Shown: positions 1 to 64,000 of the stretch, one piece after another
Numbering within the stretch: the first letter of the stretch is position 1
How the letters are laid out: the number at the start of each line of letters is the position of its first letter
NCBI GenBank assembly: GCA_963737265.1
Contig: CAVTRY010000011.1
Coordinates: 672,001-736,000 of the forward strand
Length of the DNA: 64,000 nt
From: an uncultured delta proteobacterium
Lineage (GTDB): Bacteria; Myxococcota_A; Polyangia; Fen-1088
Direction of reading: 5' to 3'
Notes under the pieces: model-generated
What the model was told of the DNA's origin: nothing
Database searches by the model: none
What the model saw: the letters and a program-made list of their open reading frames with translations, nothing else
Program-made: the position numbers and the translations under genes

Positions 1-362
1 TGAGGAACCGAGAACACCAGACGTCGTTTTTTCCAGTTGTCGGCCAGTGCGTGGCGATTTGCTGCCTGCGATCCGTTAGCCGCTGCCAATTCTTCTGCCG
101 TCGTCCAGCCGAATTCCTTGAGCAGACGTGCCCGGCGGGCTGCCAGTCGGTGCGCCATACTCACGTCGACATTGCTCGGCGCTACAAGATTGCCTGTGAT
201 GATCTCGATCAACTCTTCGGTCTTCCGCGAGCGTACCTTCACGGTGTGTTCTTGGACCAAGCTAGCAAGCACGCTAGCAAGCACCATCTCCGCGGCCTGG
301 TCGTGGATCTCAAACGAGGTCGTGCGATCAGGCGTCTGGTCAAAAGTCGTGTTGCCGGCCAT
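1..362 (-). CDS. Probable antitoxin (MbcA/Xre-like type, usually paired with a RES toxin); partial, runs off the left edge
   Basis: Not in the ORF track. ATG at 362 with GGAG upstream; open to the edge: MAGNTTFDQ...LLKEFGWTTAEELAAANGSQAANRHALADNWKKRRLVFSVP. The 'A..W.K.R.vF.V' pattern resembles that antitoxin family (recognition from memory). Confidence 0.5.
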   Translation of the reverse strand, partial: MAGNTTFDQTPDRTTSFEIHDQAAEMVLASVLASLVQEHTVKVRSRKTEELIEIITGNLVAPSNVDVSMAHRLAARRARLLKEFGWTTAEELAAANGSQAANRHALADNWKKRRLVFSVP

Positions 363-388
363 GGGAGCTACTCCTGATGAATATGACC

Positions 389-418
389 ATATTATTCACC
401 AATCATCATTCCTGTCAA
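389..418 (-). promoter_or_regulatory. Sigma70-type promoter for the left-edge gene
   Basis: Minus strand TTGACA-18 nt-TAATAT in an AT-rich patch. Confidence 0.5.
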
Positions 419-456
419 CCAAAGGCCGCATTGCCGACACGGGCCTCTGAACCAGC

Positions 457-903
457 GTGAAGTACTTCTTCGACATCAGCGAGCTGCAGGCCCAGGGCAA
501 GTCCATCAGCGACGTCACGGCCAGCCTGATTTACGACCGCGGCGCCACCGAATTCGGCCAGCCATCCAGCATCGCCTCTCCCAAGCTTTGTCCCAAGAGC
601 TCTTCGACCTACTACGTGGAAATGGGCTTCGCGGGCTACGACTTCTGGGGCCGCATCGTCCAGCTCAAGGCCCCGCGCACCTTCATGCTCGATATCGGCA
701 CCGCGAACGGCGCCGACTGCGTCTGGGATCCATCCAACGACTGGAGCTACGCTTCCCTGCAGCCGGCGCCAACCGACGGTAGCGACCCGCCCAAGACGCC
801 CCACATCACGGTGTATAGCAACGGCATCCTCGCCTGGGGCGAAGAGCCGCCCTGCTTCGACGAAACGGTCACGCCTCAGCCGCCGCCGATCTGGATCCCG
901 TAG
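457..903 (+). pseudogene. C-terminal CBM3c-like fragment of a GH9-type cellulase, 5'-truncated
   Basis: KYFFDISEL...YYVE...WDPSNDWSY..L...KTPHITVY.NG.LAWGEEP matches the CBM3c pattern; in-frame TGA at 448-450; no signal peptide or catalytic domain. Confidence 0.65.
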
Positions 904-931
904 GACAAGCCCGGGCTTCGCCCGCAGTAGA

Positions 932-3541
932 TCAGCGTCGCGGCCGCGGAGCGGGCGGCGTTGCTGTTGCGCCATCCTCGGGCCAGGCATGCCGGGGATA
1001 GCGCCGACAGAGCTCACGTCGGATTCCGGGATAGTGTTTTTGCCAGAATCCCGCAAGGTCGCTCGTCACCTGCACGGCGCGCTGGTTGGGCGCTAGCAGG
1101 TGCAGGGTCAGCGGCACACGTCCCCGGCAGAGCGTCGGGCCAGAGGCCATGCCAAAGAAGTCCTGCAACCGGGATTCGATCCACGGCCTCTGGCCGCGCT
1201 GGTAATGCACGAGCGCCTGGCGTCCGCCCGGCAACCGGACGTGGTCGGGGGTGTCGTTTCGCAGCAGCGCCGAGACGGTTGGCGAAAGCACTCCGCGGAT
1301 ACGTTCCTCCATCGGCACCGAACGCAATTCGGCCATGCTGGTCAAGCCGCCACAGGCAGCGACGACGATGGCGGAAACCTCCGCGTCCTCCAAGATCGGT
1401 ATTTCCTGCTCGGAGAACGCCTGCCGCAAAATCTCAAGTTTTACTTGAAGAACAGCGGTCGAACTTCCGTCCGGGTCGGGGCTGCCGGTCCCCGCCGCCA
1501 AGGCTGCTTCAGCCAGCATTCGGCTCGCTTCGGCGGACGACGGCGCGGCCCGCCGGGTCTCGTCGAGCACCACGGCCCCATAGCAAAGCCGGGCCACGAT
1601 CTCGACCCGCTCGGTGCTCGGGTTCCACACGGTTTCGTCCGTCTCGGACATTCCTTCCGGCACCAAATCGAGCAGCCACTCGGCTCGTACACCAACGGCC
1701 AGGCGGACTACGACCGACCGACCCGCGCGTTTCCCCGCCGCGGTCGCGCGCTCCTCCGCATCCACGGCAACCATGACGTCGTCAGGGGGCAAGGGACCAA
1801 CCTCCGCCACGCCCCCCGTGGCCAGCACGGCTTGGCTCGCTCCTGGCGAACGGCGACGCATGACCCGATCGGGGAAAGCCGTCAGGGTAGCCATGGAAAG
1901 CGCCTCGTCCACGGCCTCGGCGTTGGCCGGCCGCGGTAAGACGCTCTTGGCGGCGACCCCAGCCAGCACGCCAGCGAGCTGCCGCCGGGCTTTCTCGACC
2001 GATTCGGCGGCACGCGCGTCCACGCCCAGGGCGCGCAAGCGACCGCGGTCGAACCGCACCGCCCTGGCTTGGTTGAAGCGGTCGAGGCGTTCGAGCAGAT
2101 CCGAGCCTTCCGCCGCCGCACCCCGATTGGCAGCGTCCCCGAAGCGGGTTCGTGCGGCATCGCTGATATCGCCTTCCGCGAGCAGCCCCGCCACCGCAGC
2201 CGCCTCCTCGCCCACGCCACGGCGTTCTCCTTCCACCAGCAGGCGCGCCAGCCGGGGATGAGCGGGAAAACGCAGCATGCGCCGCCCGATTTCCGTCAAG
2301 GCGCCCTGCCCGCCTATCGCCCCAAGCTTGCGCAGAAGCGCGGTCCCTGATTCGATCGACGAAGCCCCTGGCATCTCGAACCACGCGAATCGGTTGGCGT
2401 CGCGCACGCCCAGCGCCGCGAGCAGGAGCAGGGCTTCGCAAAGGTCGAGCCGGCCTATTTCCGGAATCTCGAACGGCCGGCGCGATTCGAAATCGTGCCG
2501 GGGATAGAGGCGGATGGCCAGGCCGGGCCCGGTTCGTCCGGCCCGCCCTGCGCGCTGAATGGCCGAGGCTTGGCTGATCTTGGCAACCGCCAGTTTGGAC
2601 AGCCCGCTCCACGCGGAATGGGATGCGATGCGGGCCAGCCCCGAATCGATCACCGTGGAAACGCCTTCGATGGTCACGGACGTCTCGGCGACGTTGGTCG
2701 ACAAGATGATCTTAGGTCGAGCCGCGGGCGTCACCGCCCGACGTTGCTCCGCTGGCGATAAGTCGCCATGAAGGGGCAGCACCAGCAGATCTTTCGCCTT
2801 GGCAAAGGCTTCAAGCGCCGAGGCCGCTCGTCGGATCTCGCCCGCGCCGGGGACGAAAACGAGAATATCCCCGGCCATCCCCTCTTGATGAACGCGCCGA
2901 ACCGCCGATGTGATTCGGTCGGCCAAGGGACGCTCGTCGGCGTTGTCCGGATAGTCGATGGAAACGGGAAAGGCCCGGCCCAGGCTGCGCACGCCGGGAC
3001 AATCGCCGAGAAACGCACGCACCGGCTCACTTTCCAGCGTGGCGGACATGACGACCAGGCGCAGATCCGGTCGCGCGTTCAGTTGCAAGCGCCGAAGCAA
3101 TGCCAGGGCGAGATCCGCGGCGAGGTGCCGTTCGTGAAATTCGTCGAGAATGACCGCGGACACGCCCGGCAGCGTCGGCTCCGCCAGCAGACGCCGCAGC
3201 AGAATTCCCTCCGTCATGAAGCGGATGCGCGTACGCGGGCTCGATACGTCCTCGAAGCGAACCGTGTAGCCAACGGTTTGACCGACCTCCTCCCCCATTT
3301 CCTCCGCCACGCGCGAGGCCGCCAGGCGCGCTGGCAAGCGCCGCGGTTGCAACACGACGATCTCGCCGCCCGAACCATGCCCGAGCAGGGCCGGCGGCAC
3401 CCGCGTGGTCTTGCCCGCCCCTGGCGGCGCTTCGATGACCAGGCTTGCCTCGTGCAACAGGGTCGACCCTATCTCCGCCAGCAGCGCATCGATGGGTAGT
3501 TGGGTTCGTGCCAAGGATGACTGCGTCCGATGCGACGGCAT
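932..3541 (-). CDS. hrpB: ATP-dependent RNA helicase HrpB
   Basis: APPGAGKTT, DEFHER, MSAT, TNVAETS, QRAGRAGR and the C-terminal LLAPNQRAVQVTSDL..FW...YPRHAWP; start moved to the ATG downstream of the upstream gene's stop. Confidence 0.93.
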   Translation of the reverse strand: MPSHRTQSSLARTQLPIDALLAEIGSTLLHEASLVIEAPPGAGKTTRVPPALLGHGSGGEIVVLQPRRLPARLAASRVAEEMGEEVGQTVGYTVRFEDVSSPRTRIRFMTEGILLRRLLAEPTLPGVSAVILDEFHERHLAADLALALLRRLQLNARPDLRLVVMSATLESEPVRAFLGDCPGVRSLGRAFPVSIDYPDNADERPLADRITSAVRRVHQEGMAGDILVFVPGAGEIRRAASALEAFAKAKDLLVLPLHGDLSPAEQRRAVTPAARPKIILSTNVAETSVTIEGVSTVIDSGLARIASHSAWSGLSKLAVAKISQASAIQRAGRAGRTGPGLAIRLYPRHDFESRRPFEIPEIGRLDLCEALLLLAALGVRDANRFAWFEMPGASSIESGTALLRKLGAIGGQGALTEIGRRMLRFPAHPRLARLLVEGERRGVGEEAAAVAGLLAEGDISDAARTRFGDAANRGAAAEGSDLLERLDRFNQARAVRFDRGRLRALGVDARAAESVEKARRQLAGVLAGVAAKSVLPRPANAEAVDEALSMATLTAFPDRVMRRRSPGASQAVLATGGVAEVGPLPPDDVMVAVDAEERATAAGKRAGRSVVVRLAVGVRAEWLLDLVPEGMSETDETVWNPSTERVEIVARLCYGAVVLDETRRAAPSSAEASRMLAEAALAAGTGSPDPDGSSTAVLQVKLEILRQAFSEQEIPILEDAEVSAIVVAACGGLTSMAELRSVPMEERIRGVLSPTVSALLRNDTPDHVRLPGGRQALVHYQRGQRPWIESRLQDFFGMASGPTLCRGRVPLTLHLLAPNQRAVQVTSDLAGFWQKHYPGIRRELCRRYPRHAWPEDGATATPPAPRPRR

Positions 3542-3545
3542 CGGC

Positions 3546-4460
3546 CTAGGGGAAAAACTGCGCGCCCTGTCCACGTTCGAGATCGAAGTCGAACCTCCCC
3601 GTCGTCGCATCGCCGCCCAGGGTTCCGCCGATCTGTGGCGCCGGCTCGGGCAAGTCATTGAGAAACGCGTTCACGATATTCGAGTCGGTCAGCGTAAGGG
3701 AGAAGCTCGTGGCGTAAATCCTCTCGCCAAAATTCACATGGAACTTGACACCAACGGGGTCGCGAGCCTGGGGCGTTCGGTCAGTCTGTGCCGCGCTTCC
3801 GAAATCTTGAAACTCCACCCACGAGCTCCAACTGCCATCCAGCACCACCGGCGGCGGGGTGGTGGAAAATTCGGGCGGGATCGGGCCTGAAATCGCGCTC
3901 GCATCCAAGTTGGCCGAGCAGGTCATCTTGAGCGCCAAGTCACCATGAATGACGCTGTCGTACTGAACCCGCAGGCGCCCCGGCCCATTGTCCGAGGCGC
4001 GAAAACAAAGGGTAGGATCCCAGTCACCTTTCCCAGTCGCGGGGTCGACGCGCCCGCGCACGCAACGGGCCACATCATAGGAGGTCACCACGTCGAAGGT
4101 GAGGACATCATTCTGCTCGATTTGTCTTCCGGAACGTTGCAGGCGGATGATCAGTCTGTTGCTCATGATCTCCGACCCCGGATCGTATTCACGCAGATCG
4201 TCGATGGGCTCGCCGGCAAAGAAGGTCGGCTGCAAGTCGAAGGGAACCGGATTGTCAAAGGTCCCGGCAATCCCCGCTACGGCATAGTCGCCGTTCTTTG
4301 AACACCCGTACTCAAAGATCGCTCCGCTCGCGGCGCCAACCCCCTTGCCCACAGCGCACGCGCCAGCGCCCATCGTGGTCAGTCCAACTGCCATCAGGCT
4401 CGTCGCGCGTAGAATCGCGCGCGCCTTCGGAGATGATGTCGTCAAGGTCACCACGGGCAT
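3546..4460 (-). CDS. Hypothetical lipoprotein
   Basis: 304 aa ORF; hydrophobic N-terminus ending AGAC; coding-like composition. Confidence 0.65.
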   Translation of the reverse strand: MPVVTLTTSSPKARAILRATSLMAVGLTTMGAGACAVGKGVGAASGAIFEYGCSKNGDYAVAGIAGTFDNPVPFDLQPTFFAGEPIDDLREYDPGSEIMSNRLIIRLQRSGRQIEQNDVLTFDVVTSYDVARCVRGRVDPATGKGDWDPTLCFRASDNGPGRLRVQYDSVIHGDLALKMTCSANLDASAISGPIPPEFSTTPPPVVLDGSWSSWVEFQDFGSAAQTDRTPQARDPVGVKFHVNFGERIYATSFSLTLTDSNIVNAFLNDLPEPAPQIGGTLGGDATTGRFDFDLERGQGAQFFP

Positions 4461-4649
4461 GTTTCGCGGGAGTTTACCCTACCCCCTGAAAGCGACCGAG
4501 AAAGTCTGTCGCCGCACCAGATTGGGAGTGAAAACGCGAACAGTCAAGCTGGCCAAACCTTCCGCCGATAGAAAGGTCCGGACACGGTCGCGTCGGTCCA
4601 CATGCGTGCGCCAGCCGCGACCCTGCCCAGCATCAACGGGGTGGAGCGC

Positions 4650-5027
4650 ATGACAAAGTCTGAGCTAATCGAACATATCTCCGAAATGAGGAGCTTGCCG
4701 AGGGGACGCGCGGAGCTGGCCGTGAACATGATCCTTGAGTGCTTGGCCGAGGCTCTCCGGCGCGACGAACGGGTGGAGATCCGCGGACTCGGTAGTTTTG
4801 AAACCCGGAGCTACGGCGCCTACAAGGGGCGAAATCCGCGCACTGGGGATTCGGTCGCGGTCAAGCCGAAACGCCTTCCCTATTTCAAAGTCGGCAAGGA
4901 GCTCAAAGAGCTGATCAACTCGAAGCTGCGGCGTACCCAGGAAATGCCGACCCTTCGGGCTTCCGCCCCGCCCACCGCGTCCGATCCCGAGATCCAATCG
5001 GATGCTTCTTCTTCGCGCAGGCGCTGA
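4650..5027 (+). CDS. ihfB: Integration host factor beta / HU-family protein
   Basis: MTKSELIE...RVEIRGLGSF...GRNPRTG..V.V.PKRLPYFKVGKELKE; GGAG RBS. Confidence 0.88.
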   Translation: MTKSELIEHISEMRSLPRGRAELAVNMILECLAEALRRDERVEIRGLGSFETRSYGAYKGRNPRTGDSVAVKPKRLPYFKVGKELKELINSKLRRTQEMPTLRASAPPTASDPEIQSDASSSRRR

Positions 5028-5066
5028 AGATGCGGAAGAGCGGGCCTCCGCTCAACGAAGCTGCCG

Positions 5067-6068
5067 TTAGGAAAGCCTGTCGCGTCCGCCAGATTCGACG
5101 AACACCCCCATGCCGCGGAATTTCTTGTAGCGTTCGTCCTTTAAGCGCTGCGGCGAGAGTTGCGACAGCTCATCCAAGTGGCGGCGAATCGCGGCCGCCA
5201 AGTTGCGGGCGGTCAGATCGAAATCGCGATGCGCGCCGCCCGGTGCCTCGGGCACGATTTCGTCGATCACGCCGAGACGCAGAATTTCCGGTGCGGTGAT
5301 CTTCATCGCCGCCGCCGCGTCGGCCTTGCGATCGTCGCTGCGAAAGAGAATCGACGCGCAGCCTTCGGGCGAAATCACCGAATAGACCGCGTTTTCCAGC
5401 ATCAGAATGCGATCGGCGACACCAATGGCCAGCGCCCCGCCCGAGCCGCCCTCGCCGATCACGACCGAAATGATCGGCACCGGCATGCCGGCCATGACCT
5501 CGAGGCTCTTGGCCACGGCCTCGGCCTGGCCGCGCTCTTCCGCGTCGATGCCGGGGAAGGCGCCGGGCGTATCGAGCAAGCACAGAACGGGCCGGCCGAA
5601 ACGCGCTGCCAGATCCATGAGACGCATCGATTTGCGATAGCCTTCGGGCTTCACCATGCCCATGTTGCGGGCTAGCTTCTCCTTGGTCTTGCGGCCCTTC
5701 TGCTGGCCCAAGCACACCACGGGCATGCCCTCGAAAAATCCGATGCCCCCGACCATGGCGGCGTCATCGGCGAAACGCCGGTCGCCGTGCAGCTCGCGGA
5801 AATCGGCGATGATGCGCGCAAAGTAATCGAGCGTGTACGGCCGCCCGGGATGGCGAGCGAGCTGCACCTTTTGCCACGGCGTGAGCTCCGAAAAAATCTG
5901 CTTCTGCAGCGCCACGGCGCGCTTTTCTAGCAGGAGAATCTCGCGCTCCAGATCGGGCGAGGTCCGCGAACGGATCTTCAGCGCGGCGATTTTGCGCTGG
6001 AGGTCGACTATCGGCCGCTCGAAGTCGAGGACGGGAGGTTCGGAAGCTTTCTCTTTCTTGGGTGACAT
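5067..6068 (-). CDS. accA: Acetyl-CoA carboxylase carboxyltransferase alpha subunit
   Basis: LDFERPI, ARHPGRP, ELHGDR, DTPGAFPG..AEERGQ, GEGGSGGALA, YSVISPEG. Confidence 0.96.
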   Translation of the reverse strand: MSPKKEKASEPPVLDFERPIVDLQRKIAALKIRSRTSPDLEREILLLEKRAVALQKQIFSELTPWQKVQLARHPGRPYTLDYFARIIADFRELHGDRRFADDAAMVGGIGFFEGMPVVCLGQQKGRKTKEKLARNMGMVKPEGYRKSMRLMDLAARFGRPVLCLLDTPGAFPGIDAEERGQAEAVAKSLEVMAGMPVPIISVVIGEGGSGGALAIGVADRILMLENAVYSVISPEGCASILFRSDDRKADAAAAMKITAPEILRLGVIDEIVPEAPGGAHRDFDLTARNLAAAIRRHLDELSQLSPQRLKDERYKKFRGMGVFVESGGRDRLS

Positions 6069-6168
6069 GCCGGGACCGTGCATCCTCTTTCGGCCGGGGC
6101 CGACAGTCAACAAGGCGTGTGACATTTGCAATCGGCAAGCGCCGTGTTTTCGGTCAAGGACGTTCGCG

Positions 6169-7119
6169 TCAGGCCAGCAGCCAGCCGCGAATCAAGTGCG
6201 CCAGCGCAGCGGGCACGAGCGGCTCGAAGGCACGCAGGTGAACGTCTTCGCGGCGAAACCACGTTCGCTGGCGCCGCGCATAGGCGGCGGTCGCAGACTT
6301 GATCTCGGCCACCGCCTCGTCCAAAGCCAGGGCGCCGTCGAGATGCCGCCCGAGTTGCTTGTAGCCAAGCGCCTGCATCGCCCGCGCGCCGCCGTGTCCG
6401 GCCGCGCGCAGGGCGCCAACTTCTTCAAGAAATCCCGCCGACATCATCGCGTCGACACGTGCAGCGATGCGCGGGCGCAAGGACGCCATGGCGAACTCGA
6501 GAACGATGGAAAACACACGCAGGGACGGCGGCGCGGCCGCGCTTTGCCGCCGCAGCTTGCTGATGGGCGTTGCGGTCTGCTCGAATACCTCCAGCGCGCG
6601 GCTGATGCGCAAAAGATCCCCAGGCAGGATCTTGGTCGCCGCCTCGGGATCGACCTGGCTCAACCTTTCGTACAAGGCGGGAATGCCCAGCTCGGCAGCC
6701 TCGGCCTGATGGCGCGCCCGAATCGCGGGATCCGGTCTCGGTGCCGCGAACAGTCCCTTCACCAGGGCGCGAAAATAGAGTCCCGTACCCCCAACGATGA
6801 TGGGAAGGCGTCCGCGCGCCCGGACCTCGGCGATGATCGCACGCGCGCCTTCGGCCCAGGCGGCGGCATGAAACTGCTCGCCGGGAGGAACCAGATCGAG
6901 CAGGTGATGCGGAATCGCGATGCGTTCTGCGGGCGTTGGCTTGGCCGTGCCGATGTCCAAGCCAAGATAGACCTGCATCGAATCGCAGCACAGAATTTCG
7001 CCATCGAGCTCCTCGGCAAGCGCCAACCCGAGCGCGCTTTTTCCGGAGGCCGTTGGGCCCAGAACGGCAACAACCGGCGGCGCGACGACGGCGTCGCCGA
7101 CCAGCGGGGCCGGCGCCAT
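6169..7119 (-). CDS. miaA: tRNA dimethylallyltransferase
   Basis: GPTASGKS, DSMQVY, IGTAKP, GGTGLY, YARRQRTW; TGATG coupling with mutL. Confidence 0.95.
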   Translation of the reverse strand: MAPAPLVGDAVVAPPVVAVLGPTASGKSALGLALAEELDGEILCCDSMQVYLGLDIGTAKPTPAERIAIPHHLLDLVPPGEQFHAAAWAEGARAIIAEVRARGRLPIIVGGTGLYFRALVKGLFAAPRPDPAIRARHQAEAAELGIPALYERLSQVDPEAATKILPGDLLRISRALEVFEQTATPISKLRRQSAAAPPSLRVFSIVLEFAMASLRPRIAARVDAMMSAGFLEEVGALRAAGHGGARAMQALGYKQLGRHLDGALALDEAVAEIKSATAAYARRQRTWFRREDVHLRAFEPLVPAALAHLIRGWLLA

Positions 7120-9005
7120 CAGGTTCGCCCTAGGCGCTGTTCGATCTCGGACATGGGCATGCGCAACAGTACCGGCCGCCCATGCGGACAGTGCGACCGC
7201 AAATCCACACCGTCGAGCTGAACCAGCAGCGCGAGCGCCTGATCGCGGCTGACGATATCGCCAGCGCGCAGGGCACCGTGGCATGCCATGGTGGCGAAAA
7301 TCTTGTCGAAACCAGCTTCCGCCGGATTCGTTCCCTCATCGCTGGAGATGCCGTGAATGACATCCAGCAGCAGCGGCTTCGGATCGACCTTCCTGAGAAG
7401 ATCGGGCACGGCACGAACGAGCAGCGTCTTGGGACCGAAATCCTCGACCTCGAAGCCCAGGCCGGCGAGGGTTTCCAGCGCCGACGTCTCGCGGACCGCG
7501 GCGAGGGCCGGATCGTCGAGCTCGATGGGGATGGGAAAGAGCAGGCGCTGGCGCGCGACCTTGCGCTGGCGATGGGCTTGGCGCAGGCGTTCGAAGGTGA
7601 TGCGCTCGTGGGCCGCGTGCTGATCTACGATGACGAGCTCGCCCTGCCCTTCGCAGATTAAATAGGTGCGGCGCATTTGGCCGATGTATTCGAGGCCGCC
7701 GAAAAAGCCTTCCGAGCCCACGACCGAAGCGAGAGCCGGCGCCTCCTCGGCGGGAGCCGGATCCTTCGGCATCTCCAGCCCCTCGATGGTGTGGCTAAGT
7801 CCGCCCGCCAAACTGCGCTGCGCCGGTCGCAGCGGCTCCTGCCAAGCGCGGCCTGCACCACTGCCTGCACCACGGCCTGGCCTCTCGCTCTCGACCGACG
7901 ACAGCTCGGCCGGCTCGGCCGCGGCCTCGGCCACGGCGTCGAGATGTTCGGGCGGCAAGGTGTAGGCATGCAACGGTGCCGGCGGCAGCCACGGCGCGCG
8001 CGCCACCGCCGCGCCCACCACGTGGCGAACAGCGCCGTAAACCTCTTGCGCCCGCGCGAATCGCACTTCCAGCTTTTGTGGATGCACGTTCACGTCCAGC
8101 TCCTGCCCTGGCACCTCGACGAAAAGCGCAGCCATGGGGTAACGGCCCTTTTCCAGCAGCTCACCGTAGCCCATGCCGAGCGCGTGGAGCAGCGACCGAT
8201 CGCGCACGAAGCGCTTGCCCACGAACAGGAAGGTTGACCGCGGCGTGGCGGATGCCTCCTCGGGCGCGGCCAGAAACGCGCGCACGACCACGCCGGCTTC
8301 CTCGCCGCGCGCCTCGTGGAGCAGGCTTGCTCCGCGCCGAGCAAGCGCGGCCCTCACGCGTTCGCCCATGTCGCGATGGGGTGGTAAGTCCAGCACCACG
8401 CGACCGTTGCCGCGCAGGCGGAAGTGGATCTCGGGATAGGCGAGTGCGAGGCGCATCACCGCCTCGGCGACGTTGGCCGCTTCGGTGGCCTCTGACTTCA
8501 TGAATTTGAGGCGCGCCGGCGTATTCCAGAACAGGTCGCGCACCTCGACCTGCGTGCCGTCGGGCATTCCCACCTCGCCGCTGCTCGTCTCGATGCCTCC
8601 CTCGAACCCGAGGCTGAATCCTGCGGTCGTCCCCGGCCGTTTCGTGCGCATGGTCAGACGAGAAACCGCCGCGATGGACGGCAAGGCCTCGCCTCTAAAA
8701 CCAAAGGTCGTGAGCCCCCACAAATCGTCGGGGCTGGTGATCTTCGAGGTGGCGTGGCGGAGCAGCGACAGGCGCGTCTCCTCGGCGGTCATGCCACAGC
8801 CATCGTCGACAACGCGGATCAGCCGTCGCCCGCCCGCCTCGATCTCCACCTCGACCCGGTGGGCGCCAGCGTCGATGGAGTTTTCCGCCAGCTCCTTGAC
8901 CACCGAGGCCGGCCGTTCGACCACCTCGCCCGCCGCGATCTGGTCCGCCAGGGTCGGCGGCAACACGTGGATGCGTGGCGTTTCGGGCGGCGAAGGTGTG
9001 TCCAT
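7119..9005 (-). CDS. mutL: DNA mismatch repair protein MutL
   Basis: IAAGEVVERPASVVKEL, RHATSK, GFRGEAL, DVNVHPQK, DQHAAHER, CPHGRP. Confidence 0.97.
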   Translation of the reverse strand: MDTPSPPETPRIHVLPPTLADQIAAGEVVERPASVVKELAENSIDAGAHRVEVEIEAGGRRLIRVVDDGCGMTAEETRLSLLRHATSKITSPDDLWGLTTFGFRGEALPSIAAVSRLTMRTKRPGTTAGFSLGFEGGIETSSGEVGMPDGTQVEVRDLFWNTPARLKFMKSEATEAANVAEAVMRLALAYPEIHFRLRGNGRVVLDLPPHRDMGERVRAALARRGASLLHEARGEEAGVVVRAFLAAPEEASATPRSTFLFVGKRFVRDRSLLHALGMGYGELLEKGRYPMAALFVEVPGQELDVNVHPQKLEVRFARAQEVYGAVRHVVGAAVARAPWLPPAPLHAYTLPPEHLDAVAEAAAEPAELSSVESERPGRGAGSGAGRAWQEPLRPAQRSLAGGLSHTIEGLEMPKDPAPAEEAPALASVVGSEGFFGGLEYIGQMRRTYLICEGQGELVIVDQHAAHERITFERLRQAHRQRKVARQRLLFPIPIELDDPALAAVRETSALETLAGLGFEVEDFGPKTLLVRAVPDLLRKVDPKPLLLDVIHGISSDEGTNPAEAGFDKIFATMACHGALRAGDIVSRDQALALLVQLDGVDLRSHCPHGRPVLLRMPMSEIEQRLGRT

Positions 9006-9130
9006 TGCGGGCTAGGATATTCCAAGTGGCCACGAATAGCCGCATCCGAGATTGCCACGCGCGCTTCCTACGATTCTTCACGTTGGCCAATGAGCTTCGT
9101 GTCGCCTACTCGCCGATCCCGTCATCGTCT

Positions 9131-9218
9131 GCCGATGGGTTGGCGTTGGGCGGCGGGCGCCGAAGGCGACCCTGCAACGGCTTGCCGTTCGGCCGGATCA
9201 AACGCCCACTTGTTCGCC
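9131..9218 (+). other. Degenerate integron attC-like site
   Basis: GCCGATG-GGTTG-GCGTTGGGCGGC...GCCGGATCAAACGC-CCACTT-GTTCGCC: an 88-bp imperfect palindrome with an R'-like GTT box directly before the TA operon. Confidence 0.4.
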
Positions 9219-9228
9219 GGCTCTTGAA

Positions 9229-9249
9229 ATGCTAGCATAATGCTAGCAG
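9229..9249. promoter_or_regulatory. Palindromic operator of the TA operon
   Basis: ATGCTAGCAT-A-ATGCTAGCAG directly upstream of the antitoxin ATG; RHH antitoxins bind such inverted repeats. Confidence 0.65.
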
Positions 9250-9256
9250 GTGCAAC

Positions 9257-9484
9257 ATGGCAACTCTCACGATTAGAAATGTCCCAGACAAGGTCACAAA
9301 GTCGCTGAAGACTCTAGCCCGAAAGAACCATCGCTCGATGGAGCAAGAGGTGCGCGAGCTCATCAACGAGCACGTCGGTGAGCGCCTCTCTGTCCTCGAC
9401 CAAATCGAAGCCGCATGGGTCAAGCAGACACGTCGCCCGACCGCGGCTGAAGTCCAGGGATGGATCGCCACGGGACGCGAATGA
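9257..9484 (+). CDS. vapB: FitA/StbC-like ribbon-helix-helix antitoxin (VapB)
   Basis: MATLTIRNVPDKV..SLK..A..NHRSMEQEVR.LI; ATGA overlap with the toxin. Confidence 0.88.
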   Translation: MATLTIRNVPDKVTKSLKTLARKNHRSMEQEVRELINEHVGERLSVLDQIEAAWVKQTRRPTAAEVQGWIATGRE

Positions 9485-9897
9485 AAGCGGTCGTCGACAC
9501 GAACGTCCTCGCGTATTTTCTTTTGGGCACGCGACCTTTCGTCGAGGAAGCGAGCCGCTTTTGGCACGCGATCGATGGTGCCTTGGCGCCGGCAGTGTGG
9601 GAAGCTGAACTAGCGAATGTCATTTGGATGGCCGTGCGGGCCGACGCCATCGAGGCCGAGGACGCCAGGAGACGCCTCAGCCTCGCGGCGAAGATGGGCA
9701 TTCAATCCGTCCCGAGCAAGACTATGTGGCACGGCGCTCTTGAACGGGCGATTCAGTCGGGGGTGGCGGTGTACGACACCCTGTTCGTTGAACTCGCCAA
9801 ACGCGAGAACCTTCCGCTTGCAACCTTCGATGCGAAGGTGCTCGCGGCGTTCCCTGACATTGCTGTCCGCCCGAAAATCCTCGTCCCACAACACTGA
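9481..9897 (+). CDS. vapC: PIN-domain toxin VapC
   Basis: VVDTNV...E..N...YDTLFVELA....LATFD acidic PIN motifs. Confidence 0.9.
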   Translation: MKAVVDTNVLAYFLLGTRPFVEEASRFWHAIDGALAPAVWEAELANVIWMAVRADAIEAEDARRRLSLAAKMGIQSVPSKTMWHGALERAIQSGVAVYDTLFVELAKRENLPLATFDAKVLAAFPDIAVRPKILVPQH

Positions 9898-9918
9898 ACC
9901 AGTCCGACTAACGCCTTG

Positions 9919-10051
9919 CCGGGATCCCCTCCGAGGGTACTTTCCGGGATCCCCTCCGGGATCCCCTCCGAGGGTACTTTCCGGGATCCCCTCTCCGGGA
10001 TCCCCTCCGAGGGTACTTTCCAGTGCCGGGATCCCCTCCGAGGGTACTTTC
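9919..10051 (+). repeat. Stuttered repeat array 1, left part (unit CCGGGATCCCCTCCGAGGGTACTTT and 3'-truncated forms)
   Basis: 6 units starting with CCGGGATCCCCT, 4 of them with the full TCCGAGGGT core. Confidence 0.95.
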
Positions 10052-10163
10052 TGCTGAGCGACAATTACATCTCCCCAAAGACGACAGCTACGTCGCCCCG
10101 CTTTGAGGCGCGACGGTGACCGTGAGGTAGACCTCCAAGCCCGCAAGCGGGCAGGAGGCACCT

Positions 10164-11663
10164 TTGAAGCCGGTCACCGACGCCCAAGTGAGGCGTTTGA
10201 TGGAAGAGATGAGCAAGATTGGAAAAGTAGGCCAGGCCGCCATGAAGGCGGGCATGGACCGGAAGACAGGGCGGCGATACATCGCCGCGGGCAAGCTACC
10301 GTCGGAGCTACGGCAGCCGCGGTGGTGGCGGACGCGCCCTGACGCGTTCGCCGAGGACTGGCCAGCCGTGGCCAAGTTGCTGGAGGAAACGCCTGGGCTG
10401 GAGGCTCAGACGGTGCTGGAGCTGCTGGAGGCGAAGCAGCCAGGGCGGTACAACGAGAGCCATCTTCGGACAATGCAGCGGCGAATCCGTCGCTGGCGGG
10501 CCGAGCATGGTCCTGCGCGTGAGATTTGGTTCACGCAGGCGCATCGGCCCGGTGAAGCCGCGCAAACCGACTTCACGTCGACGGCGGAGCTTGGTGTGAC
10601 GATCGTGGGCCAGCTATTTGTGCACCTTTTGTGCGTGACGGTGCTGCCGTACTCGAACTGGCAATGGGCGACCGCGTGTCTGTCGGAGTCTCTGGCAGCG
10701 CTTCGGCGAGGGATCCAGTCGGCGCTGTTCCAGCTTGGGCGGGTGCCGCGATACCACCAAACCGACCACTCGACGGCGGCGACACATCAGATCGCTCGCG
10801 ATGCGGAAGATCGCACTTTCAACGATGAATACAAGGCGGTCATGCGGCACCTCGGAATGGAGCCACGAACTACAGCCGTCGGGGCCAAGGAACAAAACGG
10901 CGATGTGGAGGCCAGCAACGGCGCGCTCAAGCGTCGGCTTGAACAAGCGCTGCTGGTGCGTGGCAGCCGCGACTTCGCGGACCAAGACGACTACGAACGC
11001 TTCGTAGCCAAGGTGGTCCGCAAAGCCAACGCTTCGCGAGGCCCGCGCGTCGCCGAGGAGATCGAAGCCATGCGGCCGCTGGTGGTGGAGCGTTTGCCGG
11101 AGTACGCAGAAATGACGGCACCTGTGGCGTCGACGAGCACCATCCGGGTCAAGTCGTGCGCCTACTCGGTGCCGTCGAGGCTGATCGGCGCACGGGTGAG
11201 AGTCCGCGTGTTCGAGCACCGAATCGAGGTGTACTACGCCGACAACTTGGAATTGGCCTGCGACAGGCTGCGAGGCAAGACCGCGCGCATCGACTACCGG
11301 CACGTCATCTGGTCTTTGGTGCGCAAGCCGGGCGCGTTTTCTCGCTACGTCTACCGAGAAGAGCTGTTTCCAAGCGTGACTTTCAGGCGGGCATACGACG
11401 CGATCCAGGCGACCAAGCCTGGAATCAAAGGCGACGTTGAATACCTGCGCATTCTTCACCTGGCCGCCAGCACGATGGAAGCCGATGTTGAGCAAGCGCT
11501 CACGACTCTGCTTGCCGATGGGACCATCTTGACGGCGGATGCAACCAAGAAGAGATGCACACAGGCGACGGACAGTACCTATCCACCGAGCGTCCCCGCG
11601 CTCGAAGCACCGCTGGTCGATCTCGCGTCCTACGACCTGCTCCTCGAACAGGTGGCATCATGA
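10164..11663 (+). CDS. istA: IS21 transposase IstA
   Basis: N-terminal HTH (MDRKTGRRY), QTDF/TD/NGDVE DDE core, YSVPSRLIG; AGGAGG before the TTG start. Confidence 0.93.
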   Translation: MKPVTDAQVRRLMEEMSKIGKVGQAAMKAGMDRKTGRRYIAAGKLPSELRQPRWWRTRPDAFAEDWPAVAKLLEETPGLEAQTVLELLEAKQPGRYNESHLRTMQRRIRRWRAEHGPAREIWFTQAHRPGEAAQTDFTSTAELGVTIVGQLFVHLLCVTVLPYSNWQWATACLSESLAALRRGIQSALFQLGRVPRYHQTDHSTAATHQIARDAEDRTFNDEYKAVMRHLGMEPRTTAVGAKEQNGDVEASNGALKRRLEQALLVRGSRDFADQDDYERFVAKVVRKANASRGPRVAEEIEAMRPLVVERLPEYAEMTAPVASTSTIRVKSCAYSVPSRLIGARVRVRVFEHRIEVYYADNLELACDRLRGKTARIDYRHVIWSLVRKPGAFSRYVYREELFPSVTFRRAYDAIQATKPGIKGDVEYLRILHLAASTMEADVEQALTTLLADGTILTADATKKRCTQATDSTYPPSVPALEAPLVDLASYDLLLEQVAS

Positions 11664-12508
11664 CCAACGTCTCCGTAGACACGGTCAAGCCGAGCGCGCT
11701 CGACGCTCTGCTGGTGCTTCTGCGCGCGCTCAAGCTGCCTGCCTTCACCCGGCACGCCGAGGAGATCGCGATCAAGGCCAGCCGCGAGGGGTGGACCTTC
11801 AGCCAATACCTCCAGCACCTGGCCGAACTGGAAATCGAAGAGCGCCGAACCCGTCGCATCGATCGCGCGCTTCGCGATTCGGACCTTCCCACGGAGAAAA
11901 CCCTGGCCACCCTGGAACGTGGTCGGCTGTCACCCAAGGTGATGAAGCAGATGGCGAGCCTGTGTGAGGGTGGCTTTGTCGAACGTGGGGAGAACCTGCT
12001 CGTCTTCGGACTGCCCGGCCGAGGCAAAAGTCACGTTGTGGCTGCCATCGGCCACGAACTCATCCGGCGCGGCTACCGGGTCCTCTTCACGCCGACCTTC
12101 GCGCTTGTCCAGAGGCTGCTGGCCGCCAAGCGCGACCTTCGCCTGGAACGAGAACTGGCCGCGCTCGACATCTATCACGCCGTGATCCTCGACGACATCG
12201 GCTACGTCCAGCAGAGCCGCGATGAAATGGAGGTCCTTTTCACCTTCCTGGCCGAGCGGTACGAACGCAAGAGCGTCCTCATCACCAGCAACCTGGTCTT
12301 CAGCGATTGGATCCGCATTTTCAAGGATCCCATGACCACCGCCGCCGCCATCGACCGACTGGTCCACCACGCGGTCATCCTTGAGATGACCGGCCCCAGC
12401 TACCGCAGCGAAGAAGCACGAAAGAGAGGCGTCACCACCCCAGCGACAACTACGACAACTACCGATCAACCAACGACAACTACCCCCGACAACAATGGGG
12501 CGATGTAA
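11660..12508 (+). CDS. istB: IS21 helper ATPase IstB
   Basis: GLPGRGKSH Walker A, ILDDIGY, ITSNL.FS.W, AAIDRLVHHA. Confidence 0.95.
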   Translation: MTNVSVDTVKPSALDALLVLLRALKLPAFTRHAEEIAIKASREGWTFSQYLQHLAELEIEERRTRRIDRALRDSDLPTEKTLATLERGRLSPKVMKQMASLCEGGFVERGENLLVFGLPGRGKSHVVAAIGHELIRRGYRVLFTPTFALVQRLLAAKRDLRLERELAALDIYHAVILDDIGYVQQSRDEMEVLFTFLAERYERKSVLITSNLVFSDWIRIFKDPMTTAAAIDRLVHHAVILEMTGPSYRSEEARKRGVTTPATTTTTTDQPTTTTPDNNGAM

Positions 12509-12544
12509 TTGACGTCACCGGGTGAATGTAGTTGACGTCCAGCA

Positions 12545-12801
12545 ACTTTCGGCGCCCGGGATCCCCTCCCAGTGTACCCGGGATCCCCTCCTCCGGGATC
12601 CCCTCCGAGGGTACTTTCCAGTGCCGGGATCCCCTCCGAGGGTACTTTCGGCGCCCGGGATCCCCTCCCAGTGTACCCGGGATCCCCTCCGAGGGTACTT
12701 GAGCCGTGGCAGCGCGGGCCCGGATCTCCCGGATCCCCTCCGAGGGTACTCCTCCCCGGGATCCCCTCCCCAGCCGGGAAAACCCGTCCGAGGGTACTTT
12801 T
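12545..12801 (+). repeat. Stuttered repeat array 1, right part, leading into the transposase gene
   Basis: About 10 further units starting with CCGG(G)A, 5 with TCCGAGGGT. Confidence 0.95.
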
Positions 12802-12839
12802 CCTCGCAACTTTCTGCTGCCGTTTCCGAGAACCCATGC

Positions 12840-13793
12840 ATGACCCTCCCTCGCCAGGTCGTGCCCGGCCGTGACTACATGATTACTCGTCGCTGTTCCG
12901 AGCGGCGCTTTTTCCTGCGCCCCGACGAAGACACAAACAACGCCTTCATCTATTATTGCCTGGCCCTGGCCGCCAGACGGGCCAAGGTGGAGGTCACGTT
13001 CTCGGTGGCTCTCTCGAACCACCACCACACCGGCATCCACGACCCCGACGGCAACTTCCCCATCTTCATCGAACACTTTCACGGCCTGCTCGCTCGCTGC
13101 CAAAACGCCTATCTCGGCCGCTTCGAAGGCTTCTGGTCATCCGAGCCAACCTCCGTGGTTCATCTGGTCGAGCCCAACGATATCCTCGACAAGATGACCT
13201 ATGCCTTCACCAATCCAACCGCCGCAAATCTGGTCGACACCGTCGAAGAATGGCCTGGCGTCGCCACGTTCCATGCGACCATTTCAGGCGGCCACCTCAC
13301 GGCGACGCGGCCGAAGCACTTCTTTCGCGACGATGGCGACTTGCCTGAAATCGCCAGCCTACCCATCGCGCGGCCGCAGGGCTATCAGCACCTCGATCAG
13401 CGCGAATGGGCCAGCCTCGTTACCGAACGCGTTCGCGCCGAGGAAGCAGACCAGCGCCAACGGCGGGTCGCCAAGGGCATCACCGTGCTCGGACGATACC
13501 GAATCTTGGAGCAGAATCCTTTTCAATGTCCACAGAGCCAGGCCCCGCGATTCCAGATGAGCCCGCGCGTGGCCGCGAAGAACAAGTGGGCGCGTATCGA
13601 GGCGCTCCTGCGCAACCGGGGCTTCATCGAGAAGTACCGGGATGCCTTCCTGGGTCACATGGCCGGGTTGGCGAACATCGTATTTCCCTTTGGCACCTAC
13701 TGGATGCGTAAGTTCGGCAAAGTCGCCTGCGAGGCCGCCGACGCCGTCGAGCAAGCGATCCTCTGCCCGCCCTTGGATCCCGCCGCCGCGTAG
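12840..13793 (+). CDS. RAYT-like HUH/Y1 tyrosine transposase, copy A (intact, 317 aa)
   Basis: YMITRRC, SNHHH (HUH), FW, Y..TNP..A.LV (catalytic Tyr), EWPG, plus a long C-terminal extension. The longer track ORF from 12522 is read-through across repeats. Confidence 0.85.
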   Translation: MTLPRQVVPGRDYMITRRCSERRFFLRPDEDTNNAFIYYCLALAARRAKVEVTFSVALSNHHHTGIHDPDGNFPIFIEHFHGLLARCQNAYLGRFEGFWSSEPTSVVHLVEPNDILDKMTYAFTNPTAANLVDTVEEWPGVATFHATISGGHLTATRPKHFFRDDGDLPEIASLPIARPQGYQHLDQREWASLVTERVRAEEADQRQRRVAKGITVLGRYRILEQNPFQCPQSQAPRFQMSPRVAAKNKWARIEALLRNRGFIEKYRDAFLGHMAGLANIVFPFGTYWMRKFGKVACEAADAVEQAILCPPLDPAAA

Positions 13794-13885
13794 CTGGTGC
13801 CTTCCCATCAAATGAAAATCGCGGTCCCCGCCCGCGCGCTTGCAACATCGCAAGGCCCCTCCCTCTCTCTTCAGATCCTGCCGTG

Positions 13886-14340
13886 AGCTCGCTGCTTGTC
13901 GATTCTGGAGGAATCGCCGCGCAGCACTGGAATGTTGCTCCGGGCCCGCTGCTCGTGCGACTGCCCGATCCGTTGTTCCTTTCCCGCGAACGACCCTCGG
14001 ACCGGAACCACGGGGAACCACGAACGACCCTCGGACCGGAACCACGCAGCTCGCTGCTTGTCGATTCTGGAGGGATCGCCGCGCAGCACTGGAATGTTGC
14101 TCCGGGCCCGCTGCTCGTGCGACTGCCCGATCCGTTGTTCCTTTCCCGCGAACGACCCTCGGACCGGAACCACGCGAACGCGAACGACCCGACCGGAACC
14201 ACGGGGAACCACGAACGACCCTCGGACCGGAACCACGCGGACCGGAACCACGGGGAACCACGAACGACCCTCGGACCGGAACCACGCGGACCGGAACCAC
14301 GCGAACGACCCTCGGACCGGAACCACGGAACCACGGACCG
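13886..14340 (-). repeat. Stuttered repeat array 2 (minus-strand unit CGTGGTTCCGGTCCGAGGGTCGTTCG) with a 127-bp duplication
   Basis: 6 full ACCCTCGGA cores on the + strand plus truncated units; 13886-14012 matches 14048-14174 with 1 mismatch. Confidence 0.93.
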
Positions 14341-14433
14341 AGAATACTCTTCGACATCAACGAATGAATGATTGAGCGCTCACTGCGCACAGGACCTCCG
14401 CCCGGGCACGCGCAAGGCTGACGCCTTTCGCGC

Positions 14434-15566
14434 CTATTTCTGTCCGTTTCCGCCGAATTCGCGCGGCTCGACAACCAGAGGGGGAGTTCCTTTCCCGGAC
14501 GCGGTAACATGAATCACGTCGATATCCACCGCGTCGAGATCTGCAATGTGCGGTGGCCCGAGCCGGATGGTGTTCTTTCCCGCCGCAAGGGTCAGCGAAG
14601 TCGTGGCTGCGTGGATGACATCCCAAGAGCCGCCGAAACAAGGGAACTGCCAGAAGGGCGTGGTGTGGTTGGCACCATCGATCTGCGTCCCGTTCACCGC
14701 GATAAGGTGCGGCCGACACCCAGGCTGTGGATTCGCCTTGGGATTGAAGTAGGTCATCCAGGTCGGGGCCGGGACGCCGCCGCAATCGGCGTCAGTCCAG
14801 TTGTCGTTATTCCCGCAGTGGTACCACCAGGTGATGTCGTAGGCCCCAGCGGCGGGCACGGTGACGGCGGTGAAGGTCACGCCACTGCCGTTGGTTCCGC
14901 CACGGCCAAGAAGTTGCGTAAGCTTGCCACCCCCGCTGCAGCAAACCGCGCCTTCCGCCACTGTCTTGCAGGTCGGCCCGCACGGCGTCACCTCTACTGT
15001 CCCCCCCAATTTCGAAGTTTCCGGGATATTTTCCGGCGCCTCGGCCTCGTACCAGAGGTCGACGTCCCCCCCGCGATCGTGCCGCCCGCACCGCCGGTGC
15101 CGCTCGTGCCGCCCGCGGCACTCGTGCCACCCGCAGCACTCGTGCCGCCCGCGGCGCTCGTGCCGCCCTTCGACGTTGCGCCGCCAGTTCCGGGAATGGC
15201 GCCCGCAGCACCGCCAGCCGAAGTTGAACCTCCCAACCCTCCTGAACTCGCAACGCCACCAGTCGACGCCCCGCCCGCTGCACTCGCTCCGCCCGCGGTC
15301 GTTGCGCCCCCAGCGGCAGTCACGCCCCCGGCAGTTGATGCCCCACCGCCACCGCTACCTCCTGCGCTCGCGACTGTTCCGCCAGCGGAAGTCGCTCCGC
15401 CGGAGCCTGGAAGCGCGCCGCCAAAGCCACCGCTCTTTCCCCCTGATACGGTCGCGCCACCCGTACCAGTGGCGGTGCCGGTGTTCGACGTGCAGCTAGC
15501 CGCCAGCAAGGCGACCAACGCAGCGCCGGCCCAAAGACTGAAACGACAGCAGAATGAACGCGTCAT
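14434..15566 (-). pseudogene. Frameshifted Gly-rich lipoprotein with a CBM35/CBM6-like domain
   Basis: Signal LAASC and Gly linker in one frame; YEAEA...WWYHCG...GCRPHLI...QFPC in another; shift near 15050-15072; paralog of 15677-16828. Confidence 0.75.
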
Positions 15567-15676
15567 GGGAACCTCGTCGATGAAAAAGGGTGGAGTGGCG
15601 GACAAGAGGATCGAAAGCGTGTGGGAGTCAATGGATCTTGTCAGCGCGTGGGTCGACCGCGCGCAGTAGCGATCGG

Positions 15677-16828
15677 TCAGGAACCAGACACGACCGGCGT
15701 AACCAGCTTCGGCCAGAGGGGGTCTGGGGCGACTCCCTTCCCATTCGGCTGTACATCCAGCGCATCAATGTCCGCGGCGTCCAGCGTGGTCGCGCCGGGC
15801 GCGTGGATGAGAATGGTGTTCGCTCCGGCTTTCAACGGAAGGGACGTCGTCGCGCCGTGAAGAGTGGACCAAGGCGCTGTGTAACAAGGGAACTGGTAGT
15901 AGAGCGCCGTCTGGCCGCCTACGGTCGATGACATCGGAACGCCGTTCACATCGATGAGATGTGGCCGGCACCCTGTGCCCGCCCCGGTGTTGTAGTTGAG
16001 TCCACCGCACTTGGTGTCTCCAAAGACGTCAGCGTGCCCGGGTGTGTCCGGCCCGCAATGGTACCACCACGTGACGTCGTAGTTGCCTGCAGCTGGGACG
16101 GTGACCGCATTGAATTGGACTCCCCCACCCTTGTTTTGGCAATTTGTGTAGCTTGACGTTGAAGTGGGCGGATCGCACGGGCTTCGTCCGAGAATTTGAT
16201 TAACAACCTTCCCACCTGAGGCGCAATTGGCACCCTCCTTCACCCCGTCCACTGCGCAGGGGGCGCCCTCTCCAGCGGTCACGCCTTCGACTGGATAGGT
16301 CAGCGTGTTCAGTGGGGACTCGGCCTCGTATCTCATGAAGAAGTTGGCCGGCACATCCGAGCCACCGCCCACACCGCTCGATCCTCCTGCGGAGGATCCT
16401 CCTGCACCACCTGCGTTGACGCCGCCGGTCCCAGCTAAACTGCCGCCGGCTTGCCCCGCATCTGGAACCGTGTTTCCGCCGGTGAAACTGTTGCCGCCAG
16501 TGCCAGTCGTCACGCCACCGGTACCTGGCTGGCCCCCGGTCTGCGCCGCTCCGCCGTTCTGGCTCCCTCCGCCGCCGGTGCCACTCGACACCACAGTTGA
16601 CGCTCCACCGCCACTGCTACCTCCCGTGCTCGCGACTGTTCCGCCAACGGAAGGCGCTCCACCGAAGCCTGGAAGCGCGCCGCCAACGCTGTCGCTCGCT
16701 CCCCCTGATGCGGTCGCGCCACCGGTAGCAGTGGTACTGCTGGTCTTCGACGTGCAGCTAGCCGCGAGCAAGGCGACCAATGCACCGCCGGCCCAAAGAC
16801 TGGAACGACAGCAGAATAGACACGTCAT
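15677..16828 (-). CDS. Gly-rich lipoprotein with a Cys-containing CBM35/CBM6-like domain
   Basis: Lipobox LAASC; YEAE...GVQFNAVTVPAAGNYDVT...L.LKAGANTI...DIDAL.V. Confidence 0.75.
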   Translation of the reverse strand: MTCLFCCRSSLWAGGALVALLAASCTSKTSSTTATGGATASGGASDSVGGALPGFGGAPSVGGTVASTGGSSGGGASTVVSSGTGGGGSQNGGAAQTGGQPGTGGVTTGTGGNSFTGGNTVPDAGQAGGSLAGTGGVNAGGAGGSSAGGSSGVGGGSDVPANFFMRYEAESPLNTLTYPVEGVTAGEGAPCAVDGVKEGANCASGGKVVNQILGRSPCDPPTSTSSYTNCQNKGGGVQFNAVTVPAAGNYDVTWWYHCGPDTPGHADVFGDTKCGGLNYNTGAGTGCRPHLIDVNGVPMSSTVGGQTALYYQFPCYTAPWSTLHGATTSLPLKAGANTILIHAPGATTLDAADIDALDVQPNGKGVAPDPLWPKLVTPVVSGS

Positions 16829-17042
16829 GAGGACCTCATCAATGAAACGGTGGATTGGGAAAATGGAGGATCGAAAGGATCGGAGTCAATGGCTCATGCG
16901 GGCGGTGTCCTGCCAGCGGTGCCCACACCGGTTGTGGGACGTAGACAGACCTCCCAAAGCTTCTATCGGCTCAGGCGCAGGTTGCCGTTCTTTGGTGTTT
17001 TTCTGTTGCGCTATGAATGGTCCCGTGCTACGCGTCTGGTCT

Positions 17043-17855
17043 ATGGCTTTTCCCGTACGCTCATCCCTAGTTCTTGGCTTGGTGACGCTCGCATTCGCGG
17101 GTTCCGCCTCCGCCGCCGATAGGGCGAAGTCGAGGGGAGCGCGGGAGAAAGCCGCCAAGAAGGCGTGTTCTGTGGGGGACTTCCAAAAGGGCGTGGATAT
17201 CCTGGGAGATCTCTTCGTCGAAACCAACGATTTCAACTACGTCTACAACCAGGGCAGATGTCTCCAGCAAAACAGCCGCTGGGAGCAAGCCGTCAATCGA
17301 TTTCGCGAATTCCTGCGTAAAGCAAAGGATCTTTCTGAGAGTGACAGAGTCGAGGTCGATCGTCAAGTCAGCGAATGCGAAAATTCGCTCGCCAAGGCGG
17401 CCCAGGTGGCGCCACCACCGGTCACCGCGGCGCCGCCGACGGTCGCGCGCGTCGAAACGCCGGACCCTGCGCCTGAACCGACGACACCCGAGGTCGCGAC
17501 CAAGCCGACTCCACCGCCGTCGGACGGCAGTCAAGGCAAGGGCCTTCGTACCGCCGGAATCATCTGCGCGGTCGTCGGACTTGCCGCGGTCGGCACCGGC
17601 GTCGGCTTGGCCTTGAAAACCCAAAGTATCACTTCCGATGAGAAGACGGCGGGAGGAGCCACCAAGTCCCAGGAGGATGAGCGCAAGTCCCTGATAACCT
17701 TGGGCTGGGTCAGCTACGGCGTCGGCGCGGCAGCTATCGCAACCGGCGCGATTCTCTATATCGTGGGTTGGCCGAGCGCCCAGTCGACCAGCGTTGCGCT
17801 GTCGCCTGTCCTCGGCCCCGACGGGGCTTCCGTGATGCTGAAAGGGAAATTCTAA
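17043..17855 (+). CDS. Secreted TPR-like protein with C-terminal membrane segments
   Basis: Signal peptide (ASAA), YNQGRC...AV.RFREFLRK, Pro linker, two hydrophobic segments. Confidence 0.7.
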   Translation: MAFPVRSSLVLGLVTLAFAGSASAADRAKSRGAREKAAKKACSVGDFQKGVDILGDLFVETNDFNYVYNQGRCLQQNSRWEQAVNRFREFLRKAKDLSESDRVEVDRQVSECENSLAKAAQVAPPPVTAAPPTVARVETPDPAPEPTTPEVATKPTPPPSDGSQGKGLRTAGIICAVVGLAAVGTGVGLALKTQSITSDEKTAGGATKSQEDERKSLITLGWVSYGVGAAAIATGAILYIVGWPSAQSTSVALSPVLGPDGASVMLKGKF

Positions 17856-20290
17856 TGCGAACTTATCGCGCGGTGCTCTCCAGGGTTGTTTTTTCCATGT
17901 CGGTCGTCGGCTTCGCTGGCCTGCAAGGCTGTTTTGGCCAAGGCACCGGCCTCAAAGCCAGCGACGGCGCGGTTGCCGGGAGACAAATCGAGGGTGGCGG
18001 AGCGGGCGGAAGCGTAGGGAAGGATGGCTCGTCGGGAGACGGCCCAATTTCGTCGGGTGGCAAGATCGCGACCGATGGACCGGCGCCGACAGGCGGCAGC
18101 GCCGGCGGTGCGGGTGGTGGCGGTGGTGGCGGCGCCGGCGGCACCTCAGTCGGAGATGCACCTCTCGCGGGCTCGGGTGGTGCGGGAAGTGGAGGCGCCA
18201 CCGGCGGCGCGGGCGGAACTACCGTTGGGGCTAGCGGCGCGGGCGGAATCGTCGTCGCCGCTGGCGGCGCCGGAGGTACTTCCGTGGTGGATGCTCCGCT
18301 CGCAGCCTCGGGTGGTGCGGGAAGCGGGGGGGCCACTGGCGGCACGGGCGGCAATGGCACGGGCGGCAGCGGCACGGGCGGCAGCGGCGGCGGCGCGGGG
18401 GGCACGACGACCTTTTCCACCGGTGCCACTTGCCTGACCGATGCCCAGTGCACGCTCGGATTCTGCGTCGACGGCGTTTGCTGCAACAGCAGGTGCGCCG
18501 GACAATGCCAGGCCTGCGCCGAGACTGGTAGTGTTGGGACATGCGCGACGGTCACTTCTGGAAGCCCCCGGGGCTCTCGCACGGCCTGCAGCGGCACTGA
18601 CAAGTGCAAGGGCACCTGTGATGGTTCCAGCGCCGCGTCATGCAAGATGCCCAACAATGAGACCATCTGCAAGAACGAAATCTGCTCGGCCGATCAACAT
18701 ACGCCCCCCTCGTATTGTAATGGCAGCGGTACTTGTCCCACCCAAAATGCGTCGCCATGCGGGAGTGGCGCGTGCGCAACCGACGGAAGTGGCACATGCC
18801 TCGGCTCCTGCACGGCAACCTCCTGCCCCACCGGCCAATACTGTACCTCTACCGGCAGTTGTGCGCCGAAGAAGGGTGCCGGAGCCGGAAACACGTGCGC
18901 GACAGGGACCGAGTGTGGTTCTGGCTTCTGCGCACCAGATGGTGTTTGCTGCCAGTCGGCGTGCACCGGTCAATGCCAGACCTGCAACAACAGCACCGGG
19001 CTCTGTAGCCGAGTCGCCTCGGGCCAGCCCGTGGGAGGCCGGGGCGCGTGCAGCAACGCCGGCACGACTTGCGGGGGAACCTGCGATGGGAGCTCAGATA
19101 CCTGCCACTATCCAGGTACAGAAATAACCTGTGGAAGCCCGGCGTGCTCTTCAGACAACACTTCGACAGTTACGCCGGCCTGCGGTGGATCCGGCACATG
19201 TACCTCTTCCACGGTCGGCCCTTGCGGATCTAGCGCCTACTGCAGCGGCGGTAGCTGTGTGCCGAAAGGTAGCGGCAACTGCTCCAGCAACATCCAATGC
19301 ACGAGCGGCAATTGCTCCGCGGGCCTTTGCTGCGCAAGTGGACTTACCAATTCCAACGGAGTCTGTTGCACTTCCGGCCAGACCGGTTGCAGTGGTACCT
19401 GCTGTATGGCTCCGAACACGTGCGGCGGTGGCGGAACCGCCGGTGTGTGCGGGTGCATGCCCGATTGCGGCACTCGCGTCTGTGGTTCCGTACCCAACGG
19501 GTGTGGCTCGACTTGCGGCTCCTGCAACAATCCCCCAACGTGCTTCACCGGAACGGGCACGTGCAACACGAGCGGTCAATGCACATACACGCCGGTGACC
19601 TGCACTGCGACGCCCTGCCACAATGCCGGGTCATGTTCGGGGGGAAGCTGTCAACCAGGCAGCGCAAAGAACGCGATGCAGGACTTGAGCTGCCAATCGA
19701 CGCCGGGGAATTGGTGTTCTAATGGAACCTGCGTGCAGTGCTTGCAGAATTCGAACTGCCCGTCCACTTCCCCGACATGCACCAACCACACTTGTGGTTG
19801 TCCCGTTAAGACCGCGAGCAATGTCATAAACAATCCTGGGTTCGACGATGCGTTCTCTTGGAGCTACACGGGTAGCGCATATTGGGACAGCAACGTTGAC
19901 GCTGATGGCTGCTCCGGCTCAGGATCGGCCGGGCTGCCTGCTGCGTTGTCGGCGGGTGATGCCCCTTACCCTTATGCCGAGCAATGCATTTTTCCGGTGG
20001 AATCGAACGTGCTCTACCAGTTCGGCTACTCTCTTTACGTCAATGACCCTGCCATCCATGTTTCTTGCCTGATAGATTACTATACGGGCGCTTACTGTGC
20101 GCTCGGCACTGAAGACGGCTACTCGTACGCCGACCAGCCTTTCATGCCAGCGGTTGGATGGACACCTCACGTGTTCTGGGCGCAGTCGGGGCCTAGTTCC
20201 CGAAGCGCCAGTGTTTATTGCACTTGCACTAGCGGGTGTGGGGGTGCTCACGTGGACAAACTCTTTCTCAATCCGAATGGAACATTCTGA
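17855..20290 (+). CDS. Large Gly-rich and Cys-rich repeat lipoprotein
   Basis: TAATG coupling; LQGC lipobox; repeated C.DGVCC...C.GQC..C modules; C-terminal NPGFD beta domain. Confidence 0.75.
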   Translation: MRTYRAVLSRVVFSMSVVGFAGLQGCFGQGTGLKASDGAVAGRQIEGGGAGGSVGKDGSSGDGPISSGGKIATDGPAPTGGSAGGAGGGGGGGAGGTSVGDAPLAGSGGAGSGGATGGAGGTTVGASGAGGIVVAAGGAGGTSVVDAPLAASGGAGSGGATGGTGGNGTGGSGTGGSGGGAGGTTTFSTGATCLTDAQCTLGFCVDGVCCNSRCAGQCQACAETGSVGTCATVTSGSPRGSRTACSGTDKCKGTCDGSSAASCKMPNNETICKNEICSADQHTPPSYCNGSGTCPTQNASPCGSGACATDGSGTCLGSCTATSCPTGQYCTSTGSCAPKKGAGAGNTCATGTECGSGFCAPDGVCCQSACTGQCQTCNNSTGLCSRVASGQPVGGRGACSNAGTTCGGTCDGSSDTCHYPGTEITCGSPACSSDNTSTVTPACGGSGTCTSSTVGPCGSSAYCSGGSCVPKGSGNCSSNIQCTSGNCSAGLCCASGLTNSNGVCCTSGQTGCSGTCCMAPNTCGGGGTAGVCGCMPDCGTRVCGSVPNGCGSTCGSCNNPPTCFTGTGTCNTSGQCTYTPVTCTATPCHNAGSCSGGSCQPGSAKNAMQDLSCQSTPGNWCSNGTCVQCLQNSNCPSTSPTCTNHTCGCPVKTASNVINNPGFDDAFSWSYTGSAYWDSNVDADGCSGSGSAGLPAALSAGDAPYPYAEQCIFPVESNVLYQFGYSLYVNDPAIHVSCLIDYYTGAYCALGTEDGYSYADQPFMPAVGWTPHVFWAQSGPSSRSASVYCTCTSGCGGAHVDKLFLNPNGTF

Positions 20291-20319
20291 GGAGCTCTCA
20301 CCTTTCGGTGCCTCTCCAA

Positions 20320-20405
20320 TATCCCCAATATCCTGTCCGAGGGTCATTCTTAAGCGCAACTTTCTGCTGCCGTTTCCGAGAATCCATGCATGCCAGGTCG
20401 TGCCC
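20320..20405 (+). mobile_element. Decayed 5' end of the RAYT-like element
   Basis: TCCGAGGGT + GCAACTTTCTGCTGCCGTTTCCGAGAATCCATGCATG + CCAGGTCGTGCCC, matching the leader and first codons of copy A with a deletion. Confidence 0.8.
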
Positions 20406-20554
20406 CCGAGGCTACGCGAAATCGAGATTTCCGAGCGTATCCTGTTGTCGTCAATCGGGAGATTCTCGCGTACAGAGGACATCGAACCCAGGAAATCCCC
20501 CTCCGAGGGTACTTTTCCGCGCAACTTTCTGCTGCCGTTTCCGAGAATCCATAC

Positions 20555-21127
20555 ATGACCCTCCCCCGCCAGGTCGTGCCCGGCCGTGACTACATGATTA
20601 CCCGCCGCTGTTCCGAGCGGCGCTTCTTCCTCCGTCCTGACGAAGACACCAACAACGCCTTCATCTACTGCCTGGCCTTGGCCGCCAGGCGGGCCAAGGT
20701 GGAGGTCACGTTCTCGGTGGCTCTCTCGAATCACCACCACACCGGCATCCACGACCCCGACGGCAACTTCCCAGTCTTCATCGAATACTTTCACGGTCTG
20801 CTCGCTCGCTGCCAGAACGCCCATCTTGGCCGCTTCGAAGGCTTCTGGTCATCCGAGCCGACCTCCGTCGTTCATCTGGTCGAGGCCAACGACATCCTGG
20901 AGAAGATGACTTACGCCTTCACCAATCCGACCGCCGCAGATTTGGTCGACACCGTCGAGGAATGGCCTGGCGTCACCACGTTCCAGGCCAGCATTTCGGG
21001 CGGCCACCTCACCGCGACCCGGCCGAAGCACTTCTTTCGCGACGACGGCGACTTGCCTGAAATCGCTAGTCTACCCATCGCGCGGCCTCAGCAAATCCAA
21101 TCCCCCTCCGAGGGTACTTTCAGCTGA
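20555..21127 (+). pseudogene. RAYT-like transposase copy B, 3'-truncated
   Basis: Highly similar to copy A up to 21091 (PIARPQ), then replaced by a repeat unit. Confidence 0.88.
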
Positions 21128-21360
21128 AAATCCCCCTCCGAGGGTACTTTCAAATCCCCCTCCCCAAATCCCCCACAAATCCCCCTCCCGAAAATCCCCA
21201 AAATCCCAAAATCCCCGTCCGAGGGTACTCTTTTCCCCAAATCCCCCTCCAAATCCCCAAATCCCCCTCCGAGGGTACTTTCAAACCTTTAGAAAATCCC
21301 CCTCTAAATCCCCGTGCGAGTAGAAAATCCCCCTCTAGATCCCCGTACGAGGATACCTTT
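21092..21360 (+). repeat. Stuttered repeat array 3 (unit AAATCCCCCTCCGAGGGTACTTT and truncations)
   Basis: More than 15 units starting with AAATCC, 4 with the full core. Confidence 0.93.
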
Positions 21361-21398
21361 TCGCGCAACTTTCTCGTGTCGTTTCCGAGAACCCATTC

Positions 21399-21605
21399 AT
21401 GACCCTCCCTCGCCAGGTCGTGCCCGGCCGTGACTAAATGATGACTCGCCGCTGTTCCGAGCGGCGCTTCTTCCTGCGCCCCGATGAAGACACCAACAAC
21501 GCCTTCATCTACTGCCTGGCCTTGGCCGCCAGGCGGGCCAAGGTGGAGGTCACGTTCTCGGTGGCTCTCTCGAACCACCACCACACCGGCATCCACGACC
21601 CCGAC
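21399..21605 (+). pseudogene. RAYT-like transposase copy C (nonsense mutation and truncation)
   Basis: TAC>TAA at 21435; ends after HDPD at a repeat unit; offset 367 bp from copy D. Confidence 0.88.
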
Positions 21606-21728
21606 AAATCCCCCTCCGAGGGTACTTTCAAATCAAATCCCCCTCCGAGGGTACTTTAGAAAATCCCCCTCTAAATCCCCGTGCGAGTAGAAAATCCCCC
21701 TCTAAATCCCCGTGCGAGGATACCTTTT
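21605..21728 (+). repeat. Stuttered repeat array 4
   Basis: AAATCCCCC units with 2 full cores. Confidence 0.9.
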
Positions 21729-21765
21729 CGCGCAACTTTCTCGTGTCGTTTCCGAGAACCCATTC

Positions 21766-22716
21766 ATGACCCTCCCTCGCCAGGTCGTGCCCGGCCGTGA
21801 CTACATGATGACTCGCCGCTGTTCCGAGCGGCGCTTCTTCCTGCGCCCCGATGAAGACACCAACAACGCCTTCATCTACTGCCTGGCCTTGGCCGCCAGG
21901 CGGGCCAAGGTGGAGGTCACGTTCTCGGTGGCTCTCTCGAACCACCACCACACCGGCATCCACGATCCCGATGGCAACTTCCCCATCTTCATTGAACACT
22001 TTCACGGCCTGCTCGCTCGCTGCCAAAACGCCTATCTCGGCCACTTCGAAGGCTTCTGGTCATCCGAGCCAACCTCCGTGGTTCATCTGGTCGAGGCAAA
22101 CGATATCCTCGAAAAGATGACCTATGCCTTCACCAATCCGACCGCCGCGGATCTGGTCGACACCGTCGAGGAATGGCCTGGCGTGACCACGTTCCAGGCC
22201 ACCATTTCGGGCGGCCACCTCACCGCGACGCGGCCGAAGCACTTCTTTCGTGACGACGGCGATTTGCCTGAAATGGCCAGCCTACCCATCGCGCGGCCGC
22301 AGGGCTATCAGGACCTCGAGCAGGGCGAATGGGCCAGTCTCGTTACCGAACGCGTTCGCGCCGAGGAAGCAGACCACCGCCAACGGCGGGTCGCCAAGGG
22401 CATCGCCGTGCTTGGACGAGACCGAATCCTGCGGCAGAATCCTTTTCACTGTCCGCAGAGCCAGGCCCCGCGATTCCAGATGAGCCCGCGCGTGGCCGCG
22501 AAGAACAAGTGGGCGCGTATCGAGGCGCTCCGGCGCAACCGAGGCTTCATCGAGAAGTACCGGGATGCGTTCCTGGGTCACGTGGCTGGTTTGGCGAACA
22601 TCGTGTTTCCCTTCGGCACCTACTGGATGCGCAAGTTCGGCAAGGTCGCCTGCGAGGCCGCCGAAGCTGTCGAGCAAGCGATCCTGAGCCCGCCTTTGGA
22701 TCCCGCCGCCGCGTAG
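21766..22716 (+). CDS. RAYT-like HUH/Y1 tyrosine transposase, copy D (intact, 316 aa)
   Basis: Same motifs as copy A with scattered substitutions. Confidence 0.85.
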   Translation: MTLPRQVVPGRDYMMTRRCSERRFFLRPDEDTNNAFIYCLALAARRAKVEVTFSVALSNHHHTGIHDPDGNFPIFIEHFHGLLARCQNAYLGHFEGFWSSEPTSVVHLVEANDILEKMTYAFTNPTAADLVDTVEEWPGVTTFQATISGGHLTATRPKHFFRDDGDLPEMASLPIARPQGYQDLEQGEWASLVTERVRAEEADHRQRRVAKGIAVLGRDRILRQNPFHCPQSQAPRFQMSPRVAAKNKWARIEALRRNRGFIEKYRDAFLGHVAGLANIVFPFGTYWMRKFGKVACEAAEAVEQAILSPPLDPAAA

Positions 22717-22860
22717 CTGGTGCCTTTCGATCATGGTGCCTTTCGATCGAGGTGAAAATTGTGGCTCCACTCTCCGGCGCGATGGGAGACGCCCGCCTGC
22801 GCTCGCGCTTGCGACGTCGCAAGGCCCCTCTCTGTCTTCGGATCTTGCCGTGGGATCGCG

Positions 22861-22992
22861 CAAATCCCGGTCCGAGGGTACTTTTTTCCAAAATCCCCCT
22901 CTGGAACATTCTGAGGTGCGTGGAATCCGGTCAGGAGTTCTCGGATCCCCTCCGAGGGTACTTTTCGGATCCTCAGATCCCCTCCGAGGGGA
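22861..22992 (+). repeat. Repeat cluster 5 with hybrid units
   Basis: CAAATCCCGGTCCGAGGGTAC, CGGATCCCCTCCGAGGGTAC, AGATCCCCTCCGAGGGG. Confidence 0.85.
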
Positions 22993-23090
22993 GTTGACCC
23001 GATTTGATGGAACGGTTTCGTTACACTGCTTTCTTCACAGAGTGTCAGCTCGAATTCGATCGGGCCGTGGTAATTGAGCGCCGCGGGCCG

Positions 23091-23345
23091 AAAACCCCGT
23101 CCGAGGGGACTTTTCCTCACAACTTTCTGCTGCGTTTCCGAGAACCCATGCATGACCCTCCCTCGCCAGGTCGTGCAACTACATGATTTACCCGCCGCTG
23201 TTCCGAGCGGCGCGTCTTCTTGCGTCCTGATGACGACACCAACAACGCCTTCATCTACTGCCTGGCCTTTGAGAGGGCACGGTCGTCTGGATGCGCACGT
23301 TCGGCAGAGTCGCCTGCGAGACTGCCGAGGCCGTCGAGCAAGCCA
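23091..23345 (+). pseudogene. Internally deleted RAYT-like copy E (MITE-like)
   Basis: Core + leader + MTLPRQVV...AFIYCLA joined to the 3' segment WMRTFGRVACETAEAVEQA. Confidence 0.82.
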
Positions 23346-23425
23346 ATCGCTGTGAGCTGCGGGTCTTCTTTGAGGGCGCGACCTCGGTGGTGGATCGAGA
23401 TAACATTTATGGTATATTGGTTACC

Positions 23426-23613
23426 GTGACTTCGACCGAAGTCATTCGACTGCTCAAGCGAGACGGTTGGGGCGAGGTGCGAGTACGAGGCTCGCATCAT
23501 CATTTCGCGCATTCAACGAAGCCGGGAATCGTTACTGTCCCCCATCCCAAGAAAGATATTCCAAGAGGTACCCTTGCAGCATTCGACGTCAGGCTGGCAT
23601 CAAGCTGAGGTGA
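23426..23613 (+). pseudogene. hicA: HicA toxin with a C-terminal frameshift
   Basis: RGSH..F.H..KPG.VTVPHPKKDIP.GTL; the expected SIRRQAGIKLR* is in another frame after ~23576 and its TGA overlaps the hicB ATG. Confidence 0.8.
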
Positions 23614-24119
23614 TGACGATGCACTACACGGCGATTATCACAAAAGAAGGCAGGCAGACGCTGGCCGAGTTCCCCGGGTGTCCGGGCTGCCAGACATTCG
23701 CCGACGCGGGCGACGACATTGGCAAGCGGGCATCCGAGGCATTGCTCGGATGGCTGGAAGCGCATCTCGTGTCGGGCCAGGCACCACCCGAGCCCAAATC
23801 GATCAGGTCAAATGGGCGGGCTCGGACGCTGCAGGTGCCCGTTCCGGCCAAGCTCGCCGTGAAGCTGGCGCTTCGCTGGGCACGCAAGCGTGCTGGCCTG
23901 ACACAGGCCGAACTGGCCCGTCGAGCAGGTCTAAGCCAGCCCGCCGTGGCCCGCCTGGAAGACCCCGACCACAACCCCACGCTCGATTTGCTCGAACGTG
24001 TGGCCAAGGCCTTGGGCACGCGCCTTGAGGTCGGCCTTCGGGCCGCGCAAATGAGGGAATCCTGCAGTTGTCAATCGGGAGATTATCGTGGACGGAGGAG
24101 ACGAGAAGAGTCTTGCTGA
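23613..24119 (+). CDS. hicB: HicB antitoxin with C-terminal Xre HTH
   Basis: AEFPGCPGCQTF...A.EAL..WLE plus GLTQAELARRAGLSQPAVARLE...NPTL; the tail after GLRAA looks like read-through. Confidence 0.85.
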   Translation: MTMHYTAIITKEGRQTLAEFPGCPGCQTFADAGDDIGKRASEALLGWLEAHLVSGQAPPEPKSIRSNGRARTLQVPVPAKLAVKLALRWARKRAGLTQAELARRAGLSQPAVARLEDPDHNPTLDLLERVAKALGTRLEVGLRAAQMRESCSCQSGDYRGRRRREESC

Positions 24120-24254
24120 AACTCGTGCCGGCGGCGCCACGATTTCACACGAAGACTTGATGAAGCGATACGGCCTCAAGACGGCAAATGAGCAGGCGTC
24201 GGATCCGTCAACGTTCTCCGTCTATCCGGCACCTAGCGATTTCAAAATCTTGAT

Positions 24255-24321
24255 CGCCGGTCTCTACGACGCCTGTGCGGGGATTCGTCCACAGGGAATG
24301 CGAACCGCCTTCACGTTTCAT
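24255..24321 (-). pseudogene. hicA: hicA remnant with internal and 3' deletions
   Basis: MKREGGSHSLWTNPRTGVVE, ATGA-coupled to the hicB-like gene. Confidence 0.65.
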
Positions 24322-24536
24322 CCGATGGCAACCACGGACTGGATCGCGTCAGCGGGCAAGCCTCGTTTGATGTCTTCTAAGCGGTCCTGAAAGATGAGTT
24401 GGATCGAATCGCGCAGGCTCGTCTTCGCGTCCTCGACGGTTTCGCCTTGGCCGTTGGCACCGGGGATTTCGGGGCAGGTGGACCAGTAGCCGCCCTCGGG
24501 GGCAGACTCGATGATGGCGGTGAACTCGCCTCGCAT
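24318..24536 (-). CDS. hicB: Short HicB-family antitoxin
   Basis: FTAIIE..PEGGYW..CPEIPGANGQGETVEDA...L. Confidence 0.85.
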   Translation of the reverse strand: MRGEFTAIIESAPEGGYWSTCPEIPGANGQGETVEDAKTSLRDSIQLIFQDRLEDIKRGLPADAIQSVVAIG

Positions 24537-24680
24537 TCCTTAGATCTGCGCCACGTTGTCTCGACAGTCAACCTGGGGTGGGTTGCACGTGGGTTGCACG
24601 TGCCCGGGATTCATGAGGGGGCACACCTGGGCTTGGGTGTATGTGCCGAGTGGAAACACAACATTTGCCAGGCCAGCAAA

Positions 24681-24701
24681 GGTGGCGCGAAAGGCGCCAC
24701 C
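24681..24701 (-). terminator. Hairpin downstream of the porin-like gene
   Basis: GGTGGCGC-GAAAG-GCGCCACC followed by TTT on the minus strand. Confidence 0.5.
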
Positions 24702-24720
24702 GACGCGCCCGACAATGCGG

Positions 24721-26559
24721 CTAGAAGAAGTCGTAGAAGTTTAAGCGGTACCGCACGTTCTGCACGACTTCATTGGCTGGCCAGCTCGCCTGCACGGGGA
24801 TGTTCGCGGCGTTCGGCGTCCCGGTCGTGACCAAGTCGGGCGGGCCGCGATCGGCATAGGTCTGTTTTAGCAGCGATCCGGTGATGCCGATGCGAACCGA
24901 CGGTGTGATGTCGACGAATAGGTTCGCGTCGTAGTAGTTCGAGTCCTTGATCACGGATTTCGCGTACGGGTTCGCGATGACGATGCCGTTCGACTGCGCG
25001 ATCGCGGAGCCGCCAACCGCGTCGACGATGTTGTTGGAATCGGCGTGGGTGTAGTTGCCTGCAAGCCAAACGCGGCCGCCGGGCAGGTAATACTGGAGCC
25101 CGACCATCCACGTGCGCAGATTGATGGTGTGCGCGAGCCCGTTGCCGCTGTAGTCGAAAAGAATCAAACCCGGGTCGATGTTGGCTGGCGGAAAGCTCGT
25201 CTGCGGCAGCGCCACCGCCGCGACGCCGAGTGTGGGATCCGGCGGCGAGACCGCGTTCGTGCCGGGCACGGGCGGGTAACGGACGGCGCCGAGCCCCATC
25301 GTCATGCCGCCCATGAGATCCTGATACGCTGTACCAGTGGTAAACGATCCGGTCACCGTCAGCTTGTTGCCGCGATCGTAGGAGCTCCTCGCAGGGATGA
25401 TCGGAATGAACGCGTCGACCGAAACGGCCCATCCGTTCTCTTGGTCGTACTGGACGGGAACCGCTTGGGTGTAGTCGACTTTGAAATGGCGGAGCGTGCC
25501 CGAGACACCGATGGCCAGCGGGTCGGCGGCGGTGCCCAGACTGCCAGGCGTGTGCAGGCCCTTCCATGAGTTGAGCTTCAGCATGACCCCCCCCTCGATG
25601 GACGGGATCTCGGCGTCCCGCTGCGGGGGCCGCACCGCCGCAAGGACGATGTCGAGACCGAGCGGCCCCACCTCCAGGTTCTCGTACAGCCGCACTTGTG
25701 GATTGCGGGTGAACGCCTGGTTCGGCATCGGGAACAGCTCGCTGGTCGCCGGGAAGAAGTAGTTCTGAAACCCGAACACGTCGTACGTCTGACCGGCGAG
25801 CAGGTTGACGTACGGCGTTTCGAGCTTGAAGTACGCATGCCGCATGTGCAGCGTCCCGGACGCGAGCAGGTTGTTCTCGCTCAGCGGGGCCGGCAGCTGC
25901 GTGGACGAGTACGTGCCATTGGGCGGTTGATTTCCGAAGAAATCGAACTCGATCAAGGCGCTCGATTTCATTCGGTCGACGGGCGGCGCGCTGACTTTCA
26001 GGCCGAAGCGGCTGTTGCGCGCGCTTTCCGTCGTACGTCCGTTGACGCCCGCGGGATTCGGAGCGGTGAGCTGGCGTACCCCGGTGGGGTCGGTCGGGTC
26101 CGCGTAGGTCTGTGGCAGCTGCGCCGCGCCCGGCGAAAGCAGCTCCTTGCGTGGGATGACGCCGTTGCCGAGCCCTTCGTTAAACCCGCGTGTCGAATCG
26201 TGAATGACGTCGAGCTCGACGAAACCGTAGAATTGCAGCGTCCAGCGCGTCTTGCCGCTGCCGAGCCCGAGCTCGAGGGGCGGAACGTAGAACCACGACG
26301 GCTCGCCCGGTGGCAGCGGCGCTCGCCACGCGCCCCGGGGTAGCAGAACAGTCTCTGCGTCGGGATCGGGCAGCGCGGGCTCAGCGCCGGAGGGATTCAA
26401 AGCCGGCGTGGTCGCGGACGATTTGGGCTCCACGCTTGGAGCTGAGCTCGCCGTCGGTGTGCCGCTTGGATCGTCCGCTTCTTTCGCGTGTGCGGACGAC
26501 GCGGCAAGTGCGCCGCAGAGCAAAATGGTCATGGCGTACATCTGCATCGGTCTCGGCAT
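24721..26559 (-). CDS. Outer-membrane beta-barrel / porin-like protein (DcaP-like)
   Basis: Signal peptide; FYGFVELD, NSRFG, IEFDF, RHAY..L, LAGQT; terminal Phe. Confidence 0.7.
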   Translation of the reverse strand: MPRPMQMYAMTILLCGALAASSAHAKEADDPSGTPTASSAPSVEPKSSATTPALNPSGAEPALPDPDAETVLLPRGAWRAPLPPGEPSWFYVPPLELGLGSGKTRWTLQFYGFVELDVIHDSTRGFNEGLGNGVIPRKELLSPGAAQLPQTYADPTDPTGVRQLTAPNPAGVNGRTTESARNSRFGLKVSAPPVDRMKSSALIEFDFFGNQPPNGTYSSTQLPAPLSENNLLASGTLHMRHAYFKLETPYVNLLAGQTYDVFGFQNYFFPATSELFPMPNQAFTRNPQVRLYENLEVGPLGLDIVLAAVRPPQRDAEIPSIEGGVMLKLNSWKGLHTPGSLGTAADPLAIGVSGTLRHFKVDYTQAVPVQYDQENGWAVSVDAFIPIIPARSSYDRGNKLTVTGSFTTGTAYQDLMGGMTMGLGAVRYPPVPGTNAVSPPDPTLGVAAVALPQTSFPPANIDPGLILFDYSGNGLAHTINLRTWMVGLQYYLPGGRVWLAGNYTHADSNNIVDAVGGSAIAQSNGIVIANPYAKSVIKDSNYYDANLFVDITPSVRIGITGSLLKQTYADRGPPDLVTTGTPNAANIPVQASWPANEVVQNVRYRLNFYDFF

Positions 26560-26586
26560 ATTCCTCCGGATTTCTTCTGGTCTGGG

Positions 26587-28932
26587 CTATTGAATCGAAA
26601 CGGCCGTGGATGAGCTCGTTGCGACGGGGCCGAACCGCACCCACAACACCTTGTTCGCCGCATCGTAGAACCAACCCTCTGTTGTTGGGAAGGCCGTCGA
26701 CATCGCGATGGCCTTGCCGTCGCGGGTCACCGTCGTCGGCGCCGTCGCCCATCCGGGGAATTCGAGCACGTACGCCCTCTGGCAAAGCTGGCCGGCAAAC
26801 GAGGTCTGCGCCTGCTGCGCGCCGATCGTAACGACCTCGGCGCCGGAGGTGTTGTCGCTGGTGAACAGGGTCGTGGAGAACGCGCCGTTCTGATATCCCT
26901 CGCTGATCCCGTCGTCTTCGTAGAACAGGTTCGTCGTCTTGCCGGACGGGTAGATCCGAAGCGTCAGCGGGTTGTTCGGGACGTCGTCGGTCCAGTGAAC
27001 CTTGGGTGCGCCGGGATATTCGGCGATCATCGGGATGATCGACCCCGCGCGCGCGAAGATCGGTTCCTGATCGATGGCTGCTCCGATGTTGGGGGCGGAA
27101 CCCGTATACGGCTTGTTCGTCCACCAATGGATCCAGGAACCCGCCGGCAGCGCGACGCTTGCCGTCGTCGCGCCCATCGTCGACATGATGTGGACGAGCA
27201 GCGTGTTGGAGCCGTCACCGACCAGCATATCCGCGTTTCCGTTCGTGAACGAGACGGGATAGGTGAACTTGCCCGCGGCCGCGTGATAGGCGGCCTGCCC
27301 GTTGTTGTAACGGAACGGCAGCAGCCGATAACGAAGCTGGTTGTACGTCTCAATGAGCTGCTGCGCCTGCGCCGAGAAGTGCCACGGGAAGCGGTTGCCG
27401 CTGTTAGGAAGGGGGTTGGTCTTGGCGGCGAAGTACTCCTGTAGCGGGGTGAACGAGGAATATTCGGCCCACCGGATGTAGAGTTCGTCGGTCGGTGTCC
27501 CGTTATAAGCGCCGGTGTCGCCGCCCCAATACGCCGCCGAGTTCGTCGTGTTGAGCCTCGCGGCCGCGCTGATTTCGCTCAGCCAGCCCCCCGGCGAGGC
27601 GGTCTGGTCATCCGTCCACCACCCGGGGTACTGGTCGCTGCCGGGCGATGTCGCCTTGCCCATTACGAAACCGCGTGCGCTGCCGACCGTCTTCGCGACC
27701 GGGCTCAGCCCCATCGCCGCCTTTTGCGACATCTGGTACGCGGACTTGCGATACTGCAGCGTGTAGTTTTCGCCCGGGTTGGACGGCGTGCCGCCGGCGT
27801 TGATCGGCGAATTCTGCTGTGTGCTGGTCGTGTCCAGCTTGAAGAACTCGACCCCCATGTCGGAGATGTCTTTGTTGAGACCAGGCCCCTGCCACCAGGT
27901 GACCGTCGCCGGGTTGGTGAAGTCGAACGCCGCCGGATTCGTGTCGCCGTGCCAGCCGCCGCTGGTCGGTGCGGGCAGGCTGCCCTTCATCACGAAGTAC
28001 TTTTGGGTGACGCCGGTGCTGTAGAGGTTGCAACCGTGTCCCATCCACGGCCACTCCCAGACGCCGAAGTGGAAATTCATTTGGTTGAGCTGCGAGATCA
28101 TCGTTGCCGGACTCGTAAAGGCCTGGGGATCGAACTTGAAGCAAATATATTGCGAGCCGTCGGAGGCGTATACGTGCCAAAGCCAGCTCGAGTCGATCCA
28201 GAGCAGATCGCCCTCGTAGTCTGTGCGAAGCCGGGTGGCGTCGTCAACGACGTTGCCGTAGCCGGCGTAGTTCACCTGGTCGCCGTACGTGCCCCACAGC
28301 GTTCCGAATGCCCAGCGCGGCGGCAATACCGGATTTCCGGTGGGCGTTCCCGCCGCCACCGGGACTGCGGGGCCGCAGGTGCCCGCGCCGCTGCCACCTG
28401 CGCCGCTGCCACCCGTGCCGGGGACGCCACTGCCACCCGCGGGGGTGGCGCCGCTGCCTCCCGCCGGGGTGGCGCCGCTTCCACCTGCCGGGGTGGCGCC
28501 GCTGCCACCTGCCGGGGTGGCGCCGCTGCCTCCCGCCCCGCCGACGACGCTTCCACCTGCGGGGGTGGCGCCTTTGCCACCTGCCCCGGCGACGCCGCCG
28601 CCACCCGCGGGGCTGGCGCCGTTGCCACCCGAACCGACGATTCCGCCCCCTCCCGCGCCGGCGATGCCGCGACCACCCGTGCCGGTGGCAACGCCCGTAC
28701 CGCCAGTGTCGCCCGTGGAGCTCGACCCACCCGCTCCGGTCGTGTCTCCGCCCGCGCCGACGGCTCCTGTGCCGCCGCCGGTCCCGGCTCCAGCGCCGCC
28801 GATGGCGCCGGGGTTGGTCGTCTGATAAGCGCTGCAGGCGCCTGGGCCCGCCCCGAGGCTGGCAACCAGCAGCAGCCGCGCCATTCGTGTCCAGTTCGTG
28901 CTGTCTCGCATGAGGGGCTCCTTCATCGACAT
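26587..28932 (-). CDS. GH31-family glycoside hydrolase lipoprotein with Gly-rich linker
   Basis: LPPRWAFG, LWIDSSW, FKLD, WTDD, GDTGAY, YIRW, LRYRLLPF, P.FARAGSIIP, YEDDG. Confidence 0.85.
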   Translation of the reverse strand: MSMKEPLMRDSTNWTRMARLLLVASLGAGPGACSAYQTTNPGAIGGAGAGTGGGTGAVGAGGDTTGAGGSSSTGDTGGTGVATGTGGRGIAGAGGGGIVGSGGNGASPAGGGGVAGAGGKGATPAGGSVVGGAGGSGATPAGGSGATPAGGSGATPAGGSGATPAGGSGVPGTGGSGAGGSGAGTCGPAVPVAAGTPTGNPVLPPRWAFGTLWGTYGDQVNYAGYGNVVDDATRLRTDYEGDLLWIDSSWLWHVYASDGSQYICFKFDPQAFTSPATMISQLNQMNFHFGVWEWPWMGHGCNLYSTGVTQKYFVMKGSLPAPTSGGWHGDTNPAAFDFTNPATVTWWQGPGLNKDISDMGVEFFKLDTTSTQQNSPINAGGTPSNPGENYTLQYRKSAYQMSQKAAMGLSPVAKTVGSARGFVMGKATSPGSDQYPGWWTDDQTASPGGWLSEISAAARLNTTNSAAYWGGDTGAYNGTPTDELYIRWAEYSSFTPLQEYFAAKTNPLPNSGNRFPWHFSAQAQQLIETYNQLRYRLLPFRYNNGQAAYHAAAGKFTYPVSFTNGNADMLVGDGSNTLLVHIMSTMGATTASVALPAGSWIHWWTNKPYTGSAPNIGAAIDQEPIFARAGSIIPMIAEYPGAPKVHWTDDVPNNPLTLRIYPSGKTTNLFYEDDGISEGYQNGAFSTTLFTSDNTSGAEVVTIGAQQAQTSFAGQLCQRAYVLEFPGWATAPTTVTRDGKAIAMSTAFPTTEGWFYDAANKVLWVRFGPVATSSSTAVSIQ
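28426..28630 (-). repeat. Coding 24-nt tandem repeat (GATPAGGS)n in the GH31 linker
   Basis: Repeated GCC/TCC ACC(T/C)GC(C/G)GGGGTGGCGCCGCT units. Confidence 0.8.
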
Positions 28933-29373
28933 GTCAAATCCTGGTCAGGTTGAGATCCGCCAGGCCAGCGCTGTCAAGTATTACGGGCTCGTCCATCGCC
29001 TCACTAGACGCGAAGGAGCCGAATGTGATCAAGGGAACGCCGGCCAACAGCCTCGAACAAGAATGCACTCGCCACGACAATCCTCCCAGATGGGGGGACC
29101 AATCCAGTGAATGGCGGGACTAAACTAGCCATTGCACGGAGGAATGTGGGGAAACAGCCCATAGCTTCAATCCGCAATCCGGTCAATCGAGACATCTTGA
29201 AAGCACCCATACGGCGCACTGTGCCTCACTGTCGAGCCTGGCGACTGAACATTGCTCACAGGCTGCATCGGTTACGCCCCTACACGCCACCACGCCGATC
29301 CCTGACATGGCGGCGCGTAGCTGGGCTCAACTCGCGAGCGCGGTACTCCGATACTCATAGATCGTACTGACCC

Positions 29374-30696
29374 ATGTGCAAACGGAGACGACCAATGACG
29401 CCGGCATCAACCGCCCCGCGGGCCTTTTCGCCCATTTTCGCCGTGCTGGCGGGCTTGTTTTGTGTCCTGGGGGCGTGCAATTTTGGATCCCTCGACTACC
29501 TGAAGGATGGTCACCGGCAAGATGGTGCCACGACTCCGAGCCCACCAAGCCAAGACACCGCGGTTTTCGATGCCATCCAATCGGACAGCTTGGCGAGCAG
29601 CGGGGTCGATGGCGCCGACAGCGGTGGTGGGGACTCGCCGGTGAAAACGCCGGATGCCGCGCCTCAAGAGGACGGAAGCGCGGGCGGAGTTCGGGACGTG
29701 GGCGCGAGCGTCGACGGCAAGGTGAACGATAGCGGCGCTTTCGACACTAGCGGAGACCAGCGTTTTACCGACGCTGCTGGTGGTACAACGGGATCCGGTG
29801 GCGGGGTTGGTATGGGCGGCACGGTCGGAACCGGCGGCAGCGCGGGCGTGGGCGGAAGCCTCGGTACGGGTGGGATCGTCGGCACCAGCGGCTCTATCGG
29901 CACCGGTGGCGGCGTGGGCTCGGGCGGAAGCCTCGGCACGGGTGGGATTGTCGGCACCAGCGGCTCTATCGGCACCGGCGGCGGCGTGGGCTCGGGCGGA
30001 AGCCCCGGCGCGGGTGGGACCGTCGGCACCGGCGGCGCGGTCGGCACCGGCGGCAGCATAGGCTCGGGCGGAAGCCTGGGCACAGGCGGGCTCACCGGCA
30101 CTGGCGGTGCCGGTGGAACGAGCGCGGCAGGCTGCGATACCACTGCTTCGACATTCTCGCAAACGACGACCTTCGCCGACCTGCCCGCGGTCACAGCCTA
30201 CTTTGGCACCGACCCGGGAGTTGGGTTTTCGACGACGGGACCAGCAGCAAACCCCACGCTCTGCGCAGCCGGCTGCGCAACCTATACCCTGGCATTCGTC
30301 GCGGGCACAGGCGCCTGGACAGCAGGCTCCGGCGTGGTTCACTGGTTTTCTCCGCTGACCAATCTGGTTGGTTCGACTCTCACCTATTCCATGGCCGTCG
30401 ACAATCCAGGCGTGCCCCTTCAGGTCCAGTCCTTCGCAATTGGCGATGCGAGCACGAGCTCGGCCTGGAGCCAACCGGCGCAGCTACTGGGTACGGATTT
30501 GGTGCCCTACGGCGGCGCGAATGGGCTTAAGGACTTCAGTCTGGAAATTGCCGATCACGCTATTCCCGGCCAGGGCACCTTCTGCGCGTCGGCCGCCGCG
30601 GGTATTGGCATGTATTTGCAGAGCGCGGACGCCATCACCACCTCGAACGCAGGAACCGTGACGGTGTACATCGGCAAAGTCTCGATTGGGCCGTAG
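29374..30696 (+). CDS. Gly-rich secreted lipoprotein, function unknown
   Basis: LGAC lipobox; (G.GG..)n hexapeptide linker; beta-rich C-terminal domain. Confidence 0.7.
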   Translation: MCKRRRPMTPASTAPRAFSPIFAVLAGLFCVLGACNFGSLDYLKDGHRQDGATTPSPPSQDTAVFDAIQSDSLASSGVDGADSGGGDSPVKTPDAAPQEDGSAGGVRDVGASVDGKVNDSGAFDTSGDQRFTDAAGGTTGSGGGVGMGGTVGTGGSAGVGGSLGTGGIVGTSGSIGTGGGVGSGGSLGTGGIVGTSGSIGTGGGVGSGGSPGAGGTVGTGGAVGTGGSIGSGGSLGTGGLTGTGGAGGTSAAGCDTTASTFSQTTTFADLPAVTAYFGTDPGVGFSTTGPAANPTLCAAGCATYTLAFVAGTGAWTAGSGVVHWFSPLTNLVGSTLTYSMAVDNPGVPLQVQSFAIGDASTSSAWSQPAQLLGTDLVPYGGANGLKDFSLEIADHAIPGQGTFCASAAAGIGMYLQSADAITTSNAGTVTVYIGKVSIGP

Positions 30697-30868
30697 TCTT
30701 CGGGCAGCTTTTGCCCGTTTCGTTTCATCCGGGACCCGGTGAGTCTCCTTTGATCCCGGGCAGACGACGAATTTCCGTGCGGCGCGGTCAACGGATGGTA
30801 AGGTTGGGGCACAATCGGCGGCACGTGATCCGCAGGTCAGAATGAACTGTCAAAAGGAGGCGCCAACT

Positions 30869-31027
30869 ATGAAGTGGGAACAGCCGGTGCTCATCGAGAT
30901 CGCAATGAACGCAGAAATCGGAGGATATCAGTCTGATTCGGGCGACGAGGTTCCGCCGGGTCCGCGTGGCCCGGTGCTGGAAGCCGGGTCGGCCGACACC
31001 AAAGACGGCGCGACGAACGTCTCCTGA
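30869..31027 (+). CDS. pqqA: PQQ precursor peptide
   Basis: AGGAGG RBS; MKWEQP...EIGGY (ExxxY) immediately upstream of pqqB. Confidence 0.85.
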   Translation: MKWEQPVLIEIAMNAEIGGYQSDSGDEVPPGPRGPVLEAGSADTKDGATNVS

Positions 31028-31046
31028 CCCCCAAGGCGATTGGCCG

Positions 31047-31958
31047 TTGCGCATTCGAGTCCTCGGCTCCGCAGCCGGCGGCGGTTTCCCGCAGTGGAAC
31101 TGCGGTTGTTCCAACTGTCAGGGGCTGCGCTCGGGATCCTTGCTAAGTGTGGCCCGCCGGCAGGAGTCGGTCGCGGTCAGCGCGGACGGCGATGCCTGGT
31201 ATTTATTAAACGCCTCGCCCGAGATCCGCGAGCAGATAGGGAGTCTTCCGCCCTTGTGGCCGCGGCAAGCGCGGCATTCCCCTATCGCCGGCATCGTGCT
31301 GACGAACGGCGATCTGGACCACTGCCTGGGACTTCTGTCGTTGCGCGAGTCGCACCCGATTATCATTTACGCGACAGACGCGGTTCGGACGGGCTTTACC
31401 GATGGCAACGTGCTGTACCGAACACTTGAGCGCTTCGATGGTCAGGCCACCTGGCGTGTCTTGTCTCTCGGCGTTTCGCGTGTCCTGGGAGGGGACGACA
31501 GTTCGCTTTCCATCACGGCGTTCGCAGTGCCGGGCAAGCGGCCGATTCACCTGGAAGGGCGCGGCCAGCCCAGCGACGAAGACAATGTGGGGCTTTTGCT
31601 TCGGGATCGCACGACTAAGCGTACTTTCGCATACGTCCCCGCGGCGGCGACCTGGACCGCCGCGCTTGACCGGATGCTGGCCGAGGTTGACGTCGTGTTC
31701 TTCGATGGCACGTTCTGGTCCAGCGACGAGCTGCTCTCGGCCGGAGTCGGCGAGAAGCGCGCCGAGGACATGGCCCACTTGCCGGTGGGTGGTGAGGCGG
31801 GCAGTCTTTCCCAGCTGCGCCGACTGTCCGCCGCACGACGGGTTTTGATTCACATCAACAACACCAACCCGCTTTTGCGAGAGGACTCGCCCGAGCGCGC
31901 CGAGGCCACCGCGGCGGGGATCGAGATCGCGTTCGACGGCATGGAGATCGCGCTTTGA
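31047..31958 (+). CDS. pqqB: PqqB
   Basis: VLGSAAGGGFPQWNC.C.NC, NASP, DGTFW, HINNTNP. Confidence 0.95.
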   Translation: MRIRVLGSAAGGGFPQWNCGCSNCQGLRSGSLLSVARRQESVAVSADGDAWYLLNASPEIREQIGSLPPLWPRQARHSPIAGIVLTNGDLDHCLGLLSLRESHPIIIYATDAVRTGFTDGNVLYRTLERFDGQATWRVLSLGVSRVLGGDDSSLSITAFAVPGKRPIHLEGRGQPSDEDNVGLLLRDRTTKRTFAYVPAAATWTAALDRMLAEVDVVFFDGTFWSSDELLSAGVGEKRAEDMAHLPVGGEAGSLSQLRRLSAARRVLIHINNTNPLLREDSPERAEATAAGIEIAFDGMEIAL

Positions 31959-32707
31959 CCGGCGCTGCTAGGGCAAGCGTGGGCGATCGCGGCTCGCTGC
32001 TCAACGCCGCGGCGTTTGTCGAGCGTCTTCGCTCCGAGGGGGCACCTCGCTACCATGATCGTCACCCCTTCAACGTGGCGATGCACGAAGGCCGGCTTTC
32101 GCGCGACGATCTCGCCCGCTGGGTGCTGAACCGCTACTACTACCAGACGCGCATTCCCATCAAGGACGCACTGATCGTTTCCAAGAGCGAAGACCCTGCT
32201 TTTCGGCGCGCGTGGGTGCGTCGGATTCACGATCACGACGGAAACGCCCCCGGCGAGGGTGGGCTGGCCGAGTGGCTCAGGCTTGCCGTGGCGGTGGGCC
32301 TGGATGCCGATAGGGTCGCGAGCTGCCGCGAGGTTTTGCCCGGCGTACGATTCGCGTGCGACGCGTACGTGTCGTTGGTTCGCGACAGCAGCCTGGTGGT
32401 GGCCGTGGCATCGTCGCTGACGGAGTTCTTTGCGCCGGATCTCATGTCCAAGCGAGTCGCCGCGTGGGAGAAACACTATCCCTTCGTCGACCCGGCCGGG
32501 CTGGCCTACTTTCGCAGTCGCGTCCCCCGCGCGCGGCGCGACTCGGAGGAGGCGGTGGCCTTCGTGGTGGAGCACGCGCGCACGCGCGTCGAACAGGAAG
32601 CGTGCGTGGCGGCTCTGATTCGCAAGACGGAAATCCTGTGGCATCTGCTCGACTGCGTCCGCGGCGCTTCCGGCCGGGCCACGGCGCTGGAGGCGTCCAA
32701 GGCGTGA
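31955..32707 (+). CDS. pqqC: PqqC (PQQ synthase)
   Basis: YHDRHPF, WVLNRYYYQ..IP.KD, RI.DHDG, SSLTE.FAP. Confidence 0.95.
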   Translation: MTGAARASVGDRGSLLNAAAFVERLRSEGAPRYHDRHPFNVAMHEGRLSRDDLARWVLNRYYYQTRIPIKDALIVSKSEDPAFRRAWVRRIHDHDGNAPGEGGLAEWLRLAVAVGLDADRVASCREVLPGVRFACDAYVSLVRDSSLVVAVASSLTEFFAPDLMSKRVAAWEKHYPFVDPAGLAYFRSRVPRARRDSEEAVAFVVEHARTRVEQEACVAALIRKTEILWHLLDCVRGASGRATALEASKA

Positions 32708-32997
32708 CCGGGATCGACGTCGAATCGAGGCCGCGCCTGGCGCGCGGTGTTCGTTTGCGACGGGATCGCATTAGCGGGAAGCTGTTCTTGCTGCGCCCGG
32801 AACAGGGTTTTGAACTGCAGGGCTCGGCGAGCGAGGTGGTCAAGTTGTGTACGGCGAGGCTCACTGTCGCGGAGATGGTGGACCGACTGGCCGAGACCTA
32901 TCGCGACGTGGCGCGAGCGCGAATCCTCGAAGATGTGGCGCGGCTTCTGGCGCAGCTGTCCGGCCGCGGACTCATCGTCGTCGGGGACGAGCCATGA
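32704..32997 (+). CDS. pqqD: PqqD peptide chaperone
   Basis: RPRLARGVRLRRD....LL.PE; overlaps pqqC and pqqE by 4 nt. Confidence 0.88.
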   Translation: MTGIDVESRPRLARGVRLRRDRISGKLFLLRPEQGFELQGSASEVVKLCTARLTVAEMVDRLAETYRDVARARILEDVARLLAQLSGRGLIVVGDEP

Positions 32998-34124
32998 TAG
33001 GTGATCGCGAAACCACGTCGGCCGAGACGCCGCGTCCGTACACGTTGGTCGCGGAGCTGACCTACCGATGCCCGCTTCGCTGTGCCTATTGTTCAAATCC
33101 CGTTCACCTCGACGCGATGGGGGCGGAAATCGACACGGCTACCTGGGCTCGCGTGTTCAAAGAGGCAGAGGCGTTGGGTGTCATGCAGGTGACCTTGACC
33201 GGCGGCGAGCCGCTCTTGCGCTCCGATCTTGAACCGCTCGTGCGGGCTGCGCGAGACAGCGACCTTTTCACCACGTTGATCACCAGCGGGATGTCCGCCA
33301 ACCGGGATGCCCTGGCTCGCTTGCGCGACGCCGGGCTGGAAGGCGTTCAGCTGTCGTTCCAGGATGTCGACGGTGGTGCGGCGGCGCGGATTGCCGGTGT
33401 CGATGCGCTGGCAAGAAAGCAGAAGGTGGCGGGCTTCATTCGAGAGCTTGGTCTGCCGCTGACGGTGAACATCGTCCTGCACCGGGGGAATCTGCCCCGT
33501 CTTCCACAGATGATCGCAATGGCCGAACGCCTGCAAGCCAATCGTATCGAGCTGGCCCACGTGCAATATCTCGGATGGGCACTGGTCAACCGGTCGGTCC
33601 TGCTGCCAAGCGCAGCGATGATCGCGGAGGCGCGTGCGACGGTGTCCGAGGCTCGCGCGCGGCTAGCGGGCAGGATGGAAATCGTTGCCGTGTTGCCCGA
33701 CTACTTTTCCGATCGGCCTCGCGCCTGCATGGATGGATGGGGACGCCGGTACATGGTCGTCGCGCCCGATGGCCGTGTGTTGCCCTGCCATGCTGCGCAC
33801 ACGCTGCCGGGGCTCACCTTCGACAACGTGAGGACGCGCGCGCTCGCCGAAATCTGGAGGGAATCGCCGGCCTTCACGCGCTTTCGCGGCGAGGATTGGC
33901 TGCCACAGCCCTGTCGCGGCTGCGACCGGCGCGGCGTCGACTTCGGCGGTTGTCGCTGCCAGGCATACCAGTTGACCGGCGACATGACGCTGACCGATCC
34001 CAGCTGCCAGCTTTCTCCACGACACGACATCGTGCGGGCCGCGCGAGCCCAGGCGGCGGAGTCGAGCACGTTTTTCTCCGAAGGGGAAACGATCCGCCTA
34101 CGCCGGCCACCAACGGTGGCGTGA
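32994..34124 (+). CDS. pqqE: PqqE radical SAM/SPASM enzyme
   Basis: AELTYRCPL.C.YCSNP, CM.GWG, LPCH, DFGGCRCQA. Confidence 0.96.
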   Translation: MIGDRETTSAETPRPYTLVAELTYRCPLRCAYCSNPVHLDAMGAEIDTATWARVFKEAEALGVMQVTLTGGEPLLRSDLEPLVRAARDSDLFTTLITSGMSANRDALARLRDAGLEGVQLSFQDVDGGAAARIAGVDALARKQKVAGFIRELGLPLTVNIVLHRGNLPRLPQMIAMAERLQANRIELAHVQYLGWALVNRSVLLPSAAMIAEARATVSEARARLAGRMEIVAVLPDYFSDRPRACMDGWGRRYMVVAPDGRVLPCHAAHTLPGLTFDNVRTRALAEIWRESPAFTRFRGEDWLPQPCRGCDRRGVDFGGCRCQAYQLTGDMTLTDPSCQLSPRHDIVRAARAQAAESSTFFSEGETIRLRRPPTVA

Positions 34125-34196
34125 CCTGGCGCTATCGCCGTTGCTGCCTGTGCCCCTCGTTGCTCGTCCCGCGTGGCAGCACTTTTCAGACCCCCG

Positions 34197-34718
34197 TTAG
34201 AAGTCGAGATAGGCGCCGACGCGGCCTTCGATGATCCACGCTACCTTCGAGCCTGCCTGAAAATCGCGGCTGCGTGGAAGCGCGCCAACTTCGGCGAACA
34301 CGCCCATAGCCGGTACGAAGCCAATCGACGGCGTACCGATGCGCATGCCGGCGGCGGCGCCGTAGGCGATCTCGCGCGTTCCGCTGAGAAGGTTGTTCAC
34401 CACGAAAATAACGCGACCATAGAGCGGCAGAATGGGCGGGACGACAGAGAGCATGGGCCGCAGCTCAAGATTGGTTTTGGAGCCGGCCTTGTCGGCGAAA
34501 TCGGTCACGATGCCAAGCTGCAGACGGAACATGGAAAGCACCGGCAACGACGGCGCATAGCCAGGAGCGACTTCCAAATTGAGCTGTTCCCAGCCGCGCG
34601 GGGTCGGCGACACCTGGCCGCCCTTGCCGAGCGAGGCCTCGACGAGCAGACCCGCGTGTGCCACGGCGGGAACCAAAATCATGGTGGTAAGAGCGGCTGC
34701 CACTAGAAACTTGCGCAT
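34197..34718 (-). CDS. Small outer-membrane beta-barrel-like protein
   Basis: Signal peptide AHA, amphipathic strands, terminal YLDF; GGAG RBS. Confidence 0.65.
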   Translation of the reverse strand: MRKFLVAAALTTMILVPAVAHAGLLVEASLGKGGQVSPTPRGWEQLNLEVAPGYAPSLPVLSMFRLQLGIVTDFADKAGSKTNLELRPMLSVVPPILPLYGRVIFVVNNLLSGTREIAYGAAAGMRIGTPSIGFVPAMGVFAEVGALPRSRDFQAGSKVAWIIEGRVGAYLDF

Positions 34719-34834
34719 GTCTGTCTCCTCCTCGGTGCTGACGTTTGCTGGTGCGACCATATTCGCCCCATTGCCTGCGAAAAATCTAGCCGACTGTTCG
34801 CCCTGCTGGCCTGCTGGTGCGTCTATTCTGTCGT

Positions 34835-36298
34835 CTATGTCGTCTTCTCGTTCGGCTTGGGCTGCGCCTTGCGCTTGCTGCGATGTGCCCGCAGAGCCAG
34901 GCGCAGCGGCGCGCCTTCGAATCCGTACACCTGACGTAGCTGGTTCACCAAGTAGCGCTGGTAGGGAAAGCCAATCGCCTTGGGAACATTGGTGCTGACG
35001 AAGAACGTGGGCGGCCGGATGTTGGCCTGAGTGATGTAGTAGAGCTTGACGTGCTTGCCAGCGGGGCCGGACGGCGGCAGACGGCGAGCCACCATCTCTT
35101 CAAAGTTCCTATTTAACTCTGACGTTGGAACCCGCCGTGACCATTGGTCAAATATTCGCGCGGCGACATCCGGGATTGTGGCGACGCCTCGGCCCGTAAC
35201 CGCGGACATCACCAGGAAAGGCGCGTAGCTCACGAAGGCCAAGACCTCCTTGGCGGCCTTGATGCTGGCGTCGCCGTCGGCGCGCCGAACGAGGTCCATC
35301 TTGTTGAAAACGACGATGGCCGCGCGTCCCGATTCCTCGATGAAGCTGGCCAACTTCGCGTCCTCGGCGGTGGCGCCCAAGCTGGCGTCGATGACCAGGG
35401 CCACCACATCGGCACGTGCAAGCTGATCGCGCGCCATCTTGGCTGCCACGGCTTCAGTCTGGGTGTCGACGGCGCGGCGACGGCGCAGGCCGGCCGTGTC
35501 GACTAGGACGAATTCGCGATCCCCGGCGCGAAAGGGCGTGTCGATGGGGTCGCGCGTGGTGCCGGGCTGGTCGTGCACGAGAACGCGATCCTCGCCAAGC
35601 AGCCGGTTCACCAGCGACGACTTGCCCGCGTTGGGCTTGCCGACGAAGGCGAGCCGGATGGGCGCCGCCTCGTCCACAGCCGAATCGCTGTCAAGGGTCT
35701 TGCCCTGCCCGGAATCCCGACCGACGTCGTCGCGGGCCGATTCGTGCACAAATACCTGGTCGCCAAGCGCGTCCACCGCGGCGTCGAGCAGCTCGCGCAC
35801 GCCGCGCCCGTGGCTGGCCGACACGCCGAAGACCTTGTCAAAGCCGAGAGCGTAGACCTCCCCCAGGGCAGAATCGCGCAGCGAGGAATCGACCTTGTTG
35901 ACGGCGACCAGGATCGGCTTGCCGGTCCTCCGTAGCAGCTCGGCCACATCCTCGTCGACCGCGGTCAACCCTTCTTCGGCGTCGAGGACCAGCACGATGG
36001 CCGTCGCCTCGTCCACCGCGCGCAGGGTTTGCGAGCGCATCGCCGCCAGGATCCCGACCGCGCTGGGGTCGAGCCCGCCCGTATCGACCACTTGAAAACG
36101 AGCCTTGCCCCACGAGCACAAGCCGTAGCGCCGATCCCGGGTTACGCCGGGCATGTCTTCGACCAGCGCCGGGCGACCGCCCACCAGGCGATTGAAGAGC
36201 GACGACTTGCCCACGTTGGGCCGGCCGACCAGCGACAGCACGGGCAGATTGGCCACGTCCGCGGCGGCATCCGCGCTGGCGCCTCGCCTACGAATCAT
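34835..36298 (-). CDS. der: Ribosome biogenesis GTPase Der
   Basis: Two G domains ([18 protein letters not shown]), DTGG/DTAG, NK.D. Confidence 0.96.
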
Positions 36299-37308
36299 TT
36301 CTTGTCCTCGCCATACCCCAGCTCGGCCAGCCCCTGTATCGACGTCGTCCAGCCCTCCTCGACCCGAACGTTCAGGCGCAGGTGCACCGGCCGGTGGATG
36401 AGATCGGCGATTTCCTTGCGCGCCGCCATGCCTACGTCGCGAACCATGGCGCCGCCCTTGCCGACCACGATGGCTTTCTGGCTTTCGCGGTCGACCACGA
36501 TGCTGGCGTCGATTACCACGTCGCCCTTGTCGCGCTCCTCCCAATTTTCCACCACCACCGCCGTCGCGTAGGGAAGCTCCTGGTTCAGGCGGAGAAAGAG
36601 CTGCTCGCGCACGAGCTCGCCCGCCAAGAACCTTTCCGTGCGATCGGTCAGCACGTCCGGCCCGTAGACCGGCGAACCTTCGGGCAGCAGGCGAAGCAAT
36701 TCCTTGAGCACGCCCTCCAGGCCCTTTTTCCGGGTCGCGCAGGTCGGCACGATGGCGGAAAATTTTCCCGCCCTGCCCCACCACTCGATGAGCGGAATCA
36801 CCTGGGTCTTGTCCTTGACCTTATCGACTTTGTTCAAGCAGAGCACCGCCGGTTTAGTTGTGGCGACCAGGCGTTCGAGAATCCACGACTCGGCTTCAGG
36901 CAATTTGGCGGCCGGCGACAAGGTCGCGGCATTTTCGTGCGCCTCAACCACCACCAGCACTGCATCCACGTCTTCAATCGTCCCCATCGCCTCGCGCACC
37001 ATGAATCGATTGAGCTGCGACCGCGCCACGTGCACCCCGGGCGTGTCCACGAAGACTATCTGCCCGGTGGCAGGCCGTCCCGCGCCGCGAGGATCGTCCA
37101 CGGCAAGGGTCGAAGCGCCGTTCCACACGCCCACGATGCGGTTGCGCGTGGTTTGCGGCTTGGGCGTGACGATGGCGAGCTTCTCGCCGACGAGAGCGTT
37201 AAGAAGGGTCGACTTGCCGACGTTTGGCCGGCCCAGAATCGCGACGGTTCCGGCCACGCGAATGGATGTCTCTCCGGGCTGTTCCGGAATCTGCGTTGGG
37301 TCTGACAC
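36295..37308 (-). CDS. era: GTPase Era
   Basis: [35 protein letters not shown]. Confidence 0.96.
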
Positions 37309-37429
37309 TGGGCGCCTTGTATAGCACCAGATACGCAGCTCCGGCAGTGGCGTGTGGATTTCCCGTCGCTCGCCGCTTCGCCGTAGATCCTTTTCCTTTA
37401 CCCCGCGTTCAACCATCCAGGAGGTTGCC

Positions 37430-38425
37430 ATGAAGTTGAACACGATTGACTCATCCCGAACATTGCCGCGGTTTTCCCGCCTCGCCATCCTGGTGGTTGG
37501 GTTGGTTGCCTGTGCCACGCCGTCGCGAAACGCCGAAAGCCGGCCCTTGCGCGCCAGTGAAGCCGGTTATCAAGTCCAGGTCCTGGTCGATGGCGCGCCG
37601 GCCCCGACCTTCTGGCACGACGGTGAAACCTACGTGATGGGTCACACGGGCGAACGCTATGTGATTCGCGTGCTCAACCACACCGGCCGTCGCGTCGAGG
37701 CCGTGGCCACGGTCGACGGGCGCGACGCGGTCGACGGCAAAGCGGGCGACTTCAGGCACAAGCGCGGTTACCTGGTTCCCGCCTGGGGACAGGTCGACAT
37801 CGACGGCTGGCGGTTGTCCGAATCACAGGCGGCCACGTTTCGATTCTCGTCGGTGGCGGATTCCTACGCCGCGCGCATGGGCAACGCCCGCGAAGTGGGC
37901 GTCATCGGCGTCGCCGTGTTCCCCGAACGCGTCTATCGCCCGCGACCTCTGCCGGTGACCCCGCCGTGCTGCTTCGATGGCTACAGCGACGTTGAACGAA
38001 ACTACCGCGACACGCCCGCTGGAAGCTCGCGCAGCGCCCAGGCTCCGGCTAGCGCACCCACGGCACGTGGCGATGCCCTCGCCGAGAGCGATCTCGGAAT
38101 CGGCGGCGCCGATGCGGCCAAGGGCAAGGCCGCCCCGTCCGAATATGCTCCCAACCGCCGCCAGCGTCCGGGACTCGGCACCGAGTTTGGCGAAGCCGTT
38201 TCCTCTCAAATTCAGGAGGTCGAATTCGTCCGCGCCAACTCCTCGACACCCACGGTGATCCTGGACATGCGCTACAACGATCACGATGGCCTGCTCGCCA
38301 TGGGCGTGAATGTGGACGGCGTCTACCCTTGGCCAGGCGACACCGAACTGCGCCGCACCGCCGACCCATTCCCGGTGTCACCGCGCCGCTACGCTGCACC
38401 GCCGGCTGGCTGGCAACGCAACTGA
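37430..38425 (+). CDS. Conserved hypothetical lipoprotein upstream of the ECF sigma
   Basis: GGAGG RBS, LVAC lipobox, [30 protein letters not shown]. Confidence 0.75.
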
Positions 38426-38467
38426 CTGTCCACGGTCGACAGGCGACTGTAAACTGTCAGCTTCCTG

Positions 38468-39079
38468 ATGACAGACGAGGCTCTCATGGCGGCGTATCAG
38501 AAAGGCGACGTAGCAGCCTTCGCCGAGCTGGTCGCTCGCCATGAGAAACGCTTGTGGAACTTCGTGCGGCGCTTCGTGGCGGATTCGGCGACCGCGGAAG
38601 ACCTGTTGCAAGAGGTCTTCTTGCGTGTGGTGAGGAGCGCGGCCGAATGGCAACCCTCGGCCAAATTTTCCACCTGGCTCTACACCGTCGCCCGCAACCT
38701 GTGCACCGACAACGCCCGCCGCGGTGCCTTTCGCAAGTCGGATTCGCTCGACCAAACGCCCGGCGCCAGCCGGGACGAATCCGGCTCTCACCGCATCGAC
38801 AACGTCGTCTCGCCCGGCGGCAACGCGGAAAAGGCAGCTATGAATCGCGAAATCGCAAACAGGGTCGACCAGGCAGTTGCGGCCCTGCCGTTAGAGCAGC
38901 GCGAGGTTTTCCTCATGCGCGAGGTGATGGACATGTCGTTCGCGGAAATCGCGACCGCGACCAAGACCAGCGAGCCAACCGTGAAGAGCCGCATGCGCTA
39001 CGCTTTGGAACGCTTGCGCGGCGCCTTGGAAGAGCTCCGCGATGACAACGGCAGCGCCGCCGTGGGAAGCACGCCATGA
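38468..39079 (+). CDS. ECF RNA polymerase sigma factor
   Basis: AEDLLQEVFL, FSTWLYTVARN, LP..QREVF, TVKSRMRYA. Confidence 0.93.
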   Translation: MTDEALMAAYQKGDVAAFAELVARHEKRLWNFVRRFVADSATAEDLLQEVFLRVVRSAAEWQPSAKFSTWLYTVARNLCTDNARRGAFRKSDSLDQTPGASRDESGSHRIDNVVSPGGNAEKAAMNREIANRVDQAVAALPLEQREVFLMREVMDMSFAEIATATKTSEPTVKSRMRYALERLRGALEELRDDNGSAAVGSTP

Positions 39080-40485
39080 ATTGCGCTCAGGTCAAAAAAC
39101 GGCTGGTCGACTACCTCTACGACGAGATGACAGCCGAGGCGCGTGACGAGTTTGCGAACCACTTGAACGCCTGTGCCGATTGCAAGGCGACCATTGCCGA
39201 CTACGAGCGGACACTTGGCAGCGCGCGAGCCGCCCTTGGCGGGTCGCTAGCGCAAGAGCCGCCAGCCCGCGTCCACCTCGCCATCATGGCAGCCGCCCAT
39301 GCCGCGGCGAAAACCTCGCCCGCCCACGCGAAAGGACGCCCCGCCGCCGACGAACCTGGTTTTCTGGCGCGACTCTGGCGCACGCCTTGGTTGTTGCCAG
39401 CCTTCGGAGCAGCCTCGGTGGCGACTGCTGTCTTCTTGGTTCGAGTGCTCGAGAACCCCGAGGTTCTGCCTGGCCAACGCCCGCATTCCATCGAGGAGCG
39501 TTCGCTGGCCACGCCTGAGGCGCTGCCGCCTCCCGAGCCCACCCGAGCACATCAGCCGGCCGCGGCTGCCGAGGCCGCGGCGCAGGTGAAGCCCGAGGGG
39601 AACGTCGAAAAAACGAAGGGGTCTGATTCGGCCAAGAGTGCTCGCAAGCACGCTTACAAGGAGGACCAACCGCGAGCCGAATCGCCCTCGCCTGTCCTCA
39701 TCAGGATGAAGAAAAAAGTCGCTGACGATCCCCTGAACGGTGTACGTCTCGACGAGGGCCGCGCGAGCGGGGCCGCCCCAAGTCGCTTCGCCGAGCCGCC
39801 ACCTCCTTTCGACCAGGCTGCACGCGCGAAAGACCGCGATGACCTTCTGAGCTCGGTCAAAGAAGAAAGGAAGGCCCGACAGCCGGAGGCGCAAGCCGCC
39901 GAGAAGCCAGCCGCCAATAGTGCGCCCGCTCTCTCCGTCGACCTCGCGTCCCACAGCGGTCAGGGAAAGGTCAATCACTTACAGCAGATTTCCGGTAGAA
40001 GCAGTTTCGTCGCACCGCCTTCGCCAAATCCCTCGCCAGCAGCAGCGGCTGCGCCAGCGTCGAAGGGGCAAGGAATGGGGCTAGTCGGCGCGGCCTCGTC
40101 CGCGCGGGCGACAGGCTCTCCGCCCTCGTCGCCGCCAGTCGCTCTTCCCAAGATGAAGCGGGTTGAGCTGGTGTCGGACGACAACGGCAAGGACTCGGAA
40201 AACGAGGGCGCAGTCGCCAGGCGCGAGACTGACAAGCATTCCAGCCATCCCGCTCCGACCCTGGAAGAAAGCGTAAGGAAGGCCGATCACTTGTTCGCCA
40301 GCGAAGACTGGAACGCCGCCGCCCAAGCCTACCGCGATCTTCTCCGCCGATTCCCCGGCCACAAAGACGCACCCAAGTGGCGCGACCGATTGAGCGAATC
40401 GCTGGTCGCCGAACAGCAACAGCAAGCGAGGATCAAGAAGGCGTCCAAGACCTCGCCGGACGCCTTGGAGGGGCTCAAGCCGTAG
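39076..40485 (+). CDS. zf-HC2 anti-sigma factor with TM segment and C-terminal TPR-like helices
   Basis: C...HLNACADC motif; ATGA coupling with the sigma gene. Confidence 0.85.
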
Positions 40486-40538
40486 CTTCCAGCCACAAAG
40501 AATCAAGCGGACTGGAGGTGCGTAACAAAACAAAGAAA

Positions 40539-40562
40539 GGTTTCGGACCAAAATCCGAAACC
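40539..40562. terminator. Hairpin between convergent genes
   Basis: GGTTTCGGA-CCAAAA-TCCGAAACC. Confidence 0.6.
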
Positions 40563-40621
40563 CTTCCCTTCCGGCCTCTGCGATCTTCGTGCCTCTGTGG
40601 TGAAAAGATCCGTCTGCGCCG

Positions 40622-42742
<2,121 letters not shown>

Positions 42743-42932
42743 GATGGGACTCCTCTCTTCTTCGTCGTGGCCCCCGTGGCTTCGTCCCTTGTCTCGCGGG
42801 TCCGACGGGAAGGCGCCGGCAAAGCGGGCACGCCCAGATCAGCGGGAAAAAGGATGAACGCAGGCACCGGGGCCTTCGCCTGTGAACAAGCGGGTGACAC
42901 GGTTTGCGCCACCCGCTGATGGTGAAACGTCT

Positions 42933-43202
42933 CTACTTGCGGATGCCAAGCGTGTGGATCAGATCCCGGTAACGCTTGACGTCTTTCTTTTTCAGGTAGT
43001 CCAGGAGGCGGCGCCTCTGACCGACCAGCATCAACAAACCACGGCGTGAGTGGTGGTCCTTGGCGTGAGCCCTGAAGTGCTCCGTGAGGTAAGAAATACG
43101 TTCCGACAAGAGGGCGATCTGAACTTCCGGAGAGCCAGTATCGGCTTCGCCCCGGGCAAACTTCTTGACGACTTCTGCTTTCTTGACTGCGGCTAGACCC
43201 AT
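42933..43202 (-). CDS. rpsO: 30S ribosomal protein S15
   Basis: [31 protein letters not shown]. Confidence 0.98.
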
Positions 43203-43247
43203 TCGGTCACACTCTTTTCCATCGATATCTTCATTTTTTGAGCCCCC

Positions 43248-43276
43248 AATGTCCTACATCACGCGCCCATAGTCAA
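43248..43276 (-). promoter_or_regulatory. Candidate rpsO promoter
   Basis: TTGACT-17 nt-GACATT. Confidence 0.35.
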
Positions 43277-43311
43277 CCGATGGGTTGCTGACCCTGCGTT
43301 TCATGCGTGGT

Positions 43312-45483
43312 TTAGGTATGGGACACGACCAGCAGCGTCTCGCTCCGGCGCAGAATGCATTCGAGAACAAGGTCCAACGTCTCGGGATCCAACGCCGCGA
43401 AACTCTCATCGAGCACGCGCAAGTCCGCTTGCTGCACCAACGCTCGCGCGACGCACACACGCGCCCGCTCGCCGTGCGAGAGCTGCCATCCGCTGTCGCC
43501 GACCATCTGCTGAATTCCCGCCGGCATGCGCGCCAGCAAGCCGGCAAGTCCTAGCTCGCCGCAGATTTCTTCAATCTCCGCGACGTCGGATTCGCTCGGC
43601 GGCCAAGCGCGCGCCATCGCGATGTTGAAGAGCAGCGGCGCGGAGAGAATATGGTTTTCATGACTTTGCGGCACGCTCGCGGCGCGTTGCCGCCAACGTT
43701 CGGGCCGCAGGCTGTGGTGGTCGAATCCTCCCAATAAAAGAAGCCCACCCGAAGGCTGGCGCAAGCCGCACACCAGCGCGCCGAGAGTGGACTTGCCCGA
43801 TCCGGAACGCCCCTCGATGAGCACGCGATCTCCGCGTCGAACCTCGAAGTCGGAGCCGCGCAGCACCGGATCAAGGCGACCTGGATAGCAATAGCTGACG
43901 TCGCGTCCGACCAGAAGTGCCCGCCGTCCCTCGCTGGCATCGTCAATCTCGTTGGGTAACACCGCGACCTGCTCCGCCGGCTCGCCAGCGACATCGGCCG
44001 CCGCGGCGATGGGCCTCGTGCTTCGCCACGCCACGAAGGCCGCCACCAGGCCCGGTCCGGTTTCCAGCGCGACACGCCGAAACGCCAGGTAGAGCAGCAA
44101 CACGCCTCCCAGGCTGACCGCCACCTGCCCGGCGCCTGCGCGCGTGGCCGCGAAGCTGGGCACCAGCGCCGCAGTGGCCAGCACCAGCCAACCGCGCGGG
44201 ATCAGCACTGCCAGTCGGGCCATCTCGCGGTCCATGGCCGCTTCCTTGCGCGCGTACGCAGTGAGCGTCTGTTCCTCGCCAAGGTGCCGATTCTCGGGTG
44301 GCACCTGCGCCATCATGGTTCGGTACCCCACCATGGTCTCTACCAGGTCGTCGGTCAGAGACAGGCGTGCATCGGCCCAATCGAGCAAGCGTCGGTGCAG
44401 GCGATAAATTAGAACCGCGGCAAACAGGAGCCAAAGAAGCAGAAGAATCGCATGCAGTAACGGGGCCGCCCCGAGAAGCAGGATAAGCGCGCCGCAAATA
44501 GACTGGGCCACATCGGCGAGCACGGTGGGACCGCCTGTGCGCGCGAGGGCGTCGAGAGCGTCGGCGTCGAGCACGATGCCGAGCAGGCTGCCAATGCCGC
44601 GCGCCCGAACGGCGTCCGAGGACAGGCGCAAGATCCCCGCCAGCAGGCGCTCCCTGGTCAGCCCTCCCACGTGGACCGCCAGTCGCCCAGCTCCCCAAAC
44701 GCCGGCGCCCCTGCACACGATGAAACTGAGCAGCATGATCGCCCACGCCAAGAGCCAGCCACGTGACAGATGGCCTTCCATGGCGGCGGAGCCGATGAGC
44801 CACCACGACACGATGTAAAGAGCGAACGCCAACAAATAGAACGCGACGGTACCGAAGAGCACCCGGCGGGCGCCGGCCTCCACGAAACGCGACCAGAAGC
44901 CGGCGTCCGCTGGCGCGAACGAGAATCCCGAACAGACCTCTCGCTTGTCGTCGGCGACGCGCAAGATGCGTTGGGCAACGCTGGCCTCGCGCGGGGAAAG
45001 GCCAGCCTGCTGGCAGAATTCTCTGAGGCCGCCGTGCTCTCGTGCGACACCTGCCAGTGCCGCATCGACCGTCGCTATCGGGATGCGCGCAACCTGTCGG
45101 CTGGGCATTAGCAAGTCGACCGTCCGACCCCGATTGCGAAGGCCCAGCAGCACGAGAAAGTGTCGCCCCCCCTGCCCCGGAACCGCCACGAGCACCGGGC
45201 CGCCCTCCGCCAGCAAGGCACCCGCGGTTATCGCCGTGCGCTCCTTGGGCTCGACGATAAGGCCGAGGTAGGCGCTGGCGTCGTCGAGCCAACGCGAAAG
45301 ATCGAGCGCGGAAGCCTGGCCAATCCCTCGCGGCGGCTCGGTGATGCGACGATGTCGCCGCGCAGGCACCACGCGCTCCGCGACGGCCTCCATGACCTGG
45401 CCGAGCAGATCGCCGTGCCAGGTGCAGTCATGCACGGTGAAGTCCCGCGAGCGCGCCGTCCTTACGGGTCGCCGATCGTTCAC
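43312..45483 (-). CDS. ABC exporter (TMD+NBD) with degenerate N-terminal domain
   Basis: GRSGSGKST, LSHGE, VLDES, VSH; GTGA overlap with the upstream gene. Confidence 0.88.
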   Translation of the reverse strand: MNDRRPVRTARSRDFTVHDCTWHGDLLGQVMEAVAERVVPARRHRRITEPPRGIGQASALDLSRWLDDASAYLGLIVEPKERTAITAGALLAEGGPVLVAVPGQGGRHFLVLLGLRNRGRTVDLLMPSRQVARIPIATVDAALAGVAREHGGLREFCQQAGLSPREASVAQRILRVADDKREVCSGFSFAPADAGFWSRFVEAGARRVLFGTVAFYLLAFALYIVSWWLIGSAAMEGHLSRGWLLAWAIMLLSFIVCRGAGVWGAGRLAVHVGGLTRERLLAGILRLSSDAVRARGIGSLLGIVLDADALDALARTGGPTVLADVAQSICGALILLLGAAPLLHAILLLLWLLFAAVLIYRLHRRLLDWADARLSLTDDLVETMVGYRTMMAQVPPENRHLGEEQTLTAYARKEAAMDREMARLAVLIPRGWLVLATAALVPSFAATRAGAGQVAVSLGGVLLLYLAFRRVALETGPGLVAAFVAWRSTRPIAAAADVAGEPAEQVAVLPNEIDDASEGRRALLVGRDVSYCYPGRLDPVLRGSDFEVRRGDRVLIEGRSGSGKSTLGALVCGLRQPSGGLLLLGGFDHHSLRPERWRQRAASVPQSHENHILSAPLLFNIAMARAWPPSESDVAEIEEICGELGLAGLLARMPAGIQQMVGDSGWQLSHGERARVCVARALVQQADLRVLDESFAALDPETLDLVLECILRRSETLLVVSHT

Positions 45484-48170
45484 TGCCGACCCTCGCGCAG
45501 GCGTGGGGATTCGTCGGTGACACAGCCATTCTCGACCCGCAGCCGCCGCCATTCCGGACCGGCCATGCGCGCCAGCGCTCGCTGTTCGGAAGCGAGCAGT
45601 CGGGCGTAGCGCGAATCCGGCCTGCTTGCGAGCAATGCCGGATCGCCGTCTTCGATGATTCGTCCGCCGTCGATCACCAGCACGCGCGAGAACGCGCGGG
45701 TCTGGCCGATATCGTGGGTTATGCAAATCAGCGTGGCCTCGCTCCAGCGTTTGCGGGCAGCCGCGAGCAGGTCGCTTCGCCGCTGCCTTTCCAAACCGCA
45801 GAAAGCCTCGTCCAGGATCACCATGCGAGGGTTGCCTCGGCAGATGCCGCGACCGAGGCGAACGCGCTGCCCTTCCCCGCCCGAGAGCAAGGCGCCGCCA
45901 GCGCCGAGCGGTGTTTGCAGGCCCATGGGCAAACGCGCGAGCACCTCGTCCAATTCGGCGCCTTCGACGCCTTCACCGACCGGCCGGTGCTCCGCGTCCG
46001 CGCCGTAACGTAGGTTCTCGAGCATCGAGCGATTCCAGATCTGCACGGTCGGATCGACCCATGTCGTGCGGCGCCGCAGCCGCGACAGCACGCGCCCGGC
46101 CAGCAACTGACCGTCGACTAGAACCTCGCCGACATTGGGCCGATACCAGCCCAACAGCAGTCCAACGAGGCTTGATTTTCCGGCGCCGGAAGCGCCCACG
46201 ACGGCCACGTGCGACCCCGCGGGAATCGTGAGCGCATCGACCGCCAAGATCTCGTTGCCCGCCATTTGCACGCGCACATCGACCAGCGCGATGGTGGGTG
46301 CGGGCGAAACATCGTGCCGACCGTCGCCGTACGGATCGATTTCCACGTCCGATACTTCATCCGAGGCGTCCTCTTCGGCGCCGAGGGGTTCGAGAAGGCG
46401 AAGGGTGACGTTGCGGTGCTGCGGGTACTGCTGGATGAGAAACGCCAGCTCCAGGCCAAGAGCCGGAATCATGAGAACCCAGTAGACGAGCAGGATGGCC
46501 CAGCCCGATCCCTGTGCCGTGGCGAGATAGTAGAACACGACCACCGCCGCCAGGCCGAAACCGACGACGCCCATCAGGGTCTCAATGAGAATCTGCGTGC
46601 GCGCCACGTCGCGGGCCGCGCGCGCCCATTCTCGCAATCTGGTCCCGTGTTCGGACAAGACCGCTCCCTCGGCGGTATGGGCCCGAATCGCAGATAGCCC
46701 CAGCAAGGCATCGAGATAAAACCGGGCCAGACCACCGTTGTGTCCGCGCATGCGCATGTCCTTCTCCAGCAGGAGAGGCTGGCAAAGCAGCGGCAACGCC
46801 ACCATCAGGACTGCCAGGGGAAGCACGAGCGGCGCTGAAGGCGGGTGCAACCACACCACGCCCGCCACCGTCGCGGTGAGCTCGCACAGGCAGCGCACGA
46901 CCTGCCCGCCCTGCCCGGGCAAGAGGCGAACCCAGTGCAGAAGATGTGAGCTCTCCGCCATGTTGGAGATGGGGCGGCTTTGGAAGTAGCGATCGCCGAG
47001 GCGTGGCAACTTGTGCAGAAAGGCCCGGCGCAAGCGAAGCTCAAGGTGTCGGCCGGCATTCCACAGACCACTCGCCACGGGCCACTCAATCAGCGAAAGC
47101 GCCATGAGCAAGACGAGCAAGGCCAAGGCCCCGAAGATCCGCTGCTCGAAAATCGACAGGCGCTGGCTGATGTCGAAGGCGCCGCGAAAAAGCAGGGTCT
47201 CGACCACCTCGGCGACGCCCGCCACCGCCAGGCCTACGCACAAGGGCACCCAGCGCCACAGGCCGTCTGCTCGCAACATTTGGATGAGCTGGCGCGCGGG
47301 ACCAGGTTCCGACCCGCGCACCACAGCGGCGAGCTCGGGTGGTAAGTCCGTCCGGGTTTCGCCCTTGCCCACGACTTTCAGCACCACGGCACCCCGAACC
47401 ACCAGCTGATCGTCCTCGGTCCCGGGTTTGGCCGTCCACATTTCTCGCGGAATCAGCGCGTAGGGGTCACTTCCCTTCGCGGACGCCAAGAGCAGATCGA
47501 ACACGCGCGGGGTCTGCCGCCGCGTCGCCGCTCCTTCATCCAACATGCGAACGGTCGCTCGCCATGCCGCGTCGAGCGCGGCCACGCCCTGCCACCCGCT
47601 CTGCTGAGCAGCCGAAACGAGATTCGCGGCAACCGTCGAACCGGCGACCCGTTCGAGACGCTGGCGCAGAACAGACCCGAATTCGGCCGACGTGAGCCAT
47701 TCCGAAACCTCGGCGGCTGGGGCGACGCTTTGATGGACGTAAAAGTTCTGCTCCAGATCGCTTCGTCGCATCCAGCGCCGGCCGCGCCCCGGATCCATGA
47801 CCTGTACGAACGGACCCACGCACCGCCAAACCACCACGAAATGGGTCAGCCCCGACGGCAGTCGGGTGACCACGAGGGCCGGAAGAGCATCGGCCCTGCC
47901 CGAGAGGACATGCTCAACCGGCATCATTTCTTGATCCGCTTCCAGACCGAGCGCGTTGGTCAGGTCTTCCAGGGTGTCGATGGATGTTCCGTCGACACTC
48001 GTGTGGCATGCCTCGCGCAAACGGCCGTAGCTCGCCTTGACGCCGAAGCCGGAGAGGATCGACTTGAGCGCCGCTGGCCCGCAGTCCATGCCCGAGGTCT
48101 GAATGATCTCGGGCACGAAGAATCGGCGCGAAACGCCTTTGCCAGTGGAAGATGCGTCGTCGCGGCTCAT
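45480..48170 (-). CDS. C39 peptidase-containing ABC transporter (PCAT)
   Basis: QTSGMDCGPAAL...HFVVV...MDPGRG; GASGAGKSS, LSGGE, ILDE. Confidence 0.9.
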   Translation of the reverse strand: MSRDDASSTGKGVSRRFFVPEIIQTSGMDCGPAALKSILSGFGVKASYGRLREACHTSVDGTSIDTLEDLTNALGLEADQEMMPVEHVLSGRADALPALVVTRLPSGLTHFVVVWRCVGPFVQVMDPGRGRRWMRRSDLEQNFYVHQSVAPAAEVSEWLTSAEFGSVLRQRLERVAGSTVAANLVSAAQQSGWQGVAALDAAWRATVRMLDEGAATRRQTPRVFDLLLASAKGSDPYALIPREMWTAKPGTEDDQLVVRGAVVLKVVGKGETRTDLPPELAAVVRGSEPGPARQLIQMLRADGLWRWVPLCVGLAVAGVAEVVETLLFRGAFDISQRLSIFEQRIFGALALLVLLMALSLIEWPVASGLWNAGRHLELRLRRAFLHKLPRLGDRYFQSRPISNMAESSHLLHWVRLLPGQGGQVVRCLCELTATVAGVVWLHPPSAPLVLPLAVLMVALPLLCQPLLLEKDMRMRGHNGGLARFYLDALLGLSAIRAHTAEGAVLSEHGTRLREWARAARDVARTQILIETLMGVVGFGLAAVVVFYYLATAQGSGWAILLVYWVLMIPALGLELAFLIQQYPQHRNVTLRLLEPLGAEEDASDEVSDVEIDPYGDGRHDVSPAPTIALVDVRVQMAGNEILAVDALTIPAGSHVAVVGASGAGKSSLVGLLLGWYRPNVGEVLVDGQLLAGRVLSRLRRRTTWVDPTVQIWNRSMLENLRYGADAEHRPVGEGVEGAELDEVLARLPMGLQTPLGAGGALLSGGEGQRVRLGRGICRGNPRMVILDEAFCGLERQRRSDLLAAARKRWSEATLICITHDIGQTRAFSRVLVIDGGRIIEDGDPALLASRPDSRYARLLASEQRALARMAGPEWRRLRVENGCVTDESPRLREGRQ

Positions 48171-49375
48171 CGTCCTTCAGTCGAGCTTTGCGCGGTTGGC
48201 GGAGTCTGCGTGGGCGCCGCATTGGCTGGGGCGGTGCCCGAGTTCATGAGATAGCGCCCGGCTGCATCCAGCACCAAGGCGACCGGCGCCACCCTTTCCA
48301 CCTCCACCTCGACGCTCCCCTGCAGCCCGTGCTCGATGGGAATGTGCGTATTTCGCTGCGCTTCCAGCTCAAGCTCGACACGGATCAAGCCATCCTTGGG
48401 TTCGCTACCGACGCGCTCCACGTGGGCCAAGAGCATGCCGAACTTGGTCCACGGGAAACCGAACAGCCGAAGCCTCGCCGGTTGGTCGGGTTTCACTCGG
48501 CCGGCGGCAGTGGCCACGTCGAAAAACGCGACGGCACGCAGACCACCTGGCGGCACGACGGTACAAAGGCGCGTGCCTGCCGCGACGACCGCGCCCGGCT
48601 GCAGGTTGACGGTATTGCCGATGCGTCCTGAAATCGGCGCGCGAACTGTGAAAAGCTCAATGCGCTGGTCGAGAATTCGGATGCGCGACTCGGCCTCGGC
48701 GCGCACGCTCTGCAGACGCGCGATCTCGGATTCCAACCGCGCGATCTTGGCGCGCCGATCGCTTCGTCTGACCACACCTTCGGTGCCCAACCGTCCCACC
48801 TGCGCACGTGCGGCATCGGATTCCGCGGCCTGTTTCTCGAAGTCGGCCTGCGTGCGCTGCTGCTCCACATCCGCAACCACATGCTGCTTGTGCAGGGTTT
48901 CGATCTGCGCACGCTCGGATGCTTTCAGCTGCGCCACGGCGTCGGAGGCACGCTGGCGTGCGCGCGCCTCGCTCACCTCCGCCAGCAGCGCGCGATCCTC
49001 ACCGCGCAACGCCTCTCCGTCGGAAATCATTTCGCGTTCGAGCGCCGCGATCTGCGGACCCACGGCCAGCACCTTGCTTTCCTCGGCCTGCCTTTCCAGT
49101 TGCCACGCCTCGCTGTCCATTTCGATGAGGACGTCGCCAGCGCTAACCAAGCGACCGAGAACCAGGTTGGTTTGCAGCAGACGGCCCGCCACTGGGGTGT
49201 CCACGTCATGGGGGGCAGCCTCAACTTCCAGTCGAGCCTGACGGCTGGTTTCGTACAAGGACACGCGCGCGAAGAAAAACCACAGCGCCCAAACCAGCAG
49301 CAACACGCCGCCCACCACGGCGGCCAGTGCCGTTCGTGACGAAGCGTCTTGCGCGCGTGCGAATCGGGAGAACAT
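48167..49375 (-). CDS. HlyD-family membrane fusion protein
   Basis: N-terminal TM, lipoyl-like GDVL, coiled coil, VRAPISG, GFPW.KFG; start uncertain. Confidence 0.85.
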   Translation of the reverse strand: MFSRFARAQDASSRTALAAVVGGVLLLVWALWFFFARVSLYETSRQARLEVEAAPHDVDTPVAGRLLQTNLVLGRLVSAGDVLIEMDSEAWQLERQAEESKVLAVGPQIAALEREMISDGEALRGEDRALLAEVSEARARQRASDAVAQLKASERAQIETLHKQHVVADVEQQRTQADFEKQAAESDAARAQVGRLGTEGVVRRSDRRAKIARLESEIARLQSVRAEAESRIRILDQRIELFTVRAPISGRIGNTVNLQPGAVVAAGTRLCTVVPPGGLRAVAFFDVATAAGRVKPDQPARLRLFGFPWTKFGMLLAHVERVGSEPKDGLIRVELELEAQRNTHIPIEHGLQGSVEVEVERVAPVALVLDAAGRYLMNSGTAPANAAPTQTPPTAQSSTEGR

Positions 49376-49528
49376 GGGTTTGCCCGTCGAGGTTCCATCA
49401 TAGTCGAGATGCGAGGAGATAGCGCGGGCTTCGCCCGCAACTCTTCGGCGTGCATCATACCCAAACGATTCGCCAGGCCGATCAGCCTGCACTATGGCCC
49501 GAAGTCTGAAGCCTGAAGCCGCTGGATA

Positions 49529-49551
49529 AATCGTCGCGCCACGCGACGATT
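49529..49551. other. Perfect 10-bp hairpin (terminator or operator)
   Basis: AATCGTCGCG-CCA-CGCGACGATT. Confidence 0.5.
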
Positions 49552-49610
49552 CTCGGTGGTAGTGGACCAGAGTGGCTGGTGGTGTGTTTATCGGGGAAGG
49601 GGCGGAACCA

Positions 49611-50387
49611 TCAGGGGGCCTGGCACACAAGGAAATCGACGACCCATTCGCTCGGACCGAAAGGGAAAGGTAGAGCCAGCGCCGCGGGAGCCGGGTTGGG
49701 CTTGCCACAGGTTTGTGTACCCGGACAGTCGGATGACTGATGACAGATGACTCGCGACGGCGGCAGGCATTCGCTGGCAGCCACGCAGGATGCGCCGGAA
49801 AACCCAGCAGAAGCCGATTCGACGGAGCAGCAGATGCGGCCGCCTGCACAGTCCTCGGAACCATCGCACACAATAACGGCCGTGACACAGTCGCCGCAGA
49901 GGCCCGTTCGAGACATGTTCTTCGTGGCCGGACAACACGGTCCGGTGGAGCTGGTGCAGGTTGCGGCGCCGCCGCAGCGAACCTCGCCTTGCCCGGCGAT
50001 CAAAGCGCGATCTGCCGCCGAGCCACTGTCTTGGATAGCCAGGTCCGCCGGCAAGTCTAGCGATAGGTCCGCCAAGACAACGGCATCCGCGATGTCCGAC
50101 ATTCGAGGCTCGTTCCCAGACGTTCGATCGGCTCTTGGCATATCCTGCGGGGCCTCGACCCCACCGGACAAATCCGCCACCGCGAGTGGCAGGTCTTGCG
50201 CGAGCTCCTGGGCACTATCTTTGGCTTCTGGCTGGCTCACGTCGAAGGGCAGAACGACTTCTGATGAGGGACTGCCGTCTGACGGCGAGGGCGGATTCGA
50301 CGCCCCATCCGTCGGTGGCGCCTTCAGCGCCCGACTTGCGCAGGCCAACGGCACAAGGACACACATCCACAACAGGTACCTCTGCAT
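49611..50387 (-). CDS. Lipoprotein with low-complexity linker and Cys-rich C-terminus
   Basis: PLAC lipobox; CDGSEDC....CC; GGAG RBS. Confidence 0.65.
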   Translation of the reverse strand: MQRYLLWMCVLVPLACASRALKAPPTDGASNPPSPSDGSPSSEVVLPFDVSQPEAKDSAQELAQDLPLAVADLSGGVEAPQDMPRADRTSGNEPRMSDIADAVVLADLSLDLPADLAIQDSGSAADRALIAGQGEVRCGGAATCTSSTGPCCPATKNMSRTGLCGDCVTAVIVCDGSEDCAGGRICCSVESASAGFSGASCVAASECLPPSRVICHQSSDCPGTQTCGKPNPAPAALALPFPFGPSEWVVDFLVCQAP

Positions 50388-50390
50388 CTC

Positions 50391-51113
50391 CTATTCTCTC
50401 CAATCCTCCGGCTCGTGTCCGAGCGCGTCCTTTCGAAGCCGGACGCGCTCGAACACAACGTACTCAAGCTCGTTGATGGCGCCCTTCTTGTAGGCGACAT
50501 CGATCAGATACCTTTCGATGGTCTGATTCGCGTCGGCGAAGTCCTGGTCGCCCCTGCCCATAGCTTGCTTGCAATCATCTGGTGGGTTGTTGGCAAAGAC
50601 CCGCGCGGTCCCGCGTGCGAAACGAACCGAAGGATTGCCCTCTGCCCCGGGCGCCGACCGGTAGACCGAAGCTCCGCGATAGCCAAGGAACTTCGACGGA
50701 TACGCCTGCACGGCTGCAGCAGCGCTGGTCGTCGAACACATTCCGATCAGGAACATCGACAGGGCCTGTGTCTCGACGGCCGACAGGGCGAAGACCGGGT
50801 TGGGCCTGCCCGAGAAGGCATCCAGCACGACTGAGTAGACTGCTTGCCCATCGCTCGATGGCGCGGCGGCAGCAACAGAAAGGGCGCCAGAGCACGATGA
50901 ACCGGCAATATGCGCTTTCGAGCCGCACTTGCAGTAGAAACCGCCGTTGTCGGTGTAGCCAAAACGCCCTGAGGCCAGGGGATTGGTGATCGGCTGGTTT
51001 TGGTCGTCGGTGTCCTGCGCGGGCCCCGATGCCAGCTTGTGGGACCAGCGACCCCGAGTTTGATCGAGCCTCCACCAGTGGTAGTCATAGCCAGGATAGA
51101 TGGCCATGAAGTA
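50391..51113 (-). pseudogene. 5'-truncated papain/transglutaminase-like protein
   Basis: PGYDYHWWR.D..G.WSHK...D....ITNP; the upstream Cys-bearing part is absent (in-frame stop at 51120). Confidence 0.5.
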
Positions 51114-51751
51114 GGATGGTCAGGCGGCGTATGGCCCAGCTCATGGCACGCGAACGCCAGGAACATCGCAACCACTTCGTGATAATCCTTACATCGTGTC
51201 TTGGCACACACTCGCAGCAGATGAGCGTAGACGATTTTCTCACTGCAGCGCATGCGCCCCGCAATCTCCTTCGCCTTCAGGCCACGCGCGACAAGCACTG
51301 TGGCTTCCGCCTCACGGTTGCTCAGGCTGAAGCGCTTGACGAATCGCTCCATCGCTGGTTGGGCATATCCTCGAGCGACGGTCCTCGCCATCCGCAGCAG
51401 TGCATTCGCGGCCACGGGCTTCGAGACCGCAAGCGGATGGTATTCGAGCGCAGAAGGCTGTAACCCCGGTAGGAAGGCACTCGTGATGATCACCGCCGGC
51501 TGACAGGAACAGGCTTCGATGTCGGGAAGCAATGATTCCCCACGGCCGTCTGGCAGGCAAATCTCAAGGATTACGACGTCCACCGGTTCCTGCCGTAGCA
51601 GCACGCGCGCATCAGCCAGACTGGCCGCAACGACCAGCGAAACCCCATTGTGTTCAAATTCGCGTTCAATGGCGGCGGCAGCGTCGAGATCGTCGTCCAC
51701 CAAAAGCACGCAGAGTCTCCGGCTGAGTTTCGAGTCAGCCTTCGCGTCCAC
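50747..51751 (-). CDS. REC + LuxR-HTH response regulator; native end apparently lost near 51115
   Basis: LLVDDD, VILE.CLPDG.G, KP, LS.RE.E....GLKAKEIA..M.CS; non-protein-like tail after GHTPPDHP. Confidence 0.75.
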   Translation of the reverse strand: MDAKADSKLSRRLCVLLVDDDLDAAAAIEREFEHNGVSLVVAASLADARVLLRQEPVDVVILEICLPDGRGESLLPDIEACSCQPAVIITSAFLPGLQPSALEYHPLAVSKPVAANALLRMARTVARGYAQPAMERFVKRFSLSNREAEATVLVARGLKAKEIAGRMRCSEKIVYAHLLRVCAKTRCKDYHEVVAMFLAFACHELGHTPPDHPTSWPSILAMTTTGGGSIKLGVAGPTSWHRGPRRTPTTKTSRSPIPWPQGVLATPTTAVSTASAARKRILPVHRALAPFLLLPPRHRAMGKQSTQSCWMPSRAGPTRSSPCRPSRHRPCRCS

Positions 51752-52113
51752 AAGTGACCTCGCGAGCTCTGGCGGACTGCGAACTCCTTCTCAGTTGGTC
51801 ATCAGGAAAGGTCATGAGATCCTCCAAGACTAGGTTATTCAGTAAGGGATCCAGGTGCCCGCCGGACTTGGCGCTCAAACCGCTACCTCGCTGGACTCTA
51901 CGCGACCGGAGTATGCTGAATTGCGTAGACAGAAATTTCGTACACCCCTGCTCCCAAAGCTGCAAGCCAATTCTTTACTGACCGAGATTCGGAGTAGCGG
52001 CTAGCCGCGTAGGTGTCGGTTGACAGAGACGGGGACGGAGCCAGGAGCCGGCTCTTGTAGAAGATGCCGCGAACGACTCGCGACGACGGGACGAAAAAGG
52101 GTAAAACGCCGCC

Positions 52114-54342
52114 ATGTCGAAAATGCTCGTCTCTGGCCTCGTCACATGCGGCCTTCTGCTCGCCTGCCGAGGAACCGGGGCGCACAACGCTGAAGCCAAG
52201 GATCGCACCGCCCAGGCTGCCGTGCCCGCCCCGACCGCGCCATCGGCCGCAGGACCTGCTCTCGATGAGGGCGGACCCTTGATGAATCTCGTCGCCTCGC
52301 GTGCGCTCTGGCATCTCTACGGGGAAGGACTCATCATTCCGTTTGCCAGCGAGGGCTTGCGCAAATACAGCCAGGAATACACCAGCCCCTGGCGAGGGAT
52401 TTCAAAGCTCGACGATCGCCTCGGGCGCGTTCTCGGATCCACCGCGGCCACGCTACACTTTCCGTGGAACAGTGGCGCCGACGAAGCAACCGTGATCGTG
52501 CGGCTACACGGCGGCTCGGCGGGCAAGAAGCTGTCCGTGCGGCTCAACGGCCGGCAAATCAAGAACACGACCTTGGAATCCAGCTGGCAGCAGGTCGCGA
52601 TGGCCGTTCCCGCGGGTGTGCTTGCAAAGGGCGAAAACACGCTCGCGCTGGCCGTCGGAAAGAAGGGGGCGCTCTTTCATTCGGTCGAGATCGTCGCGGG
52701 CAAGGCAGCACAGCCCAGCGAAAGTTGGCCCACGTCATCGCCCGCGGCGCGAACATCGGTCGGGGGCAAAGAACAGGAATGCCTGACCGGATTCGCCCGC
52801 ATGGTCATGCCCATCGAGATTCCACGCGACGGATGGCTTGTGGTGAGCACCGCCGCCACCAAGACCGCTGCACGCTTTCATATCACGGTGACGCCGGAGG
52901 GCCAACCGGCGAAGGTATTGCTCGACGAAAAGCAAGAACCCGGAACCGTGCGCGAGCGGCGTTTGCCGCTGGCCGAGTTTTCCGAGCGGCTAGTGGCCCT
53001 CGAGCTCGCCGCCAGCGCGGGCCGCCCGAGTGACGCCCTCTGGGTTGCGCCACGCATTCTCCTGCCCGCGGTCAGCTCGCGACCTCATCCCGAACCCGTG
53101 CACAACCTCATCCTGCTAGTCGCGGACGCTCTGCGCGCGGACAAGCTTCCAATGTATGCGAACACGCGCGTGCGAGCGCCCAACATCGCCGAGGCCGCGC
53201 GAACGACCGGCGTCACCTTCACCGCAACCCAGGCCGCATCGCCGTCGTCGCCGCCTTCGCACGCCAGCATTCAGAGCGGCTGCTTGCCGCGCAAACACGG
53301 CATCCTGGGCGACGCAAGCAAGCTGAATCCAGACACGCCCATGGTAAGCACCAGCTTGGCCAAGGCCGGCATCGCGACCGACTTCGTGGGTGACGCTTCG
53401 TTCGCCATGAACCGTCTCAAGCCAGCCTGCACCTGGTCCGAGTTTCACCAACCCAATGCCGAAGGCCACGGCGGCGACTGCTCGGCCGTGGTCAAGCAGA
53501 TCCTGGCCTTTGCCGACAAACAGGCGGGCAAGCGATTCTTCGTCTCGTCCGTTGCCTTCGAGGCCCACACGCCCTACATCTACCATCAAGGCACCACCGA
53601 ACATTACTACGACGGTCCCATGGATCACGCCATCGGCAAGAGCCCCGACGGCACCATCCTCAACGCCATCGTGGGCGGCCGGCTGACCATGACGCCAGCA
53701 CGCTGGGGACAACTCAAGGGCCTCTACGACGGCGAGGTCGAGCACCTCGATGGATGCTTCGGCGCAATCTCCGACGGGCTGAAGTCGCGCGGGCTTGGCG
53801 ACAACACGGCCGTGGTTTTGCTTTCGGACCATGGCGAGGGTTTTCTCGAACACGGAGGCATGGGCCACGCCTTCGGCCACTACGCCGAGCTCACCAATGT
53901 GCCCTTAGTGTTCTTCGCGCCGGGCCTTGGTCACGGCCAGAAGATCGCAACCGTGGTCGGTCACGCCGACGTGAATCCGACCATTCTGGACCTAATGGGC
54001 GTCGGCCCCGAGGCGCGGGTCCAGGGCGAAAGCCTGCTGCCGATGATTCTCCGCCAAGGCCCATGGGTTCCGCGCGTGATGCCGTCCGAATACGGGCGCA
54101 GTTACTCGCTGCGTTCGCGCGGTTTGCACTATATCGTCGACTACTCAGGAAACGAATCGCTCTACGACATCGCGGCCGACCCAAGCGAGAAGAAAGAAAT
54201 CAAGAACGACCGGCCCTGGGCTTGGCGGTACATGCGCGACCTCGCCGGCATCTACCTCGCCCATCGTGCCCGCTGGCACGCGACCACCTGGGGCACGCTC
54301 AACAACCACGGCCCGGGTTTCGTCGCGGCGACCGGCGAGTAG
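52114..54342 (+). CDS. Sulfatase/alkaline-phosphatase-superfamily lipoprotein
   Basis: LLAC lipobox; DALRAD, PSHAS, HTPY, YDGEV, SDHGE.F.EHG. Confidence 0.85.
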   Translation: MSKMLVSGLVTCGLLLACRGTGAHNAEAKDRTAQAAVPAPTAPSAAGPALDEGGPLMNLVASRALWHLYGEGLIIPFASEGLRKYSQEYTSPWRGISKLDDRLGRVLGSTAATLHFPWNSGADEATVIVRLHGGSAGKKLSVRLNGRQIKNTTLESSWQQVAMAVPAGVLAKGENTLALAVGKKGALFHSVEIVAGKAAQPSESWPTSSPAARTSVGGKEQECLTGFARMVMPIEIPRDGWLVVSTAATKTAARFHITVTPEGQPAKVLLDEKQEPGTVRERRLPLAEFSERLVALELAASAGRPSDALWVAPRILLPAVSSRPHPEPVHNLILLVADALRADKLPMYANTRVRAPNIAEAARTTGVTFTATQAASPSSPPSHASIQSGCLPRKHGILGDASKLNPDTPMVSTSLAKAGIATDFVGDASFAMNRLKPACTWSEFHQPNAEGHGGDCSAVVKQILAFADKQAGKRFFVSSVAFEAHTPYIYHQGTTEHYYDGPMDHAIGKSPDGTILNAIVGGRLTMTPARWGQLKGLYDGEVEHLDGCFGAISDGLKSRGLGDNTAVVLLSDHGEGFLEHGGMGHAFGHYAELTNVPLVFFAPGLGHGQKIATVVGHADVNPTILDLMGVGPEARVQGESLLPMILRQGPWVPRVMPSEYGRSYSLRSRGLHYIVDYSGNESLYDIAADPSEKKEIKNDRPWAWRYMRDLAGIYLAHRARWHATTWGTLNNHGPGFVAATGE

Positions 54343-54351
54343 TATTGGGCA

Positions 54352-54833
54352 TCATCGAAAAGCTTTGATGAGTGCCCCGGCCCGCGCCCGAAGTGACTTG
54401 TCGTGTGGCGATATGGCTGGGATCTTGCGGTCGATGCCGAGCAACTCATACACAGCCATCTGGGCGGCCGCACCGAGTACTCCACCGTGAAAACAACGTC
54501 ACCCTGAATTTCGACGAATTGACTGATGAACGCGAGGTTCTTCGAGCCGCGAGGAACCGGCAACGGGCGGTCTGCGTGGCTGCGGGGCATGAACATGATG
54601 GTGATGTAAGGCATCCTGCAGGGGATGCAGTTGGCCAATTCAACCGTCTCCGGATCGAATCGCAAGTGACCGCAGAGCTCTTGCAGGATATTCGTGCCAT
54701 TGCATTCAGACATTGGCTTGGCAACGAAATTGCCGACCCGATCCGGAAATAGCGAGTATCCCCAGAAGACTTGCACATCGCCAGACTGGTCTGCGAAGTG
54801 CGGCTGATGGGCCAGGACGATCGACATCAGCGC
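54352..54833 (-). pseudogene. Oleate hydratase (MCRA family) C-terminal remnant with frameshift
   Basis: LMSIVLAHQPHF..Q..DVQVFWGY, MPYIT, KNLAFISQFVE...DVVFTVEYSVR, then AQMAVYELLG in a shifted frame. Confidence 0.85.
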
Positions 54834-55043
54834 ATGAGGGATGCGCGTACCGTTCGAGGCTGAAGTGACCTGGCAGCTCGATACCCGACCGTACACCTAC
54901 GCGCATTGGTTGGTCGATTCAATGGACTACGACGAAATACACCCAATGCAAATGCAAGCACGGTGACCCGATTGTTTCCGTGTTGTGCCGAGGCAATTGG
55001 ACCAGCGGCACCGCCGGGGAAGGACTGACTCGCTCAATATGCT

Positions 55044-55931
55044 CTACAGTGTCACCAGCGTGCCGACGCCCTTTTCGGTAAACAGCTCGACCACCACGCT
55101 GTGCGGTTCGCGGCCGTCGACGACATGCACGGCCTCCACACCCCCCTCGAGGGCGCGCAGAATCGCCCGCGACTTCACCGCCATTCCGCCCTTGACCGCT
55201 TTGCCTTCCTGCAGGCGCCCGCGCAGATCCGCGGTTTGCAGCGCGCTCAGCAGCTGGCCGTTCTCGTCGAGAATTCCCGCGACGTCGGTGAGGAAGATGA
55301 GCTTCTTGGCGTGCGCGGCGACGGCCATTTCGGCGGCGACCACGTCGGCGTTGATGTTGTAGCTGCTGCCGTCGCTGCCCAGGCCCACCGGCGAGATTAC
55401 CGGGATGTAGTTCTTGTCGAGAAGCATTTCGAGAACCTCGGCGTTGATGGACTCGACCTCGCCCACCAAGCCCATATCGGGCTTGCCTGGCTTGGTCTCC
55501 AGCTTTCGCGCCCTGATAAGATTGGCGTCCTTGCCGGATAGGCCCATGGCCACGCCGCCAAGGGTGTTGATGAGCCCGACAATTTCGGTGTTTACCTTGC
55601 CGGTGAGCACCATTTCGACCACGCCCATCTCGACCGTGCCCGTCACGCGCTGGCCGTCGACGAACTGACTTTTCTGACCCAGCCGATCGAGGGTGCGCGT
55701 GATTTCCGGACCGCCGCCGTGGACGATCACCGGACGCAGCCCGGCCGCCTGTAACAGCACCACATCCAGCGCGAAGCTGCGCTTGAGCTCGGGCTGCACC
55801 ATGGCCGCGCCGCCGTACTTGATGACGGCTCTAGTGCCAGAAAACTTCTGGATGTATTTGAGCGCCTCGACCACCAGCTCGCGCCGGTCGACGAGGGACT
55901 CCGTGGCAGGGGCTTGTTCGACGTCGGTCAT
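55044..55931 (-). CDS. argB: Acetylglutamate kinase
   Basis: VIKYGGAAM, VHGGGP, YNINAD, LTDVAG, GGM..K. Confidence 0.96.
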   Translation of the reverse strand: MTDVEQAPATESLVDRRELVVEALKYIQKFSGTRAVIKYGGAAMVQPELKRSFALDVVLLQAAGLRPVIVHGGGPEITRTLDRLGQKSQFVDGQRVTGTVEMGVVEMVLTGKVNTEIVGLINTLGGVAMGLSGKDANLIRARKLETKPGKPDMGLVGEVESINAEVLEMLLDKNYIPVISPVGLGSDGSSYNINADVVAAEMAVAAHAKKLIFLTDVAGILDENGQLLSALQTADLRGRLQEGKAVKGGMAVKSRAILRALEGGVEAVHVVDGREPHSVVVELFTEKGVGTLVTL

Positions 55932-57007
55932 GGCAGGTGCCCCGCGAGCGCGAGAAGGCCGGTGGTTTCCGGCAAACCAAACATCAGGTTGGCGTTTTGC
56001 ACCGCCTGCCCGGCCGCGCCCTTGACCAGGTTATCGATGGCCGCGAACGATACGGCCACGCCGCGCTTGGCGTCGGCAGCCGCGCCAAGCACCACGCGAT
56101 TGGTTCCCACCACCGCTTGCAAGCGAACTTCCTCGGGCGCGACGATCTTGATAAACGGCTTGCCCTCGGCGAAGTCGGACAGCGCCCGCTTCACCGCGAC
56201 GGCGGGATCCGCTCCGCCAGCGCCGGGTTTGAGGCGGCAGTACGCCGCGGCCAGAATTCCTCGCCGCACCGGCAAGAGATGGGGCGTGAAGGTCACCTTC
56301 GCGCCGGGCGCACCCGCAAGATCGAGCGCGCGCTCGATCTCGGGTTGGTGCTGGTGGCGCAAGACCCGATACGCCCGTATATCGTCGGCAACCTCAGTGA
56401 ACGACCAATCCTCGCTGGCCTTGCGCCCACCGCCGGTGGTGCCGCTCTTGGCGTCGATGAAGATGGGGTCGGTCTCAATCAGGCCCGCGCGCAGCAGCGG
56501 CAACACCGTCAACGTGCATGCCGTGGGATAGCAGCCGGGGTTGGAAACCAAGCGCGCCGTGCGCAGCTTCGCGGCAGTGTCGGTTGCCTCGGGCATGGAG
56601 TACACGGCATCGCTAAGCAGGTGCGCGTTGGCGTGGGAGAATCCGTACCACGTCGGATAGTCGCCCGCGGCCAGACGGAAGCCGCCGGACAGGTCGACGA
56701 CGCGGGTGCCGGCGGCCAACGCGACGGGCGCGAGCGCCACCGAAGCCTCGGCTGGCGTGCAAAAGAAAACGACGTCGAGCTCGCCGAAACGCGCCTGCCC
56801 TTCGGTGTGAGTCGCGCACAGCAAGTCGGCGGCCGGTCCCGCCACGGCGACCCGATCCCCAAGGCGCTTGCCCTGCCAGCGATCCGTGGTCACCACCGTC
56901 GGCACGAAAACAGGATGGTTGGACAGAATACGCGCCAGCTCGATTCCGGAATAGCCGGAGACGCCCACGATGCCTGCCTGCTTCTTTGCGGTGGGTGATT
57001 CACTCAT
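55928..57007 (-). CDS. argC: N-acetyl-gamma-glutamyl-phosphate reductase
   Basis: GVSGYSG, NPGCYPT, H.H.PE, FTPHL, IDNLVKGAAGQAVQN. Confidence 0.96.
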   Translation of the reverse strand: MSESPTAKKQAGIVGVSGYSGIELARILSNHPVFVPTVVTTDRWQGKRLGDRVAVAGPAADLLCATHTEGQARFGELDVVFFCTPAEASVALAPVALAAGTRVVDLSGGFRLAAGDYPTWYGFSHANAHLLSDAVYSMPEATDTAAKLRTARLVSNPGCYPTACTLTVLPLLRAGLIETDPIFIDAKSGTTGGGRKASEDWSFTEVADDIRAYRVLRHQHQPEIERALDLAGAPGAKVTFTPHLLPVRRGILAAAYCRLKPGAGGADPAVAVKRALSDFAEGKPFIKIVAPEEVRLQAVVGTNRVVLGAAADAKRGVAVSFAAIDNLVKGAAGQAVQNANLMFGLPETTGLLALAGHLP

Positions 57008-57043
57008 GCTTGGAACTAATCACATCGCCCATCGCGAGATCAA

Positions 57044-57487
57044 TCATCCCGTGTGGCCAAAGCCGCCGCTGCCGCGCGCGGTTGGTGACAATTCCGCGAC
57101 TTCTTCCGCCGTGGCGCGCGCAACCGGAGCGATCACCATTTGCGCCACGCGGTCGCCTGGCGCGATGGTGTGTGCCTCCTGTCCCAGATTCACGAGCAGA
57201 ACGACGACCTCGCCGCGATAGTCTCTGTCGATGGTGCCGGGAGCGTTCACCACCGTGACCCCGTGGCGTAAGGCCAGCCCAGAACGCGGCCGAACCTGGG
57301 CCTCGTAGCCCACTGGCAGTTCCATGGACCACCCCGTGGGCACGCCCAGTCGCTGCCCCGGCGCAAGGGTGAGAGGATCGTCGCTGGCCGAGGCGAGATC
57401 CATCCCGGCCGCGCCCTCGGTCATGTAGCGCGGAAGCACGGCAGATGGCCGCAACCGGCGAAAGAGAACCTTGAGTCCGCCCACCAT
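57044..57487 (-). CDS. dut: dUTPase
   Basis: AGMDL, PRSGLA, GTID.DYRGE, RG.GGFGHTG. Confidence 0.96.
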
Positions 57488-57499
57488 CGCGTTCCGGAA

Positions 57500-58459
57500 C
57501 TAAAACTTCAGATTCTTGTGGATGCGTCCCACGGGCTCGTCGAAGTCGGGAACGAATTCGCGTCCCGTGACCAGCTCGTAAAGTGCCACATACCGGCGTG
57601 CCGATTCGCAGCGAACCTCGTCGGTAAGCGGCGGCGGCGCGCCGTCGCCGGTGTAGCCTTGTTCCGCGAGCACGCGGCGCACGTATTCCTTGTCGAGGCC
57701 GCGCGGTTCCTCGCCACGCTCGAAGCGTTCCTGGTGGTCGTCGGCGTACCAGTAGCGCGAGCTGTCCGGGGTGTGTACTTCGTCGACGAAGCACAGACTC
57801 CCGTCGCGGCGGCGGCCAATCTCGTACTTGGTATCGACCAGGACCAACCCACGCTGCGAAGCCAAGCTCTGGCCAAAAGCAAAGACGCGCGCGCACATCT
57901 CGGCCGCGCGGTCGAACTCCGCCGAGGTCAGGGCGCCCATCGCCAAAACCTCATCGCGCGAAACCGATTTGTCGTGATCGCCCTTCTCGGCCTTGGTCGA
58001 CGGCGTGAGAATCGGCCGCTCGAGCTTCTGGTTCTTGCGCATGCCATCCGGCAAGTCGTGGCCGCAGAACCGGCGCACACCGTGCGAGTAGTGGTACCAA
58101 ATCGAGGTCGTCGTCACGCCGGTCAAATAGGCACGCATGACGAATTCGACGGGCAAGATTTCGCACTCGGTAGCGATCATCACCGTCGGATCGGGAACGT
58201 CGAGCACGTGATTCGATGCCAGGTGTTTGGTGACGTCGAACCAGTAGGCGGCGATCTGGTTGAGGACCTGGCCCTTGAACGGAATCGTCCCCAGCACCAC
58301 GTCAAAGGCGCTGATCCTGTCGGTCACGACGATAGTGCGCCGGTTGTCCTTGGTGTAGCAGTCCCTGACCTTGCCGGCATACCTCTTTCCCAGCGCAGGA
58401 AAGCTCGTCGTCTCCAACGTCTTCGCAAGTTGGGCTTTGATCAGGTCGTCTGAAATCAT
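57500..58459 (-). CDS. purC: SAICAR synthetase
   Basis: [33 protein letters not shown]. Confidence 0.96.
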
Positions 58460-58483
58460 TGCGGTTCTCCTCGGTCTTTGACT

Positions 58484-59815
58484 TTACGTGTCCCGGTCGC
58501 GCATGGCGCGGTCGATGATCGTGCCGCTCCAACGCAAGTGATGTTTCAAATCAAAGACGCGATCCAGATCGGCGGGCGAAAGGCGCGTCGAAATCTCGGG
58601 ATCCGTGCCCAGCCGCGCGCGGAAACTTGGCGCCAAGCTCGCCGCTCCGCCCAATTCGGCCGACACGGCCAGCGCGTGCTTCTGCACCAGCTCGTAGGCG
58701 GCCTGGCGGGCCAGTCCCGTACGTACCAAGGCCAACATGACTCCCTCGCTGAAATACAAACCGCCGGTGTGGTCGAGATTGCGGCGCATGCGCTCGGAAT
58801 ACACCACCAGGCCCTCCACCAGTCCCGCCGCGCGCTGGACCATGAAATCCGCGATGCCGGTGGCGTCGGGCCCGATCACTCGCTCAACCGAAGAGTGCGA
58901 AATATCTCGCTCGTGCCAAAGAGCGACGTCTTCCAACGCCGAGCTTCCATAGGCGCGCAGAAGGCGCGCGAGGCCGCAAAGATTCTCCGAAAGGATTGGG
59001 TTCTTCTTGTGCGGCATGGCCGACGAGCCTTTTTGGCCCTTGCCGAACGCCTCCGCCGCCTCGCCCACCTCGGTACGCTGCCAGTGGCGGACGGTGAGAG
59101 CGAGGCGCTCCACCGCAGTTCCGAGGCGCGCCAAGGCCATGAAGTATCCGGCGTGTCGGTCGCGCGCCACGATCTGCGTGGGCACCACCTCGGGATGCAA
59201 CCCAAGCGAGCCGAGCGCGCGCGTTTCGATTTCGGGATCCAGGCTCGCGTACGTTCCAACAGCGCCCGCGATCTTGCCCACCGAGATTTCCTCGCGCGCC
59301 ATCATGAATGCCCGGCGCGCCCGACCGACCTCGGTGAAAAAGCCCGCGAACACCAAGCCCGCGACGATGGGCTCGGCGTGAATGCCGTGGGATCGCCCGA
59401 TCATCAGGGTCTCGCGGTGCTCGTCCGCCTTGCGTGCGAGCGCCGCGCGCAGTTGGTCGATGCCGTCGAGGATGGCGTCTGCCGCCTGACGCAGCAGAAT
59501 GGCAAAAGAAGCATCGAGGACGTCCGACGACGTCATCCCGAGGTGCAGCCAGCGCGCGGGCGCGCCCGCCAACTCCTCGACATGGGTCAGAAAGGCGATG
59601 ACGTCGTGACGTGTCCGCTCCTCGATTTCGAGGATGCGCTTTGCGTCCAGTTTCCCTGCCGCCTTCGCCCGCACCTCCGCCGCCGTGCCAGTGGGGACAA
59701 GCCCTGCGCCTTCCATGGCCTCGCACGCCGCCAGCTCGACCTTTAGCCAGGTGTCATAGCGCCGCGCATCGGACCAAATCTCCGCCAGCACGGGCCGGGT
59801 GTATCTGTCAATCAT
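58484..59815 (-). CDS. purB: Adenylosuccinate lyase
   Basis: [30 protein letters not shown]. Confidence 0.97.
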
Positions 59816-59932
59816 GTCGGTCCTTTTGGGTTCCGCTGCTCAGGTTCGCGTTTCAAGGCATGTCGGGTTCCGACTTCGGGAAGGCGTGTTTCTAGCGGAA
59901 GAGGCGATCCTATTCAATGGTTACGCCCTCCC

Positions 59933-60157
59933 TCATCGCCCACCGTTCATGGGAATGGTGCCCGTGCCGACCAAAATGGCCAGGATCCCCACCACGACGA
60001 ACAGGAACATTCGAAGGATGGTCGCGTTGGCCAGCCGCGACGCCGATGCCTTGCCCTTCGTTTGCGGACGCACGAACCACTGTAGGACCGCACAGGCGAT
60101 GAGAATCGCGCCGCCAAACAAGAAGAACCTGTGACCAAACGCAGCGACGTTGTTCAT
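59933..60157 (-). CDS. Small two-TM membrane protein
   Basis: 74 aa with two hydrophobic stretches; ATGA-coupled to the upstream gene. Confidence 0.6.
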   Translation of the reverse strand: MNNVAAFGHRFFLFGGAILIACAVLQWFVRPQTKGKASASRLANATILRMFLFVVVGILAILVGTGTIPMNGGR

Positions 60158-61023
60158 TGCACCTCATCCACCAGGCGCCGATAGAGATCGAGGAGCCTCC
60201 GCGTAATGGGGCCGGGGCGTCCGTCGCCAACCCGCACACCATCCACCGTGGTCACCGGCAAAATGCCACGAACCGCGCTGGTAATAAATGCCTCGTCGGC
60301 CGATCGAAGCCTTTCCGGGCTCAAGAAGCCAAGCTCGCGCGCCGCAATCCCATTGGCGCGGGCCAGCCCGAGCACCTTGCCCCGCGTGACGCCGTCGAGA
60401 ATTCCGACATCGAGCGCTGGCGTTTGGAGCTCACTCCGTTCGACGCAGAAAATATTGCTGGTGGCACCTTCCGCGACGCTACCGTTTGCGGCACACAGAA
60501 TCGCCTCGTTGACCTGGGGCCCGTGTCGCCGCGCTTCCGCGATGGCCAACACGCTGTTCAAGTAGTTTCCAGACTTCACCGCGGGAGAAACGCTGCCAGG
60601 CGCAGCCCTCGACACAGAAACCGTCTGGACGGCCACGCCAGCTTCGAGCGCCTCGGCAGTCGGCGCTCCCAAGGGTTGAGCGATCACGATGATGTGCGGC
60701 GCTTTCGCGCTGGCAGGGTCGATGTCAACGGCACCCACGCCTCGCGTAACGATGACGCGAACGCGGGCGTCCTTGTCGCCGGTCGCGACGACCGTCTCGC
60801 GAATGGCCTGCTCGATGGCGCCACGTTCCGGAAGCTCCAGGTAGATCCGCTGCGCTGACCGTTCAAGTCGATCGATATGCTCGGCTAGAAAGATCAGCCG
60901 ATGGCCGACCAGAGCAACGGTCTCGTACACGCTGTCGCCGAATAGGAAGCCCCGGTCGAACACCGAAACCCTGGCGTCTTCTGGTTCGCGCACCTTGCCG
61001 TCGATGTGGACACGAATTGACAT
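60154..61023 (-). CDS. Class IV PLP aminotransferase (IlvE/Dat/PabC family)
   Basis: DRGFLFGD.VYET, KSGNYL, EG..SN.F, L.GVTR. Confidence 0.92.
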   Translation of the reverse strand: MSIRVHIDGKVREPEDARVSVFDRGFLFGDSVYETVALVGHRLIFLAEHIDRLERSAQRIYLELPERGAIEQAIRETVVATGDKDARVRVIVTRGVGAVDIDPASAKAPHIIVIAQPLGAPTAEALEAGVAVQTVSVSRAAPGSVSPAVKSGNYLNSVLAIAEARRHGPQVNEAILCAANGSVAEGATSNIFCVERSELQTPALDVGILDGVTRGKVLGLARANGIAARELGFLSPERLRSADEAFITSAVRGILPVTTVDGVRVGDGRPGPITRRLLDLYRRLVDEVQ

Positions 61024-61107
61024 AAAAGTGAGTGTCAGTCAAAGCTAGTACAATAACCACGGGTCAGCTACAACGCTGAACTGCCATCGCGGGAGGGAGG
61101 GAGATTC

Positions 61108-61728
61108 TTGAAGATTCTCCGAGTTCGCTGTAAGAGCGCAGAAGAATTTCGCAGCCTATACTGCACGGATCACCCTGACGGCGCGCTTTTCTGCCCGACG
61201 ACCGCCGAGTTGCCTGTCGAGGCACCCGTGGTGGTGGAGCTCATTTGCAAGGGTTTGCCCAACAAGGTCTTCGTTCGTGGTGTCGTCATGTCATGGCGTC
61301 CAGCCCGGCCCCGCCTACGTATTCGAGCGGGCGCCCTGGTTCGGTTCTCTGCCGAGGAAACCGCCAAACGGGATTTCGTGCTGGAAACGCTCATGGGAAC
61401 GCGCAAGCCGACCCCGAAACGGAGGCACACCCGCATCCCCATCGGACTCGCCGTCAGCGTACGCCTCGGCAACGAACCCGACGCGCTAGCGGCCGAGTTG
61501 CGCGAGATCAGCGTCAGCGGCGGCTTGGTCGTGACCGCCGTCCAGCCCCCGATTGGCACGGATTTGGTCGTGGATATCGTGCCGCCCGGTGGAATCACGC
61601 CAATGTCGATCTCCTGCCGCGTAATTTATCACGCAGGCCCCGGCCAATGCGGTGTCAAGTTCATGTTCCGCGAAGGCGGAGGCTCCCGCCGCCTGCGCGA
61701 ATTGGTTCGCCGCTTCAAATTCTCGTAG
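61108..61728 (+). CDS. Tandem PilZ-like domain protein
   Basis: KRRHTR and EISVSG motifs; GGAG upstream of the TTG start. Confidence 0.75.
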   Translation: MKILRVRCKSAEEFRSLYCTDHPDGALFCPTTAELPVEAPVVVELICKGLPNKVFVRGVVMSWRPARPRLRIRAGALVRFSAEETAKRDFVLETLMGTRKPTPKRRHTRIPIGLAVSVRLGNEPDALAAELREISVSGGLVVTAVQPPIGTDLVVDIVPPGGITPMSISCRVIYHAGPGQCGVKFMFREGGGSRRLRELVRRFKFS

Positions 61729-61777
61729 GTTTTTCTGGCCCAGCGTTCTCGTGGCAAGCCTATAATGTGTTCCTTCC

Positions 61778-63484
61778 GTGATGAGCAACGCTGTTTCGCT
61801 GAACACAAATGGAGCCCCTGGCCCGCTGCCCCTCGGCACTGTCGTTGGTGGCCGGTTCCAAATCAAGGCATTCACCCTCGCCGAAGCAGGGACCGAGCTG
61901 TATCAGGCGGTCGATATCCGCGACAACAATCCGGCGTCGCTACGACTGTTCCCTTGCCCGGCGTCGGTGCGCCCCGTCCTGGAAAGCGATCTCGCCTTAG
62001 CGGCGACGATCGCGCATAAGAATCTCGTCGCTCTCCTGGCGTGGGGCTACGACAGCGATCGCGTCTACGTCGCTAGCGAGCCGCTGGAGGGCGCAACCTT
62101 CCGCCAAATCATCAATGCGCGAAAAGAGCAGAATCAGGTAGTTGGCCTGTCCCACGGGCACGTCCTACTCGGGCACGCCGCCAACGGCCTGGAGGCCGCT
62201 TATGGCCAATTGTGCCACGGTGGCGTTCATCCCAGCGACATCCGGCTGAGCGATTCCGGCCGAATCAAGGTGGCCAACCTCGGCCTGACCCGCGCTTTGC
62301 CCATGCTGGCAAAGGATCACGCCCGTGCTGACGGCGTCAGCCCCTACCTTGCTCCGGAGGTTGCCGCAGGCGCAGCGCCATCCCCCGCCGCAGATGTCTT
62401 TTCCCTTACCGCGATTCTGTACGAGCTCGTCACCGGCCACACGCCCGGATCGCCGCCCTGGCCAGCCAGCCAGGTGAATGGTGAGCTGCCCAAGGGTTTT
62501 GATCGCATTATAGACCGGGGCCTGGCGGCTTTGCCCGAGACGCGCTTTGCCCGCCCGTCCCAGTTGGTTGCCGAAATCGGGGCCTTGCTGGCCGCCAGCG
62601 CGGCCCCCAAACAAGACCCCATCGCGACTGCGCCGCGTCTCGCGCTCGGCAAGTCGTTTAGCGTCTCGGATGCCGTGCGCATTTCCGAGGAGTACGAGCG
62701 CTGGCTCATTCAAAAAGACAGCCTCGACTACGGTCCGTTCTCGCTGGCGCAAGTCATGGCCCAGATGGAGAAAGGCATTTTTGGTGCCGACGACTTCATC
62801 GTCGACGCCGATTCGGGTGACCGACAAAAGATCAAGGACCATCCCCAGCTTGCGGAATTCGCGCGCATCATGGAGCGCAAGTTAGAGGCGCAACGCCGCT
62901 CGCGCGCCGAGCAGGCCCACGAGCACGTCGAACGAAGGAAAATCCGCTGGACTCTTCTCATCATCGGCGCGGCGATCCTTGCAGTTGGCGGGGCACTTGC
63001 GTTCTATGTCATGAATCGCAAGGCGGCCGAGGTCGACGTGCTTGCCTCGCGTGTAAGCGAAGCCGATGTCGACAACTTCCTCAAAAGCGTGAAAATCGAG
63101 TTCGCCCAGCCCAAGCGCGCCGGAGCTGGGGGTCGCCGGAGCTCAGGTGGCGGCGTAGCCGGTCGGTCCGAGGATTTCGCCAACAACATGGATTTGGGCG
63201 ACGTCAGCAAGGATGGCGGCGACGCCATCTTGGATGAGGCCATCATCGACAAAGTCATGCGGGCCAACTATCGCAGGCTTGTCCCGTGCGTGATGCAGGG
63301 TGGCGTGCGCGCCATCGAGGTGGATTTCGTCGTTTCACCCTCCGGCGCAGTCCAAGGCGTCCAGGTCAACGGCCAGCGCAAAGGCGGCCTGCCAGGTTGC
63401 ATCCTGAAGCAGATGCAGTCCTTCGGGTTCCCGTCCTACAAGGGCAAGAAGACCATCGCCAGTTGGTCGATGTCGCTGCGCTAG
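61778..63484 (+). CDS. Membrane pseudokinase (kinase fold + GYF-like + TM + TonB-C-like domain)
   Basis: YLAPE and DVFSL retained; HRD>HGG and DFG>NLG; DYGPFS. Confidence 0.75.
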   Translation: MMSNAVSLNTNGAPGPLPLGTVVGGRFQIKAFTLAEAGTELYQAVDIRDNNPASLRLFPCPASVRPVLESDLALAATIAHKNLVALLAWGYDSDRVYVASEPLEGATFRQIINARKEQNQVVGLSHGHVLLGHAANGLEAAYGQLCHGGVHPSDIRLSDSGRIKVANLGLTRALPMLAKDHARADGVSPYLAPEVAAGAAPSPAADVFSLTAILYELVTGHTPGSPPWPASQVNGELPKGFDRIIDRGLAALPETRFARPSQLVAEIGALLAASAAPKQDPIATAPRLALGKSFSVSDAVRISEEYERWLIQKDSLDYGPFSLAQVMAQMEKGIFGADDFIVDADSGDRQKIKDHPQLAEFARIMERKLEAQRRSRAEQAHEHVERRKIRWTLLIIGAAILAVGGALAFYVMNRKAAEVDVLASRVSEADVDNFLKSVKIEFAQPKRAGAGGRRSSGGGVAGRSEDFANNMDLGDVSKDGGDAILDEAIIDKVMRANYRRLVPCVMQGGVRAIEVDFVVSPSGAVQGVQVNGQRKGGLPGCILKQMQSFGFPSYKGKKTIASWSMSLR

Positions 63485-63766
63485 CTAGCGCCCGAAGCCG
63501 GTCATGTGCTCCTTCGCGGCCTGCGCGGGGCGGATGCGCACGCCAAGCACCAGATCGTAGGTGAACCAATAGTGCTCTGCTTTGGAAGTTTCGAGGCAGA
63601 GAGAGCTGTCCCGCGGATCGATCCTGACGACCTTTCCAACCTGAATCGTTTCGCCCGGGCACGCCACGAGAAAGGTGGCGTCCCGATCCTCGGGAACGGC
63701 GATTCCGTCGGTTCCAACCTTTAGCCGTTCCGCTTCCAGGGCAAGAAGAAGTGTTTCCTTGGTCAT
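63485..63766 (-). CDS. Hypothetical protein
   Basis: 93 aa ORF directly after nnr, same strand. Confidence 0.6.
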   Translation of the reverse strand: MTKETLLLALEAERLKVGTDGIAVPEDRDATFLVACPGETIQVGKVVRIDPRDSSLCLETSKAEHYWFTYDLVLGVRIRPAQAAKEHMTGFGR

Positions 63767-63777
63767 GGCCGGAGAGT

Positions 63778-64000
63778 CTACACCCGCCGAAGCTCGTCGC
63801 ACGCCCGAGCAATGGCGTCGGGAAGATCCGTTGAAATAAGACACCGTGAGCCCAAGATTCGCGTCGCTATCTCGGCGGACGCGCCGTGCACAAACACGCC
63901 GGCGCATGCCGCATCCCTAGCACCGAGGCCCTGCGCCAAAAACGCCCCGATGACACCCGTGAGCACGTCGCCACTGCCAGCCGTGCCAAGAGAAGCATTG
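63778..64000 (-). CDS. nnr: NAD(P)HX dehydratase (YjeF C-terminal), partial
   Basis: [13 protein letters not shown]...QG....AA..GV.VHG. Confidence 0.88.

Follow-up and report, generated by a model that had tools for sequence, protein, structure and literature searches.

Polar stacks of partial end copies at the inverted ends of a RAYT-like insertion element from soil myxobacteria

Organisation of the locus

The window (64,000 nt of contig CAVTRY010000011.1, from an uncultured delta proteobacterium) contains gene copies A and C of a transposase, together with gene remnants and arrays of short repeated units (Table 1). It carries 25 exact copies of the sequence TCCGAGGGT, all confined to 9930-14316 and 20336-22959, where 0.64 would be expected and where none of 100 shuffles of the window, used as a control for chance, gave more than three. 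An earlier note on this DNA had described three repeat families with TCCGAGGGT as their common core. These are present as described, but they are not separate families, being the left and right inverted ends of a single IS-like element of about 1.25 kb with TCCGAGGGT as the conserved core of the ends. At each inverted end the core, (T)CCGAGGGTA, sits about 10 nt inside a variable tip.

Table 1. Features of the copy A locus and the copy C region (window coordinates).
Feature	Position	Strand	Details
Copy A left-end array, outer part	9919..10051	+	4 cores; units begin CCGGGATCCCC and stop at variable points
IS21-family element within copy A left array	10052..12544	+	istA 10164-11663, istB 11660-12508
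Copy A left-end array, inner part	12545..12774	+	
Copy A gene-proximal left end	12775..12839	+	tip CCGGGAAAACCCG, core 12787-12795, conserved leader reaching ATG
Gene copy A	12840..13793	+	317-aa Y1 HUH protein; SNHHHTG, MTYAFTNP
Copy A 3' non-coding part and gene-proximal right end	13794..14012	-	core 13993-14001, tip to 14012
Copy A right-end array	14013..14337	-	5 further cores; minus-strand units begin CGTGGTTCCGG; holds ~128-nt unit
Decayed solo left end	20335..20405	+	leader and gene start bearing a small deletion
~595-nt unit	20493..21087	+	tip, core (20502), leader, codons 1 to ~178
Short-unit array	21091..21286	+	tips CAAATCCCCC / GAAAATCCCC
318-nt block	21287..21604	+	short units, decayed-core end, gene nt 1-206 including stop codon
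Short-unit array, then copy C proximal end and leader	21605..21765	+	decayed core GTGCGAGGAT
Gene copy C	21766..22716	+	316 aa; 93% identity to copy A
Left-end-type units at expected right-end place of copy C	22860..22990	+	cores 22871, 22951; partial core 22979
Left end with internally deleted gene remnant	23088..23345	+	TCCGAGGGG at 23100; codons ~1-48 fused to ~288-309

The arrays of copy A are as first reported, with the correction that an IS21-family element divides what was formerly one left array. This element is an outsider to the system. It is bounded by a 6 bp target duplication (ACTTTC, at 10046-10051 and 12545-12550), and the block that it interrupts is found intact again at 12615-12680. 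Units of the left array start at -11/-12 relative to the core and end at +2, +3, +4, +11 to +14 or about +17. On the minus strand the right array mirrors the left; its ~128 nt unit lies at 14047-14174, and Tandem Repeats Finder reports a period of 162 at 13886-14203.

In the copy C region, the ~595 nt unit runs as far as about codon 178 of the gene and then returns to a tip, and the 318 nt block is duplicated at 21654-21971 (Tandem Repeats Finder period 367, 98% matches). No inverted core was found downstream of copy C. A unit had been claimed to precede every transposase copy, and each of the five gene copies or fragments in the window does have an end unit about 50 nt before the ATG, two of them with decayed cores (21347, 21714) and one with TCCGAGGGG (23100). 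The claimed range of unit lengths, from 8 bp through ~128 bp to ~600 bp, is likewise present, with units of 7-13 nt common besides those of ~128 and ~595 nt.

The transposase

The sole recognised ORF of the element encodes a 316 aa HUH protein. Two motifs, N60-H61-x-H63 and Y121-x3-N125-P126, are invariant in all 15 aligned members (49-94% identity); the other conserved tyrosines are Y13, Y39 and Y266. The AlphaFold2 model of the window protein (pLDDT 74.6) has E. coli RAYT as its best Foldseek match (4er8_A, E 1.4e-6, TM(target) 0.62), followed at ranks 2-16 by the TnpA proteins of IS608 and ISDra2. All 15 members match the NCBIfam family REP_Tyr_transpos (NF047646) below its cut-off (best E 5e-12), with the window protein scoring 29.3 bits against a cut-off of 80. 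Pfam Y1_Tnp (PF01797) matched none of the 15 at E values up to 1, and a search of the 317 aa copy A protein found no Pfam family, helicases included. Modelled fold, invariant motifs and weak family matches agree with the RAYT-like HUH enzyme predicted earlier, and support assignment to the RAYT-type single-tyrosine HUH proteins.

Distribution of the core and the element

The enrichment seen in the window extends to the genome, where TCCGAGGGT occurs 139 times. As counted from the genome-wide listing, 100 of these cores are grouped in 15 clusters of two or more, and the remaining 39 are singletons, a number at or below the chance level as extrapolated from the window shuffles. The same genome contains three intact transposase genes, one frameshifted, one interrupted by IS21 and at least eight fragments. 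Across the order, matches to the gene occur in 42 of 89 genomes, with up to 19 in one genome. At genus level (13 genomes), 11 carry both gene and core doublets, one has doublets alone, one has neither, and none has the gene alone; a reversed control pattern gave a single hit in 89 genomes. The hosts of this small mobile element are soil myxobacteria.

The cores face inwards: in 105 distinct loci the gene strand carries 146 of the 154 upstream cores, and the opposite strand 172 of the 185 downstream ones. Besides the ~1.25 kb form with its one gene, there are gene-less miniature derivatives of about 110 bp that bear the stacks at both ends, which points to action in trans. Arrays are still present beside decayed genes. 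The homologues bear out the proposed association, as the arrays travel with the protein family. In more distant members the ends are single and inverted, with a variant core, ACCAAGGTTGA; where identity is 58% or lower, arrays are often lacking and the ends single, which shows that the enzyme need not produce stacks.

Contigs of repeated DNA are prone to mis-assembly, and low-complexity arrays could in principle be assembly or sequencing artefacts. This is hardly credible here: the architecture recurs in five species genomes, in additional genomes from the order and, across many samples, in dozens of metagenome contigs, one array holds an IS21 element with a clean target duplication, and the tips are locus-specific, differing widely in sequence among loci.

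Polarity, offset and ends of the units

Counts of core orientation, polarity and start offset were repeated after removal of 10 duplicate loci, whereas the conservation profile and the junction, start-base and unit-end counts precede the removal of all ten; the loci are mutually related rather than independent samples. The 79 array sides together hold 256 units that begin at the tip and break off before the core is complete, compared with 23 of the opposite type, which are mostly point-mutated cores. The polarity noted in the window extends across the protein family. On 34 of the 41 sides having at least four units, the commonest start lies 9-11 nt to the 5' side of the core, and conservation on the 5' side of the core drops from 0.95 at -8, reaching baseline by -12/-13. 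A fixed start 10-11 nt upstream had been proposed; the offset is near-constant whatever the tip, but with a latitude of about 3 nt.

The far ends of the units are variable, as had been stated, yet bimodal, lying either just before the core or 3-6 nt beyond it. Among 531 unit ends, 151 fall at -3 to 0 and 99 at +12 to +15, with just 29 at +5 to +8. Such piling up at both flanks is expected if the core is occupied by something. Units are mostly 7-25 nt long (median 13 nt, many of 7-10 nt), and the most frequent class is without any core.

One explanation is that the arrays are iteron-like clusters of binding sites, made by ordinary duplication and selected to titrate or regulate the enzyme, the polarity marking the protein-bound part. 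Their position directly upstream of the gene and the frequency of full units bearing a core (181-195, against ~250 partial units) suit this idea. It is nevertheless very improbable, since the commonest units carry no core, arrays also occur at right ends and on gene-less elements, and they vary between near-identical strains and outlast decay of the gene. The variation between strains is recent: two loci (L073 and L075) differ solely by one 89 nt duplication starting at -10, and another pair (L087 and L088, 98.9% identical) differs in the number and extent of units while all units keep a common fixed outer end. These loci come from different samples, indicating rapid turnover of the arrays between strains.

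The enzyme had been proposed to recognise a linear motif without dependence on a hairpin, and this is supported. Single ends showed no stable hairpin (-0.9 to -5.6 kcal/mol, no more than about 2 SD away from shuffled sequences), and no runs of covarying pairs between tip and post-core positions were found in 293 distinct units.

Junctions between units

Units abut directly at 94 of 241 junctions, and 50 of these 94 share no base (mean 0.96 nt), indicating that joining needs little homology. The other 147 junctions contain 1-19 unassigned bases; divergence from the reference unit explains part of these, though not necessarily all. The base preceding the unit start (n = 234) is C in 87 cases, G in 73, T in 51 and A in 23, and no obligatory base was found on either side of the start. 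Partial units agree in tip variant with the unit to their right in 71 of 115 cases, where 72.5 would be expected for a random unit of the same array.

These features bear on the possibility that host replication or repair makes the stacks, the enzyme, bound or nicking at the end, stalling or breaking forks there and the 3' end resuming at variable nearby points through template switching or end joining. The polar pattern would be identical if the break were fixed and the re-entry variable, the extra bases at 147 of 241 junctions and a mean microhomology of about 1 nt resemble end joining or templated filler, and the start flanks lack specific bases. Set against this are the zero microhomology at 50 of the 94 abutting junctions and the start point, which resection would blur but which on many sides stays within a range of about 3 nt. 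A site-specific event at the same place would also still be required, so that this explanation differs from joining by the HUH enzyme only in the joining agent. We regard it as rather unlikely, though the strongest of the alternatives.

Another source could be one-ended, rolling-circle-like products in the style of IS91 or Helitrons, prematurely ended and inserted at the nick of a resident end, or whole copies inserted and later trimmed by recombination. A fixed start with a variable end is inherent in such products, partial units without preference for the right-hand neighbour suit a strand arriving from elsewhere, and long units of 128-595 nt do occur. However, a median of 13 nt, with many units of 7-10 nt, would make for a very short mobilised strand, the remainder of an interrupted resident copy (from j+1 to the right end) was not seen behind copy C, and neither a helicase nor a second tyrosine is evident in an element with one recognised ORF. 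This origin is improbable.

Relationship to known elements

RAYT-like tyrosine transposase genes with flanking terminal inverted repeats have been described as TIRYTs or TIRtrons (Di Nocera et al. 2013, PMC3733652) and equated with TnpAY1 subclass 2.1 (Quentin et al. 2018, PMC6006769). The present system thus has published relatives and is a variant of these TIR-flanked elements. As in TIRtrons, inverted repeats rather than REP hairpins flank a RAYT-like Y1 HUH gene, the protein has a C-terminal extension beyond the catalytic core, and gene-free repeats also occur, whether single, paired or clustered (PMC3733652). The HUH and Y-x3-NP motifs that define TnpAY1 class 2 in PMC6006769 are found in all 15 sequences, and the NH[HY]H found here resembles the subclass 2.1 form, NH[YF]H. 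Differences are the length of the protein (316 aa, against a subclass 2.1 median of 238), the multicopy state of the element with its many fragments, and the tips, since GAAATCCCCC, CCGGGATCCCC and others, read by eye only, do not fit the reverse complement of GGGGWSAS, a motif common to part of the published TIRs (PMC3733652). The TIRYT/TIRtron text of that paper makes no mention of nested one-sided partial copies, and polar stacks of partial end copies were not found in the literature searched. The earlier interpretation is supported in part, namely as to the polar arrays with their near-constant offset and the RAYT-like enzyme, but its new system is a TIRtron variant.

Likeness to the E. 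coli RAYT/REP system lies in the best fold match and the weak family matches, in the inverted copies of a cognate repeat that flank the gene, and in the doublets of inverted ends with a spacer, which resemble REPINs. The window protein differs in falling below the REP_Tyr_transpos cut-off, and no conserved dinucleotide is present at the putative cut. A REPtron with REP hairpins (GTAG-footed palindromes) was ruled out by the single ends, which have neither stable hairpin nor covariation, and a RAYT-like single-copy, vertically inherited gene by the three intact copies, the many remnants and the patchy occurrence (42 of 89 genomes).

The Y1 HUH fold is shared with IS200/IS605 elements (IS608 and ISDra2 TnpA), which cleave at a fixed distance from an end structure that the enzyme recognises (PMC8266576). 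In those elements the subterminal hairpins lie on a single strand and the motif is Y-x3-Q (PMC6006769). Membership of IS200/IS605 was ruled out by the inverted, hairpin-free ends, the Y-x3-NP motif and the absence of Y1_Tnp matches (0/15).

In IS91, ISCR and Helitron elements an HUH enzyme acts at a fixed origin end, and the far end becomes variable when termination fails. Their products are long and overrun the far end, their ori and ter ends are dissimilar and not known to be inverted repeats, and their Rep enzymes have two tyrosines or are fused to a helicase. The fixed origin and variable far end are shared with the present arrays, but the units here mostly stop short and are stacked symmetrically at both ends. 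Membership of IS91 or Helitrons is disfavoured by the Y1 fold, the lack of a Pfam helicase and ends that are inverted copies of each other.

A model for array formation

On balance we favour, by a modest margin over doubt, that the stacks are built by the HUH enzyme itself through nicking at a fixed site and rejoining. From the arrangement of the units we infer a nick, its position and strand, a covalent link, an extension and a resealing. The enzyme would bind the core on the strand reading TCCGAGGGT and nick it 9-11 nt to the 5' side, and the new 5' end, which is the tip, would remain covalently held. This fixed 5' end would then be joined to a 3'-OH other than the original, the simplest source being short new DNA primed at the nick and displacing the tip strand. 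Synthesis may stop in some cases at the edge of the protein-bound core, in some just past it and in a few far into the element. Resealing would leave one strand with an extra copy of the stretch between tip and stop point, which the following round of replication would fix as a tandem insertion. At the right end, the mirror image, the same steps on the opposite strand would produce the second stack, and repeated rounds would give nested arrays growing outward.

Joining of a 5' end to varied 3' ends has a precedent in the biochemistry of E. coli RAYT, where the covalently held 5' end joins a foreign 3'-OH in vitro: an unrelated oligonucleotide added to the reaction supplies the 3'-OH that resolves the 5'-phosphotyrosine intermediate, and according to the authors the 3'-OH might also prime replication (PMC8266576). 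Some observations count against nicking and rejoining by the enzyme. Clean transesterification predicts exact junctions, and 147 of 241 have extra bases; the simplest local-copy version predicts a match to the neighbouring tip, which is no more frequent than for a random unit. HUH enzymes normally require a specific sequence at the nick, and the lack of an obligatory base beside the start argues against nicking on this ground also.

A further and tentative suggestion, less probable than not by some way, is that the element represents a new mode of HUH action, in which a linear core would serve as a ruler for a cut about 10 nt away in any sequence, with no hairpin or nick motif, at both inverted ends and on opposite strands, followed by joining in vivo to an arbitrary 3'-OH. 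If so, transposition would take a route different from the single-strand peel-and-paste of IS608, such as copy-out in which displacement synthesis converges from the two ends, and the arrays would be a natural, readable log of individual strand-transfer events. The stacks look like a natural record of the cutting and rejoining of DNA by the enzyme.

Anatomy and Distribution of the Element

The window contains 25 copies of the core TCCGAGGGT, which lies about 10 nt inside the variable tip of each element end; the expected number is 0.64, and all 25 copies fall in two regions (see table). Clusters of the core are found across the whole genome (6.55 Mb, 25 contigs, 63% G+C), in which 100 of the 139 copies, counted from the listed positions, form 15 clusters of at least two; the remaining 39 are single, a number not above the chance prediction. 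The closest public relatives of this genome are metagenome-assembled Myxococcota ("uncultured delta proteobacterium", "Myxococcales bacterium").

Read inwards, an element end opens with a tip about 10 nt long, continues with the core (T)CCGAGGGTA and closes with a few conserved bases. At the left end, a conserved leader some 40 nt in length then leads to the ATG. The right end is the left end mirrored on the other strand, about 200 nt past the stop codon, and the distance between the tips of the proximal units is about 1.24 kb. The gene is intact three times in this genome, twice within the window and once on contig C14; there are also a frameshifted copy, a 60%-identical copy split by an IS21-family element, and at least eight fragments. 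Six miniature elements without the gene are present as well, in each of which a left and a right end enclose a small internal palindrome and the two cores are about 90 nt apart. The miniature elements are found in close pairs, each locus having two of them separated by 270–1,400 nt with flanking DNA in between, which suggests long one-sided duplications running through and past a whole miniature element. An Rfam scan of window positions 9000–24000 found no family.

Locations of features in the window, in other contigs of the same genome (C14 etc.) and in a locus fetched around a protein relative (L017)
Feature	Location	Remarks
PIN-domain protein gene	window 9460-9897	Pfam PIN, E 1.4e-12; its end is 22 nt short of the outermost unit of the left array
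First core region	window 9930-14316	
IS21-family element	window 10052-12544	own inverted ends, 6-bp target duplication; inserted in the left array
Open frame, copy A	window 12840-13793	between plus-strand and minus-strand cores of the first region
Second core region	window 20336-22959	
Deletion	window 20388-20392	beside duplications
Gene, copy C	window 21766-22716	
Deletion	window 22717-22860	beside duplications; right end of copy C absent
Deletion	C14:307500-307560	beside duplications
IS21-family element	C18:156757-159250	
IS21-family element	C16:268414-270905	
IS21-family elements	C19:420-5404	two copies head to tail, abutting at 2911/2912
Paired miniature elements	C13:240250-241050	
Paired miniature elements	C23:212750-213400	
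Paired miniature elements	C16:272449-274330	
80-nt tandem repeat	C23:537600-538050	3 copies, containing GGAAACCC-TCCGAGGGT-ATCCATCTCG
Run of N	L017:2693-2918	within the right array; masks the difference from the near-identical locus L071

The IS21-family element in the left array is unrelated to the stacking, and the array block that it splits reappears intact slightly further on. About 21 full copies of it (at least 99.8% identity) are present in the genome, three of them within sequence of the HUH element, one each in a left array, a left-end leader and a gene, and the abutting pair on contig C19 resembles a tandem IS21 intermediate. The 80-nt repeat on contig C23 has different flanks and no partial units, and may be an unrelated repeat with the same 9-mer or a different element type.

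Across the order, a protein match at E 1e-20 or better was found in 42 of 89 genomes, with up to 19 matches per genome, many of them truncated. In this multicopy, truncated and patchy distribution the element behaves like an insertion sequence and unlike a domesticated gene kept in single copy. Within the genus of the window, the gene and close core doublets occur together in 11 of 13 genomes; one genome has doublets without a gene match at the threshold, one has neither, and the gene without doublets was seen in none. As a control, the reversed pattern gave one hit among the 89 genomes. The genus member with doublets but no protein match at E 1e-20 or better (G031, 94% complete) has four close core doublets, and may hold only miniature elements or remnants.

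The Encoded Protein and Its Relation to Known Systems

The copy A product has no Pfam family and matches the NCBIfam model REP_Tyr_transpos weakly (E 6e-7, 29 bits, below the cut-off of 80). A collection of 5.8 billion proteins contains 1,643 relatives at E 0.001 or better; among the 120 listed, nearly all are 303–316 aa long and some are named "REP element-mobilizing transposase RayT" at source. Residues N60, H61 and H63 (SNH[HY]H) and Y121, N125 and P126 (Y-x3-NP) are invariant in a 15-member alignment reaching down to 49% identity, and Y-x3-NP marks TnpAY1 class 2 according to Table 1 of Quentin et al. 2018 (PMC6006769). The best PDB match of the AlphaFold2 model (pLDDT 74.6) is 4er8_A, the E. 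coli RAYT in complex with a REP hairpin (E 1.4e-6, TM 0.62 on target); it spans about the first 145 residues, and the IS608 and ISDra2 transposases come next. No recognisable relative of the C-terminal half was found by PDB sequence search or in the ESM Atlas: the former gave a single chance hit (E 0.21), and the latter, queried with residues 150–317, only unnamed Myxococcota clusters (best score 0.88).

RAYT-like genes with inverted repeats in place of REP hairpins were named TIRYT/TIRtrons by Di Nocera et al. 2013 (PMC3733652), and Quentin et al. 2018 (PMC6006769) largely equate them with TnpAY1 subclass 2.1, described there as having a C-terminal extension and no REPs. The present family is like these in architecture and motifs and is filed as a variant within the group. 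The tests for a classical RAYT place it outside that type, as it has no hairpin and is not single-copy. It also lacks the subterminal hairpins of IS200/IS605 and carries Y-x3-NP, whereas Y-x3-Q is the IS200/IS605 form; comparison likewise placed it outside the IS91/Helitron-type elements. In the openly accessible literature searched, no title or abstract matching nested one-sided partial ends at HUH elements was found, nor was any biochemistry on the TIR-flanked RAYT-like group.

Polarity and Offset of the Arrays

The earlier note had proposed to test whether arrays flanking homologous transposases share one polarity and a constant offset from the core, and in loci collected around protein relatives they share the polarity and a near-constant offset. 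These loci numbered 115 (5 from species genomes, 30 from genomes of the order and 80 from metagenome contigs), of which 105 were distinct after removal of duplicates. Inward-facing NCCGAGG[GT]T cores prevail on both sides of the gene: in the 105 distinct loci, those upstream lie 146 times on the gene strand and 8 times on the other, and those downstream 172 times on the opposite strand and 13 times on the gene strand, although the loci are mutually related and the counts overstate independence. Among loci with at least 58% protein identity and enough flank, a left core is present in 33 of 37 and a right core in 25 of 28, with at least two cores in 26 and 21 of these sets, respectively. More distant members have the variant cores CCGAGGTTGA, ACCAAGGTTGA and CCGACGTTGA, and often single ends without a stack.

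Array sides were parsed into the longest exact pieces of a reference consisting of the array's own consensus tip and the gene-proximal unit; per-array consensus tips were used because the proximal unit of copy A has a variant tip. Each side was read from left to right and from right to left, which gives the bases shared at a junction to either neighbour in turn; the counts of this parse, like those for conservation, junctions, start bases and unit ends, precede full duplicate removal; the main polarity counts were redone on the 105 distinct loci. On the 79 sides with at least two cores, 256 units (left-to-right parse; 249 right-to-left) start with the tip and break off before the core is complete, against only 23 (19) tip-less units running through its 3′ part, most of which are point-mutated cores. 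Counted from the base before CCGAGG, the commonest unit start lies at -9 to -11 on 34 of the 41 sides with at least four units, and on another five at -13, the limit beyond which the reference places no start. Conservation among core-bearing units falls from 0.95 at -8 to background by -12/-13, and decays 3′ of the core over +11 to +18.

Unit ends are bimodal, with 151 of 531 at -3 to 0, 99 at +12 to +15 and only 29 at +5 to +8 (before full duplicate removal), and have a tail past +100. Window examples of this tail measure about 128, 318 and 595 nt, and the two longer ones reach into the gene. The pile-up of stops at both core edges and their scarcity inside would fit a protein sitting on the core. 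The stacks might instead be clusters of binding sites maintained by selection; we consider this very improbable.

The tips are highly divergent between loci, for example GAGTCCCGCA, GGAGTTCAAA, CACGCGCCGCT and GACCCCCGA, with an invariant core (arrays in G030–G041, genomes of the order, and in L001–L005, loci of relatives); several copies within one genome have a common tip, GAAATCCCC[CG]. The varied tips show that there were many separate expansions.

Junctions, Turnover and Nesting

Consecutive tip-started units meet at 241 junctions. In 94 of these the units abut directly, sharing 0.96 nt on average and no base at all in 50 cases. The others contain 1–19 bases that cannot be assigned to the reference, in part owing to divergence of older units from today's proximal unit. 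No obligatory base was found before or at the unit start. A site-specific nick or block could be retained while the junctions are made by host template switching or end joining; this main rival is a real contender, though we think it unlikely.

Near-identical loci from different metagenomes differ in their arrays. L073 equals L075 plus one 89-nt duplication, from -10 to 27 nt into the reading frame; in L087 and L088 (98.9% identical) the right-array units differ in number and extent and have a common outer end point; and between L057 and L058, whose gene sequences are 99.8% identical, the difference lies in the outer left array. That the stacks are an artefact seems next to negligible in probability.

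The second window region is a nest: a unit from the tip to codon 178 and a later one from the tip to nt 206 are each followed by short units, and then comes the intact copy C, which has units of left-end type in place of its right end. Truncated copies might have been laid down by one-ended transposition into a resident nick site, a route that we judge improbable. Deletions lie beside duplications in three places: copy C is without its right end, one decayed left end has ATGCATG fused directly to CCAGGTCG, and one unit on contig C14 jumps from tip position -1 to +49.

A hairpin within the single end was rejected, the 12 ends folded as ssDNA being weak (-0.9 to -5.6 kcal/mol, against -1.3 to -4.3 for shuffles). 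The one whole 125-nt miniature element tested with its tips forms a long ssDNA hairpin through end pairing (-26.7 against -16.7 ± 3.2). A covariation scan of tip against post-core bases (156 position pairs, 293 distinct units) yielded a single z of 3.4, standing alone, and neighbouring pairs formed no run, so that the few cases seen by eye, such as GGAAG/CTTCC in L001, are not general. A noisy test for partial units copying their right-hand neighbour gave no signal (71 of 115, 72.5 expected).

A Possible Mechanism and Its Implications

Judged from the sequences, the pattern calls for an event that always takes place at the outer edge of an end, on the TCCGAGGGT strand, together with a variable partner end. 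HUH cleavage leaves the enzyme on the 5′ end, in a link that any suitable 3′-OH can resolve, and by analogy this chemistry would match that need exactly. For the E. coli RAYT in vitro, PMC8266576 describes resolution of the link by an added unrelated oligonucleotide, and its authors suggest that the 3′-OH may prime replication. In the present element, the enzyme would nick at the outer edge of the end on the TCCGAGGGT strand, short displacement synthesis would proceed from the nick, the displaced covalent 5′ end would be resealed to the new 3′ end, and the next replication would fix an extra "tip to stop point". As the stacks are mirror images, the same reaction would occur on opposite strands at the two ends, whereas in IS608 both cuts are on one strand.

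On balance, the stacks are somewhat more likely than not enzyme-made in a general sense; the extend-and-reseal detail is put forward with less confidence. Counted against an enzymatic origin are the absent nick-site motif, the many inexact junctions and the failed neighbour test.

This genome appears to record hundreds of events, with the position of the cut relative to the core, the strand, the reach of the new end and the joining partner. The arrays yield predictions for cheap oligonucleotide assays: nick position, nicked strand, indifference to tip sequence and promiscuous joining to a 3′-OH. If these are true, the enzyme could be considered as a compact tool for joining DNA or duplicating it locally in a site-anchored way, and HUH transposases would be able to reshape their own ends and neighbouring DNA at a high rate. 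Should the joining be the work of host repair, the arrays remain markers of a fragile point, strong and site-specific, made by a mobile element.
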